Notes: a model not told the origin generated them from the sequence alone. Counted from the first letter of the stretch, positions 1 through 64,000 are shown. The stretch: 64,000 bases of DNA from Spirochaetia bacterium (GCA_965208575.1 CBDBOV010000006.1:1184001-1248000), one strand, 5' to 3'. Made by a program: numbers and translations.

Positions 1-266
1 TGTGTTTCCGTCGCCGCGGTGGATGAGCTTACGCCCTTGATCGCTCCGGCCTCCACGCCACCAACGACGCACTCGCGGGAGAGGGTCCAGTCGATGCGGA
101 GCGCGTTGGTCGCGGCGCGACTGGGCGCGAGGCTTCCCGTGATGTCGGTTGCAGGTGCGCGAGTGCCGGCTCCCGAGCAGCCGATAAGCGCGGCGGCAGC
201 GACGACAGCCGCCAGTGCCTTCGATCGTGCAAGAGGACGCAACTCCTGTTCGCCGACCACACGCAT
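1..266 (-). CDS. Putative lipoprotein, N-terminal part (runs off the left edge)
   Basis: Manual translation, absent from the ORF track: ATG at 266, MRVVGEQELRPLARSKALAAVVAAAALIGCSGAG... It has a hydrophobic stretch, an LIGC lipobox and no stop before base 1. An AT-rich promoter-like region lies at ~305-365. Confidence 0.65.
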   Translation of the reverse strand, partial: MRVVGEQELRPLARSKALAAVVAAAALIGCSGAGTRAPATDITGSLAPSRAATNALRIDWTLSRECVVGGVEAGAIKGVSSSTAATET

Positions 267-386
267 ATCGATGTCGTGTGATCGTGGCCCGGGTCCCTAT
301 CCGACGTCAATACCATTTTCATAGCCTTTTCGTATTCTTACATAACGTTTTCATCATTATTCAGGTCACCCGCGCCCGTGCCCGTG

Positions 387-1046
387 CTATTGGCGGCTGG
401 GTGCCGTACTGCCGTGGCCGAACGTGCGCGGCGTAAACCCCGCGCGGTTGGTGATGCTGGCACTGCTGCCGGTGGCGCGAATCACGAACAGGCCGAGCCG
501 CTCGGCACGCACGTCCGACTCCTGGTAAGCTCTCAGATAGGCGACCGCCCCGTAGATCCGCCGCGAAGCGTACTCCCGCATCAGGTCGGGAAACTCGTTC
601 AACCGCCGGACGAAACGATCGATATCGGGCACCCTGAGCGTGGTCTTGACTTCCACCACCACGACCTCTTCGCCGTTGATCGCCAAGATGTCGAACTCCC
701 AGCGCCGCTCACCGTAGTTCTGCCGCGGGTTGGTTACCGTGTGCTGTACCGCGATGCCGCGCCGCTGGAGGAGCCTGATGAGGTCGCCTTCCACCAGCGA
801 CTCGATCAGCTTGCCCCACTGCCCGTTGAACAGCTCGTCCAGTTTGGCCATGCGCCGGTCGGCGGCGCGCGCCTGCCGTGTGATCAACTCGTCGGTCGCC
901 TGCAACCGCCGATCGGTCTCCTGCATGCGCCGATCGGTCTCCTGCATGCGCCGCCCAGCCTCCTGCTGCGCTGCGGAGGTCTCCCGGAGAATCTCCCAGA
1001 TCTCCTGCGGGGTCGCTGGATCTCGGTGTCCGTTGCCGTCGGTCAT
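387..1046 (-). CDS. Coiled-coil heptad-repeat (QETDRRM) PD-(D/E)XK nuclease-like protein, DUF3782-like; paralog 1
   Basis: Contains QETDRRM repeats, then GQWGKLIESLVEG and EFDILAINGEEVVVVEVK (D...EVK motif). Clearly homologous to 40223..40852 and 44205..44897. Confidence 0.8.
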   Translation of the reverse strand: MTDGNGHRDPATPQEIWEILRETSAAQQEAGRRMQETDRRMQETDRRLQATDELITRQARAADRRMAKLDELFNGQWGKLIESLVEGDLIRLLQRRGIAVQHTVTNPRQNYGERRWEFDILAINGEEVVVVEVKTTLRVPDIDRFVRRLNEFPDLMREYASRRIYGAVAYLRAYQESDVRAERLGLFVIRATGSSASITNRAGFTPRTFGHGSTAPSRQ

Positions 1047-1168
1047 CGGTACGCTCGCTCATCTCAATGTACAACAGACCGAACGTTCCGGTAAAGCCGC
1101 CGGGGCGAGCAGGTCACGTACAGCGTCGCCGAACATGTTCAGGCGGACTGCGGCCGACCGGCCGCCTG

Positions 1169-2389
1169 TCAGAAACCCCAGTCGTAGTGGGGGACCGGCA
1201 GGGCGAGGGCGGCGTCGATGGCGGACAGGAGGTCGGGCGGACCGTCGAGGTCGTCGGTCACCGCCAGCGAGGTGGCCGGCCGCACGCCGAACCAGAGACG
1301 GGTGAAGGCGCCCACGCCGGCGCTGAGCACGGGCATGCCGGGGTCGTTGCCGGGCTCCGCGCTGGAGTTGGCGCCGAGCCGCACCACGTACTCTCCGCCG
1401 ACGCCCTGCCAGCCGTCCTCCGGCAAGTAGCGCGCCACCGGATCGCTCAGCCGCAGGTTGAAGGCCACGTCGGATCGTGCGTGCACCGCTGCGATGCACG
1501 CCGGCAGGTCGAGGATGCGCGCCTGCCAGTAGGCGGCGCTCGACATGCGGTGCTCCTGCTCGGCGCGGTGGCTGCGCGAGCGGTTGCGGAACGGCCACTC
1601 CAGGAGATCCTGGATCTGGATCTGCGGCGGTTCCTGGATCTCCAGGTGGACCACCTGGTCGGACAGATCGCGCAGCAGCGCCAGCAGCTCCAGGAGCTGG
1701 TCGGTGGATTCGTAGGCGAACCACCAGACGCTGTACGGACCCTGCTCGCCCTTCGCATTGGCCCAGAAGTGGTGGCTGATGCGGTCGCCGTCGCGGTAGC
1801 CGAGCCCGAAGCCGTTGTCCGCCTCCTGCATGGCGGTGCGGGTGAAGGTGGGGTCGTGGAAGTTCACGCCGCCGTGCGGGCGCAGGCGGGCCAGGCGCCC
1901 GGCATGCACCGCTTCGGCATCGTCCACGCCGATGCGCACCGGCGGCCGCGCCCGCACCGGCACGCGCAGCGTGGCCGGGTCGAAGGTCACCTCGTGCTCG
2001 TATGCCATGGTCCCGAAACCGAGCTGGTTGTAGTAACCCTGGTCGAACATGCTCAGCCCGGCGAGCGCGGCGCCGCGCAGCGCCGCGTCGGCGAGCGCCA
2101 CCGCGGTGGTGCGGCTGGCCAGCCCCTGCCGCCGCGCCACCCGGCTGGTGGTGACTCCCGCCACCGCGGCGAACGGCAGCTCGCCCTGCTGGTAGCGCAG
2201 CGCACCGCTGTACATCAGCACGCCGCACTCTGCGGCGCCGTTCTGCTCGGCCACGAAGCCGCGGCTGGCGGCGGCGAAGGTGTCGAAGATCTGCTCCTTC
2301 TCCTTCTCCTTGCCGACCCAGCCCACTTCCCGGAACACGCGCAACAGGTTGTCGCGGTCGCGCTGGTGGTCGTAACGCCGAATGATCAT
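1169..2389 (-). CDS. Eis-like GNAT acetyltransferase with C-terminal SCP2-like domain
   Basis: Acetyl-CoA motif VAGVTTSRVARRQGLA, then YYNQLGF, ending P-x-YDWGF. Start trimmed to MIIRRYD. Confidence 0.8.
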   Translation of the reverse strand: MIIRRYDHQRDRDNLLRVFREVGWVGKEKEKEQIFDTFAAASRGFVAEQNGAAECGVLMYSGALRYQQGELPFAAVAGVTTSRVARRQGLASRTTAVALADAALRGAALAGLSMFDQGYYNQLGFGTMAYEHEVTFDPATLRVPVRARPPVRIGVDDAEAVHAGRLARLRPHGGVNFHDPTFTRTAMQEADNGFGLGYRDGDRISHHFWANAKGEQGPYSVWWFAYESTDQLLELLALLRDLSDQVVHLEIQEPPQIQIQDLLEWPFRNRSRSHRAEQEHRMSSAAYWQARILDLPACIAAVHARSDVAFNLRLSDPVARYLPEDGWQGVGGEYVVRLGANSSAEPGNDPGMPVLSAGVGAFTRLWFGVRPATSLAVTDDLDGPPDLLSAIDAALALPVPHYDWGF

Positions 2390-2393
2390 CCGA

Positions 2394-4052
2394 TTAACTC
2401 CCGGTGGATTGGTCGGTCGCGAAGCGCGGCTTGGCAGCGGCGGGCGGAGCACTGTCCGCCGCACGGACCGGGGAGCCGTCCGGGGTCGGCGGGCGAGCGG
2501 CGCCGGCTTCCGAGCCGCCGGGGCCGTGGTCTGGCGCCCCCGCCGCGGGTCCTGGCCGCCCGGCGAAGCCGGCGCCGCCGTCCGCGGCCCCGTCTGCCAC
2601 GGCGCCCTCCGGCTGCGGACCCCGCGGCGCGCCGGGCGGACCGTGGCCGCCGCCTCTGCCGGGACCGCCGCCGGGCCGCGCACCTCCCCACGCCGTCGGC
2701 GGCGCGCTCAGGACGGCGCCGAATGTTCGCCTGAGCAGGAGGTAACCGAAGGCGAACGAGACGAGGTTGGCGGTCACGATGATCCACCACACGCCGGTGA
2801 TCGAGCCGCCGGGGGCCACCGCCCGCGTCACGAGCGCGGTGCCGCCGACCAGGATCGCCATGCGGGTGGCCGACACGGCAAACCCCCGCCACGACTTTCC
2901 GAGTCCCTGAAACGAGCTCACCACCACGAACGACGCCGCCACGATGCCGTAGGTGAGCGGGATCATCGCCAGGTAGGAGCGGGTATAGCCGGTCACCACC
3001 GGATCGTCGGTGAATACGCCGACGATGGCGCCGCGGGCGAGGAACGCGACCAGTCCCACGGCAGAGCCGATGCCGAACGCGAACAGCAGTGCGGTGTGAT
3101 ACGACGCACGGGCGCGGTCGGGGCGGCCGCCGCCGATATTCTGGCCGATCATCGCCATGGCCGCGACGCCGAACCCGATCGCCGGCAGGAACGAGAAGAA
3201 CTCGATGCGGAAGCCGATCGACAGCCCGACCACGCCGGCTTCCAGGAACGCCAGCGCCACCAGCGAGTTGAGGGCGGCCAGTCCGGCCGGGCCGAGCACG
3301 TTGGTCAGCGCCGCGGGGAAGCCGATCGCCAGCACCTGCCGCACCGAGCGCAGCCGGAACACCAGGTTGCGGAAGCGGAACTTCACCATCATGTCGCGCT
3401 GATGCAGCAGGGTGATGCCGGCGATCACCAGCAGGATCTGGGAGATGATGGTGGCGTAGGCGGCGCCGCGTACGCCGAACGCGGGAATGCCGAAACCGCC
3501 GAAGATCAGCAGCGGATCGAGCGCCGCGTTGATGGTGGTGGAGATGGCGAACAGCCAGGTGACGGTGCGGTTGTCGCCCTGCGAGTTGAACCCGAAGATC
3601 ACCGCGAAGAAGATGAACATCAGCACCGAGCCGCCGGCCACGATGGTGAAGTAGTCGACCGCCAGGGGCAGGATGTCGCCGGTGGCGCCGGTCAGGGTGA
3701 GCAGCTTGCGGCGCAGGCTGAGGGAGATGGTGGTGAAGCACGCGGCGGCGATGAAGTTGAGCACGAACGACTGCCCCATCACCCGCTCCGCCTCGGGGAT
3801 GTCGCGCCGCCCGATGCTCATCGCCATCACCACGCCGGAACCGACCGTGATGCCGATGGTGAGCGAGACCATCACGAACAGGGTGATTTGCGACACCGTG
3901 ACCGCGGCAATGGCGCTGTCGGAGAGGCGGCTGACCCAGAACGCGTCCACCAGTTGGTAGAGGGTCTGAAAGAAGATGGACAGCATCACCGGCCAGGCCA
4001 GCGACCAGCTCAGCGATGGGATCGACCCGGTGGTGAGGACGCGTCCGCGCAT
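2394..4052 (-). CDS. MATE family efflux transporter with Gly/Pro/Ala-rich C-terminal tail
   Basis: LAWPVMLS...YQLVDAFWVSRL, LDPLLIFG, GVRGAAYAT and GQNIGG motifs; about 12 TM segments. Confidence 0.92.
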   Translation of the reverse strand: MRGRVLTTGSIPSLSWSLAWPVMLSIFFQTLYQLVDAFWVSRLSDSAIAAVTVSQITLFVMVSLTIGITVGSGVVMAMSIGRRDIPEAERVMGQSFVLNFIAAACFTTISLSLRRKLLTLTGATGDILPLAVDYFTIVAGGSVLMFIFFAVIFGFNSQGDNRTVTWLFAISTTINAALDPLLIFGGFGIPAFGVRGAAYATIISQILLVIAGITLLHQRDMMVKFRFRNLVFRLRSVRQVLAIGFPAALTNVLGPAGLAALNSLVALAFLEAGVVGLSIGFRIEFFSFLPAIGFGVAAMAMIGQNIGGGRPDRARASYHTALLFAFGIGSAVGLVAFLARGAIVGVFTDDPVVTGYTRSYLAMIPLTYGIVAASFVVVSSFQGLGKSWRGFAVSATRMAILVGGTALVTRAVAPGGSITGVWWIIVTANLVSFAFGYLLLRRTFGAVLSAPPTAWGGARPGGGPGRGGGHGPPGAPRGPQPEGAVADGAADGGAGFAGRPGPAAGAPDHGPGGSEAGAARPPTPDGSPVRAADSAPPAAAKPRFATDQSTGS

Positions 4053-4119
4053 GACCGGCGTAACCTACCAAGTTAACCGATGGGCCGGCAACGAAAGCCG
4101 GCCAGCACGTGCCAGCACG

Positions 4120-4728
4120 CTACCCGGATGTGATGCCGGCGGACTCCAGGAGCGTGCGAACGGCGGTCCGGTACTCGATGGCACGCGCGGCGTTGCGGGC
4201 GGACGGAGACATCTTGCGCCACGTCCTGGTGAGGATGTCGGCCACCTTGGCGGGCGGATGCTTGCCGGCAAAGGGCTCCAGGTAGTGCTCCAGGAATACC
4301 AGGCAGGCGCAATCCTCCAGCGCCTGCACGTCGCTGTCCGGCATGGCGCGGGCCAGCCCTTCCTTGCGCAGCAGCGCCGCCGCGGCCGCAATCGTGTCGC
4401 CGTCGAACCCTGCCTCCCGCATCAACTCCGCCGTGCGCTCGGCGTGGTGCGCCCCCAGCGTGGTGCGCCAGCGCAGGTACCCGGTGCGCCCCGGCGGGAA
4501 CCGGTCACGCGGAATCGCCCACCGCTCCAGGTGCTGCGCCCGCGCCGCGATGCGCAGCGCCGGTGAAGCATCCGGGCGCAGCCGCTCCAGCCAGCCGCTC
4601 ATGCGCCGCGCGTAGAGCAACTCCTTGGCGTGCTCCACGCCGCCCTCGTTCTCGGTATGGGGATCCTCGCCGTTCGCCGCGTCGATCCGTGCCAGGAGCG
4701 CGTGCAGGCGCCCCGTCTCCGCGTCCAT
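4120..4728 (-). CDS. DUF4202 domain protein
   Basis: IDAANGEDP, ELLYARRM, AARAQHLERW, Q-LED-ACLVFL and TWRKMS motifs. Confidence 0.85.
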   Translation of the reverse strand: MDAETGRLHALLARIDAANGEDPHTENEGGVEHAKELLYARRMSGWLERLRPDASPALRIAARAQHLERWAIPRDRFPPGRTGYLRWRTTLGAHHAERTAELMREAGFDGDTIAAAAALLRKEGLARAMPDSDVQALEDCACLVFLEHYLEPFAGKHPPAKVADILTRTWRKMSPSARNAARAIEYRTAVRTLLESAGITSG

Positions 4729-4856
4729 GACCCACAGGGTAGCAGGGCTGCAGCGCCCTTTGCACACGCGTCACACACGTCGCCGGGACTCGGCCGAAAC
4801 GTGCCGCTGCCGCTATGGTACCTTCCTGCCCGATTCTCATCCGATTGGAGTAGCTC

Positions 4857-5519
4857 ATGAGGACTGACCAGCCCGTGAAGACGGCCGTGATCACCGGGGG
4901 GCACGGCTTCGACGTGGTGAATTTCCACCACCTGTTCCAGGCGTTGCCGGGCGTGCGCGCCTACGTACAGCACATGGAAGACTTTGCAACGACCTCCGAA
5001 CAGCAGCGCGATGCCTACGAGTGCGTCGTGTTCTACACCATGCTGCGGGAAGAACCGCACGACGAGGGACTGCCGGGATACGCCGGCAAGCCGCGCGCGG
5101 CGCTCGAGCACCTCGGCGAGACCCGCCAGGGCATCCTCCTTCTCCACCACGCGATCCTGGGCACCCCGCAGTGGCCGCTGTGGGACGCGATGGTGGGCAT
5201 CGACGACCGTTCGTTCGGCTATCACCACGACCAGTCGCTGCACGTGGAGATGGCGGCCCGGGAGCACCCGATCACCCGCGGAGTCGCGGCGTGGGAGATG
5301 ATCGACGAGACCTACACCATGGCCGACGCCGGGGAGGACAGCGAGGTGCTGCTCACCACCGACCACCCGCGCAGCATGCGCACGCTCGCCTGGACCCGCG
5401 CCCACAAGAACGCGCGCGTATTCTGCTTCCAGTCCGGCCACGACAACCAGACCTGGGAGAACGCCGCCTTCCGCGAGATCCTGCGCCGCGGCATCCACTG
5501 GTGCGCACGCCGCATCTGA
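4857..5519 (+). CDS. ThuA-like domain protein (class I glutamine amidotransferase-like fold)
   Basis: ITGGHGFD, HPITRG, DETY and AW-R...RVF-FQSGHD...RGIHW motifs; GGAG RBS. Confidence 0.85.
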   Translation: MRTDQPVKTAVITGGHGFDVVNFHHLFQALPGVRAYVQHMEDFATTSEQQRDAYECVVFYTMLREEPHDEGLPGYAGKPRAALEHLGETRQGILLLHHAILGTPQWPLWDAMVGIDDRSFGYHHDQSLHVEMAAREHPITRGVAAWEMIDETYTMADAGEDSEVLLTTDHPRSMRTLAWTRAHKNARVFCFQSGHDNQTWENAAFREILRRGIHWCARRI

Positions 5520-5563
5520 CTCGCCGGCAACAGGATCCCAGCCGCTTGTCGTCCCTCTCGCCC

Positions 5564-6265
5564 CTATTGTCCCGTTATGGCCAGGGTGCCCGGCGGATCG
5601 CCGATCTGGTAGGGTCGATACCCGTCTTCCGCAGTCTTACCTTCGTCGATGTATCCATAGAGGTCTGTCCAAGGGTCCAGCTCCACGGCCATGTGGACCC
5701 CGGTACCCATCCCCCGGGAAGGGTAGTCGAAGGTAGCCGCACCCGGGCTGAACCCGATGATGAACTTCCAAGTGTCCCCGCCGATCTGATTGGTGAATGT
5801 TATGACGAGGCGCTTCGTCAGGTCGTCGCCCGTACGCGTGAACCGGACTACACTCCGAGTTACCTCTTCGGGTTGTTGGTTCACGTAGGTCGTGACCGTG
5901 ACTGTTGCTGCAGCCACCGTAATCATCGGCCCGGTGTTCGTTGGAAGCGCCCGGTTGCAGGAGGAGCAGCCGTGAACGCCCGGGTGGGGGTGTCTGCCCC
6001 GTGGGGACGGGATGGGCGGGTTAGGGTTAGTGTTAGTAGGCGTGTCGGGTTCGACCGCGGACGGTGGATTCGCCGTCGGCGTGCCATCCGGGGTTTCCGG
6101 CTCAGGTGCCGGTTCGGGCGCTCCGGCCGGAGCGCTGGCCACCTCCGCCGGCGCCTCCGCCGGCGCCTCGTTCGCTTGGTCGAGCACAGCCTCCGAACAT
6201 GACAACAGCGCCAATACCCCAATAAGGGCAATTCCGTACCGCCCGGCGAAACTCATAGCCTTCAT
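5564..6265 (-). CDS. Hypothetical lipoprotein with Pro/Ala/Glu-rich linker (lower-GC cassette)
   Basis: GGAGG RBS before MKAMSFAGRYGIALIGVLALLSC (lipobox), a PAE/PE repeat linker and a beta-rich C-terminal domain. AT-rich upstream region at 6345-6420. Confidence 0.7.
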   Translation of the reverse strand: MKAMSFAGRYGIALIGVLALLSCSEAVLDQANEAPAEAPAEVASAPAGAPEPAPEPETPDGTPTANPPSAVEPDTPTNTNPNPPIPSPRGRHPHPGVHGCSSCNRALPTNTGPMITVAAATVTVTTYVNQQPEEVTRSVVRFTRTGDDLTKRLVITFTNQIGGDTWKFIIGFSPGAATFDYPSRGMGTGVHMAVELDPWTDLYGYIDEGKTAEDGYRPYQIGDPPGTLAITGQ

Positions 6266-6587
6266 TCTGCTTCCTCCCGCTTCTGTGTCCTCGTTTTGTC
6301 GCCGTGTCGTCGGAGCAAAGCGTGTGATTCTGACACTCGGACACGCATAAAGCGTTTCGAACATGGTATATCCATATTAACGACGTTGTAAAGGGCACAT
6401 CGTACAATTATCGTATCCTACGGGTGCGGGTGGGCGCTTCGAGAGTTGCGCGATGCGGTGGAGGCCCGGCTCCCGGCGCGGCCGCTCCGGCAGGAACGCC
6501 GGCAGGGCCAGCGTCCGCCGGCAACGAGGTGTGCGCAGCGCCGCGATGCTCGGCACTGACGCCGGCCGCGGGGCGTCGAACTCTTCC

Positions 6588-7892
6588 TCAGGTGATCCCG
6601 CGCCGCGCTCGTACCGGCATTTCGGTTACGGCGATCTGCGCGTGCAGCCGCAGGATCGCCTCGCGGGTGACCGCGCCCGGCGTTGCAGTGAGGCAGTTGG
6701 CGGTGCCGCACGCCACCGCGAACCGCACCGCCGCGGCCAGATCGATGCGCAACGGCGCCGGCGGTGCGCCGGGAGCGGTGCTCGGGGCGGCCGCAACGGT
6801 TGCGGAATCGCCGGCCGCGCCGATCAGCGCCGCCGCCACGCCGGCCGATGCTGCGTCGCCGCTGCCGATCGGGTTGACCGCCGGCACGGCGGGGGCGGCC
6901 GCCCGTAGCAGGCGCCGCCCGTCGCACGCCTCGATCCCCTCCGCCCCGGCGCTCACGATCACCCACCGCACGCCGTACCGGGCACACAGGTCTCGATAGA
7001 CCGCGATGCGGGCCGGCTCGGTATCGACCGCCGTAGCGGCCAGCTCGGCCAGTTCGGCCCGGTTGATCTTGACGATCGTCGGCGCCGCCGCCAGCGCCGC
7101 GCGGCCGTGGTCGTGGTAGGAGTCGAGCAGCGTCACCACGCCGCGCCGACGGGCACGCCGCACCATCTCCGCGTACACCTCGCGGTCAGCCCCGCCGATC
7201 GCGCTGCCGGCAATCACCACCACGCTCGCCTGCTCAAGCAGCCGGTCATACGCGGCAGCGAACCGCTCCTGCTCGCCGGCACTTGCCACTACCGCCGGCT
7301 CCACCAGCTCGGTAGCTTGCCGCGCTGCGGCAACCGGGTCGCCGTCGCGTTCGCCCGCTCTCGCCGCTTGCGGCGGTCCTCCCGGTTCCTTGACTTGGCG
7401 CGCCTCGCCACCGCCGGCAAACGCGTCGGCGCTCGTCGTTACCGCCGGCTCCGTGGTCTGGCCCGCTCCGCGCTCGCCGCCGGCATCTCGGTGTTGGTGG
7501 CCGCCGGCTTCACGGGGTGCACGCGCTGACCGACCCAGGAACGCGGGCCCATCGGCGCCGGTACGTCGATGCCCGGCCTGTTCGGCGTCCCGGGGCGGCG
7601 TTGCCGACTCCAGCAGGGTCACGCAGGTGCGGGTGTCCGCGGCCGTGTCGATCACCTTGGTGGCAATGCCTTCGCGCTGCAGCTCCCGGCGCACGCGCAT
7701 GCCGTTGGGGCCGCCGAGGTACGCGAGCAGCGTGGCCGGCGCCTGCAGGGCGGCGAGCACCCGCGCCACGTTCACGCCCTTGCCCGCCGCCGAGCGATGC
7801 ACCTCGCGCACCCGGTTCACGGCGCCTGGGGTCACGGCATCGAAATGGTAGGTGAGCTGCCAGGCATTGTTATGGCCGCACACCAGGATCAT
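6588..7892 (-). CDS. PfkB-family (1-phosphofructokinase/tagatose-6-P kinase-like) sugar kinase with ~90-aa low-complexity insertion
   Basis: AAGKGVNVARVL, TRTCVT, KINRAEL and VNPIGSGDA (PfkB signature) motifs. Confidence 0.88.
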   Translation of the reverse strand: MILVCGHNNAWQLTYHFDAVTPGAVNRVREVHRSAAGKGVNVARVLAALQAPATLLAYLGGPNGMRVRRELQREGIATKVIDTAADTRTCVTLLESATPPRDAEQAGHRRTGADGPAFLGRSARAPREAGGHQHRDAGGERGAGQTTEPAVTTSADAFAGGGEARQVKEPGGPPQAARAGERDGDPVAAARQATELVEPAVVASAGEQERFAAAYDRLLEQASVVVIAGSAIGGADREVYAEMVRRARRRGVVTLLDSYHDHGRAALAAAPTIVKINRAELAELAATAVDTEPARIAVYRDLCARYGVRWVIVSAGAEGIEACDGRRLLRAAAPAVPAVNPIGSGDAASAGVAAALIGAAGDSATVAAAPSTAPGAPPAPLRIDLAAAVRFAVACGTANCLTATPGAVTREAILRLHAQIAVTEMPVRARRGIT

Positions 7893-7952
7893 GCTCTCTC
7901 CCTCCCTTGCGCCGCCGGCGCCTGCCTCCCTACCCTACCGCAGACTGCTGCC

Positions 7953-8834
7953 ATGAAACTGCTCGGCGCTCACGTATCCACCGCCGGCGGCGTGCACACG
8001 GCGCCGGAACGCGCCCGCGGCCTCGGCGCCGACACGTTCGCCATCTTCACCCGCAACCAGCGGCGCTGGGCCGCCAAGCCGCTCACCGACGACGAGGCGG
8101 CCGCGTTCCGGGAACAGTGCGCGGCGTACCGCTTCCCGCTGCACCACGTGCTGCCGCACGCCGGCTACCTGATCAACCTCGGCGCCCCCGACGAGGAGAT
8201 CGTCCGCAAGTCGCAGGCGGGCTTCCTGGACGAGTTCGCGCGCTGCCGCCGGCTCGGCCTGCGCTACCTGAACTTCCACCCCGGCAGCCACCTGGGCCGG
8301 ATGAGCGACGCAGCCTGCACCGCGCAGATCACCGCCTTCCTGAACCGCGCGCTGGCCGAGATTCCCGGCGTGGTCGCCGTGTACGAGAGCACCGCCGGCC
8401 AGGGCAGCCACCTCGGCCACACCTTCGCCCAGCTCGCCGCCCTCATCGACGGCATCGACGACAAGGCGCGCATCGGCGTGTGCCTGGACACCTGCCACCT
8501 GCACGCCGCCGGCTACGACCTCACTACCGCGGCGGCCTACGAGCGCACCATGCGCGAGTTCGAGCAGGTGGTCGGCCTGCGCTTCCTGGTCGGCGCCCAC
8601 CTGAACGACTCCAAGACTCCGCTCGGCAGCCGCGTGGACCGCCACGAAAGCCTCGGCAAGGGCACCATGGGCTGGGAGCCGTTCCGGCTGCTGATGAACG
8701 ACCCCCGCTTCGACGGCAAGCCGCTGATCACCGAAACCGTCGACCAGGACCTGTGGGCCGCAGAACTGACTCAGCTCCGAGCCCTGGCTTCGGAAGCTGG
8801 CAGCGAGAATCCCCCTCCGGTCACATCCGCTTGA
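7953..8834 (+). CDS. nfo: Endonuclease IV (AP endonuclease)
   Basis: LGAHVSTAGG, PHAGYLINL, NFHPGSH, TAGQG, GVCLDTCH and HLNDSK...SRVDRHESLG motifs. Confidence 0.96.
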   Translation: MKLLGAHVSTAGGVHTAPERARGLGADTFAIFTRNQRRWAAKPLTDDEAAAFREQCAAYRFPLHHVLPHAGYLINLGAPDEEIVRKSQAGFLDEFARCRRLGLRYLNFHPGSHLGRMSDAACTAQITAFLNRALAEIPGVVAVYESTAGQGSHLGHTFAQLAALIDGIDDKARIGVCLDTCHLHAAGYDLTTAAAYERTMREFEQVVGLRFLVGAHLNDSKTPLGSRVDRHESLGKGTMGWEPFRLLMNDPRFDGKPLITETVDQDLWAAELTQLRALASEAGSENPPPVTSA

Positions 8835-8898
8835 GCATCGCCGACCGGAGCGCTCCGACGCGGGTGGGAACGCCGAAAGCGGTAGCCGTGGACCGAAA

Positions 8899-10776
8899 GT
8901 GAGATGCATGAGGCAGTACGGTGACTCCGTGATATGGAAGACGATGAAAACCGATGCCCGAGCATCGCCGACCCACAGGAATTTCGGACCAGACAGCGTG
9001 CCGTCCCGGCAGATCGTGAGCACGGAAAAAATCGCGAAAAAACTGCGCACACCCCTTGACGCGATTTTCGGGGCTCATGGTGGCTCGCTACGGCCCGCGG
9101 CGGTCCCTCCGACTGCCCCGGAACGACTTGGCCTCCGTTGCCGCGACAGCGCCCCGTGGCGCGGCCTTCCGGGCGCCGTTTCGGCGCAGTCCAGGGCTCG
9201 GAAAAAGCTGCAGGACGGCTCGCTGAACCTGAGCAACGCGGCGCAACTGCAGAACCTGTTCGAGCGCAACGACCGCAGCCGGGGCCGCCCGCCGGTAAGT
9301 ACCGGAGCAGGTGGCGCCGTGGGCGGTGCGCCGCCGAGTGACGGCGCACCGGGCGAGCCGGGACCGGCGGCGCCGGCGCACGGCGGCGAGCACGATCCGG
9401 CGCCACCGGCAGCCGGGCCGGTGCTGGACGCGGCGGCGCGGGAGAAGCTGGTCCGGCAGGCGGCGGGCAAGAGCACGCGCGAAGTGCAGCAGATGCTGGC
9501 CGAGGTGGACCCGGAGTTGGCGCAGCCGAGCGACCGGTTGCGCGCGCTCGGAGGCGGGCGCTGGGAGTTGAAGGCGGCGGTCGACGCGGAGTGCCGGCAT
9601 GGGCTGGAGAAGCTGCTGATGCTGCTGTCGCACACGGATCCGCACCTGACGCTGGGCGGGCTGGTGGCGCGGCTGGTGCGCGACGGCCTGGACCGCTACG
9701 ACCCGGCGCGGCCGCCGCGTGTGCGGCGTACGGGCGGTGGCGGCTCGGTCGACGGCGCAGGATCCGCGAGCACGCCGGCGCTACCGGTCAGCGGTGAGCT
9801 CAACGGTTCGCCGGCGAATCGCCACGCCGAGGCCGAACTCGGTCGGGCGTCGCGTGCGGTGACGCAGGACGGCGACGGTGGGGCGGTGTCGGCGGCGAAA
9901 CAGCGTGCGGAGGACGCGTGCGGCGGCGCGAAGTCGGCGGCTGCGAATGACCTGCCCGGTCCCTCGGCCCCGAAGCGGCCTGCGGAAGTCGAGCATGGCG
10001 AAACGAACTCCACGGCGGTGCGGGATATTGTCCGCTGCTCCGATTCGGCGCCGAAGGAGTCCGCGCCGGTGGGGGACAGAGAGGGGCACACCACTTCGCT
10101 GGCGAAGCGCCACTCGGTCACCGGGCACGGCAGCGCGTCACGGGCGGCGGCGCCGCACAGCGGTGCGCACACCACTTCGCCAGCGAAGTGCCGATCCGAA
10201 GCCCAACCCGGGCGCAGGCCGCACGCGGTGGCACGGAACGGCACCGGTCCGGCGGTTCCGGCGGCGAAGCGGGACACGGAGGCCGAGCGCGGCGGTTCGA
10301 AGTCCGCGCCGGTGCGGGACACGGTCCGGCGCTCGGAGTCGGCGGCGAAGCGGCTTGCGTACGCCGCCGGGCATGGCGCGGTGGGGCCGGCGGTGCGTTC
10401 GCCGGCAGTGGAGCGGCACCTTGCCGCGTTGCGCAGCCTCGGCGCGGTGCCGGGCTCCCGGTCGCGGTACATCCCGGTAGCGGTGAAGCGGGAGGTGTGG
10501 CGCCGCGACCAGGGTTGTTGCACCTATGTCGACCGCCGCAGCGGGCGGCGCTGCGGCTCCCGCTATCGGCTGGAGATCGACCACATCGTGCCGTTCGCGC
10601 TCGGCGGCGGCGCGGAGCCGCGGAATCTGACGCTCCATTGTCGAGCGCACCACAGGTTGCGCCACGCTCAGCGCCATGCTCACGCCGAGAGTGTGCCGAA
10701 TGAAGCCCGGCGCGCTCCGGTCTCCGCGGTCGATCCGAACGAACACGGGCGGACCGTCGGATCGCATGCGGTGTAA
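8899..10776 (+). CDS. HNH endonuclease-domain protein (DUF222-like architecture), probably 5'-truncated; true start uncertain
   Basis: C-terminal RYIPVAVKREVWRRDQGCC...CGS...EIDHIVPFALGG...NL-LHC-AHH. Family-like sequence begins only near 9195 (KKLQDGSLNLSNAAQLQ); the first ~100 codons look non-coding. Confidence 0.75.
   Translation: MRCMRQYGDSVIWKTMKTDARASPTHRNFGPDSVPSRQIVSTEKIAKKLRTPLDAIFGAHGGSLRPAAVPPTAPERLGLRCRDSAPWRGLPGAVSAQSRARKKLQDGSLNLSNAAQLQNLFERNDRSRGRPPVSTGAGGAVGGAPPSDGAPGEPGPAAPAHGGEHDPAPPAAGPVLDAAAREKLVRQAAGKSTREVQQMLAEVDPELAQPSDRLRALGGGRWELKAAVDAECRHGLEKLLMLLSHTDPHLTLGGLVARLVRDGLDRYDPARPPRVRRTGGGGSVDGAGSASTPALPVSGELNGSPANRHAEAELGRASRAVTQDGDGGAVSAAKQRAEDACGGAKSAAANDLPGPSAPKRPAEVEHGETNSTAVRDIVRCSDSAPKESAPVGDREGHTTSLAKRHSVTGHGSASRAAAPHSGAHTTSPAKCRSEAQPGRRPHAVARNGTGPAVPAAKRDTEAERGGSKSAPVRDTVRRSESAAKRLAYAAGHGAVGPAVRSPAVERHLAALRSLGAVPGSRSRYIPVAVKREVWRRDQGCCTYVDRRSGRRCGSRYRLEIDHIVPFALGGGAEPRNLTLHCRAHHRLRHAQRHAHAESVPNEARRAPVSAVDPNEHGRTVGSHAV
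9807..10410 (+). repeat. Degenerate 81-bp (27-aa) tandem array with palindromic TTCG-N4-CGAA core inside the HNH gene
   Basis: Core codons at 9808, 9889, 9964, 10045, 10096, 10177, 10258 and 10339 (spacings 81,75,81,51,81,81,81), encoding S-[PA]-[AP]-K-like motifs. Confidence 0.75.
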
Positions 10777-10945
10777 GGCCGCGCTCCATCGCGCCGCCGA
10801 TCCAGTTCGCCAGTCCCCGGATGTTCGCATCCGTGCCATCGAGCGGGTAGACCATGCTGCAATGACCTGCGTACCGCTTTCCGCGTTCGCACCCTCCGAC
10901 GCGCAAGCCTCGACACGGTTCCAGGGTCCATGATAACGTCGATCC

Positions 10946-11266
10946 GTGACCGCACGAATATGGTTGTCCTTTGATCTCGGTGTGCGAGGAGACTACAGTT
11001 CTCTGTACGCTTGGCTCGACGACATTGAAGCCGAAGAGTGCGGCAGCAGCGTAGCCACCCTCCGTTTCAAATACGATGGCGACCTGCTTGAGTCGCTCAA
11101 GTCTGAAATCGAAAACGTCGTTTCTTTGAGCAAACAGTCACGCATTTACGTGGTTTACAAAGAGAACGGAAAATCGAAGGGCAAGTACATCTTCGGGCGC
11201 CGCAAGCGTTCCCCCTGGGATGGCTATGGTACCGTCGACGACGGTTACGATGACGACGACGAGTAA
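10946..11266 (+). CDS. Small hypothetical protein, possible Cas2/VapD-like ferredoxin fold, acidic tail
   Basis: N-terminal IWLSFDL...DY..LYAWL. TAACGT lies 6 nt before the GTG start, and the stop overlaps the start of the PIN gene. Confidence 0.65.
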   Translation: MTARIWLSFDLGVRGDYSSLYAWLDDIEAEECGSSVATLRFKYDGDLLESLKSEIENVVSLSKQSRIYVVYKENGKSKGKYIFGRRKRSPWDGYGTVDDGYDDDDE

Positions 11267-11682
11267 TGCAGCGCATATTGATCGATTCCGGGTTCTTCTT
11301 CGCACTCGTAGAACCGCGTGATCGTCATCATTACGAGGCGCTTGACAGACAGCATTGGCTGGACCTGTTCCCTGCCGTCTTGCCCTGGCCCATCTTGTAC
11401 GAGACGGTCAATACAAGGCTCGTCCGCGACCCGGACAAGGTTGTTCAGTTTGAACGCTTGGCCAACGCTCCCGCGACAGAGTTTGTCGACGATTCCCCCT
11501 ATCGCCGCGCGGCTTACGAGGACGTGATTGCGCGTGCCAAAGCCGGACATCCGTTGAGTCTGGTAGACGCCGTACTGCACGCCATCATCACTGATCCGGA
11601 CATCAGGGTGGACGCCATGCTGACGTTCAACCTGAGCGACTTCGGTAACGTCTGTAGCGAACGCGGTATCGACATCCTCTAG
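11266..11682 (+). CDS. PIN-domain (VapC-like) ribonuclease
   Basis: ILIDSGFFFAL..PRDRHH, LYET, LSLVDA and LTFNLSDF acidic PIN motifs. Confidence 0.85.
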   Translation: MQRILIDSGFFFALVEPRDRHHYEALDRQHWLDLFPAVLPWPILYETVNTRLVRDPDKVVQFERLANAPATEFVDDSPYRRAAYEDVIARAKAGHPLSLVDAVLHAIITDPDIRVDAMLTFNLSDFGNVCSERGIDIL

Positions 11683-11694
11683 TCTGATGCAACC

Positions 11695-12369
11695 TCAGAA
11701 GGAGAGGCTCAGGGCTTCGGTTACGAAGCGCATGAAGGGGGTGGCGTGCGACCAGTGCTCCTCCAGCCGGGCCGGGAAGTCGGCGGCGGTTACCACGTGC
11801 CGATCGATCGTGCCGGTCAACACGAAGTCCTTGCGCTTCAGGTCTTCGATCAGGGGGTGGTCGCCGGCAAAACCGCGCGGCGGGCGTTTGAGGGAGTCTC
11901 CACCCATGGCAAGGCCGACCGCCTGCGCCGCGTCAAGGGCCTCCGGCCAGCGGGTCTGATTCCGGTCGATGGCGGCGCGCACCTGCTGCGCCTGCGCGGT
12001 GGCAGGCCTCCACAGCCCGCACGCCACGAAGCACGCCGCCGGTTCCAGGTGCAGGTAGTAGCCGGGCGCGTGCACGTCCTTGGCGCGCTCGTGGCGGAAG
12101 TGGATGCCGGCGGCAGTCTTGTAGGGCGACTTGTCCTTCGAGAAGCGCACGTCGCGGTAGATCCGGAACAGCGAGCCGCCCACCGGACGCGGGTCGGCGA
12201 CGAAGCGGGGGCTCAGGCGCTCCAAACGCTCGTCGAAGCCGCCGATGAAGGCCAGCAGCGGCCCCTTCACCTGCTCCTCGTAGCGGCTCTTGTTGGCCTG
12301 GAACCAGGTGCGGTCGTTGTTTTCCTTCAGTTCGGCGAGGAAGTCGAACAGTTCCGCGGGCAGCGCCAT
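11695..12369 (-). CDS. DUF2461 (TIGR02453) family protein
   Basis: FLAELKENNDRTWF, FRIYRDVRFSKDKSPYKT and LKRPPRGF motifs. Confidence 0.92.
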   Translation of the reverse strand: MALPAELFDFLAELKENNDRTWFQANKSRYEEQVKGPLLAFIGGFDERLERLSPRFVADPRPVGGSLFRIYRDVRFSKDKSPYKTAAGIHFRHERAKDVHAPGYYLHLEPAACFVACGLWRPATAQAQQVRAAIDRNQTRWPEALDAAQAVGLAMGGDSLKRPPRGFAGDHPLIEDLKRKDFVLTGTIDRHVVTAADFPARLEEHWSHATPFMRFVTEALSLSF

Positions 12370-12761
12370 CACTCGTCGAGCAGCGGCTTGGCGCGCGCCA
12401 CGATCTGGAACGCCACTCCCCAGGGGTCGCGCAGGAACTGCAGCACGTCGCCGTCCGGGTTGCGCACCGGCTCCCCGTCGATGCTGGCGCCGGCCGCCAC
12501 CAACCGGTCGCGGTCCGCCTCCATGGCGTCGGTCAGGAACGCCAGGTGTAGCTGGACCCGATCCCGCTCGCGCCACGCCGGCGGCGCCGGAGCCTCCCAA
12601 GTGTACAGCTCCAGCATGCTGCGCCCCGCCGAGTCGGTCACGAACGTCGCGTACGGCGGTGAGTCGCTGCTGCTCGCCACCTTCATGCCGAGATGCCGGA
12701 CGTACCAGGCCGACATCGCATGCACATCCGGAACGTTCAGCGCAATATGCTCCATTCTCAT
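12369..12761 (-). CDS. VOC/glyoxalase family protein
   Basis: EHIALNV, HLAF and FLRDPWG motifs. Confidence 0.9.
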   Translation of the reverse strand: MRMEHIALNVPDVHAMSAWYVRHLGMKVASSSDSPPYATFVTDSAGRSMLELYTWEAPAPPAWRERDRVQLHLAFLTDAMEADRDRLVAAGASIDGEPVRNPDGDVLQFLRDPWGVAFQIVARAKPLLDE

Positions 12762-12823
12762 GGCGCGTAAGCTACCCCGCCCGCCCCCGGCGGCGCCAGA
12801 CCGCCCTTGCCGCTCTCGGCGAC

Positions 12824-13969
12824 CTATTGCGATGCACTCCCGTAGAAGCCCGACCCGACGACGAACTCGACCTGCCTGGTGGTTCCATCCCGCCTCTGGA
12901 TTTCGTCGGAGAAAATGCGGACATAGCCCACCTTGGGGATGTCGACGCTATCGCTGTCGTCCGTGGGATCATCAAAATGGTACTCCACGAAGCCGCCTTC
13001 CGGGCCGCTTTCCGCCGCCTCGATCAACTGCGGCAGAATGAACTTTCCGGTCTTGGCGTCACGGGCGAACGGCACGAGAGGCTGTAACTCGTAGGTGTCC
13101 GGGAACCCGGCGTGAAACAGGATGAGCTCGCTGGTCAAATTCCAGACATAGAGGTACACGGAACCGTGCCGCCACGGCCCGTCGGGATCGCGCATGGCGA
13201 CCCTGGCCTTCGAGAATTCAGATGGATCACCGGTCTTCACAAGCTCTATGAAGTAGTTTCCCGCTTCCGTGACGAATTCCTTCAGAGTCTCGCGGTCAAC
13301 CACGTCCGCGGCCGTAACTTCCGCGTCGCCGTAATCGATTTGTTCCTCAGCCAGGTCAACCAGGTGAGTTTCGTTGAGATCGAGTCCCGCGAGCAGAACT
13401 GCGGGAGTCTTGAAACTGAGCGAGGTATAGGCGACCGCGTAGCCCGAATCACCGGGCACACCTGGTATATTGAACGGGCCGCCGTTCCCGGCTTCGGCTG
13501 CAGCGAACTCAGCCCGGGCCGCGGGGGTCCCCAGAAGTGCAGGGTCGATTCCCAACGCGCCAAGGATCTCTCCGTAGATCAGGGGCTTGAGCAGCCTGCC
13601 CGACAAGGACATGTCCTTGGCTTGGACGTTCACCCGTCCGTCGTGCGTCAGGGTCACGAGATAGGTGGAACCGGAACGCCAGGGACTCTCGTCCTGTCTG
13701 ATGAGACATCCGAGATATTGAGCTTGTCCAGGCGTGGTAAGCGCGGCTTGCTCTCGAAAGCGAACGCGCGAACTGAGCGCGAAGTCCATCAGGCTGCCGG
13801 TGCCGTTCTCCACCTGCTGCGCCGTCACCAGCGGGGGCGCGACACGAGTCCCACCAGCGGGAAGCGGACACCGTCCCATCGGCTCCGCCTTCTTGGCAGT
13901 CGCTCCGGAGCACCCGGCAAGGGCGATTGCCACCAACAACGCGGTAACGAGAAGTCGTGAAGTCTGCAT
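12824..13969 (-). CDS. Lipoprotein with tandem Cache-like sensor domains and no output domain
   Basis: LAGC lipobox. Two internal repeats (PWRSGSTYL and PWRHGSVYL), plus GGFVEYHF...PKVGYV...VVGSGFY typical of single Cache domains. Confidence 0.7.
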   Translation of the reverse strand: MQTSRLLVTALLVAIALAGCSGATAKKAEPMGRCPLPAGGTRVAPPLVTAQQVENGTGSLMDFALSSRVRFREQAALTTPGQAQYLGCLIRQDESPWRSGSTYLVTLTHDGRVNVQAKDMSLSGRLLKPLIYGEILGALGIDPALLGTPAARAEFAAAEAGNGGPFNIPGVPGDSGYAVAYTSLSFKTPAVLLAGLDLNETHLVDLAEEQIDYGDAEVTAADVVDRETLKEFVTEAGNYFIELVKTGDPSEFSKARVAMRDPDGPWRHGSVYLYVWNLTSELILFHAGFPDTYELQPLVPFARDAKTGKFILPQLIEAAESGPEGGFVEYHFDDPTDDSDSVDIPKVGYVRIFSDEIQRRDGTTRQVEFVVGSGFYGSASQ

Positions 13970-14216
13970 GCCGCAGATTATTGACCACACTGTTCAGATC
14001 AAGCAAGCCTCCCAAGCAAGCTCAGGTGGCGTGCGCGATGCTGCGAGGTCGAACGCCGTACGATCCCGAGCACCGGGATTGGGGCGAGCAGGCGGTGGAT
14101 CTCCTGCCAGCGGGCGGCGAAGCTGTCGTGGGCCGTCTCGGGCTCGGAGCCAAGCTCAAGGCAGGTCTTGGCGGCGAGTTGACCGAACTAACTTGTTATG
14201 TCCATGGTATACGTCC

Positions 14217-14489
14217 ATGGACGCACGCCAACAGACGATCGCCGCGGGCGAGTTCAAGCAGAAGTGCCTGGCCCTCATCGACGAGGTCGCCGCCACCGGC
14301 GCCCCGATCATCATCAGCAAGTATGGCAAACCGGTTGCCCGGCTGATGCCGCTTGAGACTCCCGAACAGGCCGAGGGCCGGATCCTCGCGGCGCTTCGCT
14401 CCGGTGAAGGGGGCATGCTCGTCGACGAGGAAACATTCCTGGCTCCCTCATCGGAGGTCGCCGGCTGGTCCTCCGACGCGGCAACGTGA
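14217..14489 (+). CDS. Phd/YefM family antitoxin
   Basis: IAAGEFKQKCLALIDEV...IIISKYGKPVARL; overlaps the PIN gene at GTGA. Confidence 0.92.
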   Translation: MDARQQTIAAGEFKQKCLALIDEVAATGAPIIISKYGKPVARLMPLETPEQAEGRILAALRSGEGGMLVDEETFLAPSSEVAGWSSDAAT

Positions 14490-14872
14490 TCACGCTCGAC
14501 ACCCACGCCGCCGTCTGGTGGACCCAGGCGCCCGAGCACCTCAGCCTGCCGGCGGCGGATGCCATTCGGCAGGCGGACCGCATCCTGGTCCCGGCGATCG
14601 TGTTCTGGGAGGCCTCCCTGTTGGTACACAAGGGTCGGCTGCAATTGAACGACAATCAGCCGGTTGGCGCCTGGGCGCAACAGGTGCTCGCAATCCCGCG
14701 CGTGCAGGAGATCCCGCTCACCGCCCGCATCGCACTCGCCGCCGATGCCGCCGACATGCATCCGGATCCCGCGGACCGGTTCATCGCGACCACCGCACAC
14801 CAGTTGGATGCGCCCCTGGTCACCAAGGATCGCCTCCTGCGTGACCTCCCCTGGCTGGCGACAACCTGGTGA
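14486..14872 (+). CDS. VapC/PIN toxin
   Basis: LDTHAAVWW, FWE, HPDPADRFIATTA and LVTKD motifs. Confidence 0.93.
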   Translation: MITLDTHAAVWWTQAPEHLSLPAADAIRQADRILVPAIVFWEASLLVHKGRLQLNDNQPVGAWAQQVLAIPRVQEIPLTARIALAADAADMHPDPADRFIATTAHQLDAPLVTKDRLLRDLPWLATTW

Positions 14873-15061
14873 CGACTTGGTGACGACCGTCACCGGGTGA
14901 ACGGACGCGGTACGTGTACGACGGTCAGATGGCGTGGGCTTCGAGCCAGTCGAGGGTGGCTTCGATGCCGAAGCCGCACCGCCAGGTCGACGTCGGCGCC
15001 CGCTGAGCGACCATTCCTCCCGACGGGCGGTCGTAAAGTGCTTCCGCGGCGTGATTGACCG

Positions 15062-15988
15062 CTACTCTTCCGGTGGTCCGGCGGTCGTGAAGGCTTCCAG
15101 GAAGCCGTTGACCATCCACACGAACAACAGGAAGGGGTACTCGGAGCCGGAGGAGGTGGCGGGGTAGCTGTTGCCGGTGCGGGCGTACACGGTCAGGGTG
15201 TGGGTCGCGCCCACCTCGGTCTTGAGGGTGACCTCCAGCACCTCGCCGCCGGGCTCCGGCGGCGACTCGGCATAGCGGAACGTGCTCAGGTTGGCCAGCC
15301 GCTGCAGCGACTCCGCCACCTTGGCGGAGTTCCACTCGCCGCCGCCGGCGGTCACCCACTCGGCAGCGCCGCCCTCCTCCAGCGGCGGGCGCTTGCGCAG
15401 CACCAGCTCCTCGCCGGGGCTGCGCGCCACGATCTCGCCCACCGTTTCGATGTCCACGGTCAGCACCAGCTTGTCGCGCAGCACGTCGCCCACCACCGGG
15501 AAGTAGTTGCCCAGGTCGCCCTCCGCCTGGTAGACGCGCCGGTCGCCCTCCACCTTCACGTAGGTGTGCTGGTAGGTGCGCGCCTCCTTGCCCAGCTCCA
15601 CGGTGCGCAGCACGCTGCCGCCGCCGAACGCGGTGACGCGCAGCGCCGACTCCGGGTCGAGCTCGAAGCGGCTGTAGGCGGCGTGCTCGGACACCAGGTC
15701 GGTGATCTGCAGCGTGGCCAGCGCCCGCACCATGGTGTCTACCTGGGCGGCGGCGGCGGGGAAGTCCTCCGGCTCCAGCACCCAGCCGTCGCCCTGCTTG
15801 CGCACCGCGACGCGGTTGTCGCCCTTGACGATCTCGAACCGGTCCACCTCTTCCATCGCCATCTCGGGCAGTTGCGGCAGGTCGTACAGCAGGCGGTCGC
15901 GGTTGCGCAGCCCCAGGTAGAGCGCCAGACCCACGATGATCAGCGCCGGCAGCGCGTACCGGATCAGAATTCGGTCCAGGCTCATCAC
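15062..15988 (-). CDS. DUF4340 domain membrane-anchored protein
   Basis: N-terminal TM, W-LEP and LRDK motifs; last gene of a GldAFG-like operon. Confidence 0.8.
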   Translation of the reverse strand: MMSLDRILIRYALPALIIVGLALYLGLRNRDRLLYDLPQLPEMAMEEVDRFEIVKGDNRVAVRKQGDGWVLEPEDFPAAAAQVDTMVRALATLQITDLVSEHAAYSRFELDPESALRVTAFGGGSVLRTVELGKEARTYQHTYVKVEGDRRVYQAEGDLGNYFPVVGDVLRDKLVLTVDIETVGEIVARSPGEELVLRKRPPLEEGGAAEWVTAGGGEWNSAKVAESLQRLANLSTFRYAESPPEPGGEVLEVTLKTEVGATHTLTVYARTGNSYPATSSGSEYPFLLFVWMVNGFLEAFTTAGPPEE

Positions 15989-18345
15989 GACGTGCCCTCC
16001 GATGAGCGCTTCGACTTCGCCGCCCCGCCCTCGCCGGTACCGCCGCCATCACGTGCACCGCGGCCTCGGGTGGCGCGCCCCGCGGATGCCTGCGGGTCCG
16101 CGCCGGCACCGCTGCCACCTCCGCCTCTGCCACCGGCTCGGCCGCCGCCGGTGCCCGGCGTACCGCTCGTGGAACCGCTTCCGGAGGCGGGATTGCCGTA
16201 TTCCGCGCGGATGCGGTTGCGGTGCAGGCCGCCGAGGATCCACACCAGGATGCCGATGACGATCACCAGCGCCGGCAGGCCGGCGACCGCGAACGTCTTG
16301 ATGGCGGTGCGCGCCGGCGGCTCGATCTCGCGCAACGGCCGCACCCGGCGCCCCTTGCTGCGCATCTCGGCGCGTTCGTCGCGCCCGTTCATGGCGTCGA
16401 TCAGGTTGAGCAGGAACAGCGAGTTGGGGTTGCGGCCCTGCACGTCGATGAAGCCGCTGCCCAGGATGGCCGAGGTGCCGACCACGAACAGCCGGCCCTC
16501 GCCCTCCGCCGTGAAGCTCGCCTCCGCTTGCAGTTCCTCGGCGGAGATCAGCGGCGCCGCCTCCTCCTCGTCCTCGTCCTGCGAACTCGGCTCGTCGCGC
16601 GGGCGTTCGGGAATCTCGCGGTCGGCGAAGTAGCTGGTAAAGGCGCCCTCGGCCAGGACCGCCAGCGGGAACGACGTGCGCACGTCCTCGCCCGGCGGCT
16701 CGGCGCCCATCAGGTCGATCTGCCCTTCCATCTCCCAGGCGGTCGGCGAGGTGCGCAGCGCCACGGTGTAGTCCACGCCCGGCTGGCCGCCGCCCACCAC
16801 CGTCAGCGGCGACACGTTGAGCATCACCAGCTCCTCCAGGCCGGCCAGGAACGGCACATCGCGGTCGATCTCGTCCTCCTTGAGCAGCGGCGCGAAGTAG
16901 ATCTCGCTCTCCACGTAGCCGCCGCGCTGCGACGCCTGGCGCTGCACGAACGACTGCTCGTCCAGGACGTAGGACTGCTCCAGGCGCACGCCGTAGTGCT
17001 CCAGCATCGCCTCCAGGCCGGTCTCGCGCGGCAGGTGGAAGGCGCCGCCGCCGCCGAAACCGCTGCCCTGGCTGATCCAGATGTGGTGCGAGTCCAGGAA
17101 CAGCATCAGCGAACCGCCGCGCAGCAGGAATTGGTCGATCTGGAACAGCGCCCACTCGTTGAGCGGCTCCTGCGGACCCACCACCAGCATGCTGCGCACC
17201 CCCTCCGGCACGAAGCGGTCCTCCAGCAGCAGGCCGCGGAAGGTGTACTCCTGCGACACCAGTTGGAACAGGTTGGACAGCTCCGCCTCCACCACGTCGG
17301 TGGGGGTGGTGGCGTTGGCGCGCCCGCGGTAGGGCGGCGTCTCGAAGTCGGCCAGGTAGCCCATCTCCTCCTGGGTGCCGAGGATGTTCTTGAGGGTGTC
17401 GTCCAGGGAGCGGCGGATCGTATCCAGGTCGGCGAGCTGGTAGCCCATGACGCTGCTCTGCAGCAGGTTCATGGTGATGGTGGTGCCCTCCGAGGTCACC
17501 GACAGGCCGGCGTAGGCCAACTCGGCGCTGCCATCGGGCGCCTGCAACTGCAGCGGCGCCAGCCGCAGCCGGCGGCCCTCGTCGATCGGCACGGTGTCCT
17601 CGTTGGCGTCGACAAGCTCGAACCGCAGGCGGTCGAAGTAGCTGGCGTTGAGCTCCTTGACCAGCGCCTCGATCTCGCCGGGCACCTGGTCCACGCCCGG
17701 CGCCAGCGCCGCCAGCGGCGACGAGAAGTAGAGCGTGACCCGGATGTCCTCCTCCAGCGCCACCAGCCGGCTGACGCGCTCGGTGAGCTTGCTGATCGCC
17801 TCGGTGATGGTCAGCTCCAACTGGCCGGTGTCGGTGATCGACGAGATGGTCTCGATCAGGTCGCCGTGGATCAGCGCCATGCCGAGGTAGGCGGTGCTCA
17901 GGGTCACCTCGTCGCGGTCGAGCTGCTCGATCTGGATCGGGTAGATCAGGTACTGGCGGGCCAGCTCCTCGTTGGCGATCGCCTCCTCCTGGCCCACCTC
18001 CTCGGCGCCCATGGAGACGAACTGGAAGTTGAACAGGTCGCCGCCGTGCACGGCGTACTCGTCGAGCAGGTCGCGCACCGCCTGCTCCACCGTGTTGTAG
18101 GGGGCGGGCAGGTTGGGGGTGAAGAAGGCGCGGATGGTGAGCGGCTCGCGCAGCGCGCTGACCGCATCGATGCTCGGCGGCGACAGCTTGTACAACCCCG
18201 ACTCGGTGACGTCGAAGCGCTGAAACAGTCCGGATGCCGACGACACGTTGATCATCACCAGCGCGCCGGCGAACAGCACGATCTCCACCACGCGCAGGCC
18301 GGTGCGCAGCGGCTTGTGCCCGGTCATCCCGGTCGTCCCGCTCAT
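15985..18345 (-). CDS. GldG-like ABC transporter auxiliary component
   Basis: RFDVTESGLYKLSPPS, IRAFFTPNLP, IDQFLLRGG and N-LFLLNLID motifs; C-terminal TM and Gly-rich tail. Confidence 0.87.
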   Translation of the reverse strand: MSGTTGMTGHKPLRTGLRVVEIVLFAGALVMINVSSASGLFQRFDVTESGLYKLSPPSIDAVSALREPLTIRAFFTPNLPAPYNTVEQAVRDLLDEYAVHGGDLFNFQFVSMGAEEVGQEEAIANEELARQYLIYPIQIEQLDRDEVTLSTAYLGMALIHGDLIETISSITDTGQLELTITEAISKLTERVSRLVALEEDIRVTLYFSSPLAALAPGVDQVPGEIEALVKELNASYFDRLRFELVDANEDTVPIDEGRRLRLAPLQLQAPDGSAELAYAGLSVTSEGTTITMNLLQSSVMGYQLADLDTIRRSLDDTLKNILGTQEEMGYLADFETPPYRGRANATTPTDVVEAELSNLFQLVSQEYTFRGLLLEDRFVPEGVRSMLVVGPQEPLNEWALFQIDQFLLRGGSLMLFLDSHHIWISQGSGFGGGGAFHLPRETGLEAMLEHYGVRLEQSYVLDEQSFVQRQASQRGGYVESEIYFAPLLKEDEIDRDVPFLAGLEELVMLNVSPLTVVGGGQPGVDYTVALRTSPTAWEMEGQIDLMGAEPPGEDVRTSFPLAVLAEGAFTSYFADREIPERPRDEPSSQDEDEEEAAPLISAEELQAEASFTAEGEGRLFVVGTSAILGSGFIDVQGRNPNSLFLLNLIDAMNGRDERAEMRSKGRRVRPLREIEPPARTAIKTFAVAGLPALVIVIGILVWILGGLHRNRIRAEYGNPASGSGSTSGTPGTGGGRAGGRGGGGSGAGADPQASAGRATRGRGARDGGGTGEGGAAKSKRSSEGTS

Positions 18346-19049
18346 ATGCGCCGCTCCACCACCAGGTTGGTGGCATACAGGCCGACGAAGGTGGCGCTCA
18401 GGAAGTACACCACGTCGCGCGAGTCGATCACGCCCTTGGCCACGTTTCCGAAGTGGTAGTCGGCGCCCAGGTACTGCAGCACGCCGGTAAGGCCGGCCGG
18501 GATGAAGAACAGCACCTTGTCGATCAGCACCAGGAAGGCGCACAGCGTCAGGCCGATGATGAACGCCACGATCTGGTTCTTGGTCAGCGCGGAGGCGAAC
18601 AGGCCCACCGAGCAGTACAGCGCGGCCAGCAGTATGGTGCCCAGGTAGCCGCCCACCACCGGCCCCGGATCCAGGTCGCCGAGCGTCGCCACGATGATCG
18701 GGTAGGCCAGCGTCGGCACCAGCATCAGCAGGATGAACAGCAGGCTGCCGGTGAACTTGCCGAGCAGCACGTCGAAGCGGGTCATCGGCAGCGTGCTGAG
18801 CACCTCGTAGGAGCCGGTGCTGAACTCCTCGGCGAACACCCGCATGGTCACCGCCGGCACCACCAGCCCCAGGGTCATCGGCAGCAGGCGGAAGAACTCG
18901 CGCAGGTCGGCGCGCCCGTTGAGGAAGAACGGCGTGAAGAAAAACCAGCCGGTCACGGTGAGGAAGATCACGGTGACGATGTACGCCACCGGCGAGCCGA
19001 ACGCCGCCCGCAGCTCGCGCCACACGACCCGGAAGAAGGCGCCGCTCAT
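18342..19049 (-). CDS. ABC-2 permease (GldF-like)
   Basis: RELRAAFGSPVAY, PAVTMRVFAEE, LLGKF and SALTKNQIVA motifs. Confidence 0.9.
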   Translation of the reverse strand: MSGAFFRVVWRELRAAFGSPVAYIVTVIFLTVTGWFFFTPFFLNGRADLREFFRLLPMTLGLVVPAVTMRVFAEEFSTGSYEVLSTLPMTRFDVLLGKFTGSLLFILLMLVPTLAYPIIVATLGDLDPGPVVGGYLGTILLAALYCSVGLFASALTKNQIVAFIIGLTLCAFLVLIDKVLFFIPAGLTGVLQYLGADYHFGNVAKGVIDSRDVVYFLSATFVGLYATNLVVERRI

Positions 19050-20044
19050 GCGCTCTCCTCCGCAACTGCGCCGTCCGCGGCCACTCCGTCGCCGGAGCCG
19101 TCGCCGGCCGCGCCGGTCAGCTCCCGGAACGTGTCCTCCAGCGAGTGGCCCTCGGAGTTGAGCCCCACCACCACCCAGTCGCGCGCCTTGATGGCGGCGT
19201 ACAGCTCGCGCAGGTTCTGCCCGGCGCACGACACCTCCACCAGCAGCGCGCCGGCCACCGGCAGCGGCGCATCGAGCACGCGCACCACGCTGTTCACGCC
19301 CGGCACCGCCAGCAGGTGGCGCTGCACGTCGTCGAGCGGCGCGTCCAGCAGCGCCAGCCGCACCGCCAGGCCGGACAGCGCGCGCGCCTTCACCACGTCG
19401 GCGGTGCCGTCGGCCGCCACCCGCCCGCGGTTGATGATCACGATGCGGTCGCAGGTGGTCTCCACCTCGCTCAGGATGTGGGTGGAGAAGATCACCGTCT
19501 TCTCGCGCCCCGCCTCCTTGATGATGGAGCGGATCTCGACGATCTGGTTGGGGTCGAGACCGGAGGTGGGCTCGTCCAGGATGAGGATGTCGGGGTCGCT
19601 GAGCATGGCGTGGGCGAGGCCGACGCGCTGCTTGTAGCCGCGCGACAGCTCCCGGAACGGGCGGTGGATCACGTCGCCCAAGCCGCACAGGTCGGTCATG
19701 GCGCGGATGCGCTCGCCGCGCCGGCGCGGCTCGATGCGGCGCACGGCAGCCACGTACTGCAGGTAGTCGTGCACCACCATGTCGGCGTACAGCGGGGCGA
19801 ACTCGGGCAGGTAGCCGATCAGCCGCTTCACTTCGAGCGGATTGTCGGCCACGTCCATCTCCTGCACCTCGACCGAGCCGGCGGTCGGGGTGAGGTAGCC
19901 GGTGACGATGCGCATGGTGGTGGTCTTGCCGGCGCCGTTGGGACCGAGCAGCCCGAGGATCTCGCCCCGGTTGACCGAGAAGCTCACGCCGTCGAGGGCG
20001 CGGGTGGTCCCGTAGTCTTTGGTGAGGTTGTTGATTCGGATCAT
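19046..20044 (-). CDS. ABC transporter ATP-binding protein (GldA-like)
   Basis: Walker A GPNGAGKTT, signature LSRGYKQR, Walker B ILILDEPTSGLDP. Confidence 0.95.
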   Translation of the reverse strand: MIRINNLTKDYGTTRALDGVSFSVNRGEILGLLGPNGAGKTTTMRIVTGYLTPTAGSVEVQEMDVADNPLEVKRLIGYLPEFAPLYADMVVHDYLQYVAAVRRIEPRRRGERIRAMTDLCGLGDVIHRPFRELSRGYKQRVGLAHAMLSDPDILILDEPTSGLDPNQIVEIRSIIKEAGREKTVIFSTHILSEVETTCDRIVIINRGRVAADGTADVVKARALSGLAVRLALLDAPLDDVQRHLLAVPGVNSVVRVLDAPLPVAGALLVEVSCAGQNLRELYAAIKARDWVVVGLNSEGHSLEDTFRELTGAAGDGSGDGVAADGAVAEESA

Positions 20045-20240
20045 GGGAATCGCGGGCTGCCGCGGCGGCGGCCGCCGTCTCCCCATAGATGTACTACAAA
20101 TCCTCCGCCAAAGTGAAGATCCACCGCCCGGGGAGCACGGCCGCCACCGGGGCGCGGGTACGCCGGCGGCCCGGCGGTATTCAGACCGGCTCTCGATCCC
20201 TGAGGTTGAAGTGACCATGTGATGTCCATATGATAGTCAT

Positions 20241-20483
20241 ATGCGTTCGATCACCATTGCCAAGCTGAAGGCGACACTGAGTGCCGAGTTGCGGCGAGTG
20301 CGCGCGGGGGAGCGGGTCACGGTCCTCGATCGCACCACTCCGGTGGCGCTCCTCGCGCCGGTTCCGGCGGCGATCCGCGTGGTGCGGGCAGCGAAGGCGC
20401 CCTACGCCCACCGGACCCTGACGCCTCTGATGGCGCGCGATCCGTTGCCCTATCTGGACGAGGAGCGCGGCGAAGCTTGGTAG
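20241..20483 (+). CDS. Phd/YefM family antitoxin (orphan)
   Basis: ITIAKLKATLSAELRRVRAGERVTV-DR-TPVA; TATGAT lies 6 nt before the ATG. Confidence 0.85.
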   Translation: MRSITIAKLKATLSAELRRVRAGERVTVLDRTTPVALLAPVPAAIRVVRAAKAPYAHRTLTPLMARDPLPYLDEERGEAW

Positions 20484-20515
20484 CCTATCTCGGGCTCACG
20501 GCAGCCTTGGTATAG
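20477..20515 (+). pseudogene. Stub of PIN toxin N-terminus (MVAYLGLTAALV*)
   Basis: TTG start overlapping the antitoxin end; resembles the M-x-AYLD-S-AL PIN start and stops after 12 codons. Confidence 0.45.
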
Positions 20516-20656
20516 GCCCGGCCGCGCGCCGGACCCCATCCCCGGCTGGTTCGTGGTATTCTGATCGCAACGTGTCGCCTCCCCGCCAGCAGCATCGGGG
20601 TCTCATCCAACTCGGCGCGCAACCGGCCCGGCGGGCCGCGAGGTGTTTCGTTCGGA

Positions 20657-21847
20657 TCAGATCGCGAACCAGGGCCTGACGTCGATGCCGTGGCGGCGCT
20701 GGTGGTCGCGGCCGGCATGAATCAGCGTTGCCCGATCGGTGTCCACACCGGCCTGCCGGCACCACCAGCGCAAGCCTGCCGTCATTGCGGAAACCACGGT
20801 CTCGCCGGACTTGATTTCGACCGGATAGGGTTCGCTGTCATGTTCGATCAGCAGATCGATCTCGTGGCCGGTACGGTCGCGCCAGAAGTACAGGGGCGGC
20901 TGTAGCCGATGGTGACGATACGCCTTCACGACCTCGGCCACGACGTAGTTCTCGAACAACGCGCCGCGCAGATGGTGGGTGGCCAACTGCCGCTCACTGC
21001 GAATGCCGAGCAAGTGGCAGGCCAGGCCGGTGTCCACCAGGTAGAGCTTGGGACTCTTCACCAGTCGCTTGTTGAAGTTGCGGTAGTAGGGACGCAGCAG
21101 GGTGACGACGAAGCTCGTCACCAGGACCGAGATCCAACGCCGCACGGTATCGACCGCGACGCCGCAATCGTTGGCGAGCGACGAGTAATTCAGGAGCTGA
21201 CCCACGCGCCCTGCCACCAGCATCAGGAACCGCTCGAAGGTTTCCAGTTGACCGACGTTGACCAGGGCGCGAACGTCACGGGCCAGGTAGGTCTGCACGT
21301 AGTCGGGCAGCCAGATTTCCGCCGGGATGCCGCGATCGTGGATGCGCGGGTAAAAGCCGGTGCGCACGGTGGACCACAGATCGAGCTGCGTCGTGGGGTT
21401 GGAAAACAGCGCACCGGGCACGCCGGGCGCGACTTGCGGCTGGGACTCCAGTTCCGCCCGCGACAGGGGCAGCAGATGGAGAATCCCGGTCCGCCCGGCC
21501 AACGTCTGAGAGACCTTGTCCATGAGCAGGAGGTTGTGAGATCCGGTCAGAACGTATGTCCCGGTATGATCCGGGTGATCGACTGCCACCTGGATCGCGG
21601 ACAGGATGTCCGGGACCCGCTGCACCTCGTCGATGATGGCCGGTGCACGGTAGCGGGACAGAAAGCCGTGCGGATCATCACGGGCGAACCGGCGCGGCTC
21701 GATGTCCTCCAGGTTGACGTACTCGAAGTCGGGAAAGATCGTGCGCGCAAGGGTAGTCTTCCCCGATTGCCGAGGGCCGGTCAGGGTGACTACCGGATAA
21801 TACCCGGCATCGCGCACGAGCACCGGACCGAGGGTACGAGCTATCAT
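20657..21847 (-). CDS. AAA+ ATPase with C-terminal DUF4143 (AAA_14 type)
   Basis: GPRQSGKTT, IIDEVQRVP, LTGS, KSPKLYLVDTGL and EIDLL...PVEIK motifs. Confidence 0.92.
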   Translation of the reverse strand: MIARTLGPVLVRDAGYYPVVTLTGPRQSGKTTLARTIFPDFEYVNLEDIEPRRFARDDPHGFLSRYRAPAIIDEVQRVPDILSAIQVAVDHPDHTGTYVLTGSHNLLLMDKVSQTLAGRTGILHLLPLSRAELESQPQVAPGVPGALFSNPTTQLDLWSTVRTGFYPRIHDRGIPAEIWLPDYVQTYLARDVRALVNVGQLETFERFLMLVAGRVGQLLNYSSLANDCGVAVDTVRRWISVLVTSFVVTLLRPYYRNFNKRLVKSPKLYLVDTGLACHLLGIRSERQLATHHLRGALFENYVVAEVVKAYRHHRLQPPLYFWRDRTGHEIDLLIEHDSEPYPVEIKSGETVVSAMTAGLRWWCRQAGVDTDRATLIHAGRDHQRRHGIDVRPWFAI

Positions 21848-21980
21848 GTGTCAAATGTACGATACAATCGTAGATCTGTCACGTCGCGGATCGTACCATA
21901 CTCTCCTGGTCAGACCAGACCAGACCATCTTGCCGAAGTCACCGGTGGTTGCGGGCGGCGCAGTTGGCTATGCTCCGGGG

Positions 21981-22460
21981 ATGGCAGTGGAAATCGACGC
22001 GAGCTGGTATGAGCGGCCGCCCGGCACGCCGGAGCGGCTGACCGCCGGGGGACTGGTGTGCGCGCTGCGGGACGGACGGGCGGTGGTGGCGCTGGTGCGC
22101 GAGGGCGACTGGCCTGCCTGGCTTCTTCCCAAGGGCGGCGTGGAGGCGGGCGAGGCGATCGAGGCGGCGGCGCGGCGCGAGATCGCGGAGGAGGCGGGGT
22201 TCACCCGGCTCACCCTGCTCGGCAAGATCGGCGTGCTGGAACGCCTCACCTTCGATCGGGCGTCCTGGACGGTGACCCACCTGTTCGCCTACGCCACCGG
22301 CGAACGCGACGCGGTGCCGCTCGACCGCGACGCCCATCCCCATCCGCCGCGCTGGTTCGGAATCGACGCGCTGCCGGACATGCTGTGGCCCGACCAGCGG
22401 CGGCTGATCGAGCGCAATCACGACCGACTGCGCCGCTGGCTGGCCGGCCCGAACGCCTGA
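21981..22460 (+). CDS. NUDIX hydrolase
   Basis: Nudix box PKGGVEAGEAIEAAARREIAEEAG. Confidence 0.93.
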   Translation: MAVEIDASWYERPPGTPERLTAGGLVCALRDGRAVVALVREGDWPAWLLPKGGVEAGEAIEAAARREIAEEAGFTRLTLLGKIGVLERLTFDRASWTVTHLFAYATGERDAVPLDRDAHPHPPRWFGIDALPDMLWPDQRRLIERNHDRLRRWLAGPNA

Positions 22461-22476
22461 ACCACTGCGCGGTTTC

Positions 22477-23427
22477 TTAGTACTTCAGTGACTTGTCTAC
22501 CACGTTCTCCAGCGGCTCGCCGGCCAGGTAGCGCTGCAGGTTGCGGCGTATCATGGTGCCGACCAGCGCGCCGGTGCGCGCCGAGGAGGGCGACGAGTGC
22601 GGGCTGATCAGGATGTTCGGCGCGTCCCACAGCTCGCTGTCGGCGGGCAGCGGCTCGACCGCCGTCACGTCCAGCCCGGCCCCGGCCAGGGCGCCTTCGC
22701 GCAGCATGCGCACCAGCGCCGGTTCATCGATGATCCCGCCGCGTGACATGCCCAGCAGGTAGGCGGTCGGCTTGAGCAGCGCCAGCCGCTCGGCGCTCAG
22801 CATGCCGCGCGTGGCATCGGTGATCGGGGTCGCCACCGCCACCACGTCGGCGCGCCGCAGCAGGTCGTCCAGGCCGTCGAGCAGGCCCAGCTCCGCCACG
22901 TAGTCGGGCCGTGCGACCGGGTGCGCGTCGACCGCGATGACCGGCATCTCGAATGCGTGCGCCCGCACCGCGATCGCGCGTCCGATGTTGCCCAGTCCGA
23001 TCACGCCCATGGTCAGGCCGGCCAGCCCCACGGTAGGTTGCGGCGCCGGGCGCAGCCACACCTTGTCGCGCTGCGCCTGGCGCAGGTCGTCGAACCGCCG
23101 CGCCAGCGCGATCAGCATGCCGAAGGCGTGCTCGGCGATGGTTGCCGCGTGCGCGCCGCGGGTGTTGGTCACCACGATGTCGGTATCGGCCAGCTCCGGC
23201 GGGATCCACTCCACGCCGGCGCTGCCCGACTGCACCCACTTCAGGCGAGGGGCGGCGGCCAGCAACTCGGCGGTCACGCTCCCCAACGCCACCTCGGCAT
23301 CGGCGGCCGCGGCGAGCTTCTGCTCCTCCGTATCCGGAACGATAAACTCCACCGCCGGCAACTCGCGCCGCAGCGCATCGACGAAGCCGACAATCCACTC
23401 ATTGGTCACCAGAACCTTCAAACTCAT
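22477..23427 (-). CDS. D-2-hydroxyacid dehydrogenase
   Basis: GLGNIG, SRGGIIDE, GAGLDV..EPL and ISPH motifs. Confidence 0.92.
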   Translation of the reverse strand: MSLKVLVTNEWIVGFVDALRRELPAVEFIVPDTEEQKLAAAADAEVALGSVTAELLAAAPRLKWVQSGSAGVEWIPPELADTDIVVTNTRGAHAATIAEHAFGMLIALARRFDDLRQAQRDKVWLRPAPQPTVGLAGLTMGVIGLGNIGRAIAVRAHAFEMPVIAVDAHPVARPDYVAELGLLDGLDDLLRRADVVAVATPITDATRGMLSAERLALLKPTAYLLGMSRGGIIDEPALVRMLREGALAGAGLDVTAVEPLPADSELWDAPNILISPHSSPSSARTGALVGTMIRRNLQRYLAGEPLENVVDKSLKY

Positions 23428-23441
23428 GTCTTGGACACTCC

Positions 23442-24638
23442 TCAATCTGCAGTCCGCGGGAACACCTCGGACGCTTCGTAAGCATTGCGCGCGGCGACCT
23501 GTTCGTTCAACTCGACCCCCAGGCCGGGGCCGTCCGGCGGAATGATGTAGCCGTCCTGCCACCGGATCGGCCGGCTCAGCAGTTCCGCGTAGAAGCCGCC
23601 GAAGGTCTCGATGCTCTCCTGGATGAGGAAATTGGGGCTGCAGGTGGCCAACTGGATGTTGGCGGCCGCCTCGATCGGCCCGGCGTACAGGTGCGGCGCC
23701 ACGTGCACGTAGTGCGCCTCCGCCATGCCGGCGATCTTCTTCGCCTCCAGGATGCCGCCGACGCGGGCGAGCGCCGGCTGCAGGATCGCCGCCGCCTGCC
23801 GGTTCAGCAGCTCGGCGTACTCGTACTTGGTAGCCAGCCGCTCGCCGGTGGCCACCGGGATGCTGGTGCCGCGCGCCACCAGCGCCATCTCGGCGCGGTT
23901 CTCCGGCGGCACCGGCTCCTCGAACCACAGCGGATCGAACGGCTCCAGGCGCTTGGCCAGGCGGATCGCCGCGGCCGCGGTCATCTGCCCGTGGGTGCCG
24001 ATCAGCAGGTCGCAGCGGCGCCCGACCGCCTCGCGCACGTTGCGCACCACCAGCTCGGTGTTGTCCAGCTCGTGCAGGCTGAGCTGGTGCGGGTCGAGCA
24101 CCGACATGTGGTGCACCGGATCGAGCTTCACCGCCGTGAAGCCCTGGTCCGCGTACGCCGCGGCCCGCCGCGGCGCCGCCACCGGATCCATCTGCACCGC
24201 GGTTGCGCGCCCGGGCCGCGGCGCTCCGGTGACTGGGCCCGGGTACAGGTAGGTGTAGGAGCGCAGCCGCTCGTGCACCTTGCCGCCGAGCAGGTTGTAG
24301 ATCGGCTGCCCGAGCGCCTTGCCGACGATGTCCCAGCAGGCGATTTCGATGCCGCTGAGCACGCCGATCACGGTGAAGTCGGGGTGCTGATTGTAGCCGC
24401 TCGCGTACACGGTGCGCCACAGGCGCTCGATCCGGAACGGGTCCCAGCCGGCGACGTGGCGCTCGAACACGTCCTCGATCAGTCCGGCCACCCGCTGCGG
24501 ACCGAACGGCACGCCGTACACCTCTCCGTAGCCGGCGATGCCGGTGTCGGTGGTGAGCTTCAGGAACACCCAGTAGGGGCCGCCCCTGTGGGGCGGCGGG
24601 TTGGCCACTACCCAAGTGGTCAGATCGACGATCTTCAT
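23442..24638 (-). CDS. Mandelate racemase/muconate lactonizing (enolase superfamily) enzyme
   Basis: IEIACWDIVGK, K-x-D, WFEEP, ATGER and PGLGVE motifs. Confidence 0.92.
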   Translation of the reverse strand: MKIVDLTTWVVANPPPHRGGPYWVFLKLTTDTGIAGYGEVYGVPFGPQRVAGLIEDVFERHVAGWDPFRIERLWRTVYASGYNQHPDFTVIGVLSGIEIACWDIVGKALGQPIYNLLGGKVHERLRSYTYLYPGPVTGAPRPGRATAVQMDPVAAPRRAAAYADQGFTAVKLDPVHHMSVLDPHQLSLHELDNTELVVRNVREAVGRRCDLLIGTHGQMTAAAAIRLAKRLEPFDPLWFEEPVPPENRAEMALVARGTSIPVATGERLATKYEYAELLNRQAAAILQPALARVGGILEAKKIAGMAEAHYVHVAPHLYAGPIEAAANIQLATCSPNFLIQESIETFGGFYAELLSRPIRWQDGYIIPPDGPGLGVELNEQVAARNAYEASEVFPRTAD

Positions 24639-24818
24639 CGGTTGGCACTCCATGGCCCGGCACGCGGCGCCGGGCGGTCTCTAGGCGGCGGCAAGTGCGG
24701 CGCGCGGCAGTGCCCTCGGGCGCCGGGCGGATCGCATGCGGCGGCTGCGCTTTGCACCCGCCGCCCACGGCATCGTATCATGGACGCACCCTCGATTGTC
24801 CGACGAAAGGAGAGCACG

Positions 24819-25217
24819 ATGCCAATCGAACCGATTCTCTCGAGCGCCCTGCACACCATCAACCTGGAGGAGATCAAGCGCGAGATGGGCCCGCCGCCGT
24901 GGTTTCGCCCGGTGGTGCTGTCCGAATACGTGCAGGGCATGGTGATCTGCCAGACCGCGGCCGTCACCACCGACAACCACGTGCACGACTACGACGAGTG
25001 GTGGCTGGTGCTGGAAGGCGAGATCCACTGGCAGATCAAGGGCCGCGCCGGACCGGTTCGCGCCACGGCGGGCGACTTCGTCTACGTGCCGGCGCTCACC
25101 TTCCACCACATCTTCCCGCAGGGCGACGAGCCCTCGATCCGGCTGGCCATCTCGATGCCCGGGCACCCGCACCTGCACACCCGCCCCGAACGCAAGGCCC
25201 AGGTCACCTTCACCTGA
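24819..25217 (+). CDS. Cupin domain protein
   Basis: HVHDYDEWWLVLEG and GDFVYVPA..HHI motifs; AAGGAG RBS. Confidence 0.88.
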   Translation: MPIEPILSSALHTINLEEIKREMGPPPWFRPVVLSEYVQGMVICQTAAVTTDNHVHDYDEWWLVLEGEIHWQIKGRAGPVRATAGDFVYVPALTFHHIFPQGDEPSIRLAISMPGHPHLHTRPERKAQVTFT

Positions 25218-25281
25218 CCTAACCCGACCGGCCCCGGCCTCGACCGACTGGAAGTTCTGGCCAAAGGACCTCGGGCTTGCG

Positions 25282-25329
25282 TTAGCAGCCAGTGTTCACC
25301 AATGCGCTTGTGTCGAAGTACGCGATCAA
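25282..25329 (-). pseudogene. Stub of VapC/PIN toxin (MIAYFDTSALVNTGC*)
   Basis: TTG start overlapping the antitoxin TGA. The canonical PIN start AYFDTSALV is followed by a stop and the convergent cupin gene. Confidence 0.75.
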
Positions 25330-25604
25330 CGGCGATCTTCGGACACAATGTCCGAGAGTCTTGTCCCTACGAGTCGCGGGGGCTCCGGGCTGTCGGGATT
25401 CGGGGTCTTCGCGGGAAGAGTTACCAACCCCGCCGCGACGAGACTTGCGAGCCGCTCAGAGTCGGAAGTCGATTCGCGCGGCTCTCTTACGATACGTGCC
25501 ACAGAGCGCCCACGTTCCGTGATGACCACTTCATCGCCGGCTTGCACCGCCGCCACGAAGCTGCTCAGCCGAGCCTTCGTTTCAATGATATCGGCAACAA
25601 TCAT
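25326..25604 (-). CDS. Phd/YefM family antitoxin (orphan)
   Basis: ETKARLS...VQAGDEVVITERGRSVARI...LSDIVSEDR. Confidence 0.88.
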   Translation of the reverse strand: MIVADIIETKARLSSFVAAVQAGDEVVITERGRSVARIVREPRESTSDSERLASLVAAGLVTLPAKTPNPDSPEPPRLVGTRLSDIVSEDRR

Positions 25605-25627
25605 TCTTGCCCAGAATACGCGATGAG

Positions 25628-26245
25628 CTATCGGTCGAGGAAGGCGACGGTCTGGCGGATGGCTTCGGCGGTGTTTTGCTCCAGGGTGCGGCCGGAGCGC
25701 TTGCGCGGCCGGAAGCCGTGGTCGCCGTCGGCGATCCAGTGCATGGTGATTGCCGGCGACAGGTCGTAGCCGGCCACCTCGTCGCGGTTGCCCATCGGGT
25801 CGCGCTCGCCTTGCAGGATCAGGGTGGGGGTGCGCAGGGTCGCCAGGTGTGCGGTGCGCAGCCGGTCGGGCCGCCCGAGGGGGTGAAACGGATAGGCGTA
25901 GCAGATCAGCGCCTGCGCGGCGCACTCGTCGGCCACCAGGCTGGCGATGCGCCCGCCCATGGAGCGCCCGCCGATCGCCACGTCGCCGCCGACCGCCGTC
26001 CTGACACGCGCGATCACGTCGCGCCAGGTCTGCTCCAGGATCGGCTGGCGGTCGGGCGCACCGCCGCGGCCGTTGACGCGGCGGCGGTGCATGTACGGGA
26101 ACTCGAACCGGGCGACCCGCAGCCCGGCGTCGTTGAGGCCGTCGGCGAGCGCGTTCATCGCCGGATGGTCCATCGCCTGGCCGGCGCCATGGGCCAGGAT
26201 CACGGTATGCCGGGCATCGATCGGCCCGGTGATCAGCGCCTGCAT
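25628..26245 (-). CDS. Alpha/beta hydrolase (KANL3/Tex30-like)
   Basis: LAHGAG, GGRSMGGR nucleophile elbow, YPFHP, QGERD and DGDH motifs. Confidence 0.9.
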   Translation of the reverse strand: MQALITGPIDARHTVILAHGAGQAMDHPAMNALADGLNDAGLRVARFEFPYMHRRRVNGRGGAPDRQPILEQTWRDVIARVRTAVGGDVAIGGRSMGGRIASLVADECAAQALICYAYPFHPLGRPDRLRTAHLATLRTPTLILQGERDPMGNRDEVAGYDLSPAITMHWIADGDHGFRPRKRSGRTLEQNTAEAIRQTVAFLDR

Positions 26246-28020
26246 CACAGCCCCGCCGCGTGCGCGCTGTGGAAGGTGTCGGCGCCGCCGCGCAGGCCGC
26301 CGGCGTCGCGCGCGAGGGCAACCGGGCTGGCGAACGGGCTGAGGCCCTCGGTGACGTAGCGCGGATCGATGGCGCCGACGTGGTGGCGGCGCGCGCGCAG
26401 CTCGTCGATCACCGCGGGGTCGACGCGCCCGTCGATGGCGGTCAGCGGCGTGCTGCAGTCGAGCCGCGGGGCGTCGACGGCGGCCTGCGGTCCGAGCCCG
26501 AAGTCGAGCATCTTCACCACCAGGCTGGTGACGCAGTTGGTGATGCGCCGTCCGCCGGACGCCCCCACCGCCAGCCGCGCGCCGCCGTCGTCGAGCACCA
26601 GCAGCGGCGACATGTTGTTGAGCGGCAGCTTGCGCGGCGCGATGGAGTTGACGCGGCCGGGCACCGGATCGAACCACATCATGCCGTTGTTCAGCACCAC
26701 GCCGGTGCCGGGGGCGACCACGCCGGAGCCGAAGCCGGCCATCAGCGTGTTGGTGAGCGACACCGCGTTGCCGGCGCCGTCGAGCACGCACAGGTGGGTG
26801 GTGCCGTCCTGGTAGCCGGGCGCGCTGCCGGGCGGGCGCCGCGGTGCGCGCCTGCCCTCCTCCTGCCACGGGTCGCCGGGCTTGAAGTGGCGCGGCGCCT
26901 TGCGCCCGACGGCCGCCCAGCGGCGCGCGGCGTAGGCGGGCGAAGTGAGGCCGCGCCACGGTACGTCGGCACTCTCCGGGTCGGCCAGGAAGGCGAACCG
27001 GTCGGCGTAGGCGAGGCGGGCGGCGCAGATGTAGCGGTGCAGCGCCTCGGCGCTGTTGTGCCCGCAGGCGGCCAGATCGGCGTTGGCGAGCATCTGCAGG
27101 GTCATGGCGCTGGTGATTCCGCCGCTCGCGAACGGCGCCACCCGCACGCGCAGGTCGCGGTACCGAATCTCCAGCGGGCCGTCGCCGGAGTTGCCCGCCG
27201 GCCAATGCAGCGGGCGGTAGGTTTCCAGGTCGGCGCGGCTCAGCACGCCGCCGCCGGCCTGCACGGCATCGACGATACGGCCTGCCACGACGCCGCCGTA
27301 GAAACCGCCGGCGCCGCTCCTGGCGATCTCCTCCAGCGTATCGGCCAGGTCCGGCTGGCGGAGCTTGGCCGGTTCCGCGCGCACCGGCTCGCCGCGCCGG
27401 TAGCCGGGACCGGGAATCTGTATGCCATACGGCAGTTCTCCATTGGGCAGAAACACGCGCCGCAACTCGGCGTGGCGGGTCAGCTTGCCGGCCTGCTGGC
27501 CGAACGCCATCAGGTCGTGGAACTCCGGCGCGAACCCGCCGCGCGCCAGCGCGATCGCAGGTGCAAGCACTTCTTCCAGCGGCAGGCGGCCAAGTTCCCG
27601 GTGCGCCACGGTCAAGCCGGCCACCGCTCCGGGGGTGGCCACCGAGCGCGGCCCCTCCAGGTTGGCGTCGTCCTCGACCCCCGGCCAGCCGAACGCCCCG
27701 ACCGCGGGGGCGCCGGTGAGGCGGTACATGTCCGGGGCGACTCCGAGCGGCGCGCGCATCGGAAACCCGTACACGCCGCCGCGCCCGCCCACCTGGTACA
27801 CCAGGTAGCCGCCGCCGCCGATGCCGCTGCTCTTCGGCTCCACCACGCCGACCGCGAACGCCGCCGCCACCGCCGCGTCCACCACGTTGCCGCCGCCGCG
27901 CAACATCTCCAGCGCCGCCTTGCTCGCCAGCCGGTGCTTGGTGGCTACCACCGCCCGTTCGCCGCGCGCCTCCTGCTTGCCGCTGGTGAACACGCTCGCG
28001 CGCGCGGCCACCTCGCTCAC
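26245..28020 (-). CDS. Gamma-glutamyltransferase family (Ntn hydrolase)
   Basis: GGNVVDAAVA, SGIGGGG, GTTH autoprocessing Thr, FGSG...LNNGM and GASGG motifs. Confidence 0.92.
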   Translation of the reverse strand: MSEVAARASVFTSGKQEARGERAVVATKHRLASKAALEMLRGGGNVVDAAVAAAFAVGVVEPKSSGIGGGGYLVYQVGGRGGVYGFPMRAPLGVAPDMYRLTGAPAVGAFGWPGVEDDANLEGPRSVATPGAVAGLTVAHRELGRLPLEEVLAPAIALARGGFAPEFHDLMAFGQQAGKLTRHAELRRVFLPNGELPYGIQIPGPGYRRGEPVRAEPAKLRQPDLADTLEEIARSGAGGFYGGVVAGRIVDAVQAGGGVLSRADLETYRPLHWPAGNSGDGPLEIRYRDLRVRVAPFASGGITSAMTLQMLANADLAACGHNSAEALHRYICAARLAYADRFAFLADPESADVPWRGLTSPAYAARRWAAVGRKAPRHFKPGDPWQEEGRRAPRRPPGSAPGYQDGTTHLCVLDGAGNAVSLTNTLMAGFGSGVVAPGTGVVLNNGMMWFDPVPGRVNSIAPRKLPLNNMSPLLVLDDGGARLAVGASGGRRITNCVTSLVVKMLDFGLGPQAAVDAPRLDCSTPLTAIDGRVDPAVIDELRARRHHVGAIDPRYVTEGLSPFASPVALARDAGGLRGGADTFHSAHAAGL

Positions 28021-28445
28021 GACCCGTGCCCGCCCGCGGCCGCGTCCAGAGGCGCCGGCGCGAGTGCGCTCTCGAACTGCCCGGTCGCCAGCAGCACGAG
28101 CGTGCACGCCTCCAGGTACGGAATGCCGTGCTCGTCGAGTGCCCGTTCCAACTGCTCCGACTCGGTGCCGGGGTTGAGGACGACCCGCCGCGGGCGGGCG
28201 GCGACGATGTCGTCGATCAACGGGACGATGTGGCGCGGACCCACATACACGGTGAGGGTGTGCACCTGGCGCTGCAGCGCGGCCAGATCGGGCACCACGG
28301 GCAGGCCCTCGATCTGGTCGTGCGCCGGATTAATCGGCACGACATCGTAGCCGTGCTGCTGCAGAGCGCGTACGGCGCGGTTGGCATAGCGCTGCCGGTT
28401 GCGGCTGGCCCCGAGAACGGCGACCTGGTGATTGCTGGCTGCCAT
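28017..28445 (-). CDS. CoA-binding domain protein (YccU-like)
   Basis: VAVLGAS, VVPINP, LNPGTES and ACTLV motifs. Confidence 0.9.
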   Translation of the reverse strand: MAASNHQVAVLGASRNRQRYANRAVRALQQHGYDVVPINPAHDQIEGLPVVPDLAALQRQVHTLTVYVGPRHIVPLIDDIVAARPRRVVLNPGTESEQLERALDEHGIPYLEACTLVLLATGQFESALAPAPLDAAAGGHGS

Positions 28446-28531
28446 GGCTCTACACCCATTGTACGCCGCCAGCCCCGCCGTGACCATGCGATAACCCGTG
28501 AACTCTCGGGCCGCCGTCGCCTTATTCCGAC

Positions 28532-29683
28532 TCAGAAGACGATCTTCGCCAGTTGATGGTTTCGGATCTGGTGCTCCGCGACCAGGGAAGAAACGCCGAA
28601 CACGCCCGCAAGTTCGTCGATGTCGTCACCGTCTACGGCTCTCCGGCCGTTCAATCGCTCCTGTAAGCCCGCGGATGGCGCCAGGAATTCGGCGGCGAAG
28701 GCACGATTACGCTGTTGACGCTCGGAATGCGCTCTTGTCAGCAGGGTATCCGTGCTCGGTGATGTCAGGAGTTCAGCCAAGGCGCGACACACATGAAATT
28801 GCGCACCGGGCGCACCCAAGTGCCGGAATCCCAGAGCAGGTTGCTGCTGGTCGGTTTGCGTGACTACTCCATCGATCAGCGCCGCACGGTGCAGCTTCTC
28901 AATTGGCGTTCGACACTCGAATAACTCCGGCACCTCACCTATGCACTCCGCTAGCGCCCTTAGAGTTGGGACTGGCGTGCCGTCCAAATCCAAATCGCGT
29001 CGCAACGTTCGTGCCCATTGGTAGCCTACCTCCCAAGGAAAACCGCCCGTCGCTTCCAACGGCACGTCCCCATGCTCCCGATGAAACCGTTCCAATCGAA
29101 GCCCTTGCGACTTGGAGTCGATGATCGCGGCGGTGATGGCTGCGCAGCCCTCCTGCAAGGAATTCGGATCAAGAGCTGACACGGCTTCGTCAAAGACCGA
29201 ACCCTGAACCTGCCCGGCAAGTTTCAACACCAGGGCCTGCCGCGACTCTTCTACCGCATAGGGATCCCACCCGAGCCGCGCCACGGCCGTGCAGAACGCG
29301 AACTCATCACCGTCCGGCCACTCGTCACGGGCGAGCGGGTATCCCTTGTAAGAGCCGTCTCCACGGTTCACCAATCGTCCCTCGAATACCGTATCTCCAT
29401 GTTTGTACCACACGTATCTTGGGAACGCCCCTTCCCATGGGGCACCCGTGGCGCCTCGTCTGACCGCCGAGCGGAGCCACTCGACCAGTGTCTTGAGATC
29501 GGCAAGGTCTCGCGGACAACAAGACGCATCAGCACGAAGCCGAGGTTGGCCTGCGAAGCTCGGAGTATCCTTGTGCTCCGGGCTCCCCACGTATCGCACC
29601 TTCTCGCACAGACTGTCGAGATCCGTGTCGGGCGGTACGTGCATGGTCCGCTTCACCGGACGTTTGCGTCGAGGCGCACGCAT
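28532..29683 (-). CDS. Two-module protein: small N-terminal hypothetical domain joined to an ImmA/IrrE-like domain lacking HExxH
   Basis: N-module YVGSPEHK...FPRYVW...YKGYPL..EWP; C-module RQQRNRAFAAEFLAP...ELAGVFGVS...HQIRN. Lower GC than the flanks. Confidence 0.65.
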   Translation of the reverse strand: MRAPRRKRPVKRTMHVPPDTDLDSLCEKVRYVGSPEHKDTPSFAGQPRLRADASCCPRDLADLKTLVEWLRSAVRRGATGAPWEGAFPRYVWYKHGDTVFEGRLVNRGDGSYKGYPLARDEWPDGDEFAFCTAVARLGWDPYAVEESRQALVLKLAGQVQGSVFDEAVSALDPNSLQEGCAAITAAIIDSKSQGLRLERFHREHGDVPLEATGGFPWEVGYQWARTLRRDLDLDGTPVPTLRALAECIGEVPELFECRTPIEKLHRAALIDGVVTQTDQQQPALGFRHLGAPGAQFHVCRALAELLTSPSTDTLLTRAHSERQQRNRAFAAEFLAPSAGLQERLNGRRAVDGDDIDELAGVFGVSSLVAEHQIRNHQLAKIVF

Positions 29684-29802
29684 CTCATTCTACTTCTGAC
29701 CTACTTTAGCGGCGAACAGATCACATGGGCAACGAGTGTGCCTCCACCAGACCAAATCAAACGGCTTGCATGACGGCGGGCTGGCAGGCGAGCATGCGCG
29801 CC

Positions 29803-31137
29803 ATGCCGGCCACCGACCATCGCGCCCTCCAGGCCGGAGCACTTCCGCACACCCCCGAAACGCGCGCGACCGGCGGGCTGGCCGCGGTGGCGCTGTTCGC
29901 CGCCACCGGGCACCTGGGCCTGGAACTGGTGTCCAACTTCCTGCCAGTCGTGTACCCGGTCCTGGTGGCGGAGGCGGGCTTCACGTTCGCGCAGGTGGGC
30001 ACCGTGACCCTGGCGGCCACGCTCGGCATGACCCTCCCGCAACCGTTGTTCGGCATGCTGATGCGGCGCTTCGACGCCGGGCGGCTGGTGATCGCGGCGG
30101 TGCTCTGGTGCGGCCTGTTCTTCGGGCTCGCCGGGCTGGCCGGCAAATTCTGGCCGCTGCTTGCCGTGGTCGCCCTGGGCGGCCTGGGTTCCGCGCTGTT
30201 CCACCCCGCCGGCTCGGTGGTGGCGTCGGCGGCGCGCAGCCGCAGGCGCGGCGCGGCAATGTCGATCTTCTCGGTGGGCGGCAACGCGGGCGCGGCGCTG
30301 AGCCCGCTGCTGCTGGCCGCCGTGATCGGCTGGTACGGGTTGGCCGGCACCCTGGTGACCATCCCGCTGGCTGCCGTAACCGCGCTGATCCTTGTGCTGC
30401 TGGCCCGCCACGGCGCGGTTCCCGGCACCGGCCGCGGCACCACCGCGCCCGACGGCCGCCGCCGCGCAACCGGCGCACACAGGGTACGGACCGGCAGCGA
30501 CGGCGGCCCCGGACGCCAAGGCCGCCCGTCCCGCCTCGCCGGCGGGGCCCGCCCGGCAGCCCTCGTCGCGCTCGGGCTGATCACGCTGTTCGCGATGGCG
30601 CGCGCCTGGTACCAGGTGTCGCTGACCACCTACCTGCCGCTGTGGGTGGCACAGCACGCCGGCGCACGCGTCGGCGTCGCGCAGGTGCTGTTCGTGCTGG
30701 CCGGCAGCCTGCCGGCCGGGGCGGTGCTCGGCGGCGCGCTGTCCGACCGCGTCGGCCGCTGGCAGGTGGTGCTGGCGGCCGGCGTGCTGCTGGTGCCGGC
30801 CAACGCCGCCCTGCTGACGGTGGGGCCGGGCGGCGCCCCGGCGGCGCTCCTGCCGTTGATCGCCGTCATCGGCTGCCTGATCGGCGCCACCTATCCGGTG
30901 GCGATCATCATCGCCCAGGAGGCGTGGCCGCGGAACATCGGCCTGGCGGGCGGCATGATCATGGGACTCGGCTGGCTGCCGGGCGGCGTCGGCGCCTCCG
31001 CGGTGGGCATGATGGCCGACAGCTTCGGCCTGGCGCGCGCCCTCGCCACCGGAGTGATCCCGCTTCTGGTCGGGGTGCTTGCGGTCGGCGGCTACGCCCT
31101 GCTCGGCGTCCGCGGCGCCAGCCGGTTGCCGCGATAG
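29803..31137 (+). CDS. MFS transporter (Fsr-like); start uncertain (29725-29803)
   Basis: QPLFG, GLGSALFHP, AMSIFSVGGNAG and GGALSDRVGR motifs. Confidence 0.88.
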   Translation: MPATDHRALQAGALPHTPETRATGGLAAVALFAATGHLGLELVSNFLPVVYPVLVAEAGFTFAQVGTVTLAATLGMTLPQPLFGMLMRRFDAGRLVIAAVLWCGLFFGLAGLAGKFWPLLAVVALGGLGSALFHPAGSVVASAARSRRRGAAMSIFSVGGNAGAALSPLLLAAVIGWYGLAGTLVTIPLAAVTALILVLLARHGAVPGTGRGTTAPDGRRRATGAHRVRTGSDGGPGRQGRPSRLAGGARPAALVALGLITLFAMARAWYQVSLTTYLPLWVAQHAGARVGVAQVLFVLAGSLPAGAVLGGALSDRVGRWQVVLAAGVLLVPANAALLTVGPGGAPAALLPLIAVIGCLIGATYPVAIIIAQEAWPRNIGLAGGMIMGLGWLPGGVGASAVGMMADSFGLARALATGVIPLLVGVLAVGGYALLGVRGASRLPR

Positions 31138-31389
31138 CCGCCCGCGCTGCAACGCCGCGTTGCGCCGCTCTCGTGCAGCCGGTGTGTCACCACGGGCTGC
31201 TGCCGACCCGCTGCACCGGTCGCCTTGCGGACCGGTGCGTCGCGCCTTTGCAGCGCACGGCAAACGGACCTCGCTGCCAGTACCACCGGAGCCGGAAAAG
31301 GGTGAATTTCGCCGCGTGTATGCGTACACTTGCCATCCTGTGATGAGCCTCACTCGTCAGTCCCGCCGCCATCGTCCCGCCACGCGCGC

Positions 31390-33207
31390 ATGATCTCGGA
31401 GTTCACCGCCTCCGGGGTGGCCACCGAGGGCCGCCGTTACGACACCCGTTCGCCGCTGCGCTGGGTGTTCTCGCACATTCGCCACCATCCGTTCCTGGCG
31501 GCCGGCGCGCTGGTGTGCTCGATCACCGCCTGGTCGCTGTTCGGCCTCGGCCCGGTGATGGTCGGCAGGGTCGCGCAGGTGGTGATCGACGGCGGCGCCG
31601 GCACCGCCCTGCTGGTCGCAACGGCCGCGCTGCTGGCGGTGCTGGTAGGCGACTCCATCTGCGCCTTGTGCTCCAGCCTGTGCGCGGTGACGCTCGGCCA
31701 CCGCCTGGAGCGCGACGCCCGCGACGAGCTGTACCGCAGCCTGCTCGGCAAGAGCCAGACCTATCACAACCGGCAACGGGTCGGCGACCTGGTGGCCCGC
31801 GCCACCGACGATATCCGCCATCTCAACCAGATGGTGCATCCGGGCCTGATGTTCATGTCCGACATGGTGCTGGGATTCGTGGCGCCGCTGACCTACGTGG
31901 CCCTGCTCGATCCGCGGCTGCTGGTGGTGCCGGGACTGTTCGCGGTGGCGTTCGTGTTCACCGTGCGCGACTATACCCGCCGCCTCGGCCCGGTGCTGAT
32001 GGAGCAGCGCGTCCAGTACGGGCAGGTGACCGCCACCGCGGAGGAGGCGGTGTCCGGCATCGAGCTGGTCAAGGCGGCGGTGCGGGAGACCTGGGAGCGC
32101 AAGCGGTTTCACGCCGGCGCCGCGCTGTTCCGCGACCTGTTTGTGCGCCAGGGCCGCATTGAGGCGCTGTACGTGCCGATGCTGATGTTCGGCGTGGCGG
32201 TGGCGCTGTCGCTCCTGCACGGCATCGTGCTGCTGCGCGCCGGCGGCATCGAGCTCAGCGAGCTGATCGCGCTGGTCGGGCTGATGCACCTGCTGCGCAT
32301 CCCCGCCTTCATGTCCGCGTTCTCGTTCGCCATGGTGCAGACCGGCATCGCCGGCGCGCGCCGCATCCTGGCGGTGCTCAACGCGTCCACCGAGCTGGAC
32401 CAGAACAGCGGCGGCCGGCGGGCCGCGGTGCGCGGCGCCATCGCCTTTGCCGGCGTGTCGTTCGGGTACCAGGACACCCAGAGTGCGCTGACCGACATCG
32501 ACGTCCGCATCGAGGCCGGCGAAACGGTGGCGATCGTGGGACAGACCGGCGCCGGCAAGACCACGCTCACGCAACTGGTCAACCGCACCTACGACCCCGA
32601 CGCGGGCAGCATCAGCGTCGACGGCGTCGACCTGCGCGACTGGAACCTGACCAGCCTGCGCTCGCAGATCGCCAACATCGAGCAGGACGTGTTCCTGTTC
32701 TCACGCACCGTCGCCGAGAACATCGCCTTCGCCCGCCCCGACGCCAGCCGCCACGACATAGAGAGTGCCGCCCGCGCCGCCGCCGCGCACGGCTTCATCA
32801 CCGGCTTTCGGGACGGCTACGACACCGCGATCGGCGAGCGCGGCGTGACCCTGTCCGGCGGCCAGCGGCAACGGCTCGCCCTGGCGCGCGCGTTCCTGAA
32901 AGATCCGCGCATCCTCATTCTGGACGACTCCACGAGTGCCATCGACAGCAAGACCGAGGACGAGATCCAGCGCGCCCTGCGCACCGTGCAGCGCGGGCGC
33001 ACCACGCTGATCATCACCCACCGCCTGTCGCAGATCCGCTGGGCGGACCGCATCCTGGTGCTGGCCGGCGGGCGGCTGGCGGCGGCCGGCACGCACGACG
33101 AGTTGCTCGCCACCTCCACCGCGTACCGGCGCATCTTCAGCCACTACGACATCGAGCTGCCGCCGCTGCGCGACCCGGCAGCGGCGGCCATCGGAGCGCC
33201 CCGCTAA
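31390..33207 (+). CDS. ABC exporter, fused permease/ATPase, subunit 1
   Basis: GDLVARATDD, GQTGAGKTT, LSGGQRQR and ILDDSTS (degenerate Walker B) motifs. Confidence 0.93.
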   Translation: MISEFTASGVATEGRRYDTRSPLRWVFSHIRHHPFLAAGALVCSITAWSLFGLGPVMVGRVAQVVIDGGAGTALLVATAALLAVLVGDSICALCSSLCAVTLGHRLERDARDELYRSLLGKSQTYHNRQRVGDLVARATDDIRHLNQMVHPGLMFMSDMVLGFVAPLTYVALLDPRLLVVPGLFAVAFVFTVRDYTRRLGPVLMEQRVQYGQVTATAEEAVSGIELVKAAVRETWERKRFHAGAALFRDLFVRQGRIEALYVPMLMFGVAVALSLLHGIVLLRAGGIELSELIALVGLMHLLRIPAFMSAFSFAMVQTGIAGARRILAVLNASTELDQNSGGRRAAVRGAIAFAGVSFGYQDTQSALTDIDVRIEAGETVAIVGQTGAGKTTLTQLVNRTYDPDAGSISVDGVDLRDWNLTSLRSQIANIEQDVFLFSRTVAENIAFARPDASRHDIESAARAAAAHGFITGFRDGYDTAIGERGVTLSGGQRQRLALARAFLKDPRILILDDSTSAIDSKTEDEIQRALRTVQRGRTTLIITHRLSQIRWADRILVLAGGRLAAAGTHDELLATSTAYRRIFSHYDIELPPLRDPAAAAIGAPR

Positions 33208-35024
33208 TGGCGTTCCTGATGGACGGCATCGGCGCCGAGGAGTACGACCGCACCTACAGCGACCGCGAGTTGGTGGGCCGCATCTTCGGCTACTTCCGTA
33301 CCGAGGGCCGGCGCATGCTGATCGTGTCAGCGGCGGTGGCGGCAGCCTCCGTGTTCGGCGCCGCATTCCCGGCAGTGATGTCGCGGGCCATCGACCAGGT
33401 CGCCGACCCGGGCACGTCGAACGGAGTGATCGCTGCCATCGTGGTGGCCATCGCGCTGCTCAACACCGCCAACTGGGGGCTGAACGCGCTGCGCCGCGTG
33501 CTTGGCTCGCGCGCCATCGGCAACGTGGTGCTGCGCATGCGCCGCGACGCCTTCGACGCGCTGATGCGCCACGACCTGTCGTTCTACGACCAGTATCCCA
33601 CCGGCAAGATCGTCAGCCGCGTCGCCGCCGACACGCAGGCGTTCTCGGAGGTGGTGACGCTGTCGATGGAGGTGGTGAGCCAGACCGTCCTGGTGCTGCT
33701 GATCTTCGTCTACCTGGCCACCGTCGATCCGGTGCTGACGCTGATCACGCTGGCGCTCGTGCCGCTGGTGGTGGGCGTGGCGCTGGCGTTTCGCCGCATC
33801 GCGCGCGACGTGGTGACGCAGTCGCGGCGGGCGGTGGCGGAGGTGAGCGCGCACGTGCACGAGACGGTGAGCGGCATCGGCATCGCCAAGTCGTTCCGCA
33901 AGGAGCAGACGCTGTACGACCAGTTCGGCGACGTGAACCGGCAGTCGTTCCGCCTCAACTGGCGCGCCGGGGTGGTATTCTCCAGCATCTTCCCGGTGCT
34001 GTTCCTGATCTCCGGCTTCGGCAACGCCACGCTCGCCTATGCCGGCGGGTTGCGCGCGGACGGCGGCGGCCTGACCACCGGCGAGTGGTACCTGTTCCTG
34101 CAGGCGGTGGGCCTGATGTGGTTCCCGCTCACCTCGATCGCCTCGTTCTGGAGCCAGTTCCAGCTCGGCCTGGCCGCCGGCGAGCGCGTGTTCGCCCTGC
34201 TCGACACCGAGCCGCAGGTGGTTCAGACCAGGTCCGAGCCGGTGTCCAACCTGGCCGGCGCGGTCGAGCTGCGCAACGTCAGCTTCCACTACAAGGAAGG
34301 CGAGACGGTGTTCAAGGAGTTCTCCTTCGCCGTGGCGCCGGGCGAGACGGTGGCCCTGGTGGGCCATACCGGCTGCGGCAAGTCGAGCATCACCAAGCTG
34401 GTGGCGCGCTTCTACGAGTTCCAGAAGGGCGAGATCCTGGTGGATGGCCGCGACATCCGCTCGCTCGACCTGGCCAGCTTCCGCTCCCACCTCGGCTTCG
34501 TGACCCAGGTGCCGTTCCTGTTCAACGGCAGCGTGCTCGACAACGTCCGCTACGGCAGGAGCGACGCGAGCGATGAGGAGGTGACCGCCGCCGCGCGCCG
34601 GGTAGGCGACGGGGACTGGATCGCCACGCTGCCCGACGGGCTGGCCACCACGGTGGAAGAGCGCGGGCGCAACCTGTCCCTCGGCCAGCGCCAACTCGTT
34701 GCCCTGGCCCGCGTGCTGCTGAAGGGGCCGGAGATCGTCATCCTGGACGAGGCCACCGCCAGCGTGGACCCGCTCACCGAGGCGCTGATCCAGGAGGGCC
34801 TGGACGAACTGCTGCGCGACCGCACCGCCATCGTGATCGCGCACCGCCTGTCCACCATCAAGCAGGCCGACCGCATCGTCGTGCTGCGCACCGGGCAGAT
34901 CATCGAGGAAGGTTCGCACCAGCAACTGCTCGATGCCGGCGGCCACTACGCCGAGTTGTACAACACCTACTTCCGCCACCAGAGCCTGGAATACCTGCAA
35001 GCCGCCGGCGCCGCGAGCAATTAG
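33207..35024 (+). CDS. ABC exporter, fused permease/ATPase, subunit 2 (heterodimer partner)
   Basis: GHTGCGKS, LSLGQRQL, ILDEATAS and IAHRLST motifs; TAATG coupling to subunit 1. Confidence 0.93.
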   Translation: MAFLMDGIGAEEYDRTYSDRELVGRIFGYFRTEGRRMLIVSAAVAAASVFGAAFPAVMSRAIDQVADPGTSNGVIAAIVVAIALLNTANWGLNALRRVLGSRAIGNVVLRMRRDAFDALMRHDLSFYDQYPTGKIVSRVAADTQAFSEVVTLSMEVVSQTVLVLLIFVYLATVDPVLTLITLALVPLVVGVALAFRRIARDVVTQSRRAVAEVSAHVHETVSGIGIAKSFRKEQTLYDQFGDVNRQSFRLNWRAGVVFSSIFPVLFLISGFGNATLAYAGGLRADGGGLTTGEWYLFLQAVGLMWFPLTSIASFWSQFQLGLAAGERVFALLDTEPQVVQTRSEPVSNLAGAVELRNVSFHYKEGETVFKEFSFAVAPGETVALVGHTGCGKSSITKLVARFYEFQKGEILVDGRDIRSLDLASFRSHLGFVTQVPFLFNGSVLDNVRYGRSDASDEEVTAAARRVGDGDWIATLPDGLATTVEERGRNLSLGQRQLVALARVLLKGPEIVILDEATASVDPLTEALIQEGLDELLRDRTAIVIAHRLSTIKQADRIVVLRTGQIIEEGSHQQLLDAGGHYAELYNTYFRHQSLEYLQAAGAASN

Positions 35025-36427
35025 CCGGCGGGCGTGGCACGCAGCGCGTACAGGTCGGCGAGGGAGTACCAGCCGTCTGACTTGCTTCTCGCAGCGGGCT
35101 TGCGGCGGGTGAAGTAGCGGCGGCCGAGCGTGGCGCCGCGGCTGTTGGGATACTGCTGCAGTTTGCGCTCCAGCTCGGCTTCCAGGGCACGCGGCGAGCG
35201 CACCGGACCCCACTTGCACTCGCCGAGGTCGGTCCAGTTGTCGTCGCGCATGCCGACCACGTCGATCTGCGTCGCCGTGCTCCAGTATTCGCCGACTTCG
35301 AATGCGGCTGCCACCCGCTCCTGGGCATAAATGAGCGGCAGCGCCTCCCGGCACAACCGTTCGAAGCAGCCACCGAACCAGGCGTCGAGTGACGGCGCAA
35401 TGCGATCGCCGAAAGCGCGGTCCGGGCCGGCGCTGCGGATCACGCTCACGTTCGGGAACACGAAACGGAACCAGAACCGCAACAGCGGATCATCGATTTC
35501 GAAACGTACCCGACGCCGATTGGGGCGGTGGCCTTCCAGCGGATAGCGGCGGCGCAGGTAGCCGAGACTGGTCAACTGCTGCAGGTAGTAGTGCAGGTTG
35601 CGCTCCGGCAGCCCGGTGGCGGTTGCAATTGCCGGTGCTGTGCCGTGGCCGGAGGCTACCGCATGCAGCAGCGCCTGGTACGGGGCGACTTCACGCAGCT
35701 CCTCACGGAGCAGAAACACCGGCTCGTGAAACAGCGGGGCGAACTCGGAGAGCACTTGCTCCCTGACGTTGGCGCCTATGGAGCGGCTGTCGTCGAGGTA
35801 CAGCAGGTACTGAGGCAGCCCGCCGACCAGGAAGTAGGCTCGCGCCTGGTCCTGGAGCGACCAGCGCGGGTGGAACCGGGCCGCTTCACGGTAGCCGAAC
35901 GGCTGCAGATGGATCTGGGCAGTACGCCGGCCGAACAGCGGGCTCTTGCTGCCCAGCACCTCGCGCTCCATGAAGCCAAGGTAGGACCCGCACAACAGGA
36001 GCATGACGTTGCCGGCATCGCGCCACCAGCGGTCCCAGCAGTGCTGCAGCTCCGCGAGCAGGCCCGGGCTGGCGGCCACGATCCACTGGAATTCGTCGAG
36101 AGCCAGCACCAGTTTCCGGCCGGGGTTGTTGCGCGTCCATTGCTCCGTGACCGTGCGCAGCGCCTCCTGCCAGCCGGTGGCGCGCAATTGCGCCAGCAGC
36201 GGCACGCCGAGTGCGCCGGCGGCCTCGGCCAGGAACTCCCGCACCTGCAGCGCAGGCGAAGACTGCTGGCCGACGAAGTAGACGCCGGGCTGGTCCGCCA
36301 TGAACTGCAGTATCAGTTCGCTCTTGCCTACCCGGCGCCGCCCATAGATCGGGACAAGCTCGGATCTCGGCGAACGGAGCGCTTGCCGCAGCAGGGCCAA
36401 TTCCTCTTCGCGACCAATGAACTGCAC
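35021..36427 (-). CDS. Archaeal-type AAA ATPase with DUF234/PD-(D/E)XK C-terminus
   Basis: FIGREEEL, YGRRRVGKS, LDEFQW, LCGS, SPLFGRRT, DPLLRFWFRFV and QIDVV...GECKW motifs. Confidence 0.9.
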   Translation of the reverse strand: MQFIGREEELALLRQALRSPRSELVPIYGRRRVGKSELILQFMADQPGVYFVGQQSSPALQVREFLAEAAGALGVPLLAQLRATGWQEALRTVTEQWTRNNPGRKLVLALDEFQWIVAASPGLLAELQHCWDRWWRDAGNVMLLLCGSYLGFMEREVLGSKSPLFGRRTAQIHLQPFGYREAARFHPRWSLQDQARAYFLVGGLPQYLLYLDDSRSIGANVREQVLSEFAPLFHEPVFLLREELREVAPYQALLHAVASGHGTAPAIATATGLPERNLHYYLQQLTSLGYLRRRYPLEGHRPNRRRVRFEIDDPLLRFWFRFVFPNVSVIRSAGPDRAFGDRIAPSLDAWFGGCFERLCREALPLIYAQERVAAAFEVGEYWSTATQIDVVGMRDDNWTDLGECKWGPVRSPRALEAELERKLQQYPNSRGATLGRRYFTRRKPAARSKSDGWYSLADLYALRATPAG

Positions 36428-36436
36428 AACAGCGGC

Positions 36437-36512
36437 AGGATGCCGGATGCATCAGCATTCGTCAAGCCGTGTTTGGACAAGTCACGACTATACAAGTCAT
36501 GACTTGACGAAT
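36437..36512 (-). promoter_or_regulatory. Promoter and palindromic operator-like sites upstream of the ATPase
   Basis: Minus strand TTGACG-17nt-CATCCT before the GTG; perfect palindrome CAAGTCATGACTTG (36493-36506); near-copy CAAGTCACGACT at ~36478; outer inverted repeat ATTCGTCAAG/CTTGACGAAT. Confidence 0.55.
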
Positions 36513-36513
36513 T

Positions 36514-36990
36514 TCACGCGAATCCGGCAAGCAGTCGCGGGTCGTACGCGAAGCTCTCGATGGCTGCAATCGTGATGCGCACGGCGTCACGGTGGCGATG
36601 GTTGATGACGATGTTGCGGTCGTCGGCGTCGGGGATCGGCACTATCGCGGAGGGTACGCGCAGCAGACAGGAGGAAGCGCGGTCCAACCAGGCGCCGCCG
36701 ACCCGGCGGGTCAAGCGCTGATCGGCGCGCCAATCCTCCGGGAGATCGGCAAGCCGCGACTCCTCCACCCGCAGATCGTCGGGCACGTCGTAGCGGATCA
36801 GCATGGTGTCGTCGGGAAGCAGGGCGGCGTCCTCGACGTGCACGAGCTTCTCCAGCACACAGAGGGCCGGACCGGTGGCACAGTAGGTCACCAGTTGCCC
36901 GCGCTCATTCCATCGGCCCGCGTGTTGCAGCCCGTAGCCGCCATCGAATCGATCGGCAAAAGCCGCCCCCGAGAGCCGCCACAGCTTCAT
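36514..36990 (-). CDS. RES domain toxin
   Basis: GRWN...VTYCA...LEKLVH and LRVPSAI...NIVINH motifs. Confidence 0.92.
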   Translation of the reverse strand: MKLWRLSGAAFADRFDGGYGLQHAGRWNERGQLVTYCATGPALCVLEKLVHVEDAALLPDDTMLIRYDVPDDLRVEESRLADLPEDWRADQRLTRRVGGAWLDRASSCLLRVPSAIVPIPDADDRNIVINHRHRDAVRITIAAIESFAYDPRLLAGFA

Positions 36991-37433
36991 CAGGCCGCCG
37001 CGCCCCAGGAGATCCGCGCCAGCAGACTCTCGACCACGCGAGCGCCGGCATCGGTGCGGATCAACTCCATCGGCGTGCGACCACCGAGCGCACCGAGACT
37101 GCGGTGCAGCCAGCGGTGTGCCTTGTCCCGGCTGGCGAAGGTCCGCTCCGCGAGCACCAGGCCGCGCGCTACCCGTGCGGCACGATCGGACTCGTCGACC
37201 GTCAGCCGTCCTCCGTTCGCCCGCCGGTGCGACAGGGTACGCGGCTTGATGATCAGAGAGCCTACTTCCGCCTCCGTCACGCCGCGCTGCCTGAGTTCGT
37301 CGATCGCCTTGATCGGGAAACCGCCGGCAACCGCGCCTGCCATGTCGGCATCCGAATGCACTTCGAGGCCGACGCCGGCGACGCCGCCCAGGAGGTCCGC
37401 CGCGTCCTCCGCGAGGCTTCTATACTCATCCAC
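36990..37433 (-). CDS. Xre/MbcA/ParS-type antitoxin
   Basis: RTLSHRR...LTVDESDR, A-RWL...LGGRTP and GARVVESLL-RI motifs; GGAGG RBS before GTG 37433. Confidence 0.92.
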   Translation of the reverse strand: MDEYRSLAEDAADLLGGVAGVGLEVHSDADMAGAVAGGFPIKAIDELRQRGVTEAEVGSLIIKPRTLSHRRANGGRLTVDESDRAARVARGLVLAERTFASRDKAHRWLHRSLGALGGRTPMELIRTDAGARVVESLLARISWGAAA

Positions 37434-37536
37434 CGGGTCATCCTCCCCCCCGTTCGGCAACTTGCCTATACTGTGACGGCATATTGCCGTTTCGTCAAGA
37501 CAATCCCACCGTGGTCTGGTTCCCGGCAACCGCGCT

Positions 37537-40080
37537 TCATGCTTTCATGCGGGTGTCGGCGGGGTCGAAGGTGGCCAGGCCGGGGGCGACGGTGACCGGG
37601 AAGGGCTCGTTCATGTACAGCACCTGCAGGCGGGTGCCGGGGGCGGCGTGCTCCGGCGGCAGGTAGGCGAGCAGCAGGTACTTGCCGACCGACGGCCCCA
37701 TGCCGGCGGAGGTGACGCGCGACTCGCGGCCGTGGGCATCGACGATGCGCGCGCCGTCCGCGGTCAGGAGCGGCTCGTTGCCGCCGGTCGGGAAGCGGTC
37801 GATGCCGGCGGCACCGGCGTGGCGGTCCATGGTCAGCGCGCACATCGTCGCGGCGGGTTCGGCCGCGCGCGCGGCCAGGTAGGCCTGCTTGCCGATAAAG
37901 TCGTCGCGCTTCACGCGCGGGCGGGCCAGGCCCGCCTCCACCGGCGAGTACTCGGCGGTGAGGTCGGAGCCCATCAGCAGGTAGCCCTTCTCCATGCGCC
38001 CGGTGGTGCCGTACACGCCGATGCCGACCGGGCGGGCGTCGAGCGGGCGGCCCGCCTGCCACAGCGCGTCCCACAGGCGCACGCCGTGCTGCATGCGGGT
38101 GGTAATCTCCCAGCCGCTCTCGCCGACGTAGGAGATGCGCAGCATGGTCACCGGCACCCCGTCGATCAGCGCCTCGCGCACCGTGCCGTAGGGAAACTCC
38201 GCCTGCGACAGGCCGGTGTCGGTGATGCCGGCAAGCAGCGCCGCCGCCTCCGGCCCCCACACGCCGATGGTGCACAGCGCCGACGAGGTGTTCTCGAACT
38301 GCACCGAGCCGTCGGCCGGCAGGTGGCGGCGGAACCACACCTCGTCGCGCGCCCCGTCGAAGGCGCCGGTCACCACGCGGAACCGGTTGGCGGCCAGCCG
38401 CCCGATGGTGAGGTCGGCGCGGATGCCGCCGTCCGGCGTGAGCAGCGGCGTGTAGATCGAGCTGCCCACCGGGCGGTCGCACTTGTTGACGGTGAGCCGT
38501 TCCAGGTAGGGCACCACGCCGGGGCCGGAGAGGTCGAAGATCTGGAACGCGCTCAGGTCGACGATGCCCACCTTGTCGCGCAGGTGCAGGTGCTCGGCGG
38601 TGCTGATCGGCGACCACCAGCGCCGGTCCCACTCGTGCGGGCGGTCGGGCACGCCGTAGCGCCGCACCAGGTCGGCGTTGGACTCGTACCACTGCGGACG
38701 CTCCCAGCCGCGCGCGTCATAGTACTCGGCGCCCAGGGCGGTGGTGCGGTCGTGGAACGGCGCGCGGTTCATGCCGCGCTCGGAGGCCCACTGCTCGCGC
38801 GGGTGCACGATGCCGTAGGTCTTGTTGAAGTGCTCGTCGGCGCGGGCGCGGATGTGCTGCCCGGTGCGCTCGTGGGCGTAGAAGCGGGTGATGTCGGAGG
38901 CGTGCGGATCGCACAGCCTCGGATAGCCGTAGGTCATCCACTCCGCTATCAGGCGCGCGGTTCCCGGCCCCTCCTTGATCCACACCGCCGCCGCCGACCA
39001 CAGCTTCTCCACCTCGGCGGTCTCGCCGAGCACCTGGTGGGTGTCGGGCGTCAGCGACAGCAGCCCGTTCACGGAGTACTGCATCTCGGTGCCGGCAAGC
39101 AGCCCGCCCATGATCTCGCGCGCATGGCCGAGCTGGGGCGCGAAGTCGTCGCCGGTGAACGGCATCTCGGTGGGAGAGCGCTCCGCGTCGGCGAGCGATG
39201 GAATGTCGTCCGGGCGGACCAGGATCGGGCGGTGCGCGTAGGAGCCCACCTCCATCGCCTCGTGGCTCTGGCGCTCGTACATGAACACGTCCATGTCGCG
39301 CACGATCGGGTAGCCGATCTCGTTGCCGGTGCGGGCGAGCAGGTCGACCGGCCCCATGTCGGCCATCTGGTGCACGGCCGGGGTGAGCGGAATGCTGGCC
39401 CCGGCCATGGCGGCGATGCGCGGGCTCCACACGCCGCAGGCGATCACCACCTGCTCGGCGGCGATGGTGCCGCGCTCGGTGACCACGGCCCGGATGCGCG
39501 GGCGGCCGTACGGCCGCGGCTCCACCTGCAGCGCGGTGACCTCGGTGTTGTCCAGCACGGTCAGCACGCCCTTGGCCAGCGCGCGCTCGCGCATGAGGGT
39601 GCCGGCCCGCACCGAGTCCACCACCGACACCTGCGGCATCCAGAAGCCGCCCTTGATCACGGCGCCGTCCACGAACGGAATGCGCGCCACCACCTCGTCC
39701 GGGGTGAGCAGTTCCGCCTCGATGCCCCAGGAGCGCGCCGAGGTCATGCGCCGGCGCAGTTCCTCCATGCGCTCCTCGGTGCGCGCCACTTCGGCGCCGC
39801 CGCACGTGGTCCGCACCCCGAGCTCCTCGTACTGCCGCATGCTCTCCAGGGTGAGCATCGCGATCTCCCGGTTGTGGTCGGTGGGAAAGATGAAATTCGA
39901 CGCGTGCCCGGTGGAGCCGCCGGGGTTGGGCAGCGGCCCCTTGTCGATCAGCACCAGCTCGTCCCAGCCCAGCCCGGCGAGATGCCCCACCAGGCAGTTG
40001 CCGACGATCCCGGCCCCGATCACCACGACCCTCGCCCGCCCCGGCACCGCCGGCGAACCCGATTCAGTTGCCCTGTCCAT
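37537..40080 (-). CDS. FAD-dependent GcvT-family oxidoreductase (dimethylglycine dehydrogenase/oxidase-like)
   Basis: VIGAGIVG, GGSTGHA, TPD, GWERP, SYVGESGWE and RMEKGY motifs; DAO plus aminomethyltransferase architecture. Confidence 0.92.
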   Translation of the reverse strand: MDRATESGSPAVPGRARVVVIGAGIVGNCLVGHLAGLGWDELVLIDKGPLPNPGGSTGHASNFIFPTDHNREIAMLTLESMRQYEELGVRTTCGGAEVARTEERMEELRRRMTSARSWGIEAELLTPDEVVARIPFVDGAVIKGGFWMPQVSVVDSVRAGTLMRERALAKGVLTVLDNTEVTALQVEPRPYGRPRIRAVVTERGTIAAEQVVIACGVWSPRIAAMAGASIPLTPAVHQMADMGPVDLLARTGNEIGYPIVRDMDVFMYERQSHEAMEVGSYAHRPILVRPDDIPSLADAERSPTEMPFTGDDFAPQLGHAREIMGGLLAGTEMQYSVNGLLSLTPDTHQVLGETAEVEKLWSAAAVWIKEGPGTARLIAEWMTYGYPRLCDPHASDITRFYAHERTGQHIRARADEHFNKTYGIVHPREQWASERGMNRAPFHDRTTALGAEYYDARGWERPQWYESNADLVRRYGVPDRPHEWDRRWWSPISTAEHLHLRDKVGIVDLSAFQIFDLSGPGVVPYLERLTVNKCDRPVGSSIYTPLLTPDGGIRADLTIGRLAANRFRVVTGAFDGARDEVWFRRHLPADGSVQFENTSSALCTIGVWGPEAAALLAGITDTGLSQAEFPYGTVREALIDGVPVTMLRISYVGESGWEITTRMQHGVRLWDALWQAGRPLDARPVGIGVYGTTGRMEKGYLLMGSDLTAEYSPVEAGLARPRVKRDDFIGKQAYLAARAAEPAATMCALTMDRHAGAAGIDRFPTGGNEPLLTADGARIVDAHGRESRVTSAGMGPSVGKYLLLAYLPPEHAAPGTRLQVLYMNEPFPVTVAPGLATFDPADTRMKA

Positions 40081-40158
40081 ACCCGCCAATGGTGGGAGCT
40101 TGTCGAGACGGGTCAAGGTGTCCGCGCGGCTGTCGTGTGTGCGGACGCTTCGCCCTAT

Positions 40159-41020
40159 GCAGCAGGAACGCGTTGCTGGGCCCGGCAGGCGGTGCTATCT
40201 TGTCGGAGGCGGAGCGCACGCGATGGCGGATCACAACGGACACAGCGGACCGGCTGACTCAGAGGAAGTGTGGGCCATTCTGCGCGAACTCGCACGGAGC
40301 CAGCAGGAAACCGATCGCCGCATGCAGGAAACCGACCGCCGCATGCAGGAAACCGACCGCCAGATGAAGGAAACCGACCGCCATCTCCGCAAGCTCGACG
40401 ATTTGTTCAACGGGCAGTGGGGCAAGCTGATGGAAGCCCTCGTGGAAGGCGATCTCGTCGAGTTGCTCAACGAGCGCGGCATCAGGGTCGAGCACACCGC
40501 AACCAATCTCAAGAGGGAACGCGGTGCGCGCCGATGGGAAATCGACATTCTGGCCGTCAACGGTGACGAGGTCGTGGTGGTGGAAGTGAAGACCACCCTC
40601 AAGGTGCGCCACGTCGATCACTTGGTGGGTCTGTTGCGCGATCTTCCGGAGTTGATGCCCGAGTATCGAACCAAGCAGATCTACGGAGCGGTCGCCTATC
40701 TCAAGGCCGACGAGTCCTCGGGATCCTACGCCGAACGACAGGGGCTGTACGTGATTCGCGCCACTGGCAGCAGCGCCAGCATCATCAACCGGCACGGCTT
40801 CCGGCCACGCAAGTTCGGCCGTCACGCCGCCACCGCAGGCCGGCACGAGTAACACTCCCGTCGCACTCCCGTCGTAGCGTGGCCGCTGGACCCGCCGGGC
40901 CGAACCCAACTCGGGCAGGCGGCAGTCGACGCGGCGGCAAACAACTCTGCGACGGCCCGCGCTTCCAGCGATGAGGTCAGAGGCGTCCGGTGCGGCGCAG
41001 CAGGGTCAACGGTTGCGGGG
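40159..41020 (+). repeat. Long direct repeat, copy A (promoter, nuclease-like gene, spacer, stub of the BBOX-like gene 3' end)
   Basis: Aligns by eye with 44143..~45065 from GCAGCAGGAA through GGTTGCGG, with scattered substitutions and a different heptad number. Confidence 0.9.
40223..40852 (+). CDS. QETDRRM-heptad PD-(D/E)XK nuclease-like protein; paralog 2 (4 heptads)
   Basis: MADHNGH...; EIDILAVNGDEVVVVEVK; extended -10 TGCTATCTT upstream; 21-bp units at 40304..40387. Confidence 0.85.
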   Translation: MADHNGHSGPADSEEVWAILRELARSQQETDRRMQETDRRMQETDRQMKETDRHLRKLDDLFNGQWGKLMEALVEGDLVELLNERGIRVEHTATNLKRERGARRWEIDILAVNGDEVVVVEVKTTLKVRHVDHLVGLLRDLPELMPEYRTKQIYGAVAYLKADESSGSYAERQGLYVIRATGSSASIINRHGFRPRKFGRHAATAGRHE

Positions 41021-41030
41021 CCATGCTGCT
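40977..41030 (-). pseudogene. Degenerate copy of the last ~15 codons of the BBOX-like dioxygenase gene
   Basis: Reads ...TLLRRTGRL* against ...ALLRRTGRI* at 45022; the DNA CCGGTGCGGCGCAGCAGGG is shared. Confidence 0.75.
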
Positions 41031-41042
41031 CACACCGCGCAT

Positions 41043-42329
41043 TCATTGCCTCCGAAACAGAGCGTGGTAATCGCCGAACCGAACTCTATCGACCCACTGC
41101 ATCGCTGATTCGTCATACCTCTGCTCACGCCAGAAAGGCGACATCCTTATCGTATTGGCATCGTCGGTGGGTACATACGCCGACCGAAGCGTCTCTCCGG
41201 AGTGAACGTCGGTAGCGGCGGAAACCGATTCCCCGTTTCTGACTCGTTGTACGCTTGTGATCGTGTGCAGGACAGTAAGATTCTCCAGATCATGGATGAA
41301 CGTGCCGGTCAGAGTGAAGAGTTGCACGTCTTCACCCTGTGTCCGACGGTTCCTGTATGTCAGGGTTCCGTCCTCCGCGAACGTGTACGAGAACAGCCAA
41401 GTAATACCTTCATCTTCGTTAATGGAGGTCCAAGACCAAGTGCCGGTGAACTTCGCCGGGGCTGCCATTTCGGTACGCTCGAAGACTTCGAATTCAAGCC
41501 CTGGCTCGTCGCTCCACCAAGAATGGATGGCAAGAAGGTCACCACCGAGAAAGTAGTCCTTGTCGACGATGACTTCGGTGCCGTCTTCGTCGCGAGTTCG
41601 CGTCAGTATGGTCCCATCCAGGCTGATACCGAAGCTATCGGTCCAGTCATCCACAAGCTCGCCGGCGCGATTCGTCCGGGTATTGTATTCGACGGCGCGA
41701 GACGCCGTAAGAGTGACCGTCTGCAATTCGTGAATGTCGCCCAGTTCATGGTGGTCGTAGTAACTCGATCGCTGCCAAGTGCCCCGTAACGGCGGCGGGG
41801 CCGCGCCCGGAGCTGGCGCCTCGCCGACGCGTGTGAATTGTTCGAAGCCCACTTCCGGATCGTTGCTTCCCCAGAAGTGAATGAACAGTAAGTTACCGAC
41901 AAGCAGGTACTCCTTGTCGACCGAGATATCTTCGCCGTCATCGTGGTACTCCAGCCGGACCGTGGATCCGGTAACGGTCGCCGTGCCCGCACGATCGCGA
42001 TCGTAAAAGGGATTCCCCTCCGAGTCAGCGCCTACGAGGCGGTCAAAGAAGTGGGTGCCGGTTAAGGTAATCGTCCTGGTTTCGGTAACCTCGACGTTGC
42101 CGTCATCGTCTCGTTCGTGGATGACACTTCGCCATGTACCCAGCAACGTCGGCTCAGATTCCATCGGAGCCGGTTCGTCGGCACGCTCAGCGGGTGTCCG
42201 CACGGCAGTACTACAACCAGCCAGGAGTGTAAGGACAGCGATCAGGAGTGTAGCGACAATCAGCATCGTCGCATTCGCCCGCATGACGCGGTGCTGCAAC
42301 TCCCTAAGAAAAACACTCAGTGGTCTCAT
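41043..42329 (-). CDS. Lipoprotein with three LxGTW beta-barrel (lipocalin-like) repeats
   Basis: LAGC lipobox; repeats LLGTW, LRGTW and FTGTW; GGAGG RBS before ATG 42329; paralog of the next gene. Confidence 0.75.
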   Translation of the reverse strand: MRPLSVFLRELQHRVMRANATMLIVATLLIAVLTLLAGCSTAVRTPAERADEPAPMESEPTLLGTWRSVIHERDDDGNVEVTETRTITLTGTHFFDRLVGADSEGNPFYDRDRAGTATVTGSTVRLEYHDDGEDISVDKEYLLVGNLLFIHFWGSNDPEVGFEQFTRVGEAPAPGAAPPPLRGTWQRSSYYDHHELGDIHELQTVTLTASRAVEYNTRTNRAGELVDDWTDSFGISLDGTILTRTRDEDGTEVIVDKDYFLGGDLLAIHSWWSDEPGLEFEVFERTEMAAPAKFTGTWSWTSINEDEGITWLFSYTFAEDGTLTYRNRRTQGEDVQLFTLTGTFIHDLENLTVLHTITSVQRVRNGESVSAATDVHSGETLRSAYVPTDDANTIRMSPFWREQRYDESAMQWVDRVRFGDYHALFRRQ

Positions 42330-43653
42330 CGGCTTTCCTCCCGAGCCTGAAAAAGTAGTCCCCATAAGGGTGGTCCTGGTTCTCTGTCCACGTCGCCGTA
42401 TCGTCATCGTACGTAAGCTCCCTCCCAGCGGGAGACAAGATTATTTCGTCGGGGTTGCCCGTTGGTGCGTATGCGTAGCGCAATACGTGGCCTTCATATT
42501 GAGCCGAATCGAAGTCCTCATCGGCTGATCCGTCGATTGTTTGCGCGGCTTGTTGTCCGGTTACGAACACGAAGCCGCCTTCGTCGTCGTACCGGGCGCT
42601 TCCTGTGAAGTAGAACGTGTCGCGCCTGGGCGTGCTCATGCGGTAGTCGTCGGTGAATGATGATTCACCGAACGTGAATATCCAATTGGCATGGAATTCT
42701 TCGCCATCCCTGGTCCAAGTGTCCCCACACGTCCACGAGCCCAAAACGCCACCCGGTAACGGATCCTGCACGCGCATGAAGACGTCGAGTTCATCGAGCG
42801 GATCGTCGGCCCACCACGGATTGATAGCAAGCAGGTCGCCGACGATCACGTATCGCTTTTCGACGGAGTGTTCCTGACCGTCTTCGAAGACTTTCTTGGT
42901 GACGCTGGTCGCGTTGTCGGTCCAACCTCCCTGGTCCGGCCATGTTCGTACCACTTCGCCGTTATCGGTACTGAATCGCACCGTGTCCACGATGAACCGA
43001 TTGCCAGTGAACGTGACCGTCCGTACCTGCTCTATCCAGCCGTCTTCGTCATCTTCCCAAGCCGCGTACCTTTGCCACGTACCCCTCAGAGTGGACGGCT
43101 GACCTGTCGCCGCCGGTGCGTCTGCCACGCGGACGAAGCGGTCGAAGCCATCCACCGGTCCGTCATCTCCCCAGTGATGGATCAGCAGTACGGCGCCGTC
43201 ACCGGCCAGGACGTACTCCTTTTCGACAGAAACCATTCCGTCGTCGTCGACGAAGGTCTTCGTGACACTATTGCCGGTGTGACTGGCCGTACCCGCCCGG
43301 TCATACTTGTCGCGTGTGCGGCCATCTGCATCCTGTACATGGTTTCGTTCAAAGAAGTGAGTTTCGGTAATCGTGAGCGTGGTGGTCTCTTTTTCATCGA
43401 CCGCGCCGTCATCGTCGCGGCCGTAGGAGACCGTCTCCCACGTCCCCAATAACGTCGGCGGCGGTTCTGCAGGCGGCGTTTCGGCGGGAGGCGCTGTCGT
43501 CGGTCGCGGGGGTGCGGCCGAATCGCACGCGACCAGGAACGCGGTCAGCACCGCAGACAGGGCGACGCTGACCACACGCCTCGCCCGCACCCGCGGCAAC
43601 CGCAGGTTGGTTGAGATTACGCTCAGGGCGACGGCTAGTTGGGGCCTGTCCAT
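42304..43653 (-). CDS. Lipoprotein with three LxG[TS]W beta-barrel (lipocalin-like) repeats
   Basis: LVAC lipobox; repeats LLGTW, LRGTW and VLGSW; GAGGAG RBS. Shares THFF-R, KEY-L and IH-WG motifs with 41043..42329. Confidence 0.75.
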   Translation of the reverse strand: MDRPQLAVALSVISTNLRLPRVRARRVVSVALSAVLTAFLVACDSAAPPRPTTAPPAETPPAEPPPTLLGTWETVSYGRDDDGAVDEKETTTLTITETHFFERNHVQDADGRTRDKYDRAGTASHTGNSVTKTFVDDDGMVSVEKEYVLAGDGAVLLIHHWGDDGPVDGFDRFVRVADAPAATGQPSTLRGTWQRYAAWEDDEDGWIEQVRTVTFTGNRFIVDTVRFSTDNGEVVRTWPDQGGWTDNATSVTKKVFEDGQEHSVEKRYVIVGDLLAINPWWADDPLDELDVFMRVQDPLPGGVLGSWTCGDTWTRDGEEFHANWIFTFGESSFTDDYRMSTPRRDTFYFTGSARYDDEGGFVFVTGQQAAQTIDGSADEDFDSAQYEGHVLRYAYAPTGNPDEIILSPAGRELTYDDDTATWTENQDHPYGDYFFRLGRKADETTECFS

Positions 43654-43761
43654 AAGACACACTCCTCATCTGGTGTATTGGTGATGGTCGCCGCGGTTGT
43701 TACACGTCGGTAGCTGTTGCCCGGGACGCCAACGTCGACCCGGCCAAGGTGCCGGGCCGTT

Positions 43762-43905
43762 AGCGAAAGTCCTGTCCCTACCGAGTGTAGATGGGTCTCC
43801 CTCGGTCTATTCGCCCTGGTCGAGGTAGCTACTCCTCGACCGTCCGGGCTGTTGTATTCAACCGAGTAGCCCGGCCTGAGCCGGGTAGGGACTCGAACTT
43901 TCGCT
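43762..43905 (-). ncRNA. Candidate structured cis-regulatory RNA (or MITE-like element) upstream of the lipoprotein pair
   Basis: Closing stems AGCGAAAGT/ACTTTCGCT and GTCCCTACC/GGTAGGGAC enclose hairpins CCGAG/CTCGG, GGTCGAGG/CCTCGACC and CCGGGCT/AGCCCGG. No family recognised; strand inferred from context. Confidence 0.45.
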
Positions 43906-44142
43906 TGACGAAATGGTTACACGTTGTCGGAGAGATAGTCAACCCCACCGTCGTCCATGGCCTTGATCCGGACTTGCTTGTCTTATACAATCTATTAGTA
44001 TATAATACTTTACTTTGATCTCCGACCCTCTCCGTGACGACGTGAGAACGATTGGCGCACGAGTACCAACTCGTGGCGGACGGACATCTTTATGCAATAG
44101 GGCGTTAATATATGATAGGATTACACTTGGCGGAGGCGGCCC

Positions 44143-45065
44143 GCAGCAGGAATGTTGCTGGGCCCGGCAGGCGGTGCTATCTTGTCGGAGGCGGAGCGCA
44201 CCCGATGGCGGATCACAACGGACACAACAGACCGGCTGACTCCGAGGAAGTGTGGGCTATTCTGCGCGAACTCGCACGGAGCCAGCAGGAGACCGATCGC
44301 CGCATGCAGGAAACTGACCGCCAGATGCAGGAAACCGACCGCCGCATGCAGGAAACCGACCGCCAGATGCAGGAAACCGACCGCCGCATGCAGGAAACCG
44401 ACCGCCAGATGAAGGAGACCGGCCGCCATCTCCGCAAGCTCGACGATCTGTTCAACGGGCAGTGGGGCAAGCTGATGGAAGCCTTGGTGGAAGGCGACCT
44501 CGTCGAGTTGCTCAACCAGCGCGGTATCAGGGTCGAGCACACCGCAACCAATCTCAAGAGGGAACGCGGTGCGCGCCGCTGGGAAATCGACATTCTGGCC
44601 GTCAACGGTGACGAGGTCGTGGTGGTGGAAGTGAAGACCACCCTCAAGGTGCGCCACGTCGATCACCTGGTGGGTCTGTTGCGCGATCTTCCGGAGTTGA
44701 TGCCCGAGTATCGAACCAAGCAGATCTATGGAGCGGTCGCCTATCTCAAGGCCGATGAATCCTCAGGATCCTACGCCGAACGACAGGGGCTGTACGTGAT
44801 TCGCGCCACCGGCAGCAGCGCCAGCATCATCAACCGGCAAGGTTTCCGGCCACGCAAGTTCGGCCGTCACGCCGCCACCGCAGGCCGGCACGAGTAACAC
44901 TTCCGTCGCACTCCCGTCGTAGCGTGGCCGCTGGACCCGCCGGGCCGAACCCAACTCGGGCAGGCGGCATTCGACGCGGCGGCAAACAACTCTGCGACGG
45001 CCCGCGCTTCCAGCGACGAGGTCAGATGCGGCCGGTGCGGCGCAGCAGGGCGAGGTGGTTGCGGA
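44143..45065 (+). repeat. Long direct repeat, copy B
   Basis: Matches 40159..~41020 and runs into the intact 3' end of the BBOX-like gene. Confidence 0.9.
44205..44897 (+). CDS. QETDRRM-heptad PD-(D/E)XK nuclease-like protein; paralog 3 (7 heptads)
   Basis: Near-identical to 40223..40852 but 63 bp longer; 21-bp units at 44286..44432. Confidence 0.85.
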   Translation: MADHNGHNRPADSEEVWAILRELARSQQETDRRMQETDRQMQETDRRMQETDRQMQETDRRMQETDRQMKETGRHLRKLDDLFNGQWGKLMEALVEGDLVELLNQRGIRVEHTATNLKRERGARRWEIDILAVNGDEVVVVEVKTTLKVRHVDHLVGLLRDLPELMPEYRTKQIYGAVAYLKADESSGSYAERQGLYVIRATGSSASIINRQGFRPRKFGRHAATAGRHE

Positions 45066-46146
45066 CGTTGTCGTGCTCGAAGTAGGCGTCCTGCAGGTGG
45101 CGCCGTCCACCGGAGCCCAGCGCGGTGCGTCCGTGCAGCACGCGGTGCGCGGCGATCAGCAGCACCTGCCCGGCCCCCAGGCGGAGAGAGACCTGTGAGT
45201 CGGCCGCGTTCACGCGCGTGGACAGCTCGTGGTAGGCGGCGTAGAAGGCGCCCAGGCGGTGCTCGGCAAGGGGGACGGTCTTCATCTGCTGGGTGTTGAA
45301 GCGCAACAGCCTGACGTTGCCTTCGCCGTCGAGTTCGACCATCGGATTGACCGCGTAGCTCTCGTCGTGCTCGCTGGCCAGGCGGAACGGCACCGGCACC
45401 GTGCACAGCACGTCGAACAGGCCGGGATGTTCGCGGCGCAAGTCTTCGAGCACCCGGAAGCCGTCCACGATCGAGGACTCGCCGCCGTCGCAGTCGTTGG
45501 CCAGCATGTGCAGCACCTGCACGCTCGGCGGCCAACTGTAGCTGGTGAAGTCGTTGTGCGGCGCGATCGCCAGGTCGGTGTGCGCGATGCTGTATCCCTT
45601 CGGATCTACCACGACGTTGTGGATGCGATCGAACACCACCTCGCGCAGCGGGCCCAGACGGGCGGTGAGCTGCTCGGAAGAGTCGGGTTCGGTGGGCGCG
45701 TCCACGAGCACGCACGCCCCGGTCGCCAGGAACTCCTCGATCAGGTCGGCGGCCGTGCGGTCGTCGCCGAGGAACCGGCTGAAGTCGTACCTGCGCGGCT
45801 GGAAGCTGGAATCCCAATGCTGGACGTGGTCGCGCGTCCGGTGAGGCTGACCGGCCAATCGGCGAAGCTCCCCCGATCCATACCGGGTACGGTGGCCGTC
45901 GGGCCACACGATCGCCAGCGCCTCGTCGTCGCGGCCGCGACACTCGATGGTCACCTGCCGCGGACGAATCTCCCGGGCGACCCGGAAGATGTGGAACCGC
46001 TTCTCCGTGGTCTGCACGACACGGCATTCGCTGCAACCGCAATTGTCGCGCAACCAGAGGTAGGGAAGGCTGGTCTCCTCCCCGCCCCGCCAAACCGCCG
46101 CCATGGCGTCGCCGTTCTCGACGACCCTGCTGATGGAGTGCTCCAT
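45022..46146 (-). CDS. Fe(II)/2-oxoglutarate dioxygenase, gamma-butyrobetaine hydroxylase (BBOX/TmpA)-like
   Basis: N-terminal Zn-site WLRDNCGCSEC...WPDGH; HxD (PHNDF); GGES-IVDGF; RVLHGR. Confidence 0.9.
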   Translation of the reverse strand: MEHSISRVVENGDAMAAVWRGGEETSLPYLWLRDNCGCSECRVVQTTEKRFHIFRVAREIRPRQVTIECRGRDDEALAIVWPDGHRTRYGSGELRRLAGQPHRTRDHVQHWDSSFQPRRYDFSRFLGDDRTAADLIEEFLATGACVLVDAPTEPDSSEQLTARLGPLREVVFDRIHNVVVDPKGYSIAHTDLAIAPHNDFTSYSWPPSVQVLHMLANDCDGGESSIVDGFRVLEDLRREHPGLFDVLCTVPVPFRLASEHDESYAVNPMVELDGEGNVRLLRFNTQQMKTVPLAEHRLGAFYAAYHELSTRVNAADSQVSLRLGAGQVLLIAAHRVLHGRTALGSGGRRHLQDAYFEHDNVRNHLALLRRTGRI

Positions 46147-46401
46147 GTTCGATCACCTCAACCCGTCGCGACCGATCTGGGGCCGTGCGGCCCCGGCGAT
46201 GTGAAGCAAGAATGCAGAATGGGAATCTGGCTCTCCAAATGACGTGTGACGCCCTGCCTTGTCAAGAGTTTTCCGCGCTGTTTTTCAACTATTTTTCTGG
46301 ACCGCCGAAGGTGCGTCCGCCGGCATCCCTCGCGACCGGCGGGAGGCCGTATTGACCCGCCGCGCGATCCCGCGTACATACCATCGCAGGGGGCAGGTTG
46401 C

Positions 46402-46998
46402 ATGCATGGAACCGGAACAGCACGCGCCGCCACGGTGAGCTTCACCGCCATGGCAGACGGCACCCGCGAGGACTACGAACTGCTGGCGCGGTTCGAGGAA
46501 GAATACGCCGCCGGGCTCGCCGACCGCGTGCTGGCACAGTTGCGCGCGCTGGCCGGCTCGCTGGCCGGCTACCAAGTGGACCGCCTGGAGCACTCGCTGC
46601 AGACTGCGACGCGCGCGCACCGCGACGGCGCCGACGAGGAGATGGTGGTGGCCGCGCTGCTGCACGACATCGACGACCTGCTCGCCCCGCACTGCCACGG
46701 CGAGCTGTCCGCCCTCATCCTGCGCCCGTACGTAACCGAGAAGACGTACTGGATCGTGCGCCACCACGGGCTGTTCCAACTCGTCTACTACGCCCACCAC
46801 CATGGCCGCGACCGCAACGCGCGCGACCAGTACCGCGGCCATCCGTGGTATCAGGACGCGGTGGACTTCTGCCACCGCTGGGACCAGGCGGCCTTCGACC
46901 CCGACTACGAGTCGCTGCCGCTGGAATTCTTCGAACCGATGGTGCGCCGGCTGTTCGCGCGCGAGCCGTTCAGCCTGGCGCCGAGGGGGCATTCATGA
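46402..46998 (+). CDS. HD-domain metalloprotein
   Basis: RLEHSLQTATRA, ALLHDI, HG, HHGLFQ and WDQAAFDP motifs; upstream TTGACC-17-TACATA. Confidence 0.87.
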   Translation: MHGTGTARAATVSFTAMADGTREDYELLARFEEEYAAGLADRVLAQLRALAGSLAGYQVDRLEHSLQTATRAHRDGADEEMVVAALLHDIDDLLAPHCHGELSALILRPYVTEKTYWIVRHHGLFQLVYYAHHHGRDRNARDQYRGHPWYQDAVDFCHRWDQAAFDPDYESLPLEFFEPMVRRLFAREPFSLAPRGHS

Positions 46999-48299
46999 CC
47001 GGCCAACCGCAAAGCGTCGACCAGTCCGACCGCATCGTTCCGATCAACCTGCGCCAGAGCGGACGCACGCCCACCGAGCTGTTGATCTCCAACCGCGTGC
47101 GCAAGTCGCCGTACTGGCACCTGTCGCACGAGGCGGGCTGCTGGCGCGCCACCGTGTACAACCGCATCTACCATCCGCGCGGCTACGTGCGCCCGGAGGA
47201 TGGCGGCGCGTCCGCCGAGCACGAGGCGCTGACCCACCACGTGACCATGTGGAACGTGGCGGTGGAGCGGCAGATCCGCGTGCAGGGCCCGGACGCGGAG
47301 CGGTTCGTGGACTACGTGATTACCCGCGACGCCACCCGCATCAAGCCGATGCACGGCAAGTACGTGATCCTGTGCAACGAGCGCGGCGGCATCCTCAACG
47401 ACCCGGTGCTGCTGCGCCTGTCCGAGGACGAGTTCTGGTTCTCGCTCGCCGACTCCGACCTGCTGTACTGGCTGCAGGGCGTCAACGTCGGCGCGCGCAT
47501 GGACGTACGGATCGACGAGATCGACGCGTGCCCGGTGCAGATTCAGGGCCCCAGGTCGGAGGCGCTGATGGCCGACCTCGTGGGCGCGGGCATCCGCGAC
47601 ATCCCCTACTACGGCATCATGGAGGCCGAGGTGGGCGGTTGCCCGGTAGTGATCTCGCAGTCGGGGTTCTCGGGCGAGAAGGGCTACGAGATCTACCTGC
47701 GCGACGCCACGCTGCACGCCGAGGCGATGTGGAACGCGGTGCTGGAGGCGGGCAAGGCGCACCAGCTCTCGGTGATCGCGCCCGGCCACCAGCGCCGCAT
47801 CCAGGCCGGCATCATGTCGTGGGGTCAGGACATCGACCACGAGACGCTGCCGTTCCAGTGCAACCTGGCCTACCAGGTGCCGCGCCGCAAGCAGGGCGAC
47901 TACATCGGCAAGGCGGCGCTGGAGCGGGTCCGCGAGCAGGTCGACGCCGGCAACCCGCCGTTCAAGATGATGCTGGTGGGCATGACCCTCGGCGGCAAGC
48001 CGATCGACGACTACGCCCCCGACTTCTGGCTGGTGTCGGACGCCGCCGGCGGCGACCCGGTCGGCTACCTCACCTCGCCGTGGCACGCGCCGGAACTGGA
48101 CACCAACATCGCGCTCGGCTACGTGCCGGTGGGCATGTCCGCGGTCGGCACCGAGCTGACCGTGCGCCTGCCGGACGAGTACGCCACCGAGCCGGGCAAG
48201 CCGGTGCCGGCGTGCGTGTGCGAGGTGCCGTTTCGCCCCTCGGTCAACCCCAGCGCCCGCGAGCTGGCCCACTCCCGCGGCGAAGACGCCACCCGGTAG
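46995..48299 (+). CDS. GcvT-family aminomethyltransferase (DmdA-like demethylase)
   Basis: TVYN, MWNVAVERQI..GPDA, GGILNDPVLLRL, SGFSGEKGYE and RRIQAG motifs. Confidence 0.88.
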   Translation: MTGQPQSVDQSDRIVPINLRQSGRTPTELLISNRVRKSPYWHLSHEAGCWRATVYNRIYHPRGYVRPEDGGASAEHEALTHHVTMWNVAVERQIRVQGPDAERFVDYVITRDATRIKPMHGKYVILCNERGGILNDPVLLRLSEDEFWFSLADSDLLYWLQGVNVGARMDVRIDEIDACPVQIQGPRSEALMADLVGAGIRDIPYYGIMEAEVGGCPVVISQSGFSGEKGYEIYLRDATLHAEAMWNAVLEAGKAHQLSVIAPGHQRRIQAGIMSWGQDIDHETLPFQCNLAYQVPRRKQGDYIGKAALERVREQVDAGNPPFKMMLVGMTLGGKPIDDYAPDFWLVSDAAGGDPVGYLTSPWHAPELDTNIALGYVPVGMSAVGTELTVRLPDEYATEPGKPVPACVCEVPFRPSVNPSARELAHSRGEDATR

Positions 48300-48327
48300 G
48301 CCGGCGCAACGCGCACAGGTGCTCGGC

Positions 48328-48420
48328 GTGCAGCCCAACGTCGTCTATATCGACTGCCACGATCTGGGCGACTGGCTCGCCTGCTACGGGTATCCGTGGC
48401 CAGACACGCCGCACCTTGAC
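48328..48420 (+). pseudogene. Diverged duplicate of the first 31 codons of the sulfatase gene
   Basis: QPNVVYIDCHDLGDWLACYGYPWPDTPHLD against 49255..49347; manual count 79/93 nt and 28/31 aa identical. Confidence 0.9.
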
Positions 48421-48523
48421 ATCTTCGGCCAATTTGCTCTATTGACTTTGGGAGTTGGAGGGAGTCCGATGGAGCGTCTCCTTTACTCGGCGTTTCCGAG
48501 ACACAACCTCTCGCGAATTGGCA

Positions 48524-48907
48524 ATGCTGCAAGAGATAGGCCAAATACTGTCCCAGTCGTTCGGAAAACTCCGCATCAAGAGTGCGCTCAACCCCATCCT
48601 ATGGCTTTGCGGAATTGTCGTGATACCAAGTATATGGATGGCCAGCCGACAGGAAGGTGGACTTCCGGTGTGGCTGATTGTCCTGATTTTCCTGCCGGTT
48701 TCTGTCGCTGTGTTGGGTTTCCTCGTCTTGCTCTTCTTTGACAGGGACAAGCTACAATCCGAAGACTACCAGATACGGAAGCAATCACTGGAATTGATTC
48801 AGGAGAAAGGAGATCCGGTCCCCGTTCGGGCTACCTCAATCGACGCGATTACCAACCCAGGGCGACCGAGACTCGACAACAAGGACGAAAGAGGATCAGC
48901 ACCATGA
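48524..48907 (+). CDS. Small two-TM membrane protein (lower-GC cassette); start uncertain
   Basis: KSALNPILWL, two hydrophobic helices, then DRDKLQSEDYQ; ATGA overlap with the next gene. Confidence 0.7.
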   Translation: MLQEIGQILSQSFGKLRIKSALNPILWLCGIVVIPSIWMASRQEGGLPVWLIVLIFLPVSVAVLGFLVLLFFDRDKLQSEDYQIRKQSLELIQEKGDPVPVRATSIDAITNPGRPRLDNKDERGSAP

Positions 48908-49185
48908 AGCGGACATACCTTCTGATCTACAGCGACAGATTGGGAACGCGGGAAGAGATCAAGGAGTTCCTCGACGGAAGATCTGAGATTCTGTATTGGC
49001 GCTACGACCTTCCTCATGCATTCTACTTGGTTTCGAACCTCTCCGCAGAAGATCTATACGAGATTGTTCAGAGATACAATCAGGAACGCGGTCTCTTTCT
49101 CATCAGCGAAGTTGGCGAAAATACGCAAGGCTGGCTTCCGAAAAAGACATGGGTGCTGTTGAACGCCGAGTACGCTCGGCAGTAG
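48904..49185 (+). CDS. Small hypothetical protein, possible Cas2-like ferredoxin fold
   Basis: TYLLIYSD...W...FYLVSNLSAEDL...FLISEV...QGWL...W pattern; GAGG RBS. Confidence 0.7.
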   Translation: MKRTYLLIYSDRLGTREEIKEFLDGRSEILYWRYDLPHAFYLVSNLSAEDLYEIVQRYNQERGLFLISEVGENTQGWLPKKTWVLLNAEYARQ

Positions 49186-49254
49186 TGTGTCGCAGTCTCT
49201 CCACCGTGCGTTAGCGCACGTCGCCGATGCGACGGCTTAGGTATTGGATTCGGC

Positions 49255-50748
49255 GTGCAACCCAACGTCGTCTACATCGATTGCCACGACCTGGGGGACT
49301 GGCTGGGCTGCTACGGGCGCCCGTGGCTGGACACGCCTCACCTCGACGCGCTGGCGGCGCAGGGAGCGCGGTTCGCGGAGCACATCGCGGCGGCGCCGAT
49401 CTGCATGCCGAGCCGGACCGCCATCTATACCGGGCTGATGCCGCACGAACTCGGGGTAACCGGGCAGGAGTCGCTGCTGCTGGGCGAAGGGGCGCGCCCG
49501 CTGGCGGCCCGGTTCCGAGACGCCGGCTACCGCACGGCGCTGTGCGGGCGGCTGATGGTGCTCAACGACGCGCGGGAGATGGGCTTCACCGAGCAGCTTG
49601 AAGCCGGACGCGACGAGCAGGCCGCCGCCGCGGTGGCGTTCCTGGCAGCCCAGGGCTCCGCGCGGGAAGACGGCGCAGGCGGCGCCCCGTTTCTGCTGTC
49701 GGTGTCCTTTACCGAGTGTCACCGCCCGTTCGGCGACCGCTACGACGCGGAGGTGCCCGACCGCGTGGAGGTGCCGCCCTACCTGCCCGACACCGGCGCC
49801 ACGCGCCGCGACTTGGCCACCCTGGCGTGGCAGATTCGCGGCCTGGACCGGCGCGTTGGCCAGGTCCTGGCCGCCCTTGAACGCGCCGGCCTGGCCAACG
49901 ATACCCTGGTGGTGTTCACCACCGAGCACGGCCCGGCGATCGCGCGCGCCAAGCACACCACGTACGACTCCGGGCTGCGCACGGCCCTGCTGCTGCGCCT
50001 GCCGGGGGCGATCCCGGCCGGCACCGTCGTGGACACGATGACCAGCAACGTCGACCTGCTGCCCACGCTCGCCGATCTGTGCGGCCTGCCGGCGCCAGCA
50101 GCCGTGCACGCGTCGAGCGGGGCGCCACACCTCGCCGCCGGCCCCGGCGCCACCGCCGTGCCGCCCGCCACGCGCGTCGCAGGTGGATTATCTGGCCGCA
50201 CCACCAGCGACCATGCGGCGGCGACGCCGGGCGCGCGCGGCGTGAGTTGGGCCGCACGGGTCACCTCCGGCGATACCCGTGCAGCGCGCCCGTTCGCGTT
50301 CAGCGAGTTCAACTGGGGGCGGCGCAGCGGGGCGTGGTACTACACGCCGAGCCGGGTGATCCGCGGCCCGCGCTACAAGCTGATCCGCGGCTACCGGCGC
50401 ATCCCGATCTACGTGGACTCCGGCTGGCTGGCGCGCTACGCCGGCGACCGGCAGACGGTGGAGCGCTGGTATGCCGAGCCGCTGCCCGCCACCGGGTTGT
50501 TCGACCTGCAGGAGGATCCGTTCGAGCTGCGCAACCGCGCCGGCGACCCCGCCGTGGCCGACATCGAATCCGGCCTCAACCGGCACCTCGACGAGCACCT
50601 CCGCGCCACCGGCGACCCGATCCAGGCCGGGCCGGTGGCCAACCGCGCCGGTGAACCCGACGTGCCGCAGTGGCGCCGCCGGCCCGACGGCAGCTTCCGC
50701 CTGATCACCGACGACCCGGCCGACCCGGGCGAGGTCTCCTTCACCTGA
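49255..50748 (+). CDS. Sulfatase (Cys-type, formylglycine-dependent)
   Basis: PNVVYI...DLG, CMPSR (CxPxR), TEHG...AKHT, SNVDLLPT and LFDL..DPFE motifs; internal ~40-aa low-complexity insertion. Confidence 0.92.
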   Translation: MQPNVVYIDCHDLGDWLGCYGRPWLDTPHLDALAAQGARFAEHIAAAPICMPSRTAIYTGLMPHELGVTGQESLLLGEGARPLAARFRDAGYRTALCGRLMVLNDAREMGFTEQLEAGRDEQAAAAVAFLAAQGSAREDGAGGAPFLLSVSFTECHRPFGDRYDAEVPDRVEVPPYLPDTGATRRDLATLAWQIRGLDRRVGQVLAALERAGLANDTLVVFTTEHGPAIARAKHTTYDSGLRTALLLRLPGAIPAGTVVDTMTSNVDLLPTLADLCGLPAPAAVHASSGAPHLAAGPGATAVPPATRVAGGLSGRTTSDHAAATPGARGVSWAARVTSGDTRAARPFAFSEFNWGRRSGAWYYTPSRVIRGPRYKLIRGYRRIPIYVDSGWLARYAGDRQTVERWYAEPLPATGLFDLQEDPFELRNRAGDPAVADIESGLNRHLDEHLRATGDPIQAGPVANRAGEPDVPQWRRRPDGSFRLITDDPADPGEVSFT

Positions 50749-50833
50749 AGGCGGCGCCGGCGTCCGTGGATCTCGGCAAGGAGATCGCCGACGTCCGCAA
50801 GGAAAATCACCATCCAGACGCGGTTGCGCCCGC

Positions 50834-50903
50834 CCGCCGCCGTCCCGTGCCACCGCACGCGACGCACGACCGAGTGCGCCTTCGGAATGGCGCTTCGCCG
50901 GCG
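50834..50903 (-). repeat. Orphan intergenic copy of one HNH-array unit
   Basis: Reverse complement aligns ungapped to 9809..9878 at 59/70 nt by manual count (PAKRHSEGALGRASRAVARDGG against PANRHAEAELGRASRAVTQDGD). Confidence 0.8.
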
Positions 50904-51009
50904 GAGTGGGGCGCCAACCGCTGTTCGGTATCGCGACAAGCGAAAATTGGCTGTCGCTCTTGCAGAAGAGTTGCCGGCCGCCGATGATCGGCGCGCAAGA
51001 GGGGACGCC

Positions 51010-51867
51010 ATGAACGAGATCACGCCAACGGCAAACGAGTACGCCGACGAGCGTTTCGGAGCAGCCGCCCTGCAGCGGGCGGTCACGGCTCTGCACACCG
51101 ACGGGTTCGTGGTGATCAACGGCGTGGTCGACCACGCCCACCTCGACCTGCTGCGGGAACGGATGACGGACGACCTCACGAGGCTGCGCGCGCTGCCGGT
51201 AGTGCCGCACAACTTCGTCTGGGGCAACGTGCAGCAGGGCCCTCCGCCGGACGCCGGCCTGGTGTTCCGCGACGTGATTGCCAATCCGTTCGTGTGCCAG
51301 GTAACGCGCGCGGTACTGGGCGCGGGCGCGTTCAACGACTGCCTGACCGGGAACACCAACCTGCCCGGCAGCGGGCTGCAGCCGGTGCACGTCGACGACG
51401 GCCAACTGTGGCCCGAGCTCGGCCTCGCGCATCCGGCGGCGCGGCTGGTGGTGAACATCGCACTCGGCGACACCACGGTCGACAACGGCGCCATCGAGTT
51501 GTGGCCGGGCACGCACCTCGACACCCACGTGGTGATCGGCGGCAGCATCCGGGTGCCGGAGGAGCGGGTCGCGGCGCGCCGGGCGGTCCGGGGGCCAATC
51601 CGCGGCGCCACCCGCAAGGGGGCGGTGCTGATTCGCGACATGCGGCTGTGGCATCGCGGCACCCCCAACCGCGGCACCGAACCGCGCTTCATGATCGCCA
51701 CGATCCACAGCGTGGCGTGGTACCGGCGGGCGACGCGCTGCGAACTGGAGCAGGCGTGCGCGCCGGTGTTCGACGGCTGTCCCATCGAGAACGCCATTCC
51801 GCTGGTGCCCCGCCCGCGCGACCACTTGGCCGGCAACCACCGCTACGAGTACGACGGGCCCAACTGA
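51010..51867 (+). CDS. Phytanoyl-CoA dioxygenase (PhyH) family Fe/2OG enzyme
   Basis: DGFVVI, QPVHVD (HxD), NGAIELWPGTH and RLWHRG-PN motifs. Confidence 0.9.
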   Translation: MNEITPTANEYADERFGAAALQRAVTALHTDGFVVINGVVDHAHLDLLRERMTDDLTRLRALPVVPHNFVWGNVQQGPPPDAGLVFRDVIANPFVCQVTRAVLGAGAFNDCLTGNTNLPGSGLQPVHVDDGQLWPELGLAHPAARLVVNIALGDTTVDNGAIELWPGTHLDTHVVIGGSIRVPEERVAARRAVRGPIRGATRKGAVLIRDMRLWHRGTPNRGTEPRFMIATIHSVAWYRRATRCELEQACAPVFDGCPIENAIPLVPRPRDHLAGNHRYEYDGPN

Positions 51868-51923
51868 GCGCGCCGGACGCCGGCGCGCGGCGTCCGCGGC
51901 CCGGCCCCGCGGCGCGGCGCGCG

Positions 51924-52814
51924 CTACCCCTTCACGCTGCCGAGCAGCACGCCCTTCACGAAGTACTTCTGGATGAACGGGTAGACGAACAGGATCGGCA
52001 CCGTGGCCACCATGATCACCGCGCCCTTGATGGCGTCCGGCGGCGGCGGCGCGTCCATCTCGTACAGCATCTCCGGGTTGTCGTTGAGCACCTCGGTGGC
52101 GTTGATCAGGATGCGGCGCAGGATGATCTGCACCGGCATGCGGCGGATGTCGGCGATGTAGATGGCGGCGTCGAACCAGGAGTTCCAGTGCCACACCGCG
52201 TAGAACAGGCCGATGGTGGTCAGCACCGGCAAGCTCAGCGGCAGCACCACCTTCCACAGCACCATCGGCGGGGTGGCGCCGTCGATCAGCGCCGACTCCT
52301 CCAGGCTCTCCGGGATCGTGAAGAAGAAATTGCGCATGATCAGCATCCAGAACGGGTTGACGAGCTGTGGAATCACCAGCGCCCACAGGGTGTTGTACAG
52401 GCCGGTGTAGCGCACCACCAGGTAGGTCGGGATCAGGCCGCCGTGGAACAGGATGGTAAAGAACACGAACATCGTGATCGGCGTGCGCCCCGGCACGCTG
52501 CGCTTGGACAGGGCGTAGGCGAACGGCGCCGTGAACAGCAGGTTCAGCGCCGTGCCCACCACCACCCGGAACAGGGTCACGCCGTAGGAGCGGATGATCG
52601 CGCTGCCCTTGGCGAAAATGGCGTGGTAGGCGCCGAGATCGAAGGTTTGCGGAATCAGCACCAGGCCGCCGCGTCGCGCCGCCTCCGCCGCGCCCACCAC
52701 CGAGGTGGAGGCCACTACCACGAACGGAATGATGAACCACGCCGACAGCAGGATCATGAACACGACGTTGCAGCCGTTGAATACCCGCTCGCCGCGCGAA
52801 ACGCTGATCGCCAC
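51924..52814 (-). CDS. Carbohydrate ABC transporter permease
   Basis: AYALSK, FHGGLIPTY, EAA-like ESALIDGA, WNSWFDA and YPFIQKYFVKG motifs. Confidence 0.93.
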   Translation of the reverse strand: MAISVSRGERVFNGCNVVFMILLSAWFIIPFVVVASTSVVGAAEAARRGGLVLIPQTFDLGAYHAIFAKGSAIIRSYGVTLFRVVVGTALNLLFTAPFAYALSKRSVPGRTPITMFVFFTILFHGGLIPTYLVVRYTGLYNTLWALVIPQLVNPFWMLIMRNFFFTIPESLEESALIDGATPPMVLWKVVLPLSLPVLTTIGLFYAVWHWNSWFDAAIYIADIRRMPVQIILRRILINATEVLNDNPEMLYEMDAPPPPDAIKGAVIMVATVPILFVYPFIQKYFVKGVLLGSVKG

Positions 52815-53800
52815 TACCAGAGCCCTTCCTGCTCCAGCTTCTTGGCGGTGAAGTTGGCGCCCACCACCATCAGCAGCGCGATGATCGACTTGAACACGTC
52901 CACCGCCGCGGCGTACGAGAAGTTGAGCTGCTGCAATCCCTCGCGGTACACGTAGGTGTCGATGATGTCGGACACGTCGTACACCACCGGACTGTACAAC
53001 AGCAGGATCTGCTCGAAGCCGGCGTTGATCAGGTTGCCGATGTTGAAGATCAACAGGATCGAAATCACCATGGCGATCGACGGCAGCGTGATGCGGATGG
53101 TCTGCTGCAGCTTGTTGGCGCCGTCGATGATCGCCGACTCGTACAGCTCCGGGTTCACGCCGGCGAGCGCGGCCAGGATGATGATCGTGCCCCAGCCGAT
53201 CTCCTTCCACACGTGGGTGGCCACCAGCACGCTGCGGAAGTAGCGCGGATCGCCCAGGAAGCTGAGCCGCTCGCCGCCGAGCCACTCGATCAACTGGTTC
53301 ACCAGGCCGTCGGAGGTGGAGAACATCTTGAACGCAAGGCCCGCCACCACCACCCAGGAGATGAAGTGCGGCAGGTAGGAGATGGTCTGCACCACCCGCT
53401 TGAACAGCACGTTGACCAGTTCGTTGATCAGCAGCGCCAGCACGATGGTGGTGGGAAACGAGAACAGCAGCTTGAGGCCGCTGATGATGAAGGTGTTGGC
53501 GACGATGTTGCCGAAGAAGTAGGAGCCGAAGAACTTCTGAAAGTTCTTGAAGCCGATCCACTCGCCGCCGAGCACCCCCTGGAGGCCGATGAACGGGTTG
53601 ATCTCCAGGAAGGCGATCGAGATGCCGACCATCGGCAGGTACTTGAAGATGAGCAGGTAGACGATGCCGGGCAGCATCAGCCAGTAGTAGAAGTGATGCT
53701 TCCTGATGTTGCGCCCGAGCATGCCGCCTCTGCGCGCAGCGGTGCGCAGTTCGGCTTCCGGCGCGATCACGCCGCGTTCACTGCCTGACACGCCCGTCAT
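52814..53800 (-). CDS. Carbohydrate ABC transporter permease (LplB-like)
   Basis: QTISYLPHFISWVVV, WKEIGW, LYESAIIDGA and DIIDTYVY motifs. Confidence 0.93.
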   Translation of the reverse strand: MTGVSGSERGVIAPEAELRTAARRGGMLGRNIRKHHFYYWLMLPGIVYLLIFKYLPMVGISIAFLEINPFIGLQGVLGGEWIGFKNFQKFFGSYFFGNIVANTFIISGLKLLFSFPTTIVLALLINELVNVLFKRVVQTISYLPHFISWVVVAGLAFKMFSTSDGLVNQLIEWLGGERLSFLGDPRYFRSVLVATHVWKEIGWGTIIILAALAGVNPELYESAIIDGANKLQQTIRITLPSIAMVISILLIFNIGNLINAGFEQILLLYSPVVYDVSDIIDTYVYREGLQQLNFSYAAAVDVFKSIIALLMVVGANFTAKKLEQEGLW

Positions 53801-53838
53801 CCTCCTCCGTCATCGTACCATCACCCGCCGTCGTTCAC

Positions 53839-53886
53839 AAAAAAGGCCGCCGCGGCACCGGTCGGGGGACCGGGCCGCAGCGGCTT
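53839..53886 (-). terminator. Long hairpin plus U-tract between the solute-binding protein and permease genes
   Basis: Minus strand AAGCCGCTGCGGC-CCGGTC-cccc-GACCGG-TGCCGCGGCGGCC-TTTTTT. Confidence 0.7.
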
Positions 53887-53908
53887 GTGTGGTGCGCAAA
53901 GCGAGCGG

Positions 53909-55411
53909 CTACTGCATCGCGTCGTACTGGCGGGTGTACTCGGCGATCCACTTGTCGACGCCGGCGTCCCGCATCTCCTGCTGGAAGTCGTCCCACTCGG
54001 ACATCGGGCGCTGGCCGGTGATGAACTTGACCGGCTCGGAGTCCCACAACCGCTTCAGGTCGGTCATCGGCACCACGTCGTTGATGGTGGTCATGTCCCA
54101 CACGATGGCGGCGTCGAACGGCGTCTTGACGCCGTCCAGGTCGTCGGTGCCGTTGATCAGGTACTCGCTCCAGAACTCGATCTCCGGGCTCAGCACGCGC
54201 GCCTGCACCTCGACCGGCAGGCCGACCGCGAAGCGGTAGTCCTCGAACAGGGCGCGGTTGCCGATGTACTCGTAGGTCTTGCCCTCATCGACCCACTGCC
54301 AGTGCTTGCCCTTGATGCCGTCCTGGCCGGTGATGTAGTTCTCGACGTCCGAGTACTGCCACTCGAACACTTTCAGGAACGCCTCGGTGTTCTCGTCCGG
54401 CGAGCGCGCCGGAAACACCCAGCCGTGCGTGCCGGCGGGGTTGAGGGTCTCGATCATGCCGGCGGGACCCATGATGGGCCGCATGTAGACCGGGTCGGCG
54501 TCGGGGAAGTTCTTGAGGATGGTGTACTTGCCGATGCCGACGGCCGAGCACCAGTAGGCGGTGGTGGCGAACTGGCCCTGGTAGATCACCGGGCGCACCT
54601 CGCTGGCCGGGATGTTGAAGCTGTCGGGCCAGATGTAGCCCTTGTCGTACCAGTCATGCATCCTGGCGATGAAATCCCGGAAGCCGGGGTGCAGCTCCGG
54701 CGGCTTGAGCATGTTGTCGGCCGGGTCGAGCCACGGTCCGTAGCCGTCCGGCAGCCAGCCGCCGGCCATCACCATGCGCAGGTGCGGGGCGTAGCTGGTG
54801 ATCATCACCTGCGTCTGGCCGCCGCCGACCGGGTCGTTCTGCAGGAACACCTCGAGCACGTTCTCCAACTCGTCGATGGTGGTGGGATACTCCAGGCCGT
54901 ACATGCGCAGGTACTCGCCGCGGATCCACACCGGCCACGCGGTCACCACCTCGCCGCGCGGAATGGCCCAGGTCTGGCCGTCGGTGGTGCTCACCTTGGA
55001 CCAGGCGATGTCGGTCCACGCCTTGCGGGTATTCGGGATCTGGTCGAACCACTTGTTGATCGCCTTGATCGCGCCCTTGGGCTGGAACTGCGGCACCTGC
55101 ATGCCGGCGATCACGTCCATCGGGTCGTTGGAAGCCAGCAGCAGCGTGATCTGCTCGACGCGGCCCTGGCGCGGAATGCGGTGCGTAACCACCCGCACGC
55201 CGGTCTGCTCCTCGATGTAGGCCTGTACGTCGTCGAGCACTTCCTGCGCGGTGCCCGCCTCCGACCCGGCGGAGTGGGATACGGTATCGTAGCTGTGCAC
55301 TTCGATCACGTCGCTCGCGGCGCCGGCTTCGCCCTCGCCGGCCGCGAACGCGCCGGCCACTACGAACAGGCTCAGCAGCGCAACGGCGCCGAGCATCGGC
55401 ATTCTGGTCAT
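53909..55411 (-). CDS. Extracellular solute-binding protein (carbohydrate ABC)
   Basis: Signal peptide ending AFAAGEGE; PTTIDEL..VL, WYDKGYI, GIKGKHW and KFITG motifs; AGGAG RBS. Confidence 0.9.
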   Translation of the reverse strand: MTRMPMLGAVALLSLFVVAGAFAAGEGEAGAASDVIEVHSYDTVSHSAGSEAGTAQEVLDDVQAYIEEQTGVRVVTHRIPRQGRVEQITLLLASNDPMDVIAGMQVPQFQPKGAIKAINKWFDQIPNTRKAWTDIAWSKVSTTDGQTWAIPRGEVVTAWPVWIRGEYLRMYGLEYPTTIDELENVLEVFLQNDPVGGGQTQVMITSYAPHLRMVMAGGWLPDGYGPWLDPADNMLKPPELHPGFRDFIARMHDWYDKGYIWPDSFNIPASEVRPVIYQGQFATTAYWCSAVGIGKYTILKNFPDADPVYMRPIMGPAGMIETLNPAGTHGWVFPARSPDENTEAFLKVFEWQYSDVENYITGQDGIKGKHWQWVDEGKTYEYIGNRALFEDYRFAVGLPVEVQARVLSPEIEFWSEYLINGTDDLDGVKTPFDAAIVWDMTTINDVVPMTDLKRLWDSEPVKFITGQRPMSEWDDFQQEMRDAGVDKWIAEYTRQYDAMQ

Positions 55412-55530
55412 GAAATACTCCTTGCGGCCCGTCCGGGCCGGTGTCTCTTGGTGCGTACTGGTATATCACGGATTCGCGCGCCGCGCCAACGAACACAACC
55501 GGCGTCCGCGGCTCCGCTGTCGGCCCGCCG

Positions 55531-55629
55531 GGAGTGCCGCGGGGTGCCGCGGGGTGCCGCGGGGTGCCGCGGGGTGCCGCGGGGTGCCGCGGGGTGCCGC
55601 GGGTGCCGGGGGTGCCGGGGGTGCCGGGG
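55531..55629. repeat. GC-rich VNTR between divergent genes
   Basis: GGGGTGCCGC x6 perfect plus one variant (55531-55600), then GGGTGCCGG x3. Confidence 0.95.
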
Positions 55630-55764
55630 CCGTGTACCGGGTCCGTAGGGCACGCTGACGCGCGGTGCGGCCAGCGTTGATGCCGCCCGCCGGCATGCCG
55701 ATATTCCTAGGGAGGTCCGTGGGGCCGGAAACGGCGCACGACGGCACACGAATCGGGGGACGCG

Positions 55765-56838
55765 ATGGGCACATCGGACAGCACGCCACTGCGCGTGGCC
55801 GTGGCGGGCTGCCACCGCCAGGTAACGAGGAAGCCGGGGTCGCACAACTGGGCCGCCGCCTTCACCGAAGTGGCGGACACGCGGGTGGTCGCCGTGTACG
55901 ACCGCGGCGCCGACACGCGGGCCGGGTTCTGCGCCGCCTGGCGCGACACGTGGGGCGCTATCGCCGCCTACGACGACTACGGACGGATGCTGGACGAGGC
56001 ACGCCCCGACATCGTGTGCATCGCCACGCGCCAGACCCATCACGCGGCGCAGATCGTCCGCGCCGCGGCCGCCGGGGTGCGCGGCATCCTGTGCGACAAG
56101 CCGTTCGTCACCACGCTCGCCGAGGCGGATGAAGCGCTGGCGGCGTGCCGGAAGGCGGGAGTGGCGGTCGCCTACGGCACCGAGTGGCGCTGGGACCCGG
56201 CCTACCGCCTGCTTGCCGAACGGCTGCGCCGCGGACTGGTCGGCGAGGTGCGCGCCATCCTGGCCTACGGGGCGCCCAACCTGATCTTCCACGGCTGCCA
56301 TTGGTACGACATCGCCCTGCTGCTCGCCGGCGATGCCGAGCCGCTGTGGGTCAGCGGGCGGGTGGACCCGGTGGCCGACGACGAGCCCGACGAGGGCCGC
56401 CGCCTCGACCCGCCGGGCCGCGCCTGGGTGGGGCTGGAGGGCGGCGCCCTGCTGACCCTGCTGCCGGAGGGCGGCGGGCGCGGCTTCTCGGTGATCGGCA
56501 GCGCCGGCCGTATCGAGATCGTCAACGACGCCCGCCAGGCGTATCTTTGGGAGGCGCAGGCGGGCGGGCCGGGCGCCGGTCACCTGTCCGCCGCCCCCAC
56601 CGGCCTGGAGTTGCCGCAGCCCGACTCACCCTGGCCCCGGGGAGCGGTGCTGGTGCGCGACCTGGCGCGGGCGGTGCGCGCGGGCGGCGCCACGCAGTGC
56701 GACGTGGAGCAGATCCGCCGCGCCACGGAGATCGGTTTCGCCGTGCACGAGTCGCACGCCGCGGGCGGCGGCGCCGTCACCTTGCCGGTCGCCGACCGCA
56801 CGCGGCGCATCGATCCGCGCGCCTGGGGCAACGATTAG
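55765..56838 (+). CDS. Gfo/Idh/MocA family oxidoreductase
   Basis: RVAVAGC, PDIVCIAT...H, ILCDKP and HGCHWYD motifs. Confidence 0.9.
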   Translation: MGTSDSTPLRVAVAGCHRQVTRKPGSHNWAAAFTEVADTRVVAVYDRGADTRAGFCAAWRDTWGAIAAYDDYGRMLDEARPDIVCIATRQTHHAAQIVRAAAAGVRGILCDKPFVTTLAEADEALAACRKAGVAVAYGTEWRWDPAYRLLAERLRRGLVGEVRAILAYGAPNLIFHGCHWYDIALLLAGDAEPLWVSGRVDPVADDEPDEGRRLDPPGRAWVGLEGGALLTLLPEGGGRGFSVIGSAGRIEIVNDARQAYLWEAQAGGPGAGHLSAAPTGLELPQPDSPWPRGAVLVRDLARAVRAGGATQCDVEQIRRATEIGFAVHESHAAGGGAVTLPVADRTRRIDPRAWGND

Positions 56839-56866
56839 GGAGAGAATCCGAACCGCGGGAGAGACA

Positions 56867-59800
56867 ATGGGACGCACCGGATTGGCCACTCACAGGGCAG
56901 ACAGCACGCGGCACGTGAATGCCGCCGATGCACCGGTGGCGGACGGCGCGGCTCCCGCGTACGCGCCCGGTCCGGCGCCGCCCGTCCCCCCCGCGGCCGT
57001 CACTCCGCCGCCGGCAGACAACCACGCGGCCGCGGCGCGCGAACCGGGCCGTGCCGCGCCCGGCGCCGCCAACGCTCCCATTCCACCCGATCCGGGCGGC
57101 CGCACCGCGATGGCGCGCGCGCCGAGCCCGGCAACGCCCGCGCCGCCCGCTGCAGGCGGCCGCACCGCGACGCCGCGTGTACCTGGGCCGGCGCCGCCGG
57201 TCCCTCACGGTCCACCCGCGCGACCCGCTACAGGCGGTCGCACCGCGACGGCGCGTGTACCCGGCCCGGCCCGGCCGGTCTCTCGCAATCCGCCCGCTCC
57301 ACCCGCTACCGGCGGTCGCACCGCGACGGCGCGTGTACCTGGTCCGGCGCCGCCGGTCCCTTGCAATCCGCCCGCTCCACCCGCTACCGGCGACCGCACC
57401 GCGACGGCGGCCACGCCCGGTCCGGCACGGCCTGCCCCTCGCAATCCGCCCCCGCCGCCCGCTACCGGCGACCGCACCGCGATGGCGCGTGTACCCGGCC
57501 CGGCTCCGCCGGTCCCCTGCGATCCGCCCGCGCCGCCCGCTGCAGGCGGTCGCACCGCGATGGCGCGTGCACCCGGCCCGGCTCCGCCGGTCCCCTGCGA
57601 TCCGCCCGCGCCGCCCGCTGCAGGCGGTCGCACCGCGATGGCGCGTGTACCCGGCCCGGCGCGGCCGGTCCCTCGCAATCCGCCCGCTCCACCCGCTGCA
57701 GGCGACCGCACCGCGACGGCGCGTGTACCCGGCCTGGCACCGCCGGTCCCCTGCGCTTCGCCCGCGCCGCCCGCTACCGGCGACCGCACCGCGACGGCGC
57801 GTGCACCCAGCTTGGCACCGCCGGTCCCTCACGGTCCACTCGCGCCGCCCGCTACCGGCGACCGCACCGCAAGCGTGCGCACGCCCAGCCCGGCGCGGCC
57901 GGTCCCTCGCAATCCGCCCGCTCCACCCGCTACCGGCGACCGCACCGCGATGGCGCGTGTACCCGGCCCGGCCCGGCCTGTCTCTCGCAATCCGCCCGCT
58001 CCACCCGCTGCAGGCGGTCGCACCGCGACGGCGCGTGTACCCAGCCCGGCGCCGCCGGTCCCTCGCGGTCCGTTCGCCGCGGACGACGGCTCGGCCTCTA
58101 CCCGCGCCCGCGGCTCTGTGCCGCCCGTCCCCTTCGCAGCCCCCAAACCACCGCCGGCGGGCGGCGGCTCAGCCGCGGCGCACGCGCCGGACACCGCCTC
58201 ACCCGACCGTTCCGCGGCTTCCAAACCGCCGGCAGCGGCGCGCACGGCCAGGTCGGCCGCGGCCGCGGCGGCGGTACGCGAGGCCCTTGAGCGGCTGGTG
58301 TCGATGCGCGCCGCCATGGTGCGGCTGGTCGAGACGGGCGTTGCCGCCATGCGCAGTGCCGCGGTGTACGACGGCCCGGCACACCTGGCCGCCAAGCGGT
58401 TGGCGACGGCGAAGTACGCCCTCCCGGCCGCGCTGTTCGCGGTGTGTCTTGCCGCGTACGTGAGCAACGGCGACTTCCTCCCCGGCAGCGACCAGCAGGG
58501 CAACATGCTGTTTAGCATCAACCTGCTCAAGCGCCAGTCGCTGTCTCTCGGCCCGTTGGATGCGCCCTACTCGTTCTCCTGGACCCTGCAGCAGCCCGGC
58601 GAGCAGCCGCTCAGGGTCACCGTGGACCAGTGGAACAGCGCCGCCGACGAGGCGTACCGGGACGGCCGCCTGCAAGCCGTCGATCACCACTTCTACCTGG
58701 CCGAGACGACGCGCCACCAGGTGTTCGTCAACACGTTCGGCCTCGGCGCACCGCTGTTCGGGCTGCCGGTATATGCCCTGCTCGACCTGTTCGTGGAGAT
58801 CGAGAACAATCGCTTCTGGTGGTGGCACGGCGGCGCCCTCACCGCCGCCCTGCTGACCGCCGGCGCGGCGCTGTTCGTGTTCCTGGCGGCGCGCGGCTTC
58901 GTCCGGCCGCTGCCGGCGGCCCTGGTGGCGCTGGCGTTCGGATTGGGCAGTTGCGCATGGCCGGTCAGCAGCCAGGCACTATGGCAGCATCCGGCGAGTA
59001 CGTTCTGCCTCAGCGTGGGCGCCTGGCTGCTGCTGCGCGGTGACCCGCGCCGGCACGCGGACGCCTGGTGCGGGGCGGCTCTCGGGATGGCCGTGCTGTG
59101 CCGGCCGGCGACCTCCGTGGCGGTGGTGTGCGTGGGCGCCTACCTGCTGTGGGCCGATCGCCGCCGATTCCTCGCCTACCTCTGCGGCGGACTGCCGTTC
59201 CTGGCGATACTGGCGTCCTACAACACCTACCACTTCGGCAGCCCGCTGGAGTTCGGCCAGACGCTGGTGTCCAGGGCGGTCGCGCTGCGCGCCACCGGCA
59301 GCGAGCACCTGTGGCAGAGCTCCTGGAGCGAGAGTCTTCCCGGCCTGCTGATCAGCCCGGCGCGCGGGCTGCTCTGGTTCTCGCCGGTGCTGGCGCTGGC
59401 GCTGGCCGGCGCCGCGGCCGTGTGGCGCGAGCGGCGCTACCGTCCGCTGATCCCGCTGTTGGCGTCCGCCGTGCTGATGATCCTGGCGGCCGGCAAGTGG
59501 TTCGACTGGTGGGGCGGCACGGTCTGGGGCTACCGCACCATCGTCGACACCGCACCGTTCCTGGCCCTGCTGCTGATACCGATCATCGAGCGGATGCTTG
59601 CCGCCCGCGCTCCCCGCGCCGTGTTCGCGGCGCTGCTGCTGTGGTCGATCGGCGTGCAGTTCGTGGGCGCCTATACCTACAACCTGGTCGGATGGATCGA
59701 CCACTGGCGCGAGCAGGACAACCCCGACCACGCCAGCCTGTGGCAGTGGCAGCGGCCGCAGATCGGCTACCACCTGGCCAACTTCGGGCAACAGCGCGCG

Positions 59801-60484
59801 CTGAAGAGGCAGTTGGTGGCGGCGCACGCCAACAGTGCGACGCCGATTCTCATCCTGCGCGACCGGCCGCGGCAGGAGACCGCCAACGGCGCCGCCCCCC
59901 GCGGTCCGAACCAACGCGATCCGGCGGTGATGCAGCGCCACGCCGAGTCGCTGCTGGAGCATGGCCGCTACGAAGACGCGCTCGCCGCGTTCGGGGAGAT
60001 CCTGGAGATCGACCCCGAGTACGCGCTGGCCCACGCCGGCACCGGCGATGCGCTGTTTCGCATGCGCCGGTACGAGGATGCCCTGGCGGCAATGGGCCGC
60101 GCCCTGGCGCTGCGGCCCGACCTGCCGGTGGCAGGCTCGCTGCACCGCTTGATGGGCCGCAGCAATCAGGAGCTGGGCCGGCCCGACGAAGCCCTGCCCC
60201 ACTACGAGCGCGCGTTGCAGATCGATCCCGACGATGCGCGGGCAATCGAACTGCTCGCCCGGCTGCAATTCGTGCGGGAGCGCTACCTGGAGTCGTTCTC
60301 CCTGTTCCAGACCCTGGTCGGGTTCGACCCGGACAACGCCGAGATCCATGCCAACCTGGGCGCCGCGCTCTACCACCTGGGACGGGTCGAAGACGCTATT
60401 GCAAGCTTCGAGCGCGCCCTCTCACTCGACCCGGCGCTGGAGTCGGTGCGCACCACCCTCGACCAGTTGCGCAGCGCGCGATAG
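56867..60484 (+). CDS. Polytopic GT-C-like membrane protein with C-terminal TPRs and possible N-terminal Pro/Ala/Thr repeat region (alternative start 58304)
   Basis: Multi-TM region with SQALWQH, CRP, SPARGLLWFSP and WWGG-VWGYR motifs; about 5 TPR units from ~59930. Confidence 0.78.
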   Translation: MGRTGLATHRADSTRHVNAADAPVADGAAPAYAPGPAPPVPPAAVTPPPADNHAAAAREPGRAAPGAANAPIPPDPGGRTAMARAPSPATPAPPAAGGRTATPRVPGPAPPVPHGPPARPATGGRTATARVPGPARPVSRNPPAPPATGGRTATARVPGPAPPVPCNPPAPPATGDRTATAATPGPARPAPRNPPPPPATGDRTAMARVPGPAPPVPCDPPAPPAAGGRTAMARAPGPAPPVPCDPPAPPAAGGRTAMARVPGPARPVPRNPPAPPAAGDRTATARVPGLAPPVPCASPAPPATGDRTATARAPSLAPPVPHGPLAPPATGDRTASVRTPSPARPVPRNPPAPPATGDRTAMARVPGPARPVSRNPPAPPAAGGRTATARVPSPAPPVPRGPFAADDGSASTRARGSVPPVPFAAPKPPPAGGGSAAAHAPDTASPDRSAASKPPAAARTARSAAAAAAVREALERLVSMRAAMVRLVETGVAAMRSAAVYDGPAHLAAKRLATAKYALPAALFAVCLAAYVSNGDFLPGSDQQGNMLFSINLLKRQSLSLGPLDAPYSFSWTLQQPGEQPLRVTVDQWNSAADEAYRDGRLQAVDHHFYLAETTRHQVFVNTFGLGAPLFGLPVYALLDLFVEIENNRFWWWHGGALTAALLTAGAALFVFLAARGFVRPLPAALVALAFGLGSCAWPVSSQALWQHPASTFCLSVGAWLLLRGDPRRHADAWCGAALGMAVLCRPATSVAVVCVGAYLLWADRRRFLAYLCGGLPFLAILASYNTYHFGSPLEFGQTLVSRAVALRATGSEHLWQSSWSESLPGLLISPARGLLWFSPVLALALAGAAAVWRERRYRPLIPLLASAVLMILAAGKWFDWWGGTVWGYRTIVDTAPFLALLLIPIIERMLAARAPRAVFAALLLWSIGVQFVGAYTYNLVGWIDHWREQDNPDHASLWQWQRPQIGYHLANFGQQRALKRQLVAAHANSATPILILRDRPRQETANGAAPRGPNQRDPAVMQRHAESLLEHGRYEDALAAFGEILEIDPEYALAHAGTGDALFRMRRYEDALAAMGRALALRPDLPVAGSLHRLMGRSNQELGRPDEALPHYERALQIDPDDARAIELLARLQFVRERYLESFSLFQTLVGFDPDNAEIHANLGAALYHLGRVEDAIASFERALSLDPALESVRTTLDQLRSAR
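57095..58075 (+). repeat. 78-bp (26-aa) tandem repeat, 13 units (first shortened)
   Basis: Consensus G[GD]RTA[TM]ARVPGPA[PR]PVP[RC]NPPAPPA[TA]; DNA core CGCACCGCGA[CT]GGCGCGTG. Confidence 0.93.
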
Positions 60485-60712
60485 CCGAACCCCACCGGCC
60501 GCGGCGCGGGGCGGACGCTCGGAGAGCGGTTGTCCGGTCGCGCGGGCATGACCGGGTCCGCCCTGCCGGCCGCGGCGCGCTGCGGCGCGGGCAATCAGCG
60601 CGTGGCGTCCGGTGGCGCTGACAACACCCGCTGCTCGCTGCCGAACCTCGCCGGATCTGCCGGACCTGCCGGACTCTGCACCGGCGACCACGATCCGCGT
60701 TACAGTACGGCC

Positions 60713-61492
60713 ATGCGGTTTCTGCGCAAACGGGTGCTGGCCGGCGAGGTGCTGGCCGGCACGTTCTGCAACCTGGGCTCGCCGATCACCACCGAGATCG
60801 CCGGCCGCGCCGGCTTCGACTGGCTGCTGCTCGACCTGGAACACGGCTCCGGCGACCAGAGTGAATTGATGCACCAGCTCCAGGCCGCGGGCGCCGCGGA
60901 CACGCCGGCGCTGGTGCGCATCGCCTGGAACGAGCCTTGGCGCTTCAAGCGGGTGCTCGACGCCGGCGCCGCCGGGGTGATGGTGCCGTGGGTGAGCACG
61001 CCCGAGGAGGCGCGCGCCGCCGCCGAGGCGATGCGCTACTTCCCGGACGGGGTGCGCGGCGCGGCCACGCTGATCCGCGCCAACGGCTTCAGCCGCAAAC
61101 GCGACGAGTACCTGGCGGACGCCAACGACAACCTGCTCACCGTGGTGCAGATCGAGACCCGGCAGGCGGTGGACAACGCCGCCGCCATCGCCGCCGTCGA
61201 GGGGGTCGACGTGCTGTTCGTGGGGCCGTTCGACCTGTCGATCGGCCTCGACATCCGCGGCCAGTTCGACCATCCGCGGCTCACGGCGGCGCTCGAGACG
61301 GTGGTGGCCGGCGCGCGCGCCGCGGGCAAGGCGGCGGGCATCCTGCTGCAGCGCACCGACCAGGTGGCGGCCACCGTGAAGCGCGGCTTCACCTTCGTCG
61401 CGATCGGCTCCGACGCCGGCCTGGTGGCCAACGGCATGGCCGAGCTGGCGGACGCATTCACCCCCTACCGCATGCGCCTGGAGGAGGGGTAG
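60713..61492 (+). CDS. HpcH/HpaI aldolase family protein
   Basis: GFDWLLLDLEH, RVLDAGA-GVMVP, QIET and DVLFVGP-DLS motifs. Confidence 0.93.
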   Translation: MRFLRKRVLAGEVLAGTFCNLGSPITTEIAGRAGFDWLLLDLEHGSGDQSELMHQLQAAGAADTPALVRIAWNEPWRFKRVLDAGAAGVMVPWVSTPEEARAAAEAMRYFPDGVRGAATLIRANGFSRKRDEYLADANDNLLTVVQIETRQAVDNAAAIAAVEGVDVLFVGPFDLSIGLDIRGQFDHPRLTAALETVVAGARAAGKAAGILLQRTDQVAATVKRGFTFVAIGSDAGLVANGMAELADAFTPYRMRLEEG

Positions 61493-61497
61493 CACCG

Positions 61498-62463
61498 ATG
61501 GCGAGCATCATGATCACCGGCCCGGTCGACCCGCTGGTGGCCGACACGCTCAGCCCGTTCGGGACCGCGGTGGAGACCCCCGACATCGAGGAGCGCACCC
61601 TCATCGAGCACGCCCCCGACGCGGTGGCCATCGTGTGCCGCGGCGAGGCCCGCATCACGCGCGCGGTGATCGACGCGGCGCCGGGCCTGCGCGTGATCGG
61701 GCGCACCGGCGTCGGCGTGGACAGCATCGACGTGGCGCGCGCCACCGAACGCGGCATCCCGGTGATCAACACCCCCGGCGCCAACTCCCGGTCGGTCGCG
61801 GAGGGCGCCCTGACCCTCGCCCTGGTGCTGCTCAAGGAGGTGTTCCACTGGGACCGGCAGGTGCGCACCGGCAACTGGGCGGCGCGCTACCGGCTCATCA
61901 CGCGCGACATCGAGGGCACCGTGCTCGGCATCGTCGGCTTCGGCAACATCGGCCGCACCCTGGCCGGGCTCGCCCTGCCGCTCGGCTTCACCGTGGTGGC
62001 CAGCGACCCGTTCGTCACCGCCGCCGACGCCCAGGCCGCCGGAGTGGAACTGCTGCCGCTGGAGGAACTGCTGGGCCGGGCCGACGTGGTGAGCCTGCAC
62101 GCCACCCTCACCGCCGCCACCGCCGGCCTGATCGACGCCGCCGCCGTGGCGCGCATGAAGCGCGGCGCCCTGCTGCTCAACCTCGGCCGCGGCGGCCTGA
62201 TCGACGACCTCGACACGCTGCACGACGCGCTGCAGGAGGGCCGCCTCGGCGCCGTGGCGCTCGACACCTTCGAGCCGGAGCCGCCCGACCTCGGCCACCC
62301 CATCTTCCGCCATGAGCGCTGCATCTGCTCGCCGCACGTGCTCGGCCTCACCCCCGGCGCCATGCACCGCATCTACACCTCAATGGCCGCCGACATGGCC
62401 GCCGTCCTGTCCGGCAAGCCCCCCCGCCACTGCGTCAACCCCCAAACCCTCCCCGGTGGATGA
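61498..62463 (+). CDS. D-isomer 2-hydroxyacid dehydrogenase (SerA-like catalytic domain)
   Basis: GRTGVGVDSID, NTPGAN, GFGNIG, RGGLID and LDTFEPEP...SPH motifs. Confidence 0.92.
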   Translation: MASIMITGPVDPLVADTLSPFGTAVETPDIEERTLIEHAPDAVAIVCRGEARITRAVIDAAPGLRVIGRTGVGVDSIDVARATERGIPVINTPGANSRSVAEGALTLALVLLKEVFHWDRQVRTGNWAARYRLITRDIEGTVLGIVGFGNIGRTLAGLALPLGFTVVASDPFVTAADAQAAGVELLPLEELLGRADVVSLHATLTAATAGLIDAAAVARMKRGALLLNLGRGGLIDDLDTLHDALQEGRLGAVALDTFEPEPPDLGHPIFRHERCICSPHVLGLTPGAMHRIYTSMAADMAAVLSGKPPRHCVNPQTLPGG

Positions 62464-62494
62464 ACCAGGACTCACAGGAGGACGAACACTCAAG

Positions 62495-63550
62495 ATGCCC
62501 CTATTTCGGATCGATAATCGCAAGATCTTGCCGATCGAAAGCACCACCTTCGAGGCGAACGATATGCATGAGCGAAAAGATCTGCAGGATATGCTGAAGT
62601 CTCATGTCAAGGTGATCGCACCCGACGTGCTGGTCGTTGCCGAAGAGTTCCGCGAGTGGGAAGACAGTCACCGCCGAATCGATCTTCTCGGGCTCGACAA
62701 AGAGGCCAATCTGGTGGTGATCGAATTGAAGCGAGATGAAGACGGGAAGCACATGGAGCTTCAAGCTCTTCGGTACGCCGCTATGATTTCAGCGTTGACA
62801 TTCAGCAGACTCATCGAGATTTATGAGGACTTTCTCAGCAACGAGGAGAACGACATTGATGCCAGACAGGAACTCCTTACATTTCTCGACTGGGATGAGG
62901 TTGACGAAGACGCCTTTGGGAACATAGTCAAGATTGTTCTTGTAGCGGCAGATTTCTCGAAGGAGCTATGCACCACTGTGATGTGGCTCAATGATTTTGG
63001 TATCGATATCCGATGTGTTCGTATTGCACCGTATCGACACAATGGCGAATTGCTGTTGGACGTTCAAACAGTAATTCCTCTCCCTGAGATGGCAGATTTT
63101 CGGATTAGAATACGAGAAAAGAGAATAGCCCAAGAGGCGCAGAAAGGATCGAGAGACTACACAAAGTACAACGTGACAGTGGCAGGAAAAACATTCCAGA
63201 ATATGAACAAGAGACAGATGATGTTTCGCATTGTCGCTGAGGCAATCGTCGCGCGCAAATCCCCTGATGACATCAACAACGTGATCCCAGTGAAGAAGAG
63301 CAATCTATTTATGGCATTCGACGGCAAACTCGGTTCTAATGAATTCATCGAAAGGATCACGTCCTCAAAGAACGAAGGATCCGCAAACCGGTACTTCACT
63401 CGCACCGCCGAGTTGTTTTGCCACAGCGGGAAGACCTATGCTCTAACCAATCAGTGGAACAAGGACTCGGTCGAGAAGGCACTTAATTCGTTGAAGGAAG
63501 CATATCCAGACATCGGAATCAGCTTTGAGCCCGCCGAGCAGACGGTCTGA
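62495..63550 (+). CDS. NucS/DUF91-like PD-(D/E)XK endonuclease with unrecognised C-terminal domain (low-GC cassette)
   Basis: ERKDLQ, RRIDLLGLD...LVVIELKR...QALRYAA; C-terminal YALTNQW. Confidence 0.8.
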   Translation: MPLFRIDNRKILPIESTTFEANDMHERKDLQDMLKSHVKVIAPDVLVVAEEFREWEDSHRRIDLLGLDKEANLVVIELKRDEDGKHMELQALRYAAMISALTFSRLIEIYEDFLSNEENDIDARQELLTFLDWDEVDEDAFGNIVKIVLVAADFSKELCTTVMWLNDFGIDIRCVRIAPYRHNGELLLDVQTVIPLPEMADFRIRIREKRIAQEAQKGSRDYTKYNVTVAGKTFQNMNKRQMMFRIVAEAIVARKSPDDINNVIPVKKSNLFMAFDGKLGSNEFIERITSSKNEGSANRYFTRTAELFCHSGKTYALTNQWNKDSVEKALNSLKEAYPDIGISFEPAEQTV

Positions 63551-63632
63551 GTGGCCTGCGTCGCTAAGAACAAGGATGGCTCGGCCGCTCGGTAAGGGAG
63601 GCCCGGAGCGTTAGGTTAGGAGTTGGTTGATG

Positions 63633-64000
63633 TCACAGCGTTGCTTGCCACAGTTCCACGGCACGTACGAGGGTGGGCTCCAACCACGCCAGGAAACGCT
63701 CACCGGCTTCCTCCATCGGTTCCTTGTAGTTGATCTGAAACACTTCTTCCGAGACCGGTTCACCTGCGGTGACTTGCCGCTCCCCTGTCTCCGTGGCGGT
63801 GCGCTGAAAACAGACCGCCGCACAGGCCAGAACGCCCTGGAACTCTTGGCCAAGGCCATGGAACGAGACCAACAACTCGGTACGGTCGGCATCGTTGTTC
63901 TCCATCACCAACCGCGCCCAGGACCGGTAGGTTTCGCGGTTTGCGTAGTATCCCAGTTGTTTTGCAGATTCGACGATTTGCCAAGCGAAGTAGTGGCTGT
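63633..64000 (-). CDS. C-terminal part of a gene entering from the right edge, possibly Fic family
   Basis: The frame is open to the window edge (HYFAWQIVESAKQLGYYAN...LLVSFHGLG...FQINY-E...RF-AWLE). The Fic assignment is from recall of similar C-termini; the Fic motif itself is not in the window. Confidence 0.5.
   Translation of the reverse strand, partial: SHYFAWQIVESAKQLGYYANRETYRSWARLVMENNDADRTELLVSFHGLGQEFQGVLACAAVCFQRTATETGERQVTAGEPVSEEVFQINYKEPMEEAGERFLAWLEPTLVRAVELWQATL

Follow-up and report, generated by a model that had tools for sequence, protein, structure and literature searches.

The window, that is, the whole 64,000-nucleotide stretch of DNA that was analysed, comes from a high-GC, Spirochaetaceae-like genome. 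We identified in it two direct repeats on the plus strand, repeat A (40159..41005, 847 bp) and repeat B (44143..45050, 908 bp), which form the sole long high-identity repeat in the whole 64 kb. Each repeat comprises 64 bp upstream of a nuclease-like open reading frame (ORF), the intact ORF itself (nucA in A, nucB in B), and a 3' spacer of about 150 bp; repeat A then terminates in a 29-bp fragment of the 3' end of a BBOX-like gene, and repeat B continues into the intact copy of that gene. The initial annotation of ~870-bp direct repeats, each with a whole nuclease-like gene, is thus borne out, except that it placed the end of the feature at 45065, whereas repeat B ends at 45050. It had also assigned to each repeat a promoter in addition to the nuclease gene and the spacer. 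The latter two stand, but the upstream 64 bp are only promoter-like, as the pattern TTGCTG-17-TATCTT is a by-eye reading that scores under the threshold of the promoter scan.

Over 845 aligned bases the two repeats differ by 29 mismatches (~3.4%); there are also two indels, one of 2 bp and one of 63 bp, the longer being equal to three 21-bp QETDRRM units. Their boundaries are sharp, and no residual similarity is found in the sequence outside their ends, where local alignment scores are at the level of shuffled sequence. There are 17 synonymous and 5 non-synonymous coding differences between nucA and nucB, a pattern that points to purifying selection, both nuclease copies having been kept functional. 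The non-coding parts of the repeats (7/217) are less diverged than the synonymous sites (17/~155, p = 0.004), an outcome not expected if a local copy had simply diverged neutrally, and the synonymous divergence of ~0.11 between A and B agrees equally well with an old local copy and with import from a sister strain. Since the longest identical stretches common to the two repeats reach 87 bp, homologous recombination between A and B is feasible, and with it the excision or amplification of the intervening cassette that had been proposed for this locus.

The nucA gene (40223..40852, plus strand) encodes 209 amino acids (aa), with an N-terminal coiled coil and a C-terminal PD-(D/E)XK nuclease-like domain of the DUF3782/DUF8196 type, and nucB (44205..44897, plus strand) encodes 230 aa, differing from it by five amino-acid changes and by 21 extra residues in the heptad array. 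This array of QETDR(R/Q)M heptads is encoded by 21-bp tandem units, 3.8 copies of which are found in nucA (40303..40382, plus strand) and 6.9 copies in nucB (44285..44428, plus strand). A third paralogue, nucC (387..1046, minus strand), shares ~60% aa identity with nucA and nucB and lies in an unrelated context. The nucA and nucB products score 27.3 and 25.8 bits, respectively, against the Pfam Hjc model (PF01870; cut-off 21.1), as members of the PD-(D/E)XK superfamily do; nucC has no Pfam match to Hjc at E<=1e-5. Neither nucA nor nucB matches PF12644 or PF26618 in the local Pfam copy. The cluster of the window nuclease carries a precomputed PF01870 and PF26618 annotation, and the Atlas clusters neighbouring it (score 0.96) are named DUF8196/DUF3782/Hjc. 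The catalytic motif is retained, with E92, D129 and K144 invariant and E142 at least 90% conserved among 54 aligned family members. In the AlphaFold model of the nucB product (pLDDT 82), helices at 13-82 and 84-105 are followed by strands in 112-147, a helix at 149-165 and a strand at 173-183, so that the modelled core has the alpha-beta-beta-beta-alpha-beta order of the PD-(D/E)XK fold, and the top Foldseek matches are all PD-(D/E)XK nucleases. On the basis of these profiles and this model, nucA and nucB are predicted to encode PD-(D/E)XK nucleases of the uncharacterised DUF3782/DUF8196 coiled-coil family. DUF3782/DUF8196 has been described as a family of prokaryotic PD-(D/E)XK endonucleases that carry a coiled-coil stalk at the N terminus (eLife 2016, PMC4786415); the window proteins have the same architecture, a long N-terminal helix preceding a nuclease core that holds the four conserved residues. 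In the literature found under either family name, no function is described, and we found no report there of gene-sized duplication or of cargo bracketing by these genes. At E<=1e-3, 6160 of 8000 scored candidates match the family. A search of 72,556 plasmids returned a single weak match, annotated as a DUF3782 protein, and a search of 50,697 phages returned none.

The repeats lie beside genes of a catabolic cluster. The BBOX/TmpA-like gene, coding for a TauD-family dioxygenase (45022..46146, minus strand), has its last eight codons inside repeat B, and the fragment at the end of repeat A (40977..41005, minus strand; LLRRTGRL plus stop) agrees with 45022-45050 at 27 of 29 bases, in keeping with the earlier description of a decayed copy in A of a 3' end that is intact in B. 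BBOX-family proteins have this C-terminal tail natively: it occurs in 45/45 inspected homologues among the 120 matches listed. Because the 29 bp in copy A are genuine BBOX coding sequence, the template would have been the nuclease copy adjoining the BBOX-like gene. On the other side, a gene for a DMGDH-like protein with DAO and GcvT domains (37537..40116, minus strand) starts 42 bp from repeat A, and the block of repeats and lipoprotein genes interrupts this same-strand BBOX-like/DMGDH-like pair, with which an HD-domain (PhnZ/TmpB-like) gene and the GcvT-like gene following it (46246..48299, plus strand) form the cluster. Given the DAO+GcvT, TauD/GBBH-like, HD-domain and GcvT-like proteins, the proposed setting of methylated-amine catabolism is reasonable. 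Likewise, the initial remark that no recombinase is nearby agrees with our scan, in which none of the 51 distinct ORF translations in the window matched integrase, transposase or recombinase families. Of the features of an integrase-mediated genomic island or a Campbell-type integrated element, the direct repeats are present, and a recombinase or integrase gene is missing among these translations. A second islet in the window (48323-49347) shows a flank duplication without any nuclease gene, which indicates that a general integration mechanism also operates in this genome.

Between the repeats lie two lipoprotein genes on the minus strand, lipo2 (41043..42329, with its start at 42329 or 42284; lipobox LLAGC) and lipo1 (42304..43653, 449 aa; lipobox LVAC, Cys43). 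They form an operon with a structured 5' leader (43654..43960, minus strand; folding z = -4.0), which folds better than all of its shuffles (0/200 fold as well) and in which no Rfam family reaches its gathering score. An AT-rich intergenic region (43960..44142) separates lipo1 from nucB and holds two plus-strand promoter-like sites (43963-44006). The genes are paralogous, at 36-38% identity, and their GC content is 57-60%, so the earlier picture of two lower-GC paralogous lipoprotein genes with a structured leader and an AT-rich region holds; their GC3 of 0.64 (lipo2) and 0.69 (lipo1), compared with 0.90-0.96 for the neighbours, still marks them as atypical for the genome. As in bacterial lipoproteins, a signal peptide with a lipobox cysteine is present, Cys43 of lipo1 being at least 90% conserved in 28 homologues. 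The structure model of lipo1 (pLDDT 86.5) has three predicted beta-barrel domains and reaches TM-scores of at most 0.22 against the PDB. With Pfam Lipocalin_4, lipo2 scores 19.4 bits, below the cut-off of 22.4, and lipo1 has no match.

A scan of genome contigs brought up no locus closely related to this one, and the lipoprotein family is rare. Its homologues and the BBOX orthologues were found as singleton clusters on contigs of equal size, namely, 36223 bp (BBOX 94% identical) and 28097 bp (BBOX orthologue and lipo1 homologue both 81% identical). The equal sizes of the contigs, rather than their sequence, suggest that in two relatives the lipoprotein pair and the BBOX orthologue lie on one contig, and the pair thus looks resident and hypervariable, not recently captured. 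Moreover, the 36223-bp contig carries a lipo2 allele that is mosaic relative to the window lipo2, and such mosaic alleles between relatives indicate active recombination at this place. As a surface-protein locus, the lipoprotein operon is restricted to its lineage and undergoes recombination. As for the earlier suggestion that foreign DNA was captured here, the block does have an unusual composition and does come between the two genes of a pair, but the apparent co-inheritance of the lipoprotein genes with BBOX and the 8-mers at the repeat ends speak against it.

This 8-mer, GCAGCAGG, starts repeat A (40159..40166, plus strand) and recurs at 40997-41004, 44143-44150 and 45042-45049, thereby bounding the repeated unit at both ends in both copies, with four matches at the four repeat ends. 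It occurs 26 times in the window, where 4.6 occurrences are expected, and given these 26 occurrences we estimate the chance of a match at the second end of the unit at roughly 1e-3. The same 8-mer at both ends fits a copied nuclease unit better than a single-crossover integration, under which its presence at the 5' end would have to be fortuitous. It is absent, as a terminal pattern, from the nuclease duplicate at the related locus L016.

Copies of the nuclease gene are also repeated elsewhere. At least two copies are present in 12 of the 67 related loci, on the same strand in 11 of these 12, which, together with nucC, confirms that the gene is multicopy as the initial annotation had it. The flanking of cargo by paralogues, which it had proposed to look for, recurs in two cases. 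At L016, in another phylum, two nuclease units that are ~94% identical bracket a PIN module, and at L004 nuclease copies bracket ABC-transporter genes. The latter locus contains large tandem units of 3.9-5.5 kb with a nuclease gene in each, whose nuclease parts are 95-98% identical and whose cargo is 68-82% identical. Furthermore, two loci about 25 kb apart (L006 and L010) are 92% identical over 842 bp, and nucC is similar to L004 over a gene-sized stretch (89% over 725 bp) in a different context. In a syntenic relative (L007) a nuclease paralogue occupies the slot held by DUF234-RES-Xre in the window. No neighbour gene is conserved across the nuclease loci. These sequence comparisons suggest that the nuclease gene duplicates and moves as a gene-sized unit, and that it is the restless part of the locus.

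The locus is a real duplication-insertion structure. Its origin is less clear-cut, and the reading that we favour, though tentatively and at short of even confidence, is that a nuclease unit beside BBOX, together with its promoter, gave rise through a microhomology to a second copy beyond the lipoprotein operon. The evidence suggests, in other words, copying of the nuclease gene and not a recent capture of the lipoproteins. The unit, of 0.85-0.9 kb, would comprise the promoter, the complete nuclease gene, the 3' spacer and 29 bp from the very end of the BBOX-like gene. Copy B, beside that gene, would be the source and copy A, across the lipoprotein operon, the product, with the operon presumably already in place and the new copy probably joining at the 8-bp microhomology GCAGCAGG. 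This may have happened by template switching, or a small circle may have been excised between two of the 8-mers and reinserted at a third. As a by-product, the two repeats would make the lipoprotein operon excisable or amplifiable by homologous recombination. A bolder form of this reading, which we consider a long shot, is that DUF3782/DUF8196 genes are widespread, undescribed gene-sized selfish elements that copy themselves with their promoter to sites near and far via short microhomologies, perhaps using their own Hjc-like nuclease, and thereby plant long direct repeats on both sides of host genes.

The strongest rival, in our judgement less likely but still live, is that a circle from a sister strain, carrying the lipoprotein operon and a nuclease gene and imprecisely excised with 29 bp of BBOX, integrated by a single crossover into a resident DMGDH-nuc-BBOX arrangement; the nuclease segment would be duplicated in the process, and the multicopy nuclease gene would serve as a portable homology anchor. 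A Campbell-type event gives the L-H-C-H-R architecture seen here, and the repeat divergence fits two strain alleles. The atypical composition of the cargo and its splitting of the catabolic cluster, the same flank-duplication layout of the second islet without a nuclease, the nuclease-cargo-nuclease order at L016 and the active recombination seen in the mosaic lipo2 alleles can also be counted in its favour. However, it requires a lipoprotein-free recipient, whereas the relatives with BBOX 81-94% identical apparently carry lipoprotein homologues on the same contig, as judged from equal contig sizes. Furthermore, it leaves the 5' GCAGCAGG to coincidence, and no vehicle was found in the plasmid and phage searches given above.

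A tandem duplication of the lipoprotein operon, nuclease gene and BBOX tail, followed by the loss of one lipoprotein copy, is less probable than either the single crossover or the selfish-element reading. Tandem nuclease arrays are common, and L004 shows exactly such large units, but two events would be needed, including a precise second deletion that ends at the 5' 8-mer of the unit, and no remnant of a second lipoprotein gene was found left of repeat A. More doubtful still is an assembly artefact in which two strain haplotypes were joined as a false duplication. The source appears to be metagenome-assembled (the best BBOX match is named as a MAG), and the repeats diverge as co-assembled strains do; against this, the junctions are sharp and coincide with a microhomology of 8 bp, which is less than an assembler needs for an overlap, the two nuclease ORFs are uninterrupted and show a pattern of purifying selection, no other such repeat exists in the 64 kb, and the independent genome of L016 has the same architecture. 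The least credible of all is a composite mobile element whose PD-(D/E)XK protein itself catalyses excision or integration at short sites, in the manner of flanking IS copies: the predicted Hjc-like resolvase/nuclease fold with its intact active-site motif, GCAGCAGG at all four ends and the recurrence of nuclease-flanked cargo would suit it, but there are no terminal inverted repeats, no target-site duplication outside the block and no conserved ends in common with the closest homologues, the host BBOX sequence in repeat A means that the ends are not element-defined, and the family hardly occurs in plasmids and phages. A composite transposon proper was rejected for want of a transposase match and of inverted repeats at the ends, the outside sequences being different and BBOX sequence being present in repeat A.

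Islets with direct repeats at their borders are known to contribute to strain-level variation. In the present case each repeat amounts to a complete nuclease gene under selection, belonging to a family that is very large and uncharacterised, and the same nuclease-cargo-nuclease layout recurs in another phylum. If the spread of the nuclease gene itself creates the repeats, mobile or amplifiable cassettes could be built without a transposase, and DUF3782/DUF8196 proteins would gain a first functional handle. If the selfish-element reading is true, the lipoproteins, the L016 PIN module and the L004 ABC-transporter units would become excisable, amplifiable and exchangeable cassettes that arise without an integrase or a transposase. 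If nuclease spread is not the cause, the locus would be a well-documented case of a segment duplicated next to surface-lipoprotein genes that evolve fast.

Short variable stretches of genome with direct repeats on either side have been described before (Genome Biol 2010, PMC2884548), and the same article cites de Vries & Wackernagel 2002 and Prudhomme et al. 2002 on the trapping of foreign DNA through homology-anchored or illegitimate recombination. Those segments resemble the present one in being variable, a few kb long, free of a recombinase and deletable by recombination between the repeats; here, in contrast, the repeats are ~850-900 bp long, each has a complete selected gene with its own promoter-like region, and one includes a fragment of a neighbouring host gene. 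As for the nuclease itself, the best structural and profile matches to its C-terminal domain are the nuclease domains of the CRISPR ancillary nucleases Can2/Card1/Cdn1, and Hjc and NucS (Foldseek E-values 1.7e-4 to 1e-3, probability 1.0). The match is confined to the nuclease core, and the TM-score over the whole query is therefore no more than 0.29-0.37. The PADLOC CARF_PDDEXK profile matches at E = 1e-6, but unlike Can2/Card1/Cdn1 the window nuclease has no CARF sensor domain, and no CRISPR genes were seen in the window. The Rpn proteins of E. coli (YhgA-like, Transposase_31) are recombination-promoting nucleases (PMC5350276, PMC10400941) which reportedly are likewise multicopy PD-(D/E)XK nucleases whose repeat number varies between alleles, and which are linked to RecA-independent recombination and phage defence. 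However, the window nucleases belong to a different family. We rejected Rpn/YhgA membership because nucA and nucB have no PF04754 match at E<=0.01 and nucC has none at E<=1e-5, and the domain order is reversed relative to Rpn, with the coiled coil N-terminal and the nuclease C-terminal. At two of the related loci (L029 and L046), Rpn-type genes are neighbours of the nuclease homologues.

One long high-identity repeat pair, and no second, is present in the 64-kb window, namely, repeat A (40159-41005, 847 bp) and repeat B (44143-45050, 908 bp). Compared over their full length, the two copies differ at 29 of 845 aligned positions and by two indels, one of 2 bp close to the 5' end and one of 63 bp, the latter being three units of a 21-bp tandem array that codes for QETDR(R/Q)M heptads and is present in 3.8 copies in repeat A and 6.9 copies in repeat B. 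The junctions are sharp, since the flanking sequences outside the repeat ends are unrelated: no similarity was found beyond them, the local alignment scores there being 8 and 10, where shuffled sequences average 9.5 and 8.9. Each repeat consists of 64 bp ahead of a start codon, an intact ORF (nucA in repeat A, 209 aa; nucB in repeat B, 230 aa) and a spacer of about 150 bp. Upstream of both genes a promoter-like pair, TTGCTG-17-TATCTT, can be read by eye at a score below the threshold of the promoter scanner, and a similar promoter-like stretch aligns 5' of nuclease paralogues. The 3' spacer folds no better than shuffled sequences (z = -1.0 to -1.6) and thus gives no indication of a conserved RNA or terminator. 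The coding differences between nucA and nucB comprise 17 synonymous and 5 non-synonymous changes (synonymous divergence ~0.11), which argues that both genes have been kept under purifying selection. The longest stretch identical between the repeats is 87 bp, a length that should suffice for homologous recombination given the substrate requirements of RecA; deletion or amplification of the lipoprotein operon via the repeats is therefore plausible, judging from the sequence.

The block splits an otherwise same-strand BBOX-like/DMGDH-like gene pair. To its left lies a DAO+GcvT (DMGDH-like) gene (DMGDH, 37537-40116, minus strand), and to its right a TauD/GBBH-like dioxygenase gene (BBOX, 45022-46146, minus strand) together with HD-domain (PhnZ/TmpB-like) and GcvT-like genes. 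Since the NCBIfam equivalog scores of these genes are all under their cut-offs, the methylamine-catabolism cluster proposed in the initial annotation is a reasonable label from gene content rather than an established one. No integrase, transposase or recombinase family was matched by any of the 51 distinct window ORF translations scanned, in agreement with the earlier view that no recombinase lies nearby; thus, the block is not an integrase island. The best BBOX-like match (97% identity) is named as a Spirochaetaceae MAG protein, and a Spirochaetales MAG contig (L007) shares synteny with the window, with nucleotide identities of 82-88%.

Pfam Hjc matches both nucA and nucB above its curated threshold, placing them in the PD-(D/E)XK superfamily. 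Three residues, E92, D129 and K144, are invariant across 54 aligned family members, and E142 is almost invariant. In the AlphaFold model (pLDDT 82), an N-terminal helix of 70 residues precedes an alpha-beta-beta-beta-alpha-beta core; among PDB structures the model best matches the nuclease domains of Can2, Card1 and Cdn1, followed by SfsA, AF1548, NucS and Hjc. The precomputed annotation of the window's own protein is PF01870 plus PF26618, and its language-model neighbours are clusters named DUF8196/DUF3782. By these sequence and fold tests the gene is a member of the PD-(D/E)XK superfamily and of DUF3782/DUF8196, with a predicted nuclease activity. DUF3782 is described, in the excerpted text of an eLife 2016 paper (PMC4786415), as the coiled-coil stalk of a prokaryotic PD-(D/E)XK endonuclease family; our literature search found no published functional study of DUF8196 or DUF3782. 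This is a very large family, with 6160 matches at E<=1e-3 among 8000 scored candidates; it has one weak match among 72,556 plasmid records and none among 50,697 phage records, and a search for defence-system membership returned only weak matches, to the CARF_PDDEXK nuclease domain. An assignment to the Rpn/YhgA proteins was ruled out by the lack of a PF04754 match. Rpn proteins are nevertheless the nearest functional analogy: the sections consulted of two papers describe PD-(D/E)XK nucleases that are multicopy, vary in repeat number and are linked with RecA-independent recombination and defence (PMC5350276, PMC10400941). Across the nuclease family the ETDRxMQ heptad is almost invariant, and at DNA level the array of nucB (44285-44428) is 86-97% identical to arrays near 10040-10170 in Bacteroidia and Treponema MAG loci (L038 and L051), far exceeding that seen elsewhere in the gene.

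A genome scan with the nuclease as query returned 76 loci, the best being 69% identical. No close relative of the DMGDH-BBOX interval was found among them; L007 alone overlaps the neighbourhood of the window, and it stops at the DMGDH 3' end. There, a nuclease paralogue (L007 3900-4959) lies between an ABC-transporter gene and the DMGDH 3' end, a slot that in the window (35021-37529) holds a DUF234 ATPase (PADLOC PDC-S27, 194 bits) and a RES-Xre toxin-antitoxin pair. The window itself has a third paralogue, nucC (387-1046, ~60% identity), in an unrelated context. At least two nuclease copies occur within 10 kb in 12 of the 67 loci with a full-length homologue, on the same strand in 11 of the 12, and no conserved partner gene was found beside the homologues, the largest cluster of non-nuclease neighbours covering 6 loci. 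Similarity between copies is repeatedly gene-sized while their contexts differ: nucC and a Spirochaetia MAG locus (L004) are 89% identical over 725 bp, L002 and L005 87% over 645 bp, and L006 and L010, about 25 kb apart within one genome, 92% over 842 bp. Two loci echo the nuclease-flanked cargo of the window. In a Thermoanaerobaculia MAG (L016, 9700-12270), two nuclease units about 94% identical, each spanning from ~190 bp upstream of the start to ~40 bp beyond the stop, bracket ~900 bp with a PIN-domain gene and a small upstream ORF on the opposite strand. L004 (1-13200) has three tandem units of 3.9-5.5 kb, each composed of an ABC permease, one nuclease gene and an SBP_bac_5 gene, in which the nuclease parts are 95-98% identical versus 68-82% for the solute-binding-protein parts. 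Most likely, the nuclease gene, not the cargo, is the restless component of the locus.

The cargo consists of two minus-strand lipoprotein genes, lipo1 and lipo2, mutually 36-38% identical, with a GC content of 57-60% and a GC3 of 0.64-0.69 versus 0.90-0.96 in the flanking genes. Their upstream region comprises an AT-rich stretch and a ~300-nt leader (43663-43960, minus strand) that folds better than 200 of 200 shuffles (z = -4.0). No Rfam family reaches its gathering score anywhere in the window; an sRNA-Xcc1 hit in the leader (24 bits versus a gathering score of 53) was taken as chance. The alignment, ORFs and GC content thus bear out how the initial annotation described the repeats, genes and cargo, with the end coordinate alone differing. 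The lipo1 structure model (pLDDT 86.5) has three beta-barrel domains and no convincing whole-chain analogue in the PDB (TM at most 0.22). The lipoprotein family is rare: a word-indexed search returned 34 proteins, all without names, and of 1.84 billion cluster representatives 119 match at E<=1e-3, 16 of them at E<=1e-30; homologues are absent from all 76 fetched nuclease loci. Judging from equal bp sizes across singleton clusters rather than from contig sequence, a lipo2-type protein apparently accompanies a BBOX orthologue (94%) on a 36223-bp contig, a 28097-bp contig apparently combines orthologues of BBOX and lipo1 (81% each) with a lipo2-type protein, and both lipoprotein types are also paired on contigs of 3656 bp (each ~80% identical) and of 688342 and 6471 bp (more distant pairs). 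These results suggest that BBOX and lipoprotein homologues share contigs in two relatives, and the equal divergence (81%) in one of them suggests that lipo1 has been co-inherited with BBOX. Recombination also acts at the locus: the lipo2 allele of the 36223-bp contig (P0253) is 87-100% identical to the window's lipo2 (41043-42329) over about the first 150 residues and 27-50% identical thereafter, with a lipo1-like C terminus, suggesting two allelic classes that are exchanged through recombination. Given the rarity of the family and the apparent shared contigs, the cassette is probably not newly captured, contrary to the capture of foreign DNA that had been proposed.

Repeat A closes with 29 bp that agree at 27 positions with the BBOX 3' end, i.e. 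the final eight codons and the stop. What had been called a decayed BBOX copy is therefore true BBOX 3' sequence, limited to this tail and with no homology further out. The C-terminal tail ...LLRRTGRI is present in all 45 BBOX homologues inspected among 120 listed (71-97% identity, on many different contigs), so it is native BBOX sequence, and a gene end rebuilt by the element was ruled out. Accordingly, copy A must derive from a nuclease copy that already adjoined BBOX, that is, from a B-type template. The same 8-mer, GCAGCAGG, opens and closes the repeated unit in both copies (40159, 40997, 44143 and 45042). It is over-represented in the window (26 matches versus 4.6 expected), and by our own post hoc estimate, not computed by a tool, a chance match at the unit's second end has a probability of about 1 in 1000. 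As the best explanation, held tentatively and with somewhat less than even confidence, we propose that the nuclease unit was copied from the BBOX side to the far side of a resident lipoprotein operon. The ancestral order would have been DMGDH, lipo2, lipo1, nuclease and BBOX, and the nuclease unit with 29 bp of BBOX would have been copied into the ~90-bp DMGDH/lipo2 intergenic space. A unit bounded by identical short repeats fits microhomology-mediated copying; it also fits a route in which a small circle was excised between two 8-mers and inserted again at a third, and either route may apply. Most likely, mobility and duplication belong to the repeats, and the lipoprotein genes are a resident, fast-evolving locus that has since been bracketed. 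The feature is real and was correctly described, and the overall interpretation in the initial annotation holds in part; its emphasis is most likely the wrong way round.

Several results count against such local copying. The terminal 8-mer pattern is absent at the L016 duplicate, and the non-coding sites of the repeats diverge less than the synonymous sites (7/217 versus 17/~155; Fisher p = 0.004). The ~3.4% divergence between A and B fits two strain alleles brought together by a Campbell-type crossover as well as it does an old local copy. Moreover, a second islet in the window (48323-49347) contains no nuclease gene and shows the same flank-duplication logic: 48323-48420 repeats 49250-49347 at 86% identity, the duplicated stretch being the first ~32 codons of a sulfatase gene (49255-50748), and between the copies lies an 830-bp low-GC insert with two small, slightly overlapping plus-strand ORFs of 150 aa (with hydrophobic stretches) and 93 aa, which matched no known family. 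Flank-duplicating integration therefore occurs in the source genome without a nuclease gene. For these reasons we retain the originally proposed single-crossover (Campbell-type) integration, with the nuclease gene as homology anchor, as the main rival, a possible though less probable origin. Small variable segments between direct repeats form an established category, described in the part of PMC2884548 consulted. The boldest idea compatible with the data, in which the nuclease family represents a selfish element of gene size, building cassettes with no need of an integrase, is doubtful. A tandem duplication followed by deletion is improbable, and an assembly chimera more improbable still. The block differs from a composite transposon in having no transposase, inverted ends or target duplication and in carrying host sequence inside one repeat, and so is not one; a composite element whose formation the nuclease catalysed is the least probable of these origins.

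Some further features were observed at the nuclease loci. A DDE transposase fragment lies immediately upstream of the L016 nuclease units, and in two Magnetococcales MAG loci (L029 7349-8389 and L046 1516-2661) Rpn/YhgA-type genes (Transposase_31 + DUF4351) adjoin nuclease homologues. Downstream of nucC, window positions 1-360 (minus strand) contain an AT-rich stretch and then the start of an ORF with a lipoprotein-type signal peptide (lipobox LIGC), which is truncated at the window edge, shows no relation to lipo1 or lipo2 and lacks a Pfam match. Finally, a 412-aa ORF at 62312-63550 lies where GC is low (53-61%) and gives a weak PD-(D/E)XK match of NucS_C type (24.2 bits versus a cut-off of 24), and this nuclease-like gene looks to be located in a further islet.
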